Shown here piece after piece: positions 1-64,000 of a stretch of DNA of 64,000 bases. The stretch lies in contig NIVC01003764.1 of NCBI GenBank assembly GCA_002269645.1, forward strand, positions 14,001 through 78,000, in the 5' to 3' direction. The position numbers and the translations under genes were made by a program. This DNA comes from Macrostomum lignano. Taxonomy: Eukaryota. The notes beneath the pieces were generated by a model. It made no database searches, was not told the DNA's origin, and saw only the letters and a list, made by a program, of their open reading frames with translations. Position 1 is the stretch's first letter; the number at the start of each line of letters is the position of its first letter.

Positions 1-55
1 CTTAATCCTCACGGCTCTTAATCCTTTCCCTAATCCTCACCACCCATAATCCCAG

Positions 56-1407
56 ATCGAGTTCGGTTGCTGCGAAGCGGCAGAGTTCGCCCGGCAGTTG
101 CTCAGGGGCAGCATAGTGCAGCTGGAGCTGCTGTTCGCACAGCCGGCCGCTCGGCTGTTCGTGTCACCCGCCTTCGACTGGCTGCTGCAGCGGCGGATGC
201 GTCTGGCCACGGAGAACTTCATCAGGCAGCTGCTGGGACTGGCGAGTCAGCTGGTCAGGACGCTGAGCAAAGCGGAGGTGCTTGGCAATAGTTTAAACTT
301 GGTGATTTAGAGTTTGGAGCTTAGTGAATTAAAGTTTGGAGCTTAGTGAATTAGAGTTTATAGCTTAGTGAATTAGAGTTTAGGACTTTAGTGAATTAGA
401 GTTTAGAGCTTAGTGAATTAGAATTTAGCTTGTACAGTTGACGTTGCAATCTCCACCCATCGCAGGTCAACCCAGACCAGTTCCCACCAGCCGAGGCCCG
501 CAAGGTGGGCAAGGCTGCCTACCAGCTTGAGCACAAACTCAACCTTCTGACTGACCTGGCCGCGGGCATCGAACCCCGAGTCACCCTGGAGGGTGCCGAG
601 CGCGAGCGAGTGCTGGCTCTGAGATCAGCTGACTGGGCCGACCCTGCCAGCAGGCGGGCACTGGCTCGGGCCTCACTCGACAGGTAAGACGTTTTAAAGC
701 TCTTTATGTGAGGCTGTTTGACCTTCTAATGTATCCTAGTGCACTGGGACCTTGAAATGTCACCTGATTGAAATTGCAACCTTCAGGTGTTAACAGATTT
801 AAAAAGGACCTTCAAATACTTTAAATTATCGCCTCTTGGAGACAATGGTCCTTCAAATATCACCTGGTAGAGAATATAAGTTTAGTGTCTCTTGGTTAAA
901 ACTTAGACATTCAAATGTTACATAGTTAAAGCTTTGACCTTCAAATGTCACTTCGTTAAAGTTTTGACCTTCAAATGTCACTTCGTTAAAGTTTTGACCT
1001 TCAAATGTCACTTCGTTAAAGTTTTGACCTTCAAATGTCACTTCGTTAAAGTTTTGACCTTCAAATGTCACTTGGTGGAGAATATGACCTATGCTTAGGA
1101 CCATATCACACGTACCTGATGTCATCTGATTAAAGCAGTGACCTTCAAATCTCACCTGGTTAAAACTAGCACCAGGTAGTCATCAGGTGGTGACTTTAAC
1201 CTTCATATGTCACCCAGTAGAATCTCTCCTGTGACTTTTAAACTAGTTTTTCAACCTTCAAAAACGTTCTATCCCAGGCACAGAGCAGTTAAACAAACTC
1301 TGGCATCGCGAAGCAGCCGGCTGGCTGAGAACTGCCCGACAGATTTTCTCACCGACTGGCTGCAAGTTGTGCACTTTGGGAGCCACATCTCCGAGGCTGA
1401 GTCTTGA
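56..1407 (+). CDS. 3' three exons of an RlaP-like (PF10127, Pol-beta superfamily) nucleotidyltransferase; 5' part lies upstream of the window
   Basis: Exons 56-277 (cccag|ATC...GAG|gtgctt), 466-683 (cgcag|GTC...AG|gtaaga) and 1278-1407 (cccag|G...TGA) have compatible phases 0 and 2. They splice to IEFGCCEAAEFARQLLRGSIVQLELLF...FVSPAFDWLLQRRMRLATENFIRQLLGLASQ...KVGKAAYQLEHKLNLL...GIEPRVTLEGAERERVLALR...SRLAENCPTDFLTDWLQVV...*. AATAAA is at 1464-1469. The pattern resembles the C-terminal half of RlaP proteins as I recall it (E..KF..LL.KGN..LE.LF; K..YH..R; RE.LL.I; LPE.P...L..WL). The catalytic GS/DxD motif is not in the window. Confidence 0.65.
305..428. repeat. 22-bp minisatellite (GTTTRGAGCTTAGTGAATTARA) in intron
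   Basis: About 5.5 copies; GCTTAGTGAATT recurs at 319 and 341. Confidence 0.9.
920..1075. repeat. 30-bp minisatellite (GTTTTGACCTTCAAATGTCACTTCGTTAAA) in intron
   Basis: About 5 near-identical copies plus degenerate flanking copies; explains ORF 853..1155. Confidence 0.9.
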
Positions 1408-1649
1408 TACTCAGTGTGACGTCTGTTAGTCGTACAATCATAGTTCCGCTTATATTTATGGCTAATAAACACTTATTCAATTGTGATAAATATGAATAAA
1501 ATTATGTTTATGATTGTATTTATACGCTCGCATTTTATAATTTATAATAAAAAGATTTGCTTTCATGGTCAATTCTGCTGTGATAAATTTTTTAGATCCC
1601 ACCAACCCAAATCCCCATTATACTCGTACCTTCGATCCCTAAGACCTTC

Positions 1650-1995
1650 AATCCCACCACCCCTAATCCCAACCACCCTAATCCCCACCACCCCAAATCT
1701 CCACCACCCCTAATCCCCACCACCCCTAATCCCCAACACCCCTGATCATCCCCACCACCCCTAATCCCCAACACCCCTGATCATCCCCACCACCCCTAAT
1801 CCCCAACACCCCTGATCATCCCCACCACCCCTAATCCCCAACACCCCTGATCATCCCCACCACCCCTAATCCCTACCACCCCTGATCCCACCATCCCTAA
1901 TCCCACCACCCCAAATCCCACCACCCCTAATCCCACCACCCCTAACCCCACCAACCCTAATCCCACCACCCCAATCCCACCACCCTTAATCCCCA
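1650..1995. repeat. C-rich minisatellite (CCCACCACCCCTAAT core, 15-35-bp periods)
   Basis: Directly visible; CCTGATCATC recurs at 1741 and 1776. Confidence 0.85.
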
Positions 1996-3311
1996 CAACT
2001 GCTAATCAGCACCATTTTAAATTGTCACTACGGTCTAATGGTAATCAAATTTTAAAAGTAATAAATATTATAAGCAATGCTAATTAATGTATTTACACTA
2101 TTCAGCTATTCCCAATGAGAATATAAAATTCTATTTTAACAAAATGAGCTAAAATCGAACAATCATTTTGAGCTGCAATGTTTTAATTATGTACGATTTA
2201 GTTCAAAGTTTTATTTTACTTAAACATTTGAGCAAAGCAAACAAGCGAAAGAGAAAAAAATAAGCATTTAAGGTTAGGATAGGGTGATTTTTGTGATAGT
2301 GAAGAGCTGCTAAACTTTTCTACTTTAAGTAGCATATTGAAGATATTAAGAAGTTTAAACAAGCTGCATATATGAAATAACTAGTTGTACATGCAGTTGT
2401 TTAGTTGGTAGCCTTTTTTACTTAAAATTTGGCGTAAATCTGTTTACCTGCTTATAAATTAGTTTTGTGTCCGCTTAATTAGCATGACAAATAAATATTA
2501 TAAGGCGCTAGAGATGCCAGTACTGCGTTAGTAGCAATGGAAACAAAGGTGATTAGCATTGACAGAATACCTAAAGTAACAATTTTCTCCGTCCTCGAAA
2601 GAAAATTTACATCGAAAATAAAAAGATATCTATAGTTCCACTTTTCGAGGACAGCACGGCAGTTTGAAATCGCGCGAAAAATCGGTTAAGAGAAAATCGA
2701 TTTATTAAAACAAAAAGAGGTTACTTACTGAGGTAACCTTTTCGAAATTACGAAGTAGAAATTCACAGACTGACTTCCGTCTTTAAGTCGTGTTTCTCTG
2801 GCGCCAAAAAAAGCAAAAAAATATAAAAATTTCGAAATGGAAATCGAAAAAAGAGAAACACGGAAAGTTGAAAAAGACTTTCTATCGCTTCTGTTCAATT
2901 TGCGTTACTGTAAGTAGAGTGGGCTGACCATGCGAGCGCGTGTTTTGCAAAGCGGTAAAAGCTGCTAAATATACATTAGAAAGCAATAAATATATCTGAT
3001 ATATATTCGTATGTATTGGATGCATTGCTTTGTTTGAGTGACTGAGTCTCTATTTCAGCTCACTTGGACATTCCTGTGGTTGAAATTAAACAGTGTCCGG
3101 AAACTTTTGCAACACCCCTCGCATTAGCGCAATGCGGAAAAAAGCAATTAAATATGGAATGAAGATTTTATTGGATCCTCAAGTACCTTTGCTAGACCGT
3201 TTCTAGGTGAGCTATAGCTGTGTTTCAAAATTTAAAAATGTTTTGCAAACTAACAATGCGTGACTAGCCATCATTTCTTGGAATGCGAGACGCACTATAC
3301 ACTTTAAAAGG

Positions 3312-6300
3312 CTACAAGTCTGTGGTCAGATCTCTTCCACGAGAAGCCGTTTGAGTAGTGTGAGTATCGGTTGGCATCTTGTCCAGCATCCAGCCTCCAT
3401 TGTCGATGGTTGCCGGGCCAACCAGGCATTGAAATCGCAGGCCGGTGTTGCCATCCACCGGCTGAATCGTCTCCGCCCGGAACTCCAGGCCGCTATTGGC
3501 GAATTCCTGGGCGGAGGCGAACAGTTTCGGATGATGATGCCGAAGGCTGACAACGCGACGCGTCAGGTCGCGTTGCAACGCTGTCAGATTATTTCGTCTT
3601 CCAGCCCGACGCTTCTCCTGCTCCAGCTCGTTGCTCGACGTTGTCGCCGCGTCGTCGACGCACCGGACGACAGTCCAGCAGCGAAGCAGCGGGCCGCCAT
3701 CGTCACCAGTGTTGCGCGTCTGCGGGTAGCTGCTCGCCAGGGGGAGGGCGGCGCAGAGAACGAAAGTCGAACCTTGCATCGACGAGCTGCGGTCGGCTTC
3801 GGCAACGGTAGCGACGGATGCGTCAGGGTCCGCCTCTGCAGCCGGGTCGCTCCACGGCAGGAAGGTTGGCGGACGCAGCAGGGTCGGGATGTTGCTGTTG
3901 CTGCTGCTATTGTTGGACATAGAGACTCCGGATAGGACTAACTGGACGCAGCCACCGCTGTCTGCAGAGACGTTCGAAGCTCCTCGCTTAGCCAGTCGAG
4001 CCAGTGGCGGCCCGGCTCGACACGCTGCTCGTCTCAGAGCCGACCGGCAGGCGGCCAGCTGGCGGTCGAAAGCGCAGACGCGACTGTGCGCTGCCCAGTG
4101 CGCTCGACGGCAAGGGTCTGAGCAGTAGCCGACTGTGGCGCAGTTGGGGCAACCGCAGGGACAGCCGCCGTCGCCGCCACTGACGCGACTGCATCGCAGG
4201 TTGCAGCAGCGCCCAATAGCCGACGGAGCTGCTGGCAAAGCTAGCGAATCTGTTGGCTGAGTCTCCGACTTCCGCGCCGACTTCTTGGCGATACAGAACA
4301 GGGCAGCTGCTTCGTCCGCCGTTCGAGACTCGTCGTTGGAAAGTTGCGCGTTTCTACGATCGATCGACTGCAGCAGCGTTCGAGTCTCGGACATCCGGGT
4401 CAGACCGGCTTCGTAGCTCGGCGCCTCGGCGGGACCTTCAGCTAGGAATTTAACGGCTGCTTGTTCTTCTGACTGATGATTTTTCTGGTCTACGGCGTCT
4501 TTCAATCCGGTGGCGTGGACTGCGAGTGAAGAGGACCTCGTTGGTGGCGGCGGAGGCGGCGGCTTGCTGGACGTCGATAAGGTGACTTGACTCGGCTGCG
4601 GCTTCGATGAAAAGTCACTTGGTCGCAGAGTCAGAGTCAGCAGCGGAGGCGGCGGAGGCGTCGGCCGCAGTTGATCTGTTTTACTGACGTCTCCGTCAGG
4701 TGTTCGGCTGTCTAAGCTGCTCTGTTTGATGTAGCGCCTCGGCTGCGAGCCGCTCTCAGTCGACTGGTGTTTCTTGGGTTGCACCAGCTGTTGCGGCTCG
4801 GCTTGTAGACGGTTTGTCATCCCGGCTGGCAGGCTGACAAACTTTGGCATGATGAGCACCGCCCTTGACACCTGATTGGTTGCGGCCGAATCGGACATCG
4901 TTGGGGTTGCTGACGTCACAGACGAAGCCGCTGATGCTGTTGCCACCGCTGCGGCCGCTTCTGACTGAACTTTTCGTCGCCATGGATGTTGCTGTCTCTC
5001 GCCAGGTTGCTTCTGGCGGTCCCAGCATGCCGCTACCGACTGCGGCCGTCCACTGTCGCCGCCATCGCCCAATGGCAAACTGTCAATCCAGTCGGGTAGG
5101 TCAAGGCGCGACAAGGATCTGTGTGCATGACAACGGGAGAGTTTGAAATAATCATGCCTAATCCCGATCCCTGATCCCGATCCCTGATCCCGATCCCTGA
5201 TCCCGATCCCTGATCCCGATCCCTGATCCCGATCCCTGATCCCGATCCCTGATCCCGATCCCTGATCCCGATCCCTGATCCCGATCCCTGATCCCGATCC
5301 CTGATCCCGATCCCTGATCCCGATCCCTGATCCCGATCCCTGATCCCGATCCCTGATCCCGATCCCTGATCCCGATCCCTGATCCCGATCCCTGATCCCG
5401 ATCCCTGATCCCGATCCCTGATCCCGATCCCTGATCCCGATCCCTGATCCCGATCCCTGATCCCGATCCCTGATCCCGATCCCTGATCCCGATCCCTGAT
5501 CCCGATCCCTGATCCCGATCCCTGATCCCGATGACTCACCTACAGATGACCTTCTCGCTCTCAGATTTCGCCCTGGCCTCCAGCCTCTCGATGAAAGTTG
5601 GATGGCACCTGGTCTGAAGTGCTCGCTTCGACTGGCCCGCTGGCTGCTGCCTCTGCCGGTACCTGTCGCCTCCTTTTCTGCTGCCTCTGTCGGCAAGCAG
5701 GTCTTCGCTGGCCGCCCGACCGACTTCTTCCCGGCTTTCGCCGAGGCCTCCAAGATCGGCCAGGCTGCTGGCGCCTCGACGATTAACTGCGCCGATTTCG
5801 TCTAAGTTTGTCTCCGCGAAGGCTTCAACAGCGGCAGCCTCCATCAGGCAGCGGTGCAGTTCGTACAGCGACACGGACTTGCTGTCCTCGCCGCGATCTG
5901 TCAGCGGCGAGTCAGTCGGCGATTCGTCGGCATCTCTAGCGGCATCCAGATCAGTTGATTTGAATCGGCGGCGCCAAAATTCTCGCCGCTGCGCTACCAG
6001 TGTCGGCGGTGGCACCGGCGGCGGCGCCGAGCTCTGGCCGGCGAAGATTCGCAAGGCGTCTTCGTCGCTCATCAAGTGTCGCAGCTCGTAGCCGCGGTGA
6101 CTGTCGGAGCTCAGGGGCTGCTGCTGTACAATGGTCGCTTGAATCGGTGTTAGCAGCGGCTTATCGTCGTCTGGTGATGAGTCGCTGCTGTCCGGAATGA
6201 AGGCCGCCTCCACGGTCAGCGCTGCAATTGGCGGCGCCGCGTCAGTTGTCGCCGCGGCGCTCTCCTTAGCGCTCAACTCCTCTAGCTGACGCTTCAGGCT

Positions 6301-8199
6301 CAGCAGGCGCTGCTGGTGCAGCATCGACTCTGAAGACAAGGCATCCGGGTGACTGCTTCTGCACGCCAGAGACGGCAGCGGCGAGGACGGCGGCGGTGGC
6401 GGTGGCAGCAGCGGCTTCAGGGTCGACGGCGGAAACGTCGCCGAAGGCTGCATTATTGACTCGAGGCCGCCGCCGTCGACACCGACGCCGAAGTAGCCCT
6501 GAGCTGGAGTCCCGACCGCTGACGGGCTCACTGTGCAGGACGTGGAAACCAGAATGTGCAGCAGCTGTGGCTGCGATGCTACTGTCGCAGTCTCGCTGTT
6601 CCGACCGTCGAATCCGTTGAAGTTGCCGCCAACTGCACGGACGATGCCTACGGCGCTGTTGGCGGCGAGCCCGGCCGCTCTAGCCGTCGCCCTGGCAACG
6701 GCGGCTCCGGCGCTGGCTGCGCTGGCCTCCGACGTGACGACGCCAGGCTGTTCCTCGGTGCGGCTGTTGATCCAGCTGCCGTTGTAGTCGGTGACTCTCG
6801 CGCTGGAGGACGCGATGGCTCTGACTGCGCCGGCCAGCTCTGCGGAGGAATCGGCCAGTAATAAATAAACGCATTTTTAAAGGGGCTGGTGCAGTCGAGG
6901 TTTTCATAGCGGGCACTATGGATGCCATAAACTTTTGCCGCTCTTAGCTCGTACCTGGCTACGCGCACCTCCTCATTTCAATTGAGCGTTATGTACTTTT
7001 TTCTGCGTCTCTGGGTGAAGCGTTTTTTTCATCTATATTTACAAACTAACTCTTTGCAAAGGCAGAGAGTCTTAGCAAACTTGTCTCAATCAAGTCAGTT
7101 ACTTTCTTTCTGCTCCAATTATCTCCTAAGTCGAAGGGATTAGGGAGACAGTCACGGGAGAGGAAGGCCTACACGAGTGTCATTTGTTCCTAATTAATCG
7201 ATTGGCTCGTACTATGGGTCCGAGCCAATTAAGTTCTTACTCAATTCTGTATCCATTATGTACTTCCGTAGACAGCCATACCTTTCGGGGCTGCATGCCT
7301 GCGTACAGTACTGACGCGCTTGCATGTGAGTCAGCGGAATGTTCAGATGTCGCCGAAGGCTTTGCGCCAGGGTACCCGCAACTTTCCAGCGAATATTTAT
7401 TTTAGCTCGTACTTATCATTAGCGCTAAAACTACGGCAGTTTGATTTACCTTCTGGCCGCCTTTTAGTGTACTGCATGATCGCATTTGACTCCTCTGCAT
7501 TGTTGCTGTCTTCTTCTGGATCGATCACGTCTGACTCTGCCGACTTGCCAGAAGCTGCTGTCAGCAAGCGCAAGCCTGTCTGACACAGACTCGGATCCGA
7601 GCAGCTGCGGGTCGGGTGCTTCGTCAGCGATCTGCAGCACTCAGTCGGCTGGAAGCCTCTGCCGCAGCTGCCACCGCCGCCGCCGCCGCAGCCGCCACAG
7701 CGGCCTCCTCAGCGATGGCTCCAAGGCGTCGACAGCCGCTACTTGCGCGGCTTTGTCTGCCATTTCGCAGCAGAATCTGCTGCTGCCGGTGCTGCTGCTG
7801 CAGTCGGCGTCGGGCTTCGCGTCGGACGTCGCGTCGGGCCGTCACAGCCGAGGATGCAGCCGCCGCGGCCGTCTGCGGATGTAAGTCCAAGAGGTCCAGG
7901 TCGTCCTGTGAGAGCACTGGCAGTCGCTGCTTGAAATCGACAGTAAAAGCGTTCACAACCGCGGCTGTCGCAGCTTTTGCCGCTGCAGCCGCCGGCGCGT
8001 CAGCTGGCCACTCCGCGTCGCTGGACTCGCTAGACTCCGATGAAGTCGAGTACTCGATGGCCTCGGCGTCGGGCTCATGCAGCCAGGGCCGTCGCAGCCG
8101 TTGCCGATGGGCTCTTGGTTGGTGTTGCTGCTGCTGCTGCTGCTGAGGCTGTTGCTCCTGCTTCGGGGATACAGCAGATTTAGAGGTCCCGCTGTAGTT
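3312..8199 (-). CDS. AJM1: AJM1 (apical junction component 1 / C. elegans AJM-1)-like protein with MYND-type zinc finger, about 1,280 aa in the window; one apparent frameshift
   Basis: Inferred exons are 8199-7450 (gcgtag|AAC...GAA G|gtaaat, one base short of the required phase), 6839-5540 (ttcctccgcag|AG...AG|gtgagt) and 5118-3312 (cacacag|A...TAG). The C-terminus has CPNCATVGYCSDPCRRAHWAAHSRVC, LARLAKRG..GCVQLV, LLRPPTFL and RRVVSLRHHHPKLF...IQPVDGNTGLRFQCLV. These match AJM1-family motifs as recalled (YYCS..C...DW..H...C; RGVSLRH.FP; IYP.D..TG..F.C). Possible further upstream exons are 8560-8484 and 8779-8739 (low confidence). Confidence 0.7.
5157..5532. repeat. 13-bp tandem repeat (ATCCCGATCCCTG) filling an AJM1 intron
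   Basis: About 29 perfect copies beginning 7 nt after the GTGAGT donor; source of the GSGSGIGIRDRDQ pseudo-peptide in the ORF track. Confidence 0.95.
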
Positions 8200-10428
8200 C
8201 TACGCTCACAGCGACTCTTAATGATCTGGACGACCCAGCCAATCGGCGTATAAGCTCCGCATCTCCCATTCAGATTGCTCCGCCCAGCCGTTCCTCATGC
8301 CCACGGAATTCCCACTAGCTTTCGCTTCCATTTCCTCTCCGCATCTCTTAGTATCGCTTGCACTTTTCTCGAGAGAAAAAAAACTTGCTGATGTTGGGTA
8401 CCCCGCAGTGCTGCCCCGAATCCGCGAAAGAGCGGCGATGATGATGAAGAGGGAAACTGGGCGGATGGAGATCGACGAATTACTTTTGCTGCTGCGACCT
8501 GTGTGGCTACTGCATGACTGCTGTGTGTTCTTGTTTGAAAAAGAACTGCCCACTGATGTTCTGCATTAAACATGGCTCTGGGCTTCCATCCATCCAACCT
8601 AATATACACCAACTGAACATTCTTAGCTGCAGAGTTTAGCTGGCGTCAAGACGGCTGTCCCGGATGCGAGTGCGTGTCGTTTGTGACTTACTCTTACTTA
8701 AAGTTGCAAGTACAAATAGAGATGCAAAATTAACTTACCTGCATCGCTTCGGCTGATGGTAGAGCCTCTAGTAGAGGATCTGCAAACGATGGAGATGAAA
8801 CTTGACTTTGGTTTTGCTTGAATGTTTTTGGATCCAACTAATCAGGACAAGAACTGTGACTAAACTCAGACCAGCCTTAGTGACCATGGCTGGTCCTTTT
8901 TGAGGCAACGAGCTAGAAATTGCCGCTAACTTGGCATTCATTTGCTGCCGCTCTGTTTACAGTTTGCGAAAGCAAAAAAAAGAGAATTGAATTGTTAAAC
9001 AGGTGAAAAATATTGTCGTTCCAGTGTCGACTGCACTGCCTTTGAGAATGGAGAGAGGAAAGAGGTTCATTTCCGACTCGGGTAATTCATTGCATTCCGC
9101 GCTCCACTGAAGCATGCCACCCCGTTTCCATATTCAAGTTGGCATGTTGTCGCTGCCCGAATGTAATGCTCGAGTGTAATTGAATTTTAACATGTCATGA
9201 AAGAATTGCAAGAGCGATGGAGAACAACTTCTTCAAAAATGGTTGACTTGACTTAGGCGGCCCTCCCTCCCTTCCTCAAGGACTTCTCCACTCCTCGCTC
9301 CATCTGTTCGGCTCCGCCCCAGCCTTCAATTTCCATGCTACATCCCCGCGGCATGCAGACTACCCTTCAATTCAATTCCAAATTTGCCGTCCCAAGTTGG
9401 TCAAAGAGAAAAAATCGAATAGGAAAAATGGCTTAGGCAGTTTCCGGACAGCTGATCGACCGCGGCCCATGGGGCAGTTCCAGGCCCAAGTAGGGCTTGG
9501 AAGAAAAGTTCTGGAGGAGAGATGGCAATCCGATCCAAGCAATTGTCGCTGGTTGTCAAGCCCAGTCAGCCAGTGGCAAGCGGGGCGGCGCACCCACCCA
9601 CCCACTCGGTCGTGTCCTCGCATCCCTCCCGTGGAGGCAGGCATCAAGCAAGTCAGTTTTTGTCTGTATAACTCTCTAATAAATATTCTAGTAGAAGTTA
9701 AAGCAAATAGAACGTTGGGTTCGGTTTTTGAAAAGTTTTTAACCCCAAACGGAGTCAATTTCCATGGAAAACATGAGTATTGACTTTGAACTAAACAAAA
9801 TCAGTATTTGAATGAATGTATGAGCAGATAGAAAGAGGACAAGAAAAGTGCAAAAGCTTCATAATGGGATTTTTCAGCTCGCGTTGCAGAAATCTCACCT
9901 ACTTTTAGTTATAATCCACTTCCTGTTGCTTCTACTTCACTAGAAATTTCTTTTTATAGTCAAAGAGCTAGAGAGGAAGGGAGAATGGAGTTAAAGAAGA
10001 TGATGAAGCATGAGCTAAATAAGCGAGGCGGAGCGGCGGCGGAGCAGTCACGCATGCTGTGTGCGAGAGCCACTGTGGTCGCATATGGGCTGAATATTCA
10101 TTTGATGCGTGCAGTCCAGACGAGAGACCCGTTCCAACAGGCTATGCTGATTATTCAGAAAAAAATAATGAATGCGAAAAAACTTTCACTAGCGAGGTCT
10201 CAAGACACTTGTGGTGCCTGCAGGGGCCACAACTATCAAAATGAGAGTAACATATCTTTTTCGCTCTATTCGTCTCTAGGGATATTTGAGAAGTCGCATG
10301 ATCGGTCTCATCTGTACCACGTCTTTCACATCAGTGTTGTCCGAAGCGAAAGTGAACCAAGCTTGATAACCTGACAGAAGCTTAATTTTAGCCACCTCTT
10401 GCACAGGGCATCCACCAATGCAAGATAG

Positions 10429-10947
10429 TGGCGCCCACCAAGAGACAAAAGCGCCCACCAAGAGACAGGGACGCCCACCAAGAGACAGAAGCGCCCACCA
10501 AGAGACAGGGGCGCCCACTAAGAGACAGGGACGCCCACCAAGAGACAGGGACGCCCACCAAGAGACAGGGGCGCCCACCAAGAGACAGGGGCGCCAATCA
10601 AGAGACAGGGGCGCCCACCGAGAGACAGGGGCGCCCACTAAGAGACAGGGGCGCCCACCGAGAGACAGGGGCGCCCACTAAGAGACAGGGGCGCCCACCG
10701 AGAGACAGGGGCGCCCACTAAGAGACAGGGACGCCCACCAAGAGACAGGGGGCGCCAATCAAGAGACAGGGACGCCCACCAAGAGACAGGGACGCCCACC
10801 AAGAGACAGGGGCGCCCACCAAGAGACAGGGACGCCCACCAAGAGACAGGGGCGCCCACCAAGAGACAGGGACGCCCACCAAGAGATAGGGGCGCCAATC
10901 AAGTGACAGGGGCGCCAATCAAGAGACAGGAGCGCCCACCAAGAGAC
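10429..10947. repeat. 20-bp minisatellite (CACCAAGAGACAGGGGCGCC)
   Basis: About 26 copies; same family as 58322-58840 in opposite orientation. Confidence 0.95.
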
Positions 10948-10972
10948 TGAAACCTATGTGTCTCAATCCGCA

Positions 10973-11260
10973 GCCCTGTGGTCAAGCGCGGCGCTCTGAT
11001 ATGCCATGCTGCGTCCCAGGCTCGATTCCAAGTGTAGTCCACATTAATCTGGGGCTAAATCGGAATCTCGGCATGGCTCTGCTCGTGTAATTAACACCCA
11101 GCTTAAGGGGCCAACCCCCAAGGCTCAATGAAGTGTACATGCCTAACGATAAATAAAGTTAGGGCCGCTGTACACTCCTGTGTGGGTGTGTGCCTGTGCG
11201 TATGACTGCGTACGTATCCGCGCGCTTGTGTGCCTGCTCAGGGGAGTCGGTGGAATGCCA
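10973..11260 (+). mobile_element. tRNA-derived SINE-like element, copy 1
   Basis: A-box-like TGGTCAAGCG and B-box-like GGCTCGATTCC (11019-11029). The body aligns by eye with 12035-12302: TTAACACCC...AAGTGTRCA.TGCCTRACGAT...GCCGCTGTRCAC...TGTGTGRGTG...GCTCAGG..AGTC.G.GGAATG. Confidence 0.65.
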
Positions 11261-12034
11261 CCAACTGCGTGAGGAAATTGCATAAATCACATGAAGGATT
11301 GAATCGGATTGAATTTATGTACTTCGACCTTTCCCGTCCCGATTTATTGACTTCTAAACTGCGATTTTATTTTTTTCAGTAGAGTCGCGGTTCTACTAAA
11401 ACAAACCAGCTTCCGTGAAGGATTTCAAGCCGTAAAATATGACTAAAGAATTTATTACATTTTCATCGTTCTGGTGTGTAGCAGTTCTATCGTTTGATGC
11501 TTACAAAATATACCGACAAAATTCCTAATTCCAAACAAGATACTGATCTGAAGGCTTGAAGCGAATTGCGCACCCAGACGATCAGAGAGGGGGCACCCTC
11601 TGAAGACGAAAGTTAGGAGGCAGTTGAAGCGTGGGTCTGTCCGTCTTACTTTCTATCCCAGTTAAGCGGCGGGCTACATCTTTATCCTACAGCATTATCG
11701 CTACCCCATGCTACTAGCCACCTGCAGATATGCACTGGCTAAATCACTTTAGAATCCCCATGTGCTGCCCTGCATTTTCTGCGGATTGTGTGACCTCAGT
11801 TGCTCCCTGAACCGCTCTAGGAAAATTAATATTTATTTATTAGATTTTTGTAGATTAGGTAAGGTTAAGGAGCAATATATTCAATACATACAGTTTAAAT
11901 TCACTTACAATATGCCTCGGTTACACATGTAAATAATCGCATTTCAGGGAGCTTGGGCGTACGCATTTATACTTGCCAATACTTAATTCTTGTTCGAACA
12001 ACATTTTCTGCTTACTACTTACTAGTAGTGCACT

Positions 12035-12302
12035 GCCCAGTGGCTTTGAATTTACATCTGACTCTCCAGCCATGACCCCCTGGTTCGATTCCCGCGGCCA
12101 CATTCATTTGAGGCTTGTGTGCATGAAAATTGGCTGGGAGTTTTCCTTCGATTAACACCCTTGAAGGCCAAACTCCAAAGGCACAGAAAGTGTGCAATGC
12201 CTGACGATTAGAAAGTCAATGAGCCGCTGTGCACCCTGTGTGAGTGAGTGCCGGCGTACTGTATTAGCGCGCTTGTAATGTGCTCAGGAGTCAGCGGAAT
12301 GG
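12035..12302 (+). mobile_element. tRNA-derived SINE-like element, copy 2
   Basis: Canonical B-box GGTTCGATTCC at 12082-12092; body homologous to copy 1. Confidence 0.65.
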
Positions 12303-12437
12303 ACAGAATTGTCCCACTGATGCTCGTAGGACGTAGTTCGTAGTTTAGTGAATGAGCAAGAGAACTTGCCTTTTTTCTGTCTGCGGGTTGATTGTCATGT
12401 CTTAATCGGAGAGGGGTTACCCAAAATCCTAAAGTAC

Positions 12438-14451
12438 TCAGTCCAAAAACGTACCCAATAAGTTGTCAATCGATCCTTCCGATGTTTCCTTGTCGCTCTC
12501 GTCCATCGCATCCTCTTCTTCAGTTTGTAGTTCGAAAGTCCTGTCTGCATCTTCGATTGTTTGAGACTTATCATGGTCAGTGTCGAACTTTTTGAAGTCT
12601 TCAATTGCGCCCTCATCGTTGTTGTTGACTTCTTTTTCATCCCTGCCAATCCATTCTTGTTGATGTTCCTTTTCTGCGAAATACTCTACGTTCTCGGATC
12701 CACCATCGCTGGCCGTGACATATGAATCGCAACAGGAGCTGCCCATTGCTGTCAGATAGCAGCACCCGGATGATACTGAAGCATGCGAAGACTCCACTGC
12801 CGCGTCAGTGTCCTCCTCAATGATGGGAAACAAGCACCGGCTGCAGCCCTCAAGCCAGCGATTGTTTGCTCGAAGAATCTCTTGAATTCTCAGATACTCA
12901 TCGCGTTCGTCGACGGTTTCATCGTTGTCTTCTTCATCGAGCTCTTCGTCAGAGGCTGCTGCGTCCTCATCCAGATCAGTTCTGCGTGGCAGCGGAGGCG
13001 GCGGTGGTATGAAAAAATTGTCGTCCAACGTTGCGTTTGCATCTTCGACACAGCCAACTGCTGTGCCCCACGGAATAGGGGGCTTCTCATCGCGATGGTG
13101 AAAGCTCATGCTCCATTCCTTGTTCATATCCTCTTCCTCGTCCCAGAGCAAAGCTCTTCGACCTGACGAGGCCCAGTGTCGCGGCGTTGGTGGCGGCTTC
13201 TGCAGCGTTGCTTCTTTCTTAGTCTCAGCTGCCGCCATCGAGGCTCCGCCGAGCGGACTTGACTCGCCCTCGGGTGAATGACGTTTCGAGAAATCATTTC
13301 CCGCGCCTCCGCCGCCCTCTCCGTCTGTATCGTCACGACGCTCATCAGCACCACGGATGCTGCAGCCGTTTATGGTGTTTTCTTTTGCCGTCTCATTCTT
13401 TTGAAGCCGGTTGCGTAGGTTCTCAAGGTCGGCCTTAATTTCAGCAAGCCGGTCAAGCAGCTCGTTGTAGTTCAGCGGCAGCGGCGGTGGCGAAACTGGC
13501 GGCTGTGGTGCCATCTCCAGCTCAGGCGTTCTCGGATTTTCGACCATCGGCGGAGTCGACGGCGGTGAAGCAGAAAGCGGTGGCTGAGCAGCTGCTGGGG
13601 CAAAAAGCCAGGAAAAATAGAGTTGGTACATCGGTTCAGTGCTTCATGTCGCAGCTGGTTGGACTGATTTGGATCATCTAGATTTGATGACTTTGCTAGA
13701 ATTTCCTGGTTCTTCTTTAGACCTAAATTTAACAATGGCTGATGCTGTGTTTGTTCTAAAAAATCATTTACGGACGAGTGATTTTTGCTGCTCAGCTCTG
13801 CATGTTGCTGCGTTGGCTGCACTTTTCGGCCTTCTTCTAACATGATGTTTGCAGTTGCTCCGTTATCAAGCTTTTATCGTCGGGAAAAGGCATTAAACCG
13901 TCTACATTTCTGCTCGTTTTTTGTTTATCTTCTTCAACCTCTCGGTCTGGAAAGCGTACGCCAATGCTGGTTTGCAGCCTGCGCTCAAAAAACACGCTCG
14001 AGTCGATTTTAGAAGCATCATTGATGTCAGACACGGGCGCGACAGACGTTGAGCAGTCGACGCGAAACCAAAACGCTGCGTACTGACGTCTGACAAAGCC
14101 GGCGTAGCTGTGCAAGCAGCGAGGACTCGAGCTGGCATCGCCCAAACCGTAGCGGCAGTCCGTGCCGAGTTGCATACGGCGCAACAGGCTTCGGTTGTAG
14201 TCGTCAATTGAAAGCGGAGATGATGACGGCGGCTTAGTCGGGGGTAGCGGAAGCGTCTGAGCTGGAAGCGTTGAGCTCTCAGATTCTGAATGAAGAGCGA
14301 CTTGGTACTTCCAATTTTCGTCTTTCAATTTTGATGTCTGCTCCGTCATCAGCTGACGCCCCCAACAACCAACCGCCGCTGCGGTAGCCGCGGCCGCTGC
14401 TGCAGCAACTGCTCTGCTGCCAGCCGTCAGAGCTAGGACTTGGCTGAGCAT
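12438..14451 (-). CDS. Orphan low-complexity (Pro/acidic, short coiled-coil) protein, about 670 aa if two 1-nt frameshifts are repaired
   Basis: Three overlapping ORFs (14511-13837, 13843-13472, 13631-12438) join with +1 nt in an A-run (GAT AAAA GCTT, about 13875) and a T-run (GGC TTTTT GCC, about 13605). The span from ATG 14451 to stop 12438 is 2014 nt, and adding 2 makes it a multiple of 3. No recognisable domain. Confidence 0.5.
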
Positions 14452-16779
14452 GACGGCTCCGCTTCTGCCGTTGCCGTCATTCTCTCGCAAAAAATTGTAG
14501 AAAAAAAGCAAATCCGAAACGAATCGAAAAATCTGTCGGACCGACTGACAATCAGTTTTGACAGTTGCTGCTGCTGCTGCTGCTGCACTTCCCTGCCTCT
14601 CCGTATTGCTGCCTTTCTCTAGTCTTTAAAAATAGAACAGAACAGAAGGGGAGGTTCGCTATGTGCTTCCCCAATCCAATCAACCCCACTCCCATACTCT
14701 TTTCCCTCTCCCTCCTCGCCCTTCTCCAAACCGTCCTCCGTTCTCTTCAAGCGCAACTTGAATCTCTTCTCAACGGCGTTTTCCTTTCCCTGTGTCTCCT
14801 GTCTTACCCTTGGCGCCGCTCACAATGCCTTTAGCGACTTCCCTCCCTCTCTCCTGTAATGGCACTGCAACAGTGTGCGAGCACCATTCAGTCTCTTGTC
14901 GGTATTTCCCGGCCCTGCTTTTTTGCACTGAGTGTACACTGATTAGACTGGAGATATATTTTTCTATTATTCAGTCGTGTTCCATTGTGTTTCTTTTTGC
15001 TACCCAATGCGGCCACTAGAGCAGAAAAATTAATAACCGAGACAGATTCTCTGTATCGTCCTGGTCGGTGGTAGCACCCTGAGATACAGTGCAAATTCAA
15101 TGGACACTCAGCTAATGTGTGCATTTTCCTACAAGGGAGGAGTGGGGAACTGGAGAATGGAGCCGTTCCCTCAAATATGAGCGACCAACCCCTACCACCC
15201 CAGAGCCTTGCCTACGTCAACAAGCAGATATAATACAGTACAGCCGTTACGACCGCCCACCCCACCCCCTGTCGTAGTTGAGCTAATGCACAACGGAAGT
15301 AAAGTTGATATATATAATGGCCTACACATATGCTATTGTAATGCGCTATGTAGAATCAGCAGCGCTTGCCAATGCAGGCGTCAGCAGTCACAGAGGCCAA
15401 CTAACTGCGACAGCGTATGGCTTTAGTTGAGCGAAAAAAACCCGCCAACGCCCGGGCCATGTTTGACGCGGGTTGATCTGCGAGTGCAAAAATCACGCAT
15501 CAAGCTGTAAACAGTTTAACTGTGCATATGGCTCGGGTGACTTTAATTTGGAACTCTTTTTTCTCTCTACTAGATCTGAACTCTACCTCGCATTTTCACT
15601 TCGTTCCGCTTGTGTGGTCCGCTGCCGGGAGGGTCTCGCCGTTGTAAAACCAACAAAGCGGAACGGAATATTTTTGCTTTCCCTACTCCCACCCCCCCCA
15701 ATCTCTACGAGTCCTCGCTGGTTGAAAAAAATGAAGACGAGAAGCAAGGAACTTTTTCCTATAGTTAAGCCAAGGAGACCGCTTAGCATGAAAGTCTGGG
15801 TGGTCTGGGTGGTTTTTTTAATGCACGATTAAGGCCAGTATTGATCAACTTGCGATTCTTGAGGCAGTGTAGCCTATGAGCTAATCAAGTTGTTGCTTGA
15901 GTTGCTACTCCAAACTCTTGTACAGGATCTCCTTGAGTAAGTAGCTCGTGAAACCAACCGGCAATGCATAGCGGCGTCAACTTTGACAAACAAGGAACGG
16001 TTGAAATTTTAGGGGGGAAAGAAAGACGATCAAGTGCCTGTCGATTTTTGTTTGCTCGCTTTTGATATGGGAGCGAATGAAATGTAGCCATAATTCGACG
16101 ATTGGGAATTGGCAGCTTTTACCTCCCCGTGTAGCAAATGTCGATTATGACTTGAAAAAAGCGAAGCAAAATTTAAAATAAAGCCTGCAAACCATTCTAT
16201 CTGGCTTCAATAGCCTCTATTTACGAGTTATTTCGTAACAGTGACCTTTTTTGAACTGAATGCATTAAAAACGGAAGTACACATGTACTTTAAGGATACA
16301 GAATCGGTTTGCTAGTCTTACAGTCAACCTGCAACCAGTGAGACAAGCCTTCCTGCTCGTAAACAAACTCTCACACGGTGTACATCGGCCCTGACTTTCT
16401 GATTGTCAGGGAATGTGCACTCTCTGTGCCTGGGGGGGGGGGTTGTCCCTCTTGGGTGTTTATCACAACAACCCCCGAGACCAATTTTCGTGCATGAATG
16501 TCACGTGAATGTCGTCGCATACGGAATCCAGCCGAGACGTTTATGGCGTGGAGACTATTGTCAATTTTGCTTTCATTGAATAGTCATTTTAAAACTGTTT
16601 CCAATTAAAAGTACTTTTGAATTATTTTTTAGGCAAAGATACATTTTTTTAAGCACTATTCAATTCCTAGCAATTGGGGCGCCCAAAAAGCAATTAGGCC
16701 TAGGGACTAAAATTATTTATGTGAATCCTACTTGCCTTAACATCTCAGCAATTCCCCCATTAACCCTTGCCCGTACCAT

Positions 16780-17489
16780 TGAAATCTTATCAATTCCCCC
16801 AAAAAATCCTTGACATCTCAGTAGTTCCCCCAGTAAGCCTTGACATATCAGCCATTCCCCCAGTAAGCCTTGAAATCAAAGCAATTCCTCCAGTAAGCCT
16901 TGACATCAAAGCAATTCCCCCAGTAAGCCTTGACATCAAAGCAATTCCCCCAGTAAGCCTTGACATCAAAGTAATTCCCCAGTAAGCCTTGACATCAAAG
17001 TAATTCCCCAGTAAGCCTTGACATCAAAGCAATTCCCCCAGTAAGCCTTGACATCAAAGTAATTCCCCAGTAAGCCTTGACATCAAAGCAATTCCTCCAG
17101 TAAGCCTTGACATCAAAGCAATTCCTCCAGTAAGCCTTGACATCAAAGCAATTTCTCCAGTAAGCCTTGACATCAAAGCAATTCCCCCAGTAAGCCTTGA
17201 CATCAAAGCAATTCCTCCAGTAAGCCTTGACGTCAAAGTAATTCCCCCAGTAAGCCTTGACATCAAAGCAATTCCTCCAGTAAGCCTTGACGTCAAAGTT
17301 CCTCCAGTAAGCCTTGACGTCAAAGTAATCCCTCCAGTAAGACTTTACATCAAAGCAATTCCCCTAGTAAGCCTTGACATCAAAGTAATTCCCCCAGTAA
17401 GCCTTGACATCAAAGCAATTCCCCCAGTAAGCCTTGACATCAAAGTAATTCCCCCAGTAAGCCTTGACATCAAAGCAATTCCCCCAGTA
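16780..17489. repeat. 30-bp minisatellite (CCCCAGTAAGCCTTGACATCAAAGCAATTC), with 29-bp variants
   Basis: About 23 copies; explains the PPVSLDIKAI and SRLTGGIALM ORFs. Confidence 0.95.
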
Positions 17490-18272
17490 ATTATTCAATT
17501 ATATCTAGCAAATAAAACTCCAGTCAATATGCTATGCAGTAAGCTCTAGAGCCGGCACAACAGACAGGTGAATTATTTATTAACAAAGTTAATCGAAGTG
17601 CTTCTACTATTGTAGCCTTCCGTGCACTGTGGTAAACCGCAACTTTGATGCGATTTAATTTCGACTCTCAAATCAGTCCCCTATAAGACATCAGAACTTC
17701 TTACTATAGGAAGACGGCGGCACAAGAGTGACGCCATCAACTGGCATCAGCCAACTCCCAGCGGTGCAGTCAGTTGAGGCGCGCATATCATTAATTATTT
17801 ATGAGGCTCTGAAAAAATCTGAATCCCTCTGTGAGACTTGCAACGAAATAATTAAAGACGGCAGTCAATTAGAGTCGTCAGGAACATAAGTCCCAAAGGG
17901 CGAAGTACTGATCTCGCACACATGCAATTTTCTATTTTTGCTTTATCATACTACCAAAACTTAAAACCGAAGTAGTAGTATGTTGAGTGTGTTAGTATGC
18001 CTACGACTGCAAGATTTAATAATTTCTCACTTTGTTCTTATCGAGTCGGCCCCAGCCCGTGTCTCGCATGCACAACTCACTCAAAGCGAGAGAAAGTGGT
18101 GTTCGTTGATAGCACGTAGGTGGGTCGACCGGCGAGTTTTATCGGGTTCAAAGTGCAACACCAAACTGTAATGCTTTAAATACTCTGATAGATACTCTGG
18201 TCCTGAGTTCAAAACTAGCTGCTAATCATTACGTGAAAGTGTCAACGGAACCTTGCACGTCCATTCGTCGTC

Positions 18273-21200
18273 ATGGCCGGTTCTTCCTCTGGCGCTCGGC
18301 TGTTGCTTTCGTCGCCGAAAATTGCACGCAACCTGCTGAGCTTGTCGATGTCATTCCTGCTGATGTTCACCAGCTACCAGGGCCTGGCATCGTTGCAGAG
18401 CTCCATCAACTCAGTTGGCGGCCTGGGTACGGCGGGCCTGGCGGTAACTTACGCTTGCGTGGTGCCTTCGTCGCTTCTGGTGTCGCCGTTGGCTTTGGAC
18501 TGGCTGGGTGCCAAGCGGACAATGCTGCTCGGGATGCTGGGCTACGTCATCTATTTCCTCCTGAGCTTGGCGCCTGGCTGGGCCACCATCATACCCGGCT
18601 CGGCTCTGCTGGGTCTGTGCGGAGCGCCGCTCTGGGCTGGAATGAGTTTGTACACTGTGCAGCTCGCTGCCATTGCGGACGCCGAGGCTGCGGCTGACGA
18701 CAAAGGACGTCAGAATAATGGCGATAAAGGCGGCAAAAAAGTTGCCACTTTGCCAGTGTTCTTCGGAGTCTTCTTTACAATAGTTACCAGCTGTGAGTTC
18801 TCGCGCTATCGGCCGGGGGCTGTCGTTTCTGACCACGGTACGATCTTGGCAAAGGCGTTGCGCCAGGGAGTTCCCTCAGACCTGTAAATATTGACAGAAT
18901 TTACAGTAAGCGCTTTCTTGCTGGCTGGGTTTCGACTGCCTTGTAGATTTGCGGCAGTGCCCAACGCACTCTGGTGAACTCGGGAACTATTGTAATTAAA
19001 TTTCATCTTTGGTGGACATGGATTGCCAAATATACAAAAGCTATGATTTTTCACCAACCCCAGGCAATATTTGGGGCAACTTGATCTCATATTTGACGCT
19101 GGTGGATCGCAGTGATGGAGGCGTCTCCAACTCAACAGCCGCTATCAGCAATTTCAGCTGCGGCTATCGCTTTTGTCCAGCGAAACCGGCTGCTGGAGCA
19201 GAAGCACCCACCAGCGACGCCGAAGTGGAGGCGCTTGGACCCGGCGGGCTGCCCGCTGTGAAGGTGTGAAAAATGCCGAATTTAAGATTAAAGAAGAAAG
19301 CTTATTTCAAACTTTTTAACTTCAGTCCCCATGAGTGCACTACAGCAATGCATACCCACAGCACCATTGACAATTCTAGAGCACCACTGACATCCCAGAG
19401 CACCACTGACAATCCAGAGCACCACTGACATCCCAGAGCACCACTGACATCCCAGAGCACCACTGACATCCCAGAGCACCTCTGACATCCATGGAGCACC
19501 TCTGACATCCCAGAGCGCCCAGAGCACCACTGACATCCTAGAGCATCACAGACATCCCAGAGCACCACTGACATCCCAGAGCACCACTGACATCCCAGAG
19601 CACCACTGACATCCCAGAGCACCACTGACATCCCAGAGCACCTCTGACATCCATGGAGCACCTCTGACATCCCAGAGCGCCCAGAGCACCACTGACATCC
19701 TAGAGCATCACAGACATCCCAGAGCACCACTGACATCCCAGAGCACCACTGACAATCCAGAGCACCACTGACATCCCAGAGCACCACTGACATCCCAGAG
19801 CACCACTGACATCCATGGAGCACCTCTGACATCCCAGAGCGCCCAGAGCACCACTGACATCCTAGAGCATCACAGACATCCCAGAGCACCACTGACATCC
19901 CAGAGCACCACTGACATCCCAGAGCACCACTGACATCCCAGAGCACCACTGACATCCCAGAGCACCACTGACATCCCAGAGCACCACTGACATCCCAGAG
20001 CACCTCTGACATCCATGGAGCACCTCTGACATCCCAGAGCGCCCAGAGCACCACTGACATCCTAGAGCATCTCAGACATCCCAGAGCACCACTGACATCC
20101 CAGAGCACCACTGACAATCCAGAGCACCACTGACATCCCAGAGCACCACTGACATCCCAGAGCACCACTGACATCCCAGAGCACCACTGACATCCCAGAG
20201 CACCACTGACATCCCAGAGCACCACTGACATCCCAGAGCACCACTGACATCCCAGAGCACCACTGACATCCCAGAGCACCACTGACATCCCAGAGCACCT
20301 CTGACATCCATGGAGCACCTCTGACATCCCAGAGCGCCCAGAGCACCACTGACATCCTAGAGCATCACAGACATCCCAGAGCACCACTGACATCCCAGAG
20401 CACCACTGACATCCCAGAGCACCTCTGACATCCATGGAGCACCTCTGACATCCCAGAGCGCCCAGAGCACCACTGACATCCTAGAGCATCACAGACATCC
20501 CAGAGCACCACTGACATCCCAGAGCACCACTGACATCCCAGAGCACCTCTGACATCCATGGAGCACCTCTGACATCCCAGAGCGCCCAGAGCACCACTGA
20601 CATCCTAGAGCATCACAGACATCCCAGAGCACTATTGACATCCTCAGTCCTTTTTCATCCCTAGTCCACTATGAGTTGTTGTTAATGACAGATGGAACAC
20701 TTTTCGAATATTATGTAGCCATCTTTACTCCGTTAAATTAAATATCCATTTCAGTTTTACACACTGATGTCCTGTTTCATCGCAACAGCAGTGGTCTCCG
20801 TGCTGGTGATGTTCTTCCTCGTAGATCGAAACGATCCACCGAAAAACGAGGAGCCAGTCAAAGCCGGAACGCAGCAGCAAGTCTCTCAACTGTTAGAGAG
20901 GCTTCGTAAAGCGCTGGCTCAATTGGTGGATCCGAGGCAATTGCTTCTGGTGCCTTTGACCATCAATGCTGGACTGTCACAGGCTTTCTCACTCGGTGAC
21001 TTTACTGAGGTTTGAGACACGCGAAGCTTAAGTTGTTTAATCGACCCGTATCGTTTGCCTGACATTGATGTACATCGCTGGCGAATGGGTATTTTTACAT
21101 TACGTCGGCTAACGACAAGGTTATACGGCGGCAAAACGTCAGTGTAGCGTAATACGAGCTAGTACCCACTTCGAGTGGGTTTTCTAATAGCCCCCTTTAG

Positions 21201-23338
21201 AAAGTGAAGGCACATGTAAATATGAAGTTAGTGGGTGCCTGACACACGTTTCTGCTAGCGGAATGGTTAACGAAAGACGACCTAAATTTAAGTAGAGCTT
21301 CTTAGAAAAACGATTTAAGGTTGTCGTTGTTTTAGTTTTTACGATACGAGATATAGCTTGCCCTCATCAGTTCGTCACTAAAAAGTAGGCCGTTAAATGC
21401 CATAAAAGTTGACCATTTACGAATGTTCTTCCTACGTAGTCTGTTACGTAATCGTAATCTTTTTTCAATACGTAGTTCTATTTATTTTTGTGTTTAAAAA
21501 ATGAAAAAGGTTTATGGAATTCGATTGTATTTTTCCAGTATTTTAAGTCGTCCCATAGAGCAACCGCAGCTCCATGCAGAGAGAACAATTAATTCATGCC
21601 ACCCGTTCGAAAAGCGCAGGGTTTCGTAGCCTGCACCTCGGGCATCGCCTCCGTCGGCCTGGTGATGATCAGCTACGGAGTGAGTCAGGTTGTGACCGGA
21701 CTGCTTGCTGGACAGGCTGCGGCTCGAGTTGGCCCAGCTCCGGTGCTTCTGAGTGGTGAGAAGGATCGAGAAAAATGAAACTTTGTTATAAGCTCGCATG
21801 TCACTCGTGCTATGGTGTCACTGTCTAATCGCATTCGGGTATTTTCTGGTTAAACAGTTATAGGTGCGCTCGTATTGAAGTTCCAACTTTTCGATATTTT
21901 CGATAGTTTAAATTCGATCGATACAGGGTATTTTAAAGCTATTTATTAGAAAATTTGCGCCTCTTAACCAAACAATTTTAGGTCACTCAATCAAGCTCTT
22001 TTAGATCACTCAATCAAGCTCTTTTAGGTCACTCAATCAGGCTTTTTTAGATTACTTAACCAGGCTATTTTAGGTCACTCAATCAAGCTCCTTTAGGTTA
22101 CTCAATCAAGCTCTTTTAGGTCACTCAATCAGGCTTTTTTAGATTACTTAACCAGGCTATTTTAGGTCACTCAATCAAGCTCCTTTAGGTTACTCAATCA
22201 AGCTCTTTTAGGTCACTCAATCAGGCTTTTTTAGATTACTTAACCAGGCTATTTTAGGTCACTCAATCAAGCTCCTTTAGGTTACTCAATCAAGCTCTTT
22301 TAGGTCACTCAATCAGGCTTTTTTAGATTACTTAACCAGGCTATTTTAGGTCACTCAATCAAGCTCCTTTAGGTTACTCAATCAGGCTCTTTCAGGTCAC
22401 TCAATTAATCTGTTTTAGGCAACTCAACCAGCCTCTTTTAGGTCACTCAAACGGCTTTTTTAGGTCACTCAATCAGGCTCTTTCAGGTCACTCAATTAAT
22501 CTGTTTTAGGCAACTCAACCAGCCTCTTTTAGGTCACTCAATCAGGTTCTTTTATGGCACTCAATCAAGCTCGTTTAGGCAACTCAATCAGGCTCTTTTA
22601 GGTCACTCAATCAGGTTCTTTTATGGCACTCAATCAAGCTCGTTTAGGCAACTCAATCAGGCTCTTTTAGGTCACTCAATCAGTCAGTTTCGGATCACTC
22701 AGTCAAGCACTTTTTGGTCACTTGGTGTGAAAACTATGTTTACTCAATAAAATATATTGGTGCTATCAGGATTACTTAATCCACCATTTATTGTTTGTTC
22801 AATCATGGTAGATTAAATATTTTAGCTTTCTTATTATTCTCGCAAAAAATTTCTAGCACTAATGGGTCTGCTAGCGATGGAAGTCGGCTCGCTGTTCTGG
22901 GAGGTGCTTCCACAGCCGGAGTGGCCGCTGCACGGCATGGCTGTCGCCTGGGGCGCCGTGGACTCCGTCTGGGTGACGCTTCTTAACGGTGAGATTGTGG
23001 CTTCATTATTGACTTTGCCACTACTAGAAATTTTAGCTCGTTTATGAAATGAAATTATGAATTATGAAACTTCAGCCCTCTACGGCGAATACTTTGCCGA
23101 CAACGCTGGGGCGGCGTTCTCCGCTCTCCGCCTCTGGCAGTCTCTTGGCTTCATCATTGGCTTCTCATACAACAAGCTGCTTTGCATCGAGCAGAAGTTG
23201 TACGTCATGATTGGTTTGCTGGGTCTCAGCGCCGTTACCTTTGTTATCTGCGTCCTGATCAACAGGCGTAAGACAATTCAGGTCATTGCACCGCTGCAGA
23301 CAGCCGATTCCGAGAAACAGTTGAGCGAAAATGATTGA
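18273..23338 (+). CDS. UNC93A: UNC93A-like MFS membrane protein (6 exons)
   Basis: Exons 18273-18792, 19064-19263, 20755-21009, 21620-21755, 22857-22988 and 23076-23338 all have GT-AG boundaries with matching phases (1,0,0,1,1). Motifs include FLLMFTSYQGLASLQSSIN, GLCGAPLWAG, NIWGNLIS and AFSALRLWQSLGFIIGF, typical of the UNC-93 family. Confidence 0.9.
19361..20643. repeat. 19-bp minisatellite (CAGAGCACCACTGACATCC) with higher-order cassette, in UNC93A intron 2
   Basis: About 65 units; a variant cassette recurs with a 124-bp period near 20291-20640. Confidence 0.95.
21982..22690. repeat. 23-bp minisatellite (TTTAGGTCACTCAATCAAGCTCT) with 92-bp higher-order repeat, in UNC93A intron 4
   Basis: GATTACTTAACCAGG recurs at 22050, 22142, 22234 and 22326. 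Confidence 0.95.
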
Positions 23339-23535
23339 AGTGAACAACAAACTCCAGCTTTCTCCAGCTAATTTGTTTATTTGTTTGTTCCTACGAATTG
23401 TAACAGTTTTATTGATGCTTCTAAAAGTATTTACTTTGAAATTTAAAAAAGTAAAACTACAAGCTTAAAAAATTTTATTCATAAAATCGGTTCGAATTTG
23501 GTTTCCATGACAACCACGTCCAAATCGATATAAGC

Positions 23536-26382
<2,847 letters not shown>

Positions 26383-28143
26383 GCTTTGCTGTTTCTTGTT
26401 TGAGTAAAAATGTTTGAATAAATGTAGCAGCACTGGAAGCTTCTGTCTCAATCGCCACCCTGATGGGATGGTGATTATATACTCCGTGCTCGTAAAAATA
26501 CTCACTATTGGTGGGGTCCGCTCTGCCATGCAGCTCCCCACTTTATCAGGACGGCAAGTCAGATCTGCGAGCAACTCAGATAGATCCACACTGAATTGGC
26601 TGCTGGCCCACAAACCAATTCATCTCAGAAGAAATCCTAACAACACATGTAGCCATTCCAGTATATGTGGGCATCAATATTTTATGATTAGATCTTGTGG
26701 AAATGTAGGGCTCCACGTACGCTACATCTGCATGCGGCACACAAGTTATAAACATCTTTACCTTGTGATGCATGCATTGACCACTCTAGGAATATTTTAA
26801 GTCAACTATAATAGCTATTGCTGAGCCATAAAGCTCTAGTACATTTATTACTTGTCAGATGCTTTTACACGAATTTACACAATTTTCATGGCACGTCACG
26901 TGATGACTTCCTGCCATGTGGTTTGACATGTACGCAAAAATACCCAGAATATTTTGCCGATAAAAATCATTTCCTGGTCTATAAATTACGGCTGAATCGA
27001 CCCAGCATTTTATTGTATGATATTTATGGGCACACACCAAACACCACAATTTGCCTCTCTGTTGCAGGCCACTCAACTGAAGCGCATGGCGCCGCTCGAA
27101 AGAAATGGCCAGTGCCATTAAGTAAAGTCATGCTCGTTTCTGGTGGCATCAGTTTTTAGCATCCCCAGCAGCAGCTGCATGTACATCTTGCTTGGCTAAT
27201 TCTCACCGGCGAACCTACTATGAGTTATACATCAATTATAAATAGAAAGTAAATTTACCTGTACCAAGAATCTGTACATGCACATGTACAATGTAGATGT
27301 ACATGTATGTATATTTATCGAGTCTCTGTGGTGAAGAAATCGTATGTAACATTGTCGAATTTTGTTAAGGTCAGACCGATCGATGTATTCAAAATTCAAA
27401 TAAATGCTTTATTTTACACACGCAAAATGCATATCGACCAATCATAACTGAAGATGATGTACAGAAGTAGTAAAACGTATCAGCTACTGTAGTCAATTTC
27501 CAGGCCTTCACTACTCCTGTATGTTTAGCAAAATTGGTGCAGTTACTAATAGCATTGGCTAAGAGTAAAAGAAGCTTGCACATATACAAGCGCATTTACA
27601 TGTATAAGATGTACTTAGTGGCACCAATAAAGTATAAAAGGCATTTATTAGTAATTAAACAGATGCTGTCACAGGATTCAGTAGCATTGCTTAGCAGCAA
27701 TAATAAGGCAGAACAGTACAATATGTTCAATTCAGTCCTCCATGCTTCGAAGTATACGGAACTAAACTTTTATATCTATCTCTTAAACTTATAAATTAGC
27801 CATATATATTAATAAATATATAGCTGTACATGTACAGTCTCATCCATACATTGAACCAGTCTGTTTAATGTTTAAGTCCGGATCCGATATTTTGAATTGA
27901 TTTATACAATGTTGGATATTCAGCTAAACAAAAATCTGCGAAACAAACTGTTTTTAAGCGCAGCATCTAACCAATAAATTCTGAATATTGAATGATTTTT
28001 GGCGGAAACGGAAAGGAATTACGATTTTTATAACTAAAAGCAAAATCTTTTATCTTATTTTCCTAACTTTCTTACAACGTACATTTGTAGCGTGCGTGAT
28101 ATAGGTTCTCTGCTTTCACATTCGCACTCTAGCGTTTGCCTTC

Positions 28144-28189
28144 TATATATAAAACAACGTGTTTAGCTATCAGCGCGTTACGTATAAAA
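28144..28189 (+). promoter_or_regulatory. Candidate TATA boxes upstream of ferritin
   Basis: TATATATAAAA at 28144-28154 and TATAAAA at 28183-28189, about 80-120 nt before the ATG; TSS unknown. Confidence 0.35.
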
Positions 28190-28266
28190 TAACATACGTA
28201 TATATACGCAATAGTAGGCCCTACTCATAGACCGAACTATATAATATTAATAGCTAACTAGCCACA

Positions 28267-31200
28267 ATGAGCCGTGTACGCCAGAACTTCCATGAGGACT
28301 GCGAGGCCGCTATTAACAAGCAGATCAACATGGAGCTGTATGCCTCGTACACCTACCAGGCGATGCACTTCCATTTCTTGCGCGAAGATGTTGCCTTGAA
28401 GAGTATCGCCGGATTCTTCGGCAAGAGCTCCGAGGAGGAGCGAGAGCATGCCGAGAAGCTGATGAAGTACCAGAACATGCGCGGCGGCACCATTGTCTTG
28501 CAAGATGTACAGAAGCCCGCCAAGCAGACCTGGGGCTCCATGCTAGAAGCTATTCAGGATGCTCTGGAGCTTGAGAAAGTTGTCAATCAGGTGAGCTTCA
28601 GTGTATAGCAGGCCTTTTTAAGCCTTTTAAATAAAATTAGGCTCTATCATCAGGCCTAACTGCCTAGGCCTAACACTACTAGGCCTACAGCAACAGGAAT
28701 TTTTAATTAACCTATAACTATAAGATAAGTATAATTTGCTTTGTAGAATGTATACTTTAATATTATTTATAACAAACAAAATAACATAATGTAGAATATA
28801 GGGACCAATTCACTTTTTAATTAAACAGTTTCATTTTATTTAAGATTTATTCTTTATATATATATTTGTTAAATTAAATCTAAATGTAATTCACATAAAA
28901 AGAAAAGGGTAAGGCTTAGCCTAATGCAATGAAATTGAAATAAACTATGCTAGGGGTGTTTCCTGTTCACTGAGAATCTTACTAAATGCCACCAAAAGCT
29001 GTCCCAGGGCTCTTATTTATTCTTTAGCTTCACTCTTTGCCACCAAAGTTGTTGCAGGCCTGTTAGTTCTGTGTTTCTACTTAATGTACTTTTTGCATAA
29101 ATGTACTACTAATATTGGTAGCGTCTACTTATCTATTTATATAGGTAGCGTCTACTTATCTAATTATATTGGTAGCATCTACTTATCTATTTATATAGGT
29201 AGCGTCTACTTATCTAATTATATTGGTAGCATCTACTTATCTATTTATATAGGTAGCGTCTACTTATCTAATTATATTGGTAGCATCTACTTATCTATTT
29301 ATATAGGTAGCGTCTACTTATCTAATTATATTGGTAGCATCTACTTATCTATTTATATAGGTAGCGTCTACTTATCTAATTATATTGGTAGCATCTACTT
29401 ATCTAATGGTAGGCCTAGCGGTTGTACATGTACTGTAACTTTTGCCTGAGTGGTCTATTGGCACTGTCTACTCTTATATCTCTCAGTCCTGGCATTCCCA
29501 GGATCAAAGGGTCATAGCTTTATATTTTCCCTGCCCTGAAGCGACTTTCCCTCACTATGAAGTGGTTCTTCTGCCCTGAGGCGAATTCACTATTTTCTAA
29601 TGTTTTCCTACCCTGAGGCAATTCTCGCTTTTTAGCGGATCTTAATACTACTCCCGATTTGGGGCTTCTACTCTAAGAAATGATTAAATCTTTAAGTGAT
29701 TTCAATATTTAGAACAAACTAAGTTTGTTTATTGAAAACCAAGAGGCAGCAAACGGTCACGATTTATTTTTTCTAGCCCAATCTGGGCTCTTATTTATAT
29801 TATGAATTGGCATAATTTAAACAAAATAATAATTCCCAAAAATATTTTTACAGATCACAACGTTTAAACAAAATATTTAGTTTTTTGTGCAAATTTGAAC
29901 AAAAGCTTTTCTAAGAAATACAGTATTCGTGCATAAAAATAGTTATTACTTCAGTACTTCTTAGGCACTATATCAAAACCAAGGCCAAGGCCCAAGCAAG
30001 GCAAGGGAATACTAAATATATATAATAAGTTTTATTAAAAATCAAAATATATAGAAAATATTAGGCCCACTTATAAGACAATTTTGCCTAGGCCAAGGCC
30101 TATGTATGGCACAATTCCTTGGTTAAAACCAAAATAAATTTACTTCTTTAATAATTGTGATAATTCTTTTTTATATGCTTTTCAAATAACTGCACCTTAA
30201 TGGTCTATGCTTATATAGTTATTAATAATAATTTAGTAAGTAATCATTTTGCAATTTTACCAATTTTCTATGGCTATAAAATTTAATTTGTTATAAAAAT
30301 GCAATTTAAATTAGGCCCCCTAAGGCCTAGTCCAGGGGTCGGCAAACTGCGGCCCGCGGGCCAGATCCGGCCCGCGTCATCTTCAAGTCCGGCCCGCAGC
30401 ACTCTTACTATCTGACAATGTAAAAGTGGCCCGCGAACCAATTTTGTGTTGAAACATTCAACTTTTCAAGCAAAATTAGCTTTCACCTCGGCATTCCTAT
30501 CACAATACTGTGTCAATTTCAATTGTCGTGTTGTTGGTGGCATTTGGTCTATCATATAAAATTGTCGGCTATCCTTTAGTAGAATCGTTCGTTAAATTAA
30601 TTTTTGTTTGAATTTGATTTCTTTCTATTTTTAGAGTCCAAAAATATGAAACAAGTGAACAATCTAACAGTTTACAATTAAATATACTGGCAGCTAAATT
30701 GTTTGTTATAGTCGGTTGCCACATCACGACACGAGGGTACTATTTTAACGTTGGGTAATAGGGGTAATAGTGTCACTGGGTAATTTTATCCAGGACACAT
30801 TTTTCCACAATTTTTGAATTTGTGCGTTGATGTCAGGAATTCTTAAAATAGTATAAGTTTTGCGCGCACAAAGCATTAATATGTTTATGGTCAAAGTTGG
30901 TGACAGTGCGGAGCTGGGGGACTTTTAAAGGGAGATGCATTTGAGATTGAAAAATTAGCTACCGAGCTGCCATACTGGGATTCAAGTCAAGCCACTGCTT
31001 ACTTTGCTGATTTTGGACTATTACTCTCTGGATGGCTGGATCTGGATGACCAGTGGCCTCAAGTTGGATTGTGTCACTGTTTAACTTTCAATAGTACCCT
31101 CATGTCGTGATTTGGCAATTAACTATAACAAACAATTTAGCTGCCAGTACATGTTAAACTGTTGGATCGTTCACTTGTTTACATTTTTACTCTAAAATTA

Positions 31201-33516
31201 GAAATGAATTAAATTCAAGCGAAAAAATAATTTAACAAACGATTCTATAGGATACCAAATTGTCATTTATAGCCTCAATTTGTTGTGCATTTTTTTGGCC
31301 CACCACCTCAGCCAGTCGTCCAATCCGGCCTGCACTGAAAAAAGTTTGCCGACCCCTGGCCTAGTCTAATTGCAGCCTAGTTTAATCTAGTAGCCTTTTC
31401 TATAGGCCTATGGCTATAGTATTTTAAACCTTTAGTTTTATCATTACTATTATATAATATTATACTTTTTATTTCTAAAAATGGTTATCATTTTAGTTAT
31501 GTATATTTTCACTTTACTATAGTAGAAATTCTAGTATGATTTAAAATGTTATTCTTTTAGAAATTTTGAAAAATAGTTATTATGACATTTATATTAGATT
31601 GTTTTTAATTAAATTAGAATTCCTTTTATCCATTGCTTATTTATAGCTAGGCTTATATATTTAAGTTTTTTATAGTAAACTATTACTCAAGAGATATAGG
31701 CATTTTGGTCCTTTTGATAATTTAGTCTATGCCACCCCTGATCCTTCAGACAGTATCTTCCCTGATCCTTTAAGCACCACCCTCCTTGATCCTTCAGACA
31801 CCACCCTCCCTGATCCTTTAGACAGTATCTTCCCTGATCCTTTAAGCACCACCCTCCTTGATCCTTCAGACAGCGCCCTCCCTGATTATTCAGACACCAC
31901 CCCCCTGATCCTTTAGACAGTATCTTCCCTGATCCTTTAAGCACCACCCTCCTTGATCCTTCAGACAGCGCCCTCCCTGATTATTCAGACACCACCCCCC
32001 TGATCCTTTAGACAGTATCTTCCCTGATCCTTTAAGCACCACCCTCCTTGATCCTTCAGACAGCGCCCTCCCTGATTATTCAGACACCACCCCCCTGATC
32101 CTTTAGACAGTATCTTCCCTGATCCTTTAAGCACCACCCTCCTTGATCCTTCAGACAGCGCCCTCCCTGATTATTCAGACAGCACCCTTCCTGATCCTTC
32201 AGACAGCACCCCTGATCCTTCAGAGTCAGACAGCACCCTCCCTGATCCTTCAGGCAGCACCCTCCCTGATCCTTCAGACAGCACCCTCCCTGATCCTTCA
32301 GACAGCACCCTCCTTGATCCTTCAGACAGCGCCCTCCCTGATTCTTTAGACAGCACCCTCCCTGATCCTTCAGACAGCACCCCTGATCCTTCCGACAGCA
32401 CCCTCCCTGATCCTTCAGGCAGCACCCTCCTTGATCCTTCAGACGCCACCCTCCCTGATCCTTTAGACAGTATCTTCCCTGATCCTTCCGACAGCACCCT
32501 CCCTGATCCTTCAGACAGCACCCCTGATCCTTCCGACAGCACCCTCCCTGATCCTTCAGGCAGCACCCTCCTTGATCCTTCAGACGCCACCCTCCTTGAT
32601 CCTTCAGACAGCACCCTCCCTGATCCTTCCGACAGCACCCTCCCTGATCCTTCAGGCAGCACCCTCCTTGATCCTTCAGACGCCACCCTCCCTGATCCTT
32701 TAGACAGTATCTTCCCTGATCCTTCAAGCAGCACCCTCCTTGATCCTTCAGACGCCACCCTCCCTGATCCTTTAGACAGTATCTTCCCTGATCCTTCAAG
32801 CACCACCCTCCTTGATCCTTCAGACAGCACCCTCCCTGATCCTTCCGACAGCACCCTCCCTGATCCTTCAGGCAGCACCCTCCTTGATCCTTCAGACGCC
32901 ACCCTCCCTGATCCTTTAGACAGTATCTTCCCTGATCCTTCAAGCACCACCCTCCTTGATCCTTCAGACAGCACCCTCCCTGATCCTTCAGACAGCACCC
33001 TCCCTGATCCTTCAGACACCACCCTCCCTGATCCTTCAGACACCACCCTCCCTGATCCTTCAGACACCACCCTCCCTGATCCTTCAGACACCACCCTCCC
33101 TGATCCTTCAGACAACACCCTCCCTGATCCTTCAGACAACACCCTCCCTGATCCTTCAGACGGCACCCTCCCTGATCCTTCAGGCACCCCACCCTCCCTG
33201 ATCCTTCAGGCACCCCACCCTCCCTGATCCTTCAGACACCACCCTCCCTGATCTTTCAGACACCACCCTCCCTGATTCTTCAGACACTAAAACCTATTCA
33301 CCCACCTCCCCACCCCACCAGAGCTTGCTGGATCTGCAGAAACTCGCTGACAGTCGCGGTGACCCCCAGCTGTGCGATTTTATCGAAGGCGAATACCTGA
33401 AAGAGCAGGTGGAGTCCATCAAGGAGCTGGCTGACCACGCCACTAATTTGAAGCGAGTTGGCTCAGGTCTCGGCGAGTTCATGTACGACAAGGAAGCTTT
33501 CGGCGAATCTTCTTGA
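28267..33516 (+). CDS. FTH1: Ferritin, heavy-chain (ferroxidase) type, 172 aa, 2 exons
   Basis: Exon 1 is 28267-28590 (CAG|gtgagc) and exon 2 is 33322-33516 (ccaccag|AGC). [30 protein letters not shown]...[11 protein letters not shown]...[10 protein letters not shown]|SLLDL...[23 protein letters not shown]...GLGEFMYDK. Ferroxidase ligands corresponding to E27, Y34, E61/E62, H65, E107 and Q141 are present. Confidence 0.97.
29105..29406. repeat. 54-bp (2x27) minisatellite in ferritin intron
   Basis: TAATTATATTGG recurs at 29161 and 29215; two alternating 27-bp variants. Confidence 0.9.
30333..31358. mobile_element. Non-autonomous hAT (Charlie-like) DNA transposon / MITE, 1,026 bp
   Basis: Perfect 16-bp TIRs CAGGGGTCGGCAAACT...AGTTTGCCGACCCCTG, an exact 8-bp TSD GCCTAGTC (30325-30332 and 31359-31366), subterminal GGCCCGC motifs and no transposase ORF. 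Confidence 0.93.
31733..33287. repeat. 24-bp minisatellite (CCCTCCCTGATCCTTCAGACAGCA) in ferritin intron
   Basis: About 64 units with variant blocks; explains the LKDQGGCC and EGSGRVLS ORFs. Confidence 0.95.
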
Positions 33517-34651
33517 AAATTCTTGATTGGTGTGCATTGATATTGACTTCAGGAGAGACTTCAGGAGCAATTTAGTAGCTATAGAATTCACAGCTGTGTG
33601 CAAAAAATAATCTGTACGAAGTTCTGTTATAATCCCGTTTAATCTTGTCATTATTTATACAGTAGTTAAGTTGATATAAACCGTTATAAATTGTTGTTTA
33701 AGTAACCCGATATCATGGATCTTTTCAAGCAATTGATATGTTTAACTGTATTAGTTATTATATTACTTTGAATAATACTTTTCCGAGCTAAATAAATTGA
33801 ATAATTTCTGTAGGGCAAGCTTTCCGAATTCCAAAATTATAGTTCTGCAAAATATAAAATTTTCTAGTTTGTTTGTAGTCTCTTATTTTCTACGATAGTA
33901 TTGATAGTTGTTGGTGTTGTCTAATCTCTAATCTCCTCTTTCCTTTTCTTTTCTAATTCCTCTCCTCTTCTCTAATGACGAAAATGATAACTATTTAAAT
34001 TATATTAAAGTACGATATCATTCAGATTAAAGGACCATGACTTATTTATAGTCGTAGTCTATTTCTATAGCAACGCTGATGAAAAACTAATTTGGGCAAT
34101 CTATTTTAAAAAGTTAATAATTTTCGTTGCTTACTACTTACATGTAGAAGTAGACAGTTGAAGTGCTAGGATTTTAAAGGCAGTCAGCCATAATTTTGAA
34201 GCGTAGTACTGTTTAATGCATTACTGACAAATGACCCCCCAAGTTCTTTTTATATTAAAAGCTGTGAGGTAATACAATTTACCAATATGACAGTAGACTG
34301 CATGCTTTCTCACATAAGAATGATCTCTCTTAGTATCTCTTGATCATGAGGTCTGATATGCAATTTCCGGTTAATCAAGGCACAGTATACATACATATCT
34401 GCGTATTCCTGTGAATATTCAAAGGATTAATCTTATGTCGATGTATCAGCTTAAAGAGCTTGTTTAGAAATTATTTCTCGCGAATGAATATACTAATCCC
34501 TCTATATTACAGTGTGTTTCTTATCAAGCATTCTCATTGCATGTATGTATTACAACTGCATGTATGTACGTGTACATTCTCTGCAAGTTTAATGTAGTTG
34601 ACGAAGTCTCTCTGTACAATGTACTATAGTCTTTTGGTGCCGCGAGAGGGA

Positions 34652-35862
34652 AAGGAGATTGGCACCGAGAAGGAATAGAGATTGGCATCGAGAAGGAAGG
34701 GAATGGCGCCGAGAAGGAATGGAGATTGACGTCGAGAAGGAATGGAGATTGGCACCGAGAAGGAATGGAGATTGGCGCCGGGAAGGAATGTAGATTGGCG
34801 TCGAGAAGGAATGGAGATTGGCACCGAGAAGGAATGAATATTGCCGCCGAGAAGGAATGGAGATTGGCGCCGAGAAGGAATGTAGATTGGCGTCGAGAAG
34901 GAATGGAGATTGGCGCCGAGAAGGAATGGATATTGGCGCCGAGAAGGAATGGAGATTGGCGCCGAGAGGGAATGGAGATTGGCGCCGGGAAGGAATAGGA
35001 ATGGCGTCGAGAGGGAATGGAGATTGGCGCCGAGAAGGAATGGAGATTGGCGCCGAGAAGGAATGGAGATTGGCGCCGAGAGGGAATATAATGGAGATTG
35101 GCGCCGGGAAGGAATGGGAATGGCGTCGAGAGGGAATTGAGATTGGCACCGAGAAGGAATGGAGATTGGCGCCGAGATGGAATCGAGATTAGCATCGAGA
35201 AGGAATGGAGATTGGCGTCGGGAGGGAATGGATATTGGCGCTGAGAGGGAATGGAGATTGGCGCCGAGAAGGAATTGAGATTGGCGCCGAGAAGGAATGG
35301 AGATTGGCGCCGAGAGGAAATGGAGATTGGCGCCGAGAGGGAAAGGAGATTGGTGCCGAGATGGAATCGAGATTGGCGTCGAGAGGGAATGGAGATTGGC
35401 GCTGAGAGGGAATGGAGATTGGCGCCGAGAAGGAATGGAGATTGGCGCCGAGAAGGAATGGAGATTGGCGCCGAGAGGAAATGGAGATTGGCGCCGAGAA
35501 GGAATGGATATTGGCACTGAGAAGGAATAGAGATTGGCATCGAGAAGGAAGGGAATGGCGCCGAGAAGGAATTGAGATTGGCGCCGAGAGGAAATGTAGA
35601 TTGGCGCCGAGAAGGAATGGAGATTGGCACCGAGAAGGAATGGAGATTGGCGCTGAGAAGGAATTGAGATTGGCGCCGAGAAGGAATGGAGATTGGCGCC
35701 GAGAGGAAATGGAGATTGGCGCCGAGAGGGAAAGGAGATTGGTGCCGAGAAGGAATTGAGATTGGCGCCGAGAAGGAATGGAGATTGGCGCCGACAATGA
35801 ATGGAGATTGGCGCCGACAATGAATGGAGATTAGCGCCGACAATGAATGGAGATTAGCGCCG
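34652..35862. repeat. 23-bp minisatellite (GAGAAGGAATGGAGATTGGCGCC)
   Basis: About 52 units; explains the multi-frame SAPISIPSRRQ ORFs. Confidence 0.95.
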
Positions 35863-36404
35863 AGAAGACAGACAGGAGAGCAGTTCGGGCAGAATTTGAA
35901 TGACGGCTAGGCAGCCTTGAGAAGAATGCCATACACGGTTCAGGTGCCAGTTCCATACCTAGAGTCTGCGTGCTTCCTAATTTTGCCAAGATCGTTCAAC
36001 TTCAGCTATCGTGACTCTGACCCTGAATTCACCAGTCAGCTCATCTCACCACCCAGACCTTTTGCCCCTCAATCTTCTAAGGTTTTTTTATATTCTCAAA
36101 ATCGCAAAGCAGCAAGACGACCCAGAGAGGTTCAAGCAAAGACCAGGAAGAGGCTAAAGATTGCATTGTTGAGTTGCTTTTAGCTCACGGGCTGATGGAG
36201 CGCAGAGGAGACTGCAAGCTTCCGGTGAGGCCGTTCTTCCACTCTGGTAGCTATTATATAAAAATATTACGGGCCCGACCCGTTGCAGTGAGGAAGTCAG
36301 GGGGGACAAAAGTTGATTCCATGCAGGCTTCTTCCAGAAAATTAATTCTCTGCGTGCCACGGGATGGTAGAAGCCACGGCTTTTGGCTTTTGTATAGCAT
36401 TCCT

Positions 36405-37497
36405 CACCCAGAATCCCCAATCTTCCCCATCCAGAATCCTCAATTTTCCCCACCCAGAGGCCTCAATCTCCCCACACAGAATCGTCAATCTTCCCCATCC
36501 AGAATCCTCAATCTTCCCCATCCAGAATCCTCAATCTTCCCCATCCAGAATCCTCAATTTTCCCCACCCAGAGGCCTCAATCTCCCCACACAGAATCGTC
36601 AATCTTCCCCATCCAGAATCCTCAATCTTCCCCATCCAGAATCCTCAATCTTCCCCATCCAGAATCCTCAATCTTCTTCATCCAGAATCCTCAATCTTCT
36701 TCATCCAGAACCCTTAATCTTCCCCATCCAGAATACCCAATCTTCCCCATCCAGAACACCCAATCTTCCCCATCCAGAACACCCAATCTTACGCATCCAG
36801 AATACCCAATCTTCCCATCCAGAATACCCAATCTTCCCATCCAGAATACCCAATCTTCCCCATCCAGAATACCCAATCTTCCCCATCCAGAATCCTCAAT
36901 CTTCCCCATCCAGAATCCTCAATCTTCCCCATCCAGAATACCCAATCTTCCCCATCCAGAACACCCAATCTTACGCATCCAGAATCCCCAATCTTCCCAT
37001 CCAGAATACCCAATCTTCCCCATCCAGAATCCTCAATCTTCCCCATCCAGAATCCTCAATCTTCCCCATCCAGAATACCCAATCTTCCCCATCCAGAACA
37101 CCCAATCTTACGCATCCAGAATACCCAATCTTCCCATCCAGAATACCCAATCTTCCCCATCCAGAATCCTCAATCTTCCCCATCCAGAATCCTCAATCTT
37201 CCCCATCCAGAATCCTCAATCTTCCCCATCCAGAATCCTCAATCTTCCCCACCCAGAATACCCAATCTTCCCCACCCAGAACACCCAATCTTCCCCATCC
37301 AGAACACCCAATCTTCCCCATCCAGAACACCCAATCTTCCCCATCCAGAACACCCAATCTTCCCCATCCAGAACACCCAATCTTCCCATCCAGAATACCC
37401 AATCTTCCCATCCAGAATACCCAATCTTCCCCATCCAGAATACCCAATCTTCCCCATCCAGAATACCCAATCTTCCCCATCCAGAATCCTCCAATCT
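36405..37497. repeat. 23-bp minisatellite (CTTCCCCATCCAGAATCCTCAAT)
   Basis: About 47 units; explains ORF 36174..37499. Confidence 0.95.
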
Positions 37498-37558
37498 GAT
37501 AGCAAATGTAGCTATTTACTTGAGTCTGTACAAACACAGACATTTTTGTCCATAAATT

Positions 37559-37620
37559 TATATGCCAAGGACCACTAGGAACACTTCGTTATAGTCAAGT
37601 CTAGTAGTCCTTGGTATATG
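37559..37620. other. Isolated pre-miRNA-sized hairpin
   Basis: ATATGCCAAGGACCACTAG pairs with CTAGTAGTCCTTGGTATAT (1 mismatch, 1 G-U). It is followed by a 4-nt bulge, an ACTT/AAGT stem and a 10-nt loop. Confidence 0.35.
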
Positions 37621-38050
37621 CATAGCGATGGTGTCCAGTCGCACAATGCAGTGATCAAATATAGTATCTAGTATTTGTTTATGAGAGTATCGATCTCAGC
37701 ACTGAAGATTGCCTGTTTTCTAAAATATCTCTATGCTCAATGTCTGCAGGGAGTTCGGCTGCTGCTCGGGTATCCAAGTCACCTCCAGGTGTGACCGACC
37801 AATCGGCAAGGATAGCAAAATGAGATGATAGATTTCTATTGTCTCTTTTTAATGCAAATTAACCGCTCTGTTTTGTCTGATAATAGTGTCTGCTGGTCAG
37901 CTGGTAGTCTTTTTGGTGTCTTAAATTTACATTGCTATTCCTGTATCATTATAGCAATGCATGTACGAGCTAAAATTATTGATATCGCAGTTGCATAAAC
38001 CATTGAACGAAATCATGAGACAGGTGAAACCTGGGATAGAAAAAATCCGC

Positions 38051-38147
38051 GCGGCCCGTAAGCCTCTCTAATCCAGCTCTCGGGTCCTTTGAAACTTCAC
38101 AATGGCAATGGGGCCCGCTTAGGTTTGTCACACTTCTCAGCTCTCTT
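38051..38147 (+). mobile_element. hAT-like subterminal fragment (same family as 47880-47984 and 63655-63770)
   Basis: GCGGCCCGTAAGCCTCTCTAATCC...GGTCCTTTGAAACTTCAC...GGCCCGCT...CTTCTCAGCTCTCT. Confidence 0.6.
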
Positions 38148-39303
38148 CTATCCTCTCTTCTCCTCACTCATCTCTTCTCTCCTCTCCTCTTCTTTCTTCT
38201 CCTCTCCTCTCCTCTCCTCTCCTCTCCTCTCCTCTCCTCTCCTCTCCTCTCCTCTCCTCTCCTCTCCTCTCCTCTCCTCTCTTCTCCTCTCTTCTCTCCT
38301 CTCCTCTCCTCTTCTTTCTTCTCCTCTCCTCTCCTCTCTTCTCTCCTCTCCTCTCTTCTCTTCTCTCCTCTCCTCTCCTCTCCTCTCCTCTCCTCTCCTC
38401 TCCTCTCCTCTCCTCTCCTCTCCTCTCCTCTCTTCTCCTCTCTTCTCTCCTCTCCTCTCCTCTCTCTTGTCCTCTCTCCTCTCCTCTCCTCTCCTCTCTT
38501 CTCTCCTCTCCTCTCCTCTCCTCTCCTCTCCTCTCCTCCTCTCTCCTCTCCTCTCCTCTCTCCTCTCCTCTCTTCTCTTCTCTTCTCTCCTCTCCTCTCC
38601 TCCTCTCCTCTCCTCTCCTTCCCTCTCTTCTCCTCTCTTCTCTCCTCTCCTCTCCTCTCTCTTGTCCTCTCCTCTCCTCTCCTCTCTCCTCTCCTCTCCT
38701 CTCCTCTCCTCTCCTCTCTTCTCCTCTCTTCTCTTCTCTCCTCTCCTCTCTTCTCTCCTCTCCTCTCCTCTCTCCTCTCCTCTCTTCTCTTCTCTCCTCT
38801 CCTCTCCTCTCCTCTCCTCTCCTCTCCTCTCCTCTCCTCTCCTCTCCTCTCCTCTCCTCTCCTCTCTTCTCTCTCTTCCTCTCTCCTCTCCTCTCTCTTG
38901 TCCTCTCTCCTCTCCTCTCCTCTCTCCTCTCCTCTCCTCTCCTCTCCTCTCTCCTCTCCTCTCCTCTCTCCTCTCCTCTCTTCTCTTCTCTTCTCTCCTC
39001 TCCTCTCCTCCTCTCCTCTCCTCTCCTTCCCTCTCTTCTCCTCTCTTCTCTCCTCTCCTCTCCTCTCTCTTGTCCTCTCCTCTCCTCTCCTCTCTCCTCT
39101 CCTCTCCTCTCCTCTCCTCTCTTCTCCTCTCTTCTCTTCTCTCCTCTCCTCTCTTCTCTCCTCTCCTCTCTTCTCTCCTCTCCTCTCCTCTCCTCTCCTC
39201 TCTCCCCTCCTCTCCTCTCTCCTCTCCTCTCCTCTCCTCTCCTCTCCTCTCCTCTCTCCTCTCTCTCTCTCTCTCTCTCCTCTCCTTTCTTCTCTCCTCT
39301 CCT

Positions 39304-39342
<39 letters not shown>

Positions 39343-39480
39343 CTCTCTCCTCTCTCTCTCTCTCTCTCTCCTCTCTCTCTTCTCCACTCTCTCCTCTCCT
39401 CTCTCCTACCTCTCTCTCTCTCTCCTCCCTCTCTCTCTCCTACCCTCTCTCTCTCTCCTCTCCTCTCTCCTCTCGTCTCT
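38140..39480. repeat. (CTCTC/CCTCT)n polypyrimidine tract, about 1.3 kb
   Basis: Almost pure C/T on the + strand; explains the SSPLL and ERRGE ORFs. Confidence 0.98.
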
Positions 39481-40219
39481 GTTCTCTTTTCTTACTCGTA
39501 AAAGGGAAAGATGAGAAGGGCGGATCGAACCCTGGGCCCCAGGTTCAATTCCGCGCGCGTCTGTCTGTATTAATGACCCTTTTCAAATCTGTTTGCTTCT
39601 TCAATCAGTAAAAGATTAGAAAAAAACAATCAGATTCTGTGAGAGAATCAAAGGGGAAGGAACTTACGGAAAAGAGCATTGTTGTGCAGACAAAGGTGGA
39701 TTCACAGGCCCGAGAAATTCTTGATTGAGCTAAGTGGCCCTGTAAGTCTTGCTTTTTTGACACTTCTTCTGCAGCACTAGAGATTCAAACCCTTATTAAG
39801 CTGACACCATCAATTCAACAGCTGCATGTGCCGTGGCTTGCAAAGATTTCTATCAGGAAGTTTTTCTGAAGCCGAAAGGAAACTTTTAGAGGATTTTTTC
39901 ACTCTTTTTGTCACCCCGCGCTGCAGTCCTCGCGGTACAGAGGGAGAGAGAAGGGGCCAGAATGCCTTCAGGGGCCCACGAGCCTCGCTCTTGAGCCTGT
40001 CTGACAGCTCAGATCCAAGAGCAAGTGTTTGCTTTTGGTTTGAGTTGATTTTTTTTAACAATCAAGATTAAGAGGAACTGCGGAGCCAGGCCATGTGCCC
40101 TAAAGGAATTTTCTTTCTTGCGACAAGATACCAACTTTTTAATTTATCATTTCGCTTTATCAACTATAGGGGTCAGTGCAGGTAGTTAACCTTGGACAAC
40201 CGGAGTAGAATTACACTAG

Positions 40220-40742
40220 GCACCAGCACCAAGGGGCGCCAGCACCAAGGGGCGCCAGCACCAAGGGGCGCCAGCACCAAGGGGCGCCAGCACCAAGGGG
40301 CGCCAGCACCAAGGGGCGCCAGCACCAAGGGGCGCCAGCACCAAGGGGCGCCAGCACCAAGGGGCGCCAGCACCAAGGGGCGCCAGCACCAAGGGGCGCC
40401 AGCACCAAGGGGCGCCAGCACCAAGGGGCGCCAGCACCAAGGGGCGCCAGCACCAAGGGGCGCCAGCACCAAGGGGCGCCAGCACCAAGGGGCGCCAGCA
40501 CCAAGGGGCGCCAGCACCAAGGGGCGCCAGCACCAAGGGGCGCCAGCACCAAGGGGCGCCAGCACCAAGGGGCGCCAGCACCAAGGGGCGCCAGCACCAA
40601 GGGGCGCCAGCACCAAGGGGCGCCAGCACCAAGGGGCGCCAGCACCAAGGGGCGCCAGCACCAAGGGGCGCCAGCACCAAGGGGCGCCAGCACCAAGGGG
40701 CGCCAGCACCAAGGGGCGCCAGCACCAAGGCGCCAGCACCAA
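40220..40742. repeat. 16-bp minisatellite (CACCAAGGGGCGCCAG), essentially homogeneous
   Basis: About 32 identical copies. Confidence 0.97.
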
Positions 40743-41541
40743 GCTTATACCCTTAACCTTGTCGAGTTGGTTAAGTGTCACTATTCTGTGTTTTTACTGC
40801 ATGCCCAGAGTTGCAATCAACTTCAGTCACCAGCAGAATTTCGGTTGAAGGAGAAATTCAATGCGAGCCTAAAACAGTTCACAAACCACAAACACACTTC
40901 GTGGATGTTAAAAAAGTCATAAATAAATTTGTTTTATGATTCTGCTATTATATAGGTTAGGTTGTATGTTTCTAAAGAGATAAACTCAGGGTCTACAACT
41001 GTTCAGTTGGTTTTTTAGAACAACATTTTTACGCAGCGTCCGCACGCTACAGTGGCGGTCACTGCCGCTGACTTGACAGGCAGAGAGCACAAAGACTCGC
41101 AGGTCCAGCCCAGATCCTTTCTCGGGAAATCCTGAAGCTTTGCCAGACGAAAGAGTGAATAAAGCAAGCAGCAAGAAGGAGAAGCAGTCTCTCTCTCTCG
41201 CGTGATGTGGGAAGACGAGAGCAGAGAGCGGAACCAATGCGCTCAGCTTCCTTCCTCCGCATTGGCTAGCCCTGCTCCCGACTCTGCCCTGATCCCCACC
41301 CACCTCACGTTTTTCAATTCCCTAGCTAAGATGAGGAAATATTTCACACCTCAACCATCCCGTTCTCATTTTATAGAGACTTTACTTGCATTTGGTGAGG
41401 GCTGCACACTCGACCAGTCAGTCAGGCAGAGCCATTGGCACATCAAAGTCAAAGCAACTTCCTGAGCAGCTCTCGTTTATTCTCTAGCAAAAGCTGTGTC
41501 TTCTTAATACTGTAGCTGTCATATAACTGCTTAACCTGCGA

Positions 41542-44500
41542 ATGCAGACTCTGAAACAGGAGGAATATTATAGGGCCTGCGCTCTGACTGCCTCTGGCGG
41601 CGGGCATGGACACGAAATTGGCGGTGAGTTGCCTGCAGTCTCCCTGCATTCTCCCTGCATTCTCCCTGCATTCTCCCTGCATTCTCCTTGCAATCTCCCT
41701 ACATTCTCCCTGCATTCTCCTGCATTCTCCCTGCATTCTCCCTGCATTCTCCCTGCATTTTCCCTGCATTCTCCCTGCATTCTCCCTGCATCCCCGTGTT
41801 AATCCATCAAGCTAAAACTCTTACTAATCCACAAGCAAATCATGCACAAACTCTGCAGAGTCTCCTTCAGCTCCCTACCCAAAGTGCAGCTGGCAGCGGC
41901 AGTTGAACAATGGCAACCCGCACTCCACAGCAGCGCCTTCAGCGGGTGAGCTTTTAATTTAGCAACTTCTCAAACTTAATTTATAGACTGAAAATATCAA
42001 AATCAGTGCATGAGGCAACTAACTCTGGTTACACTGTGTAACCTGACACCACGGTATGGTCTGCTATGAGCAGATGATTGGAAATTTTTAGTGGACCTGC
42101 CATGTCACTTATAGCAGAATTGATGCTGCGGACGAGTCCGGGGGCGGGCAGGGCAGACAGACAGGCCAGTTTCCTGCCCGCCATCATTTCCGCACGAACG
42201 CTGTGTATGCAAGCGTCAGTTGAGACATAATTATTGAGCTTTGATTACTGCGGACATGACAGCTCAGGCCCCGTTGGCCTCTTCTTCCTTGGAGGAGGCT
42301 TGAAGTGACCGCTAGATAATGATAGCAGCATCCATGTTGCAGATGCGGAGACAAGTGAAATCGATACACCCCCCAAGTTTGCATTATCCAAAACTTATAA
42401 TTAACACTTTGCAGTGTGTATTAATAGTCATGGTGGCTGATTTCAATAGGACCTAAATTTAAAATCACTTAAAAGATGTTTTATCATTTTATATTTAGGT
42501 CTTGTGAAGTTTAGGTCTTGTGAAGTTTAGGTCTTGTAAATTTTAGGTCTTGTGAAGCTTAGGTCTTGTGAAGTTTAGGTCTTGTGAAGCTAGTTTAGAT
42601 CTTGCGAAGTTTAGATCTTGTGAAGTTTAGGTCTTGTGGTTTCGGTCTTGTGAAGTTTAGGTCTTGTGAAGCTTAGGTCTTGCGAAGTTTAGGTCTTGTG
42701 AAGCTTAGGTCTTGTGAAGCTTAGGTCTTGTGAAGCTTAGGTCTTGTGAAGCTTAGGTCTTGTGAAGCTAGTTTAGATCTTGCGAAGTTTAGGTCTTGCT
42801 AAGTTTAGGTCTTGCTAAGTTTAGGTCTTGTGAAGTTTCGGTCTTGTGAAGTTTCGGTCTTGTGAAGCTTCGGTCTTGAGAAGTTTCGGTCTTGTGAAGT
42901 TTCGGTCTTGTGAAGTTTCGGTCTTGTGAAGTTTCGGTCTTGTGAAGTTTCGGTCTTGTGAAGTTTAGGTCTTGTGAAGTTTAGGTCTTGTGAAGCTTAG
43001 GTCTTGTGAAGTTTATGTCTTGAGAAGTTTAGGTCTTGCTAAGTTTAGGTCTTGTGAAGTTTAGGTCTTGTGAAGTTTAGGTCTTGTGAAGTTTAGGTCT
43101 TGTGAAGTTTAGGCGCTGGGCTGATGCTTTTAGGTGATTTGCTGAATTTTATGTTTTATGAATCCCGGCAAATTTCAGTCTTTTATGAGTCTTATTCAAA
43201 ACATCGCTTTCATTTGTCACGACCTTCCTCTTTGCCGCAGGCTATGGAAGTGTCCAGCAGCCCTCACTGGGCCACCTGTACGAGGATTCCGCACTGCAGA
43301 AGGATCTGGGACCTCAGCGTCAGCCTCATCATCAGCAGCAGCAGCAACACCCACCGCAGCAGCAGCAGCAACAGCAGCAACATCAGCATCAGCAGCAGCA
43401 GCAGCAGCACATCTCGCAGCCGTTCCACCAATCTCACTGGAGACCGCAAGGTAAATCTCAATTTCAAAGAAAAAATCCCCAATCTAAAAAATCTGAGTTT
43501 TTTTATCCTACTCATTTTTCCAAAGCTCAGTTTTGATTTATTGTGTCACGGAAGTTTACGATCCTACCATATTTGATTTAAAAAAACATGGCATGCTCAC
43601 GTAGAGCGAAATGACAGCTCGTGGAATTATGAGGCCACGTGCGCGCTGAGCTCGCCCAGCTCACTGAGAGGGGATGCTGGGTGACGCCAGCCTCCCATGC
43701 AGGCACTCCCCCACGCGTCAAACAAGCCTTGGATACAAAACGTAGGAAGCTGGGAAATGATCTAACTGTGAACACGATGTCTGTTTGATCGCGTTTCTTT
43801 AGAAACAAAATCAAGTTACCAATGCGTCGAATATAGAAACTGATGGCTGCTCATTCGTCACGCAGTTCTTGTCACATTTCTTCTGTTAGTTAGATATTTA
43901 TGGCCCATTGTGACATTCCAAAAATCAGAAACATTTAGCATAACATTTCTTCACACTGTCCCTATAGCAATGGTCTTCCAAAACCGCCCTCAGCACAGCG
44001 CCCATAGAACAGCGCCCATAGAACTGCGCCCATAGAACAGCGCCCATAGAACAGCGCCCATAGAACAGCGCCACCAGAAAAGCGCCCATAGAACAGCGCC
44101 CATAGAACAGCGCCCATAGAAAAGCGCCCATAGAACAGCGCCACCAGAAAAGCGCCTATAGAACAGCGCCCATAGAACAGCGCCCATAGAACAGCGCCAC
44201 CAGAAAAGCGCCCGTAGAAAAGCGCCCACAGAACAGCGCGCATAGAACACCGCCACAAGAAAAGCGCCCATAGAGCATGCAGCGCCCACAGAACAGCACC
44301 CATACAGCAGCGCCCATAGAACAGCGCCCATAGAACAGCGCCCATAGAACTGCGCCCATAGAACAGCACCCATACAGCAGCGCCCATAGAACAGCGCCCA
44401 TAGAACTGCGCCCATAGAACAGCGCCACCAGAAAAGCGCCCATAGAAAAGCGCCCATAGAACAGCGCCCATAGAACTGCGCCCATAGAACAGCACCCATA

Positions 44501-47500
44501 CAGCAGCGCCCATAGAACAGCGCCCATAGAACTGCGCCCATAGAACAGCGCCACCAGAAAAGCACCCATAGAACAGCGCCCATAGAACAGCGCCCATAGA
44601 ACGGCGCCCATAGAACGGCGCCCATAGAACAGCGCCCATAGAACAGCGCACATAGAACAGCGCCCATAGAATAGCGCCCATAGAACAGCGCCCCTAGAAC
44701 AGCGCCCATAGAACAGCGCCCATAGAACAGCGCCCCTAGAACAGCGCACATAGAACAGCGCCCATAGAATAGCGCCACCAGAAAAGCGCCCATAGAACAG
44801 CGCCACCAGAAAAGCGCCCATAAAAAGCGCCCATAGAACAGCGCCCATAGAGCAGCGCCCATAGAACAGCGCCCATAGAACAGCGCCCATAGAACAGCGC
44901 CCATAGAACAGCGCCCATAGAAAAGCGCCCACAGAACAGCGCCCATAGAACAGCGCCCATAGAACAGCGCCACAAGAACAGCGCCCATTGAGCATGCAGC
45001 GTCCATATAACAGCACCCATAGAGCAGCGCCCATACCGGTAGAACAGCGTCCATATAACAGCGCCCGAGCATAGCGCCCATAGAACAGCGCCACCAGAAA
45101 AGCGCCCATAGAACAGCGCCACCAGAAAAGCGCCCATAGAACAGCGCCCATAGAACTGCGCCCATAGAACAGCGCCCATAGAACAGCGCCCATAGAACAG
45201 CGCCACCAGAAAAGCGCCCGTAGAAAAGCGCCCACAGAACAGCGCGCATAGAACACCGCCACAAGAAAAGCGCCCATAGAGCATGCAGCGCCCACAGAAC
45301 AGCACCCATACAGCAGCGCCCATAGAACAGCGCCCATAGAACAGCGCCCATAGAACTGCGCCCATAGAACAGCACCCATACAGCAGCGCCCATAGAGCAG
45401 CGCCCATAGAACAGCGCCCATAGAACAGCGCCCATAGAACAGCGCCCATAGAAAAGCGCCACCAGAAAAGCGCCCATAGAACAGCGCCACCAGAAAAGCG
45501 CCCATAGAAAAGCGCCCATAGAACAGCGCCCATAGAGCAGCGCCCATAGAACAGCGCCCATAGAACAGCGCCCATAGAACAGCGCCCATAGAACAGCGCC
45601 CATAGAAAAGCGCCCACAGAACAGCGCCCATAGAACAGCGCCCATAGAACAGCGCCCATAGAACAGCGCCCATAGAAAAGCGCCCACAGAACAGCGCCCA
45701 TAGAACAGCGCCCATAGAACAGCGTCACAAGAACAGCGCCCATTGAGCATGCAGCGTCCATATAACAGCACCCATAGAGCAGCGCCCATACCGGTAGAAC
45801 AGCGTCCATATAACAGCGCCCGAGCATAGCGCCCATAGAACAGCGCCACCAGAAAAGCACCCATAGAACAGCGCCCATAGAACAGCGCCCATAGAACGGC
45901 TCCCATAGAACGGCGCCCATAGAACAGCGCCCATAGAACAGCGCACATAGAACAGCGCCCATAGAATAGCGCCCATAGAACAGCGCCCACAGAACAGCGC
46001 CCATAGAACAGCGCCCATAGAAAAGCGCCCATAGAACAGCGCCCATAGAACAGCGCCCATAGAACAGCGCCCATAGAACAGCGCCCATAGAACATCACCA
46101 ACCGCACAGCGCCCAGTTTAACGACTCCATCTCTCTATTTTAGAAAATTCCCAACATAAAACAATCCATTAAGTACCAGCAGAATATGAGTGATTTGCTC
46201 ATTATTACTGTGAGGGAGCATGGAAAGGACCTGGGCCATTGCACCACCATGCCACCATTTTCCTGAACATTTTTTTGGCCTCCGCGGGTGGTCCGTCAGG
46301 GATTCATGCCCTGGAGTTCCAGTTAGAGAACAGCATCAGCAGGCAAGTGCATGCCTGGTGTGACAACAAAGCGTGGGATGTCGCGGTGCCCCACTGAGAG
46401 CTCGGAGTCGGCAGATAAGGGCGACCCATTGTTGCGATGCGGTAACCCGCTGCTTCGAGTGCCGCATAGCGGTGAGAAAAGTTTTAACAGAGGCTCTCAA
46501 CTTACCAAAGCAGCGGGGGCCGGAGGAAAAGGAGCAGTTAAATTTGGCTCATCAATTCGTCAGCAAAGTTTTTTGTCCAGGTTAGATAGGGGCTGTAGGG
46601 TCACCTGCTCATATTTATAATTGGCTAGTGGGTGTGGCAAGTGGTAATTATTACTATCGTATCAAGATTGAAAAATGACACCCCGAAAACATCTCTCATG
46701 CAGCCCGCATTGCTTGGAGCGTTTTAGGACCATATTGGGATGTGCGTTTATATTTTGAATTGAGAAAAATCAAGGAACGTACAATGTTCTTTATTGTACC
46801 TTGAGTGCATTCTGCAGCTGAGGGTACAGTTTGGGAATGAGGCTGTGGATCTAAAATGGCATCTATATCTATCCAAAAAGCGCAAGTAAAAGAATTCCGC
46901 GGTCGCCCACATCAAAATCCATCTTCAAATGCTCGCTTTTGGTTTGAATTCGAACTCATTCACAACTAGCTGTTCCTAACGCACCGTCACCCCAGCAGGC
47001 TCTGGCCAAATCCAGCTCTGGCAGTTTCTACTGGAGCTGCTCTCCGACAACCGCAACTCCGCCTGCATCGCCTGGGAGGGCACCAACGGCGAATTCAAGC
47101 TCGCCGACCCAGACGAGGTGGCCCGTCGATGGGGCGAGCGCAAGTCCAAGCCCAACATGAACTACGACAAGCTGAGCCGGGCGCTGCGCTACTACTACGA
47201 CAAGAACATCATGTCGAAGGTGCACGGCAAGCGCTACGCTTACAAGTTTGACTTTGCCGGCCTCGCTCAGGCGATGCAGCCGCCTCAAGCTGCCGACCCG
47301 TCCACGGCCGCCGCCGCCTACAAGTACCAGCAGCAGTACCAGCAGGAACTGCTGGTCGGCTCCGCCGGCTATTTTGCCGCCGCAGCCGCGACCAACGGCA
47401 AGCTGAACAACTTCTGCGGCATGATGGGCGGTGCTGCCGGATTCTTCCCTGGCAACAGCGTTGGTGGCTACTCCTCCTGGGCCGCCGCCGCCGGCAATCA

Positions 47501-47579
47501 GTCGGCTGCCGCCGCCGCCGCCGCATCGCTGTACCACCCGAACATCTCCGGCTACCCAGGCGCGCAATACTATGCCTAG
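41542..47579 (+). CDS. FEV: ETS transcription factor of the ERG/FLI1/FEV subfamily, most like FEV/Pet-1 (no PNT domain seen)
   Basis: Exons are 41542-41623, 41859-41945, 43241-43450 (poly-Q) and 46999-47579, with all introns phase 1. The ETS domain reads [15 protein letters not shown]...[84 protein letters not shown] and the Ala-rich tail are FEV-like. The ETS exon is certain; the first two exons are less so. Confidence 0.85.
41632..41791. repeat. 11-bp minisatellite (TTCTCCCTGCA) in ETS intron 1
   Basis: About 14 copies starting about 10 nt after the donor. Confidence 0.9.
42494..43113. repeat. 16-bp minisatellite (AAGTTTAGGTCTTGTG) in ETS intron 2
   Basis: About 38 copies. Confidence 0.95.
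43996..46093. repeat. 14-bp minisatellite (CAGCGCCCATAGAA), about 2.1 kb, in ETS intron 3
   Basis: About 150 units with internal block duplications; explains the [14 protein letters not shown] ORFs. Confidence 0.97.
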
Positions 47580-47879
47580 GACAGTGAAATGTTTGAATCA
47601 CAAAACCCCGGAGTAAAAATCCTCTTTAGCAGTCTGGTTCAGAGACTTACAGCAGCACATAAGCAAGTTTCTGGGTCATTTTTTACCATTTCAATACCAT
47701 GAACCAAAATAGGTCACTCTCCAATAGAATAGAATAAAATAGAATAGAATAGAAATAGAATCTCTATCAGTCTATCCGCAAAGTTATCAATTGGCACTTC
47801 TCTCTACAGAACTTTAAAGACACTCTTAAATCGTTACATTTTCCAACAGAGGTCCTGTCTGTTTACAAAAAATAGTTCG

Positions 47880-47984
47880 ACCAAACTACGAACATTGAGC
47901 GGGCCGGATTGCTAGTGTGAAGTTTTAAAGGACCCCGAGGGCCGGATAGAGAGGCTTCGTGGTCGGGAGTTTGCCGAACCCCTG
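47880..47984 (-). mobile_element. hAT-like terminal fragment
   Basis: The minus strand begins CAGGGGTTCGGCAAACTCCC...AAGCCTCTCTATCCGGCCCTCGGGGTCCTTTAAAACTTCAC; the TIR is nearly identical to the 30333 MITE. Confidence 0.7.
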
Positions 47985-49681
47985 GTTGCTTCAATTGAGT
48001 TGCTACTCCATGTCGAGGGTCTGCCTGGTGTAGAACAGCAGCTGGGCTTTGTTGGCAAGCAAAAATTTTTGTTCCCTTTTGCGTTTTTACTGAATTTCCT
48101 TATGTTTTGAATTCGAGTTTCTGAATTTGCTTTTTCGTGTCTCGTAGGACTATTTTTGGCAACAATATCCCATTTATAGCCTCGGTTCACATCATGCTGA
48201 TTAATTTCTCTGACTTCAAAAATTAATGTTAGTGATTTCGGGGCTTCGTCAGTGACTTGGTCTTCGGAAGTGTGACCTCTGCCTCTCTTTCTGCTTCTTC
48301 CGTCTATTGTGTTTTTTTACTAAGAACCAAACGGTGTCCCCGTGAGAGACCCATGATTAAAACAATTTTTGTTGACAATAACCTACCTGCTCACCAAGAG
48401 TCCAATGCTCACTTGTTTAGCCTGGCTTTAAATACTCGGTTTTGTCACCTACGGATTGAAATTTGTAGCTTGTTCTGTAAATAAAATTGCTCAGTTTTCA
48501 AGTTTGCAATTAAAAAAATTGACTCCAAGCATTCTTCTTCTGTTCGGTTGGCTCAGTGCCAAGTCAACAGGCTCTAAGAAGGGCAGCATGTCGAAAAGGA
48601 TTTTCGCCTACAAGAGACGACACGTGCGAAAATACCCATTGAAAATTAGTCAGTCTGGAAATCTTTTATATAGCTGTAAAAAATTAGAAACTGAATTAAA
48701 GAGATTTTTTGTTAATGTGAAGTGATTGTTGGTTAGCAATTTATAAGGGGGCACTTAATGCTGCGGAGACGTTGTCATGGTCTTTGCAGTAAAAAAGATC
48801 TTGGAGTGATTGCCTTATCGGGATCAGGGACGTTTAAGCTACGAGTTAGAAGCCTGGATTGGGAATTTTGTTTTAAGAGGGCCGTTCTTGCCGTAACATT
48901 TCAAATTTTCGCTTGTTGACAGAAGTTGCTGTTAACGACATCGAGAGCTGGAAAGTGGAAAGCATGCAACGAAAAATATCATTTTTGGAGTGCAGTGTAT
49001 GAAATGTTTGAATTTTTTGTAGAAAACTTTCTGGATACTTCAGATTGATAGAAATTAGGTAATTATTAAATAAAATATGCAAAGATAAGTATTAATAAAA
49101 TCGAGAAATTTAACCACGATTCTCTTGCTGCCAGTCCAGATTCTATCTTCAGAACTCCCTGGTTGAATCAAAGCTAACTTGCGTTGCCTTCTTCCCCCAA
49201 GAACACGCGGTTCCCTACGATGTGGCACTCCCACTCCTCCCCTCATCCTCTCTCCTCGCTGTGCTCGCACAGGTAAATAGAGGTTGTGAGGCATTAAAAT
49301 TGTGTAATTAGCTTCCTCAGTCCTTGACGAGATCCATTACTGCACCTAGCTCTGGGGAGCAAATGTCGAGCCCTTGAGGCCTTCTCTTTCTTTCCTTCCT
49401 CCTTTCTTCATGTGATGACTATGTTAGATTATTATTAAGGCATACGGTATAAAGACAGACTCAGGCCAGAGCAGGACATCGCGCTTGTATCAGGCAGCCA
49501 TGCGCAGGCTTTAATGAGAGAGTCAGAAATGATTGGACCGGCACCCGTATTTGACCGTGATTTTGGATAGCATAATTATGAGACTTTTAATTTGAGGAAG
49601 AGCATGGTTATGGTGGATGAAATAAATGAAATTTGGGCTCTTGATGATTCATTTTTGATGACATTCTATAAGAGGAGTGAA

Positions 49682-51845
49682 TCTCCGTATTTAGATTCCT
49701 GTGGATGGGCGATTCTCTCCTTATTTAGATTCTTGCAGATGGGCGATTCTCTCCTTATTTAGATTCTTGCAGATGGGCGATTCTCCGTATTTAGATTCTT
49801 GCAGATGGGCGATTCTCTCCTTATCTAGATTCCTGCAGATGGGCGATTCTCTCCTTATTTAGATTCCTACAGATGAGCGATTCTCTCCGTATTTAGATTC
49901 TTGCAGATGGGCGATTCTCTCCTTATTTAGATTCCTGCAGATGGGCGATTCTCTCCGTATTTAGATTCTTGCAGATGGGCGATTCTCTCCGTATTTAGAT
50001 TCCTGCAGATGGGCGATTCTCTCCTTATTTAGATTCTTGCAGATGGGCGATTCTCCGTATTTAGATTCTTGCAGATGGGCGATTCTCTCCTTATTTAGAT
50101 TCCTGCAGATGGGCGATTCTCCGTATTTAGATTCCTGCAGATGGGCGATTCTCCGTATTTAGATTCCTGTGGATGGGCGATTCTCTCCTTATTTAGATTC
50201 CTGCAGATGGGCGATTCTCTCCTTATTTAGATTCTTGCAGATGGGCGATTCTCTCCTTATTTAGATTCTTGCAGATGGGCGATTCTCCGTATTTAGATTC
50301 TTGCAGATGAGCGATTCTCTCCGTATTTAGATTCCTGCAGATGGGCGATTCTCTCCTTATTTAGATTCTTGCAGATGGGCGATTCTCTCCTTATTTAGAT
50401 TCTTGCAGATGGGCGATTCTCTCCTTATTTAGATTCCTGCAGATGGGCGATTCTCTCCTTATTTAGATTCCTACAGATGAGCGATTCTCTCCTTATTTAG
50501 ATTCCTGCAGATGGGCGATTCTCCGTATTTAGATTCTTGCAGATGGGCGATTCTCTCCTTATTTAGATTCTTGCAGATGGGCGATTCTCTCCGTATTTAG
50601 ATTCTTGCAGATGAGCGATTCTCCGTATTTAGATTCTTGCAGATGGGCGATTCTCTCCTTATTTAGATTCTTGCAGATGGGCGATTCTCCGTATTTAGAT
50701 TCTTGCAGATGAGCGATTCTCTCCGTATTTAGATTCTTGCAGATGGGCGATTCTCTCCTTATTTAGATTCTTGCAGATGGGCGATTCTCTCCTTATTTAG
50801 ATTCTTGCAGATGGGCGATTCTCCGTATTTAGATTCTTGCAGATGGGCGATTCTCTCCTTATTTAGATTCTTGCAGATGGGCGATTCTCCGTATTTAGAT
50901 TTCTGCAGATGGGCGATTCTCCGTATTTAGATTCTTGCAGATGGGCGATTCTCCGTATTTAGATTCTTGCAGATGAGCGATTCTCCGTATTTAGATTCTG
51001 CAGATGGGCGATTCTCCGTATTTAGATTCCTGCAGATGGGCGATTCTCCGTATTTAGATTCTTGCAGATGGGCGATTCTCTCCGTATTTAGATTCCTGCA
51101 GATGGGCGATTCTCTCCTTATTTAGATTCTTGCAGATGGGCGATTCTCTCCTTATTTAGATTCTTGCAGATGGGCGATTCTCCGTATTTAGATTCTGCAG
51201 ATGGGCGATTCTCCGTATTTAGATTCTTGCAGATGGGCGATTCTCCGTATTTAGATTCTTGCAGATGAGCGATTCTCCGTATTTAGATTCTTGCAGATGG
51301 GCGATTCTCCGTATTTAGATTCCTGCAGATGGGCGATTCTCCGTATTTAGATTCTTGCAGATGGGCGATTCTCTCCGTATTTAGATTCTTGCAGATGGGC
51401 GATTCTCTCCGTATTTAGATTCTTGCAGATGAGCGATTCTCTCCGTATTTAGATTCTTGCAGATGGGCGATTCTCTCCTTATTTAGATTCTTGCAGATGG
51501 GCGATTCTCCGTATTTAGATTCTTGCAGATGGGCGATTCTCTCCGTATTTAGATTCCTGCAGATGGGCGATTCTCTCCGTATTTAGATTCTTGCAGATGG
51601 GCGATTCTCTCCGTATTTAGATTCCTGCAGATGGGCGATTCTCTCCGTATTTAGATTCTTGCAGATGGGCGATTCTCTCCGTATTTAGATTCCTGCAGAT
51701 GGGCGATTCTCTCCTTATTTAGATTCCTGCAGATGGGCGATTCTCTCCGTATTTAGATTCTTGCAGATGAGCGATTCTCTCCGTATTTAGATTCTTGCAG
51801 ATGGGCGATTCTCTCCGTATTTAGATTCCTGCAGATGGGCGATTT
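49682..51845. repeat. 32/34-bp minisatellite (ATTTAGATTCTTGCAGATGGGCGATTCTCTCCTT), about 2.2 kb
   Basis: About 65 head-to-tail units with binary variants (CTT/CCT, CTCT/CT, CTT/CGT); no unique spacers. Confidence 0.97.
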
Positions 51846-53020
51846 TCCAAACCAAGTTGGATTCCGTGAGCCGAAGGGCATTTGACAAGCCATGAAAGAG
51901 AAGCGTCACAATTATTTCAGAATTAAGATTGGTGATCAACGTTTAAAATAAAAAGAACGTCTTTCCGATCGTCCATTATTCATCAAGGTTGTTTATTGTT
52001 AACTGTCGAACGTTTCTGTTAATCCAATTGAACAATGACGCAACTGCTACGGATGGGGGTCTTTGATTTCCGAGTTCTTCATCAGTCGCGTGCAGCATTC
52101 ATTCAATGCGCCCACCGGCTCGGCCAACAAGGACCTTTAAAATCGCCGGATTGGAAGGCGAGTAGAGAAAATGGATTTTATTTTCCTCTTAGCAATAAAC
52201 AGATATATGGGAGTTCATTTTTTATTGAGTGCATTTCAGCAACAAGATATACGAATAGGTTCAAAACTTTTTCATGATTTTTGACTCCCTTGTGACACCC
52301 TGGATCCGTCACTGTGTACATATTATTTGAAGTAAAACGACCCCTGGTTCGATGTAAAATGATCAGCCTCCAGTCCAATCGTTTTTTTAATAATTCGTGG
52401 TCCATGGACACGGACTCGAATCATCAGAATCGGGCGCCGCCAGCAGCCACGTGACCTAGCAGGCGCCTTAATTTCCTGTGCCGGTCGATCGAGTTCTCAT
52501 TTGCCGCAATCAAACTGCTATGAACAGATAACCATTAACGCATGCCAAACTTCGGAAGCTTATCAAGAAATTCAAATAAACCGCAGGGTGCTTCGAACTG
52601 GCGATATTTTCATAATTGCCGGCCGAGAAATATTAGCTCGAATTACACACTCAAACCCACCCCCGTGTTGTCAGCATTAAGACAGCTGATGTCGTGCGGG
52701 GCCACCATGCAGTGTCTTTGGAGGAGTTTTGTTCTTGTCTAACATTTCCTTTGTTGCGGCTGAGTCATCGAGGTTAACAATATATTAATAATGAAAATAT
52801 TTGTAGGAGGTATTTGTAGCCTCCTTGGTTGGCACTCGTTCTCCGGAGGTAGCTTGATTATATCCTCGTTTCTGTGAGAAAATTGAATTTTATGGCATAT
52901 GAGCCAATGCGCTGTTTCATGTCTTTGCAAGCGTGCTTACTACACTACTTATTTAGCACCGATAGTAGAAAATTTTGGGAGTATCACAATTTTGCGACAA
53001 AAATAAGGAATTTTACATAA

Positions 53021-53606
53021 GTAGCTTAGGGTTGTCATGAATAGCTTAGAGTTGTCATGAGTAGCTTAGGGTTGTCATGAATAGCTTAGAGTTGTCATGA
53101 GTAGCTTAGGGTTGTCATGAGTAGCTTAGAGTTGTCATGAGTAGCTTAGGATTGTCATAGTAGCTTAGTGTTGTCATGAGTAGCTTAGAGCTGTTATGAG
53201 TAGCTTAGGGTTGTCATGAGTAGCTTAGGTTGTCATGAGTAGCTTAGGATTGTCATGAGTAGCTTAGGGTTGTCATGAGTAGCTTAGGGTTGTCATGAGT
53301 AGCTTAGGATTTTCATGAGTAGCTTAGGATTGTCATGAGTAGCTTAGGATTGTCATAGTAGCTTAGGGTTGTCATGAGTAGCTTAGTGTTGTCATGAGTA
53401 GCTTAGGGTTGTCATGAGTAGCTTAGGATTGTCATGAGTAGCTTAGGATTGTCATAGTAGCTTAGGGTTGTCATGAGTAGCTTAGTGTTGTCATGAGTAG
53501 CTTAGGGTTGTCATGAGTAGCTTAGGATTGTCATGAGTAGCTTAGGATTTTCATGAGTAGCTTAGAGTTGCCGTGAGTAGCTTGGAGTTGCCGTGAGTAG
53601 CTTAGC
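53021..53606. repeat. 20-bp minisatellite (AGCTTAGGGTTGTCATGAGT)
   Basis: About 29 copies; many contain TTAGGG. Confidence 0.95.
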
Positions 53607-54271
53607 TTATGGGCGCTTGTGAATACAAGCCAGGATTTTCTGTTTCTGGAGTTGCGTCCGTGACGAAATATTTTAGGGATAAGAAAGAGCAAGGCTCTCG
53701 ATATCGTATGAAGTATTTTCATTTTTTTCGGAAATGCCTGACTTAGGGGCTTTATATTGCGCTCTGTTAAGGTGCTGAAATGAGCGAAATTGGCTCTTGA
53801 GCACTCTCGAGTAATCGTTCTACCCGCATCGGATGCTTCAATCCTCTCCTGGGTCTCAGCTCCATTGTTATTCAACAGGGCCATCTTGCAGCCCTCAGGC
53901 CTCATTCGAACCTTTTTTGAAAATCCCCTCAATTCTGGGCTGGAACTCAGAGCGGTCTCGGTGACGGCCTGATGGGGGACTCCGCCGCTTTCCCAGCTGG
54001 CAAGGCAGGCAGGTGGGGCAATAGAACAAATTTCAGGCAATCGACTGGAGGCAGAGGGCTGACTACAATAGATCCTCACTCCTAAAGTATTCCCCCATAT
54101 AGTTTCTCTCTCTCTCTTCAGTATGCGCAATGTTTATTGGAGTATCCATGGCAACGAGGAGACAGCAATCTGCCGGAGAACCCAGTCCGGCAGCAGCAGA
54201 GAGCCCGACCGCCCCAGCCTCCCAAGCTAACATCTGTCATTGCTCTCGCCATCAGTTTGCGCGTACTCGCG

Positions 54272-54274
<3 letters not shown>

Positions 54275-54347
<73 letters not shown>
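54275..54347. repeat. (GA)n microsatellite upstream of the P4-ATPase
   Basis: About 36 GA units. Confidence 0.98.
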
Positions 54348-54350
<3 letters not shown>

Positions 54351-54682
54351 CCACCAGGAGGCCTGCCGGCACTGCCAGAAATGCAGGCCCGCTTGGCTAA
54401 AGGGGAGAGGCGGATCGCAGCGGGAGGGTAGAGAATGGGTAGCATAGACAGGCTTTGTTTCAGCCAGTCTCAGCCTCATCGCCCAAACCTCCATTCCCAA
54501 ACTCAAGCCGCGTCCGCACCAAACTCATTTAAGCCTGTTTCAGCGCGAACCCATCTATATGAAGGAATTTTCCCGACTCCCACACTACCGTAGCTTGCCG
54601 CACTCCCACACCACAGCCTCCCAGTAGTGCAACATCTGTCTTCAAGCGCAACAGAGTTACCCGGCGGAGTAGCTTAGCAACG

Positions 54683-60834
<6,152 letters not shown>

Positions 60835-62304
60835 CAGACACCTCCCTAGCGACTAGCACTGCATTCAACTCCCAGTTTGCTCTGACAGACAAGCCTTTAG
60901 TGAACGGAGCCGCTGCCCCCTCTGTTGAATCCTCTCTCTCTCTTCTCCTCTCCTCCCCTCGCGGCGGGAAGGCAAACAGAAATGCGGGATAGAATTTCTG
61001 GTAAGGGCGCTGCATTTTGCCCACGGTCTGCTGGCAGAGCGCCTTCTCCTATACAGCCCTGGCTCCCTCTTCTCTGCAAGCGCATTTTAATTCAGCTATA
61101 AAAAATTAATGACTCCCAAGCATGCTGAGCGTCAGATTTGCATCTGTCAAACATGCAATCATATCGTGTGCAGCATTTGGAGTGAGTTATTTCAACGCGT
61201 AAACTTTTTTCTACGGTTTCCATGACGACGAATGCAGCAGCAGAGAATCTGGGAGAGTCTGAGTTGGATGCAGACTAGGGGTTCCTGTTGGCGGGGGAGA
61301 CAGGTGCACTGAAACACCGTTCACATTAACTATTCGCATCTACTTGTGCCATCTTCACGTGTTGTTAAGACAAAAAACTTTTTTCCATTTCCTCGTTGAC
61401 CCAGTGATGCTTTGCTTTGAGCATTATCGAGTTCAGTTCCGCCAAAGAGAAATGCACAGATTAAACTCTGCAACAATTTAACGATTGACTTTTCGGCACA
61501 GAGCCTTTAATCTTGACAATTTAATTTAGATTTATTTTTGTCTTGGCCTTCATAAATCAAACTTTATTTTTTTTTATAACAAAACTGTAATCTTGAGCCA
61601 AATCGCTGATCTTACTTTTCTGTCTGCAATTTTACACTTTGATTGCTCTTCTCCAGCTCGTGTGCCTTAGATACTACTTTCAGCGCTCTTTCGAGCATGA
61701 TTTTTTTTCAAAAGAAGCTTGAGGAGCCTTGAATCGTATATTTACTACTTATAATATATTTCAATAGATATGGTCATTGATCTTGTGTGATCAGAGCGTC
61801 GTTTTTGCTATGAACTGAATATACTAAACAGTCATGCTTATTCACTGAAATACAACGTTGGGCCATGAAAAGCCTATTGCGTTAGTCTCTGTTAATTAAA
61901 GACCAGTCAAAGAGTTTTAAGAGACTGGGTAGGGTCTAAAAAATACTCTTCACAAGTAGCAACGTCGCCATAGGCACCAAATTGGACAATTTAAAAGCCC
62001 AAACTGCACACACAGTAAGCCACACTATGGAAATAAGATTGAATGAACGCTTTGTGTGCACTTAGCCTACTGAGAGACTACAGACCCTGTAGACTCTCGT
62101 CTCTACCCCCATCTCTTGGCAAACACGCGGCTGCTTAGAGAGACACGCCTTTTGTGGCCAAATGCTCTACTGTGCAGGTGAGCGGGGGAGAGACAGGAGG
62201 AGACAGCAATGCATTAAAGAAGAACGGCGCAATAGCCAACTGGCAAATGCCACTCACTGGCTACCGCGTCTTTGGAGAGCAAGCTCAGGCCAACAGTAGC
62301 AACA

Positions 62305-63590
62305 ATGTCTGTGAGTAAATTATCCAATTTTCGAAACTATAAATCATAAATCATAAATAAACTATAAATCAAACTATGAAACTATGCATCGGCATATAAG
62401 TATATAAATATTAAATTCTTAAGCATAATTGGATCATAATTAATAATCTCAGCTAAAATAGACACGCTTGTACAGATGCTTAGGGGCCGTAGCAACTCAG
62501 AGCTCGGCCAATCTCCCAGGCTTAAAGCATGGGAGGACATAAGGGGGACAGAGCAAAAATGAACATGTAAATTATTTCAAGACAAATAGTGTTGTTGGTA
62601 CTCATTTTGGCGCCACAGGCACTCATTTTTGCGCCTCAAGCAGGCACTCATTTTGGCGCCTCAAGAAGGCACTCATTTTGGCGCCTCAAGCAGGCACTCA
62701 TTTTGGCGCCTCAAGAAGGCACTCATTTTGGCGCCTCAAGCAGGCACTCATTTTGGCGCCGCAGGCAGGCACTCATTTTGGCGCCTCAAGAAGGCACTCA
62801 TTTTGGCGCCTCAAGCAGGCACTCATTTTGGCGCCTCAAGCAGGCACTCATTTTGGCGCCGCAGGCAGGCACTCATTTTGGCGCCTCAAGCAGGCACTCA
62901 TTTTGGCGCCGCAGGAAAGCACTCATTTTGGCGCCTCAAGAAGGCACTCATTTTGGCGCCTCAAGCAGGCACTCATTTTGGCGCCGCAGGCAGGCACTCA
63001 TTTTGGCGCCTCAAGAAGGCACTCATTTTGGCGCCTCAAGCAGGCACTCATTTTGGCGCCTCAAGCAGGCACTCATTTTGGCGCCTCAAGCAGGCACTCA
63101 TTTTGGCGCCGCAGGCAGGCACTCAGTTTGGCGCCGCAGGCAGGCCACTCAGTTTGGCGCCGCAAGCAAGGCACTCAGTTTGGCGCCGCAAGCAGGCACT
63201 CAGTTTGGCGCCGCAGGCAGGCACTCAGTTTGGCGCCGCAGGCAGGCTTTCTTGCTCTCAAAACCAAGGAACTTAATTTAAAATTACAGGATGCGGAGGA
63301 GGGCAACGCGGAGGAGGTCCTGGAGCTGACTCTGCAAGAAGAGAAACGTGAGCAATTAACAAAATGATTATCATAACATAAGAATGTTAATCAACAACAC
63401 AGCTACTCAAGCCGATTCCATTCGTTAACCTCTAGTGTTCCGCGAGACCTACAACGCGTTGAGCAAAGGCCGGGGCGACCTGCCGGTCACCTGATCGGCC
63501 AGGCCCTGCGGATGAACAACCAGTGCCCCACCGAGGCTGAGCTACAGAAAATCATCGAGGATCACCGCGATGAGGATGCCGTGGATCCAG
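62305..63590 (+). CDS. 5' part of a second calmodulin-like EF-hand gene (runs off the window); one 1-nt frameshift
   Basis: Exons are 62305-62310 (ATG TCT|gtgagt), 63290-63347 and 63436-63590. They give MSDAEEGNAEEVLELTLQEEKLFRETYNALSKGRGDLPV[fs]LIGQALRMNNQCPTEAELQKIIEDHRDEDAVDPG (compare CaM [22 protein letters not shown]). The third exon is 155 nt where 156 is needed. Confidence 0.7.
62600..63247. repeat. 25-bp minisatellite (CAGGCACTCATTTTGGCGCCTCAAG) in first intron of EF-hand gene 2
   Basis: About 26 copies. Confidence 0.95.
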
Positions 63591-63654
63591 GTAAAGTTCC
63601 TGTGGTTGATTATTGTCAAAACAATCTTAAATCTTAAATGCTCACTTTTTAAAC

Positions 63655-63770
63655 CAAGGGGCCGGCTAACTCCGCCCAGGGCCACATGCGGCCCGTGAGG
63701 CCTCTCTAACCGGCCTTCGGTCCTTTGAAACTTCAAATAGGTTTGTGTCTCTTCTCAGCTCTCTCAGCTC
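63655..63770 (+). mobile_element. hAT-like 5' end fragment
   Basis: CAAGGGGCCGGCTAACTCC...GCGGCCCGTGAGGCCTCTCTAACCGGCC...GGTCCTTTGAAACTTCA...CTTCTCAGCTCTCT; homologous to 38051 and 47880. Confidence 0.6.
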
Positions 63771-64000
63771 TCAGCTCTCTCTCCTCTCCCCTCTCTCGCT
63801 TTCTTCCTCTCCCTCTCCTCTCTCCTCTCCTTTCCCCTCTCTTCTCTCCCCTCTGCTCTCTCCCCTCCTCTCCCTCTCCTTTCTCCTCTGCTCTCTCCCC
63901 TCTCCCCTCTCCCTCTCCTCTCTCCCCTGCTCTCTCCTCTCTCTCCCCTCTCCCTCTCCCCTCTCTCTCCCCTCTCTCTCCCCTCTCCCTTCCCGTCTCC
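63761..64000. repeat. C/T-rich low-complexity tract running off the window
   Basis: CTCTC and CCCCT units. Confidence 0.95.

Follow-up and report, generated by a model that had tools for sequence, protein, structure and literature searches.

The first bases of the analysed DNA raise the question whether an animal genome carries, as a gene of its own, a nucleotidyltransferase (NTase) of the RlaP type (Pfam family PF10127), and what such an enzyme would do in a flatworm. The DNA is a 64-kb stretch (64,000 nucleotides) of the Macrostomum lignano genome, referred to here as the window. We consider it likely that a native M. lignano gene of the RlaP family ends here, with its last three coding exons at positions 56–1407, and that its product would add NMP to RNA 3' ends in an untemplated manner.

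Re-derivation of the gene structure from the sequence reproduced the three GT-AG exons, the intact frame and the poly(A) signal of the initial annotation (Table 1). The spliced exons comprise 570 nt in a single frame, that is 189 codons followed by the stop codon, and the first AATAAA is located 57 nt past the TGA. The GC content of the exons is 63% as compared to 36–37% for the introns. An in-frame TAA at 47–49 prevents the frame from reaching upstream of approximately base 50; hence, the AG at 54–55 is the acceptor and the window opens inside the preceding intron. The exons coding for the N-terminal domain, for the GS/DxD motifs and for some 35 more residues are located upstream of the window. 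On the minus strand no gene was found beneath the exons, where only repeat-derived ORFs are present, and no RNA genes were found in the 64-kb window. Satellites occur in the introns and flanks of the gene.

Table 1. Features at the 3' end of the RlaP-type gene (positions are those of the window)
Feature	Position	Strand	Description
Upstream intron, 3' end	1–55	+	CTAATCC-type satellite-like repeat; acceptor AG 54–55 (...ataatcccag)
Coding exon	56–277	+	222 nt, 74 codons, begins I-E-F; donor /gtgctt
Intron	278–465	+	188 nt, GT..AG, 36% GC; 22-bp minisatellite at 290–428
Coding exon	466–683	+	218 nt, phase 2 end; acceptor ...catcgcag, donor /gtaaga
Intron	684–1277	+	594 nt, GT..AG, 37% GC; 30-bp minisatellite at 886–1073
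Last coding exon	1278–1407	+	130 nt; acceptor ...tatcccag; TGA stop 1405–1407
3' UTR	1408–1551	+	candidate poly(A) signals AATAAA at 1464, 1495, 1546
Alternative GT donor CGA/gtcagc	245..246	+	in database model P0001; partner acceptor 490/491

The spliced peptide matched a protein of M. lignano in UniRef, designated here as P0001, an N-terminally truncated fragment of 269 aa, with 100% identity across the shared exons (E 2e-94). This match, together with the end-to-end alignment of the peptide with a conserved protein family, places the exon set far beyond chance and bears out the earlier proposal of a native spliced gene. Residues 1–99 of P0001 have no counterpart within the window. Just upstream of the shared exons, P0001 bears GSRMYGLSTPQSDVD, which is the GS...SDxD catalytic motif predicted for the upstream part of the gene. 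The splicing of P0001 differs from the structure given here, as an in-frame GT-AG intron from 245/246 to 490/491 drops 19 codons which are kept by the family. The longer splice form (277/466) is preferred because it fits the family alignment and because the 19 codons belong to a confidently modelled helix. Furthermore, a segment of some 35 residues, present in all relatives between DxD and the third carboxylate, is missing from P0001; an exon may have been missed, or the deletion may be real and would then break the fold.

Direct searches did not assign the protein to a family. For the 189-aa window peptide, Pfam and NCBIfam hmmscan as well as a PDB sequence search were empty, and P0001 showed no Pfam, NCBIfam or PDB sequence match. 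PF10127 in particular (gathering score 23 bits) was matched by neither of them in hmmscan searches with E up to 10, the peptide being a partial domain of a divergent member. As a direct PF10127 match is absent, membership rests on transitive and profile-level comparison. An exhaustive phmmer search (HMMER) yielded approximately 24 relatives (best non-self E 4e-18), and nine out of ten relatives scanned reached PF10127 scores of 31–77 bits, above the cut-off; a 220-aa fragment relative (P0005) had no PF10127 match. The orthologues bear a precomputed PF10127 label, and ten of 15 segments equivalent to the window peptide matched PF10127 alone (best E 5e-8). Alignment of the window family with PF10127 proteins by hhalign resulted in a probability of 99.1% over 164 columns (E 1.2e-18). 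The phage family phrog_388, annotated as 'nucleotidyltransferase', was matched directly by both the window peptide (E 4.4e-4) and P0001 (E 1.7e-10). With the family profile A1, at least seven proteins were retrieved from a set of 5.8 billion proteins after scoring of 8000 word-sharing candidates, and these included PF10127-labelled single-domain proteins; against the PDB, this profile and another family profile (A3) returned chance matches only. Together with the structural similarity to phage proteins described below, these comparisons support the initial RlaP call and the classification of the encoded protein as a putative RlaP-family Pol-beta nucleotidyltransferase.

The GAG codon at 59–61 encodes E2 of the sequence IEF, which falls into the column of the third catalytic carboxylate of the Pol-beta NTase fold. 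In the alignment, this column contains E or D in all eukaryotic relatives and, in bacteria, the conserved D of 'eWD'. The invariant E7 of the window peptide likewise aligns with an invariant E. The remainder of exon 56–277 codes for the initial helices of the helical domain, with LLRGSIVQLELLF corresponding to LLKGNPNvlELLF of the family. Exon 466–683 provides the central helices of this domain with the conserved motifs K..Y...HK and G..P..(G)E.R...L.R, and exon 1278–1407 the C-terminal helix R..RL.EN...FL..W. An end-to-end alignment revealed that the C-terminal domain is collinear with the tandem-RlaP family up to the shared C-terminus W..L..VR. The window peptide is identical at 22 of the 37 family positions conserved to at least 85% (E, E, Q, G, Y, H, K, P, R, R, R, E and W included). 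The other 15 are altered, among them a Y replaced by C beside the invariant E and KGNPN/KGSVV replaced by RGSIV. Among the animal members, the sequence from M. lignano diverges most, with 31–39% identity to its relatives.

The AF2 model of the window peptide (pLDDT 89.8) is all-helical with nine helices, and both the model and its Foldseek matches in BFVD revealed a helical domain with a terminal helix, as in the crystal structure of PfRlaP. Each of the best 13 BFVD matches had a probability of 1.0, with TM values of 0.46–0.67. All functionally named proteins among these 13 are phage proteins designated 'nucleotidyltransferase' or 'RNA repair pathway protein'; the rest are six unnamed proteins, one 'Uncharacterized protein' and one Gp218 of Bacillus phage G. 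The structural comparison suggested in the initial annotation thus relates the peptide model to phage RlaP-type proteins. A Foldseek search of the PDB with the helical-only model gave no meaningful match, the PDB copy used being seemingly without an RlaP structure. The model of the full-length Mytilus orthologue (pLDDT 93) consists of two repeated NTase-plus-helical units, and Pol-beta NTases, ANT(4') and HalB among them, came out as its top matches in the PDB. As these nearest solved structures use small molecules or DNA, the fold alone is no proof of an RNA substrate.

The orthologues constitute an unnamed eukaryotic subfamily of proteins of about 610 aa, in which a catalytically dead RlaP-like N-terminal domain is followed by a live one. 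In the dead domain, GS is changed to CP and DxD to HN.L, and hhalign related the N-terminal half of the orthologues to the C-terminal domain (96.7%, E 4e-10). Members were found in many molluscs, the brachiopod Lingula, the annelid Owenia, the nemertean Lineus, sponges and several protist lineages; all of them are labelled "uncharacterized", and one protist protein is a fusion with a YTH RNA-binding domain. The full flatworm protein is probably built like these orthologues, with a dead N-terminal RlaP-like domain and an intact C-terminal RlaP domain. Comparison of intron positions was neutral on common descent. The three junctions of the window correspond to Mytilus residues ~443/444, 515/516 and 580, and none of them coincides with the Mytilus introns of the C-terminal domain, which were placed near residues 423, 468, 482, ~529 and ~565 by tblastn HSP borders at a locus not identical to the query.

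An activity of RlaP was first assigned in a December 2025 preprint covering two Pseudomonas enzymes only, PfRlaP of P. fluorescens and PaRlaP of P. aeruginosa, both of which add 1–2 NMP to RNA 3'-OH; in PfRlaP the terminal helix packs back onto the NTase domain (Carruthers, Fatma & Huang; PMC12776372). The same work assigned T4 NrdC.11 to PF10127 (PMC12776372). By profile, the flatworm protein belongs to the same family as the Pseudomonas enzymes; it shares with them the organisation of NTase domain, helical domain and back-packing terminal helix, the three catalytic carboxylate positions as read from P0001 and the window and, presumably, NMP transfer to RNA 3'-OH. However, Pseudomonas RlaP is a single domain of about 250–260 aa encoded in an RtcB/RtcA operon, whereas the flatworm gene is spliced and has tandem orthologues. 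The third carboxylate is D in Pseudomonas RlaP and E in the flatworm protein, and the KGNPN motif takes the form KGSVV in animals and RGSIV in M. lignano. Phage RlaP-type proteins (phrog_388) are related to the flatworm protein by direct HMM matches and gave the closest structural similarity to the window model (TM 0.6–0.67), but they are single-domain proteins with 10–19% identity to it and a presumed role against host anticodon nucleases. ANT(4') and HalB likewise combine a Pol-beta NTase with a helical domain and are the top Foldseek PDB matches of the Mytilus model (probability 0.99–1.0); these matches are weak, though (E 2.5e-3 to 0.1), and lack detectable sequence similarity. Their acceptors differ as well, ANT(4') using an aminoglycoside hydroxyl and HalB carrying out DNA oligomer synthesis. 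In OAS2 and OAS3, tandem NTase units are arranged such that the N-terminal unit or units are dead and the last one is active. The likeness is in architecture only; OAS proteins represent another NTase family with an OAS1_C domain missing from the flatworm family.

Going beyond the structure of the gene, its homology, the fold and the distribution among taxa, we infer that the flatworm protein is catalytically competent, that its substrate is RNA and that it has a biological role in RNA 3'-end processing as outlined here. Two divalent metals would be bound by D, D and E. The portion encoded in the window supplies the strand with the third metal-binding carboxylate (IEF), the terminal helix and the complete helical domain, the latter being predicted to wall off the substrate cleft on its far side. 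Judging from homology to Pseudomonas RlaP, the protein would transfer one or few NMPs, untemplated, onto the 3'-OH of an RNA, e.g. a cleaved or trimmed tRNA, and this addition might precede ligation or serve as a tailing mark. More tentatively, one can speculate that an active RlaP of two domains has been retained by spiralians, sponges and a scattering of protists, an enzyme seemingly missing in model organisms, which restores or tags the 3' ends of damaged RNA (e.g. tRNA halves) prior to RtcB-type ligation, with the dead domain as an RNA-binding or regulatory module. If true, this would constitute an undescribed step of RNA repair or RNA surveillance in animals. No RNA ligase was found among the long ORFs (≥110 aa) of the 64-kb window; as eukaryotic genes are without operon organisation, proximity to a ligase, to which the RlaP family owes its name, is hardly applicable as a criterion for this gene.

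A protein of the same fold and family might nevertheless do another job, namely that of an innate-immune sensor or signal synthase which produces a nucleotide messenger or an oligonucleotide, like OAS, cGAS/CD-NTases or HalB. The subfamily is patchily distributed, with many occurrences in invertebrates and protists, as is typically seen for immune genes, and the position of a dead domain ahead of a live one resembles OAS2 and OAS3. The Hailong protein HalB, which synthesises oligodeoxyadenylate, is one of the best fold matches in the PDB (probability 0.99–1.0), but this match is weak (E ~0.02, TM 0.2 by query length) and common to generic NTases. PADLOC returned zero matches for five family members. 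The orthologues are seemingly single-copy and about 40–57% identical across molluscs, which exceeds the usual conservation of fast-evolving sensors. Moreover, the sole biochemically studied relatives add 1–2 NMP to RNA ends (PMC12776372). An immune function is, in our view, rather unlikely, and NMP addition to RNA 3' ends by a functional enzyme is the preferred interpretation. Alternatively, the Macrostomum copy might be an expressed pseudogene, a decaying or non-functional paralogue of the tandem-RlaP gene of spiralians. Decay would account for the most divergent of the animal sequences with its 15 altered positions out of 37, for the absence from P0001 of some 35 residues of the core and 19 of a helix and for introns and flanks full of satellites. 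Poor gene prediction explains the gaps in P0001 equally well, however, and the three exons are open, with intact GT-AG borders and a stop at the usual C-terminus of the family. As P0001 and the window together contain the catalytic G-S, D-x-D and E, and as the AF2 fold of the peptide is confident, a pseudogene appears improbable.

With a functional RNA-modifying enzyme as the favoured reading, the origin of the gene remains to be considered, for which the initial annotation had offered an old horizontal acquisition or a patchily retained ancestral enzyme. The nearest phmmer relatives of the flatworm peptide are animal or unnamed eukaryotic proteins. A rough NJ tree placed the flatworm sequence with molluscs, apart from prokaryotic-type RlaP. 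As the same two-domain orthologues exist across Spiralia, sponges and protists, vertical inheritance accompanied by losses is favoured over recent transfer; of the two options, ancestral retention thus gained ground and horizontal acquisition became the less favoured one. The overwhelmingly bacterial and viral distribution of the RlaP family (PMC12776372) might raise the suspicion that the gene was recently acquired from a bacterium or phage, or that the assembly is contaminated with bacterial DNA, yet this is highly improbable. The gene contains spliceosomal introns, its GC3 of 0.74 is host-like (0.64–0.84 in neighbouring animal genes), and it is flanked by animal genes, the neighbours in the window being MYND, ferritin, ETS, P4-ATPase and UNC-93 genes. 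In addition, its closest relatives are animal proteins with a eukaryote-specific two-domain architecture. Introns, GC3, neighbours, relatives and the NJ tree effectively refute contamination or recent transfer, and sequence comparison favours an old inherited gene with no recent bacterial import.

The name RlaP was reportedly introduced by Burroughs & Aravind in 2016. A literature search, which did not reach the RlaP-naming paper, found no paper on eukaryotic RlaP, in agreement with the initial statement that no characterised animal member was known. It had also been stated that novelty would drop if the gene belonged to a broadly conserved and already characterised family; the family proved broadly conserved, in lophotrochozoans and sponges, but all its members are uncharacterised. 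Novelty is nonetheless lower than initially estimated because dozens of RefSeq entries are already PF10127-labelled. With this label already on many RefSeq proteins, the finding holds no surprise at the database level, nor does it provide a new principle. RlaP exists in a version conserved among animals and protists, with a distinctive dead-plus-live tandem build, to which the flatworm gene is orthologous, and the value of the result lies in flagging an unstudied, experimentally tractable enzyme. It raises the testable question whether 3'-nucleotide restoration takes part in RNA repair or RNA-based defence of animals beyond the usual models. Both RNAi and transgenesis are established in M. lignano.

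The last three coding exons of the RlaP-type gene carry GT-AG borders and join into 570 nt in a single frame, 189 codons followed by TGA, with AATAAA at 1464, 1495 and 1546 3′ of the stop. The three exons, intact frame and poly(A) signal described in the initial annotation were thus borne out as written. An in-frame TAA at 47-49 upstream indicates that the first of these exons does not start before approximately base 50; consequently, the window opens in intronic sequence and excludes the gene's 5′ portion. The GC content is 63% in the exons vs 36-37% in the introns.

The 189-aa peptide has one close database match (E 2e-94), P0001, a 269-aa Macrostomum lignano UniRef entry named 'NTP_transf_2 domain-containing protein'. 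By tblastn it is 100% identical to the window over exons 2 and 3 and over exon 1 up to a splice difference. P0001 uses an alternative in-frame GT-AG pair (donor 245/246, acceptor 490/491) and thereby lacks the 19 residues SQLVRTLSKAEVNPDQFPP. As the alignment places a helix of similar length here in all relatives, and AlphaFold confidently models these residues as a continuous helix, the originally proposed exon borders are preferable to those of P0001. The GS...(S)DxD motif expected upstream is present in P0001 as GSRMYGLSTPQSDVD, containing both the G-S and D-x-D elements. P0001 then passes directly from ...SDVDYLL to IEFGCC..., positions between which every relative has approximately 35 additional residues (strand, helix, ENRG loop). 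Either the predictor missed an exon here or the residues are truly deleted; the deciding DNA lies upstream of base 1.

Neither the peptide nor P0001 matched Pfam, NCBIfam or PDB sequences even at E up to 10, so that the proposed HMMER comparison of the spliced peptide with PF10127 gave no direct match. When P0001 was searched exhaustively by phmmer against 1.84 billion representatives, 24 relatives were recovered (best non-self E 4e-18), most of them about 600 aa long and matched in their C-terminal region. Nine of ten relatives scanned scored 31-77 bits against PF10127 (cut-off 23 bits), the remaining one being a 220-aa fragment with no match, and 10 of 15 relatives trimmed to the window-encoded part matched PF10127 alone (best E 5e-8). 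A profile of the peptide and its relatives aligned with PF10127-labelled single-domain proteins over 164 columns (hhalign 99.1%, E 1.2e-18). The only PHROG matched by the peptide itself was phrog_388 'nucleotidyltransferase' (E 4.4e-4), also matched by P0001 (E 1.7e-10), a bona fide RlaP (2.7e-42) and the animal orthologues. AlphaFold modelled the peptide as nine helices with pLDDT 89.8, and this model matched no PDB structure; in a library of viral structures, the 13 top matches had probability 1.0 and TM 0.46-0.67, and all functional names among them were phage 'nucleotidyltransferase' or 'RNA repair pathway protein', the latter being the wording of the Pfam description of PF10127. These five independent indirect lines uphold the RlaP assignment made from motifs of the C-terminal half: judged by sequence and model comparison, the gene is a divergent family member below the direct Pfam threshold. 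That it is a native RlaP-family gene is highly probable.

The relatives are 'uncharacterized proteins' of approximately 610 aa from many bivalves, gastropods and one chiton, the brachiopod Lingula, the annelid Owenia, the nemertean Lineus, the sponges Ephydatia and Sycon, and the protists Diphylleia, Platysulcus and Chrysochromulina. Their N-terminal half is homologous to their C-terminal RlaP domain (hhalign 96.7%, E 4e-10) and has lost GS and DxD, with ...TCPW... and ...HN.L... instead. The strand/helix pattern appears twice in the model of full-length Mytilus protein (pLDDT 93), and the best PDB matches of this model are Pol-beta nucleotidyltransferases, namely ANT(4'), a structural-genomics NTase, Hailong HalB and LinB. 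The homology with motif loss and the doubled pattern thus identify the predicted eukaryotic form as a tandem in which a live RlaP unit follows a dead one. A 1025-aa Platysulcus tardus relative carries an N-terminal YTH (m6A-reader type) domain before RlaP-like units, the first (GSRRYNLHSADSDTD) and last (GSYMYDLHTARSDED) of which retain catalytic motifs; this natural fusion connects the family to RNA and is circumstantial support for a putative RNA substrate.

Two Pseudomonas enzymes, PfRlaP and PaRlaP, extend RNA 3′-OH ends by one or two NMPs and prefer damaged RNAs (PMC12776372). In the Pseudomonas RlaP structure, the NTase and helical domains flank a cleft, and the final helix packs back onto the NTase domain (PMC12776372). 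The window encodes precisely the helical domain that forms the cleft, along with the final helix and the third metal ligand. When profiles are aligned, the opening I-E-F (GAG, 59-61) places its E at the conserved third carboxylate. At this position bacterial-type RlaP carries the D of 'eWD', and every eukaryotic relative carries E or D; the invariant E located five residues further on is also present. The gene product would accordingly be predicted to act as a two-metal, untemplated RNA 3′-nucleotidyltransferase, whose dead N-terminal unit may serve as a binding or regulatory module. Taken by itself, RNA 3′-end addition by homology with these enzymes stands at about even chances, and the combined reading of a native RlaP-family gene with this activity appears reasonably probable. 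A role as an immune signalling synthase is unlikely, and a decaying copy is slightly less likely still. Across 38 family members, 22 of 37 positions conserved to at least 85% in the window-encoded part are identical in the peptide, a sequence that is divergent, not wrecked.

Recent transfer from bacteria or phage, or contamination, is highly improbable, transfer being effectively excluded by the introns, the host-like codon composition and the eukaryotic two-domain build. In a neighbour-joining tree, which is rough and gives weak support for the flatworm's exact position, the window sequence groups with an unnamed eukaryotic protein and the mollusc clade, sponges lie near it, protists farther away, and prokaryotic-type RlaP forms the outgroup. 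In combination with the shared two-domain build, the introns and the codon composition, the tree favours a gene of long standing in eukaryotes, passed on vertically in Spiralia and sponges and lost in other lineages. Of the two origins initially considered, an old horizontal acquisition and a patchily retained ancestral gene, the latter is therefore favoured. Vertebrates, arthropods and nematodes were absent among the named matches listed. No intron position in the C-terminal domain is common to Mytilus and the flatworm gene, which is neutral as to origin. The mussel orthologue, at a Mytilus californianus locus (10001-31826), covers approximately 22 kb in about 13 exons, with a SAC3/GANP-domain gene on the other strand.

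The M. lignano match, a GC3 of 0.74 for the three exons within the range of neighbouring genes (0.64-0.84) and the ordinary animal neighbours (MYND finger, ferritin, ETS domain, P4-type phospholipid ATPase, UNC-93) identify a resident animal gene, not contamination; the ferritin, ETS and UNC-93-like frames confirm the metazoan context. The frame change around 56077-56275 in the P4-ATPase suggests a short intron or a frameshift.

Features of the window (slashes mark exon borders)
Feature	Position	Strand	Details
Coding exon	56-277	+	acceptor cccag/, donor /gtgctt
Coding exon	466-683	+	acceptor cgcag/, donor /gtaaga
Last coding exon	1278-1407	+	acceptor cccag/; stop TGA at 1405-1407
Minisatellite, 22-bp unit	290-428		in first intron
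Minisatellite, 30-bp unit	886-1073		in second intron
MYND zinc finger in 813-aa ORF	3312-5753	-	Pfam 23.4 bits
UNC-93-like protein, exon-sized ORF	18273-18887	+	27 bits
Ferritin, exon-sized ORF	28267-28608	+	89 bits
ETS DNA-binding domain, C-terminal half, exon-sized ORF	47118-47579	+	66 bits
P4-type phospholipid-translocating ATPase, two overlapping long ORFs	54683-56275, 56077-57726	+	PhoLip_ATPase_N, E1-E2_ATPase, Cation_ATPase, PhoLip_ATPase_C
Long mini-/microsatellite blocks (n=9)	19302-20435, 32080-33213, 34524-35843, 36174-37499, 38089-39501, 40173-40848, 43962-46107, 58284-59498, 62589-63367		

Full-text literature searching turned up bacterial and phage work on RlaP only, plus one survey listing PF10127 among NTase families, in agreement with the earlier statement that no characterised animal member is known; according to a 2025 preprint, 'a small number' of family members are eukaryotic (PMC12776372). 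Since public databases already list this gene and its orthologues under PF10127, the family itself is not newly discovered. As far as can be told, the eukaryotic dead-plus-live tandem had not been described before.

Much of the window consists of tandem repeats. Directly 3′ of the RlaP-type gene is a C-rich 16/35-bp satellite (consensus CCCACCACCCCTAATC, approximately 22 copies, 1653-2007), and a degenerate relative of it, CTTAATCC/CCTAATCC, occupies the final 55 bases of the upstream intron (1-55). CCCTAATCCC occurs 12 times in the window vs 0.1 expected, 11 of these within this array, which is telomere-like in look yet an internal satellite. The MYND ORF reads across 29 copies of a perfect 13-bp satellite, CCTGATCCCGATC (5157-5532), translated as GSGSGIGIRDRDQ repeats; this satellite may belong to an intron, in which case the long ORF would be partly artefactual. 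The nine long blocks give rise, on both strands, to spurious reading frames of 200-700 aa, and they produce strong local GC and AT skews, e.g. a GC skew of -0.69 at 38-40 kb.
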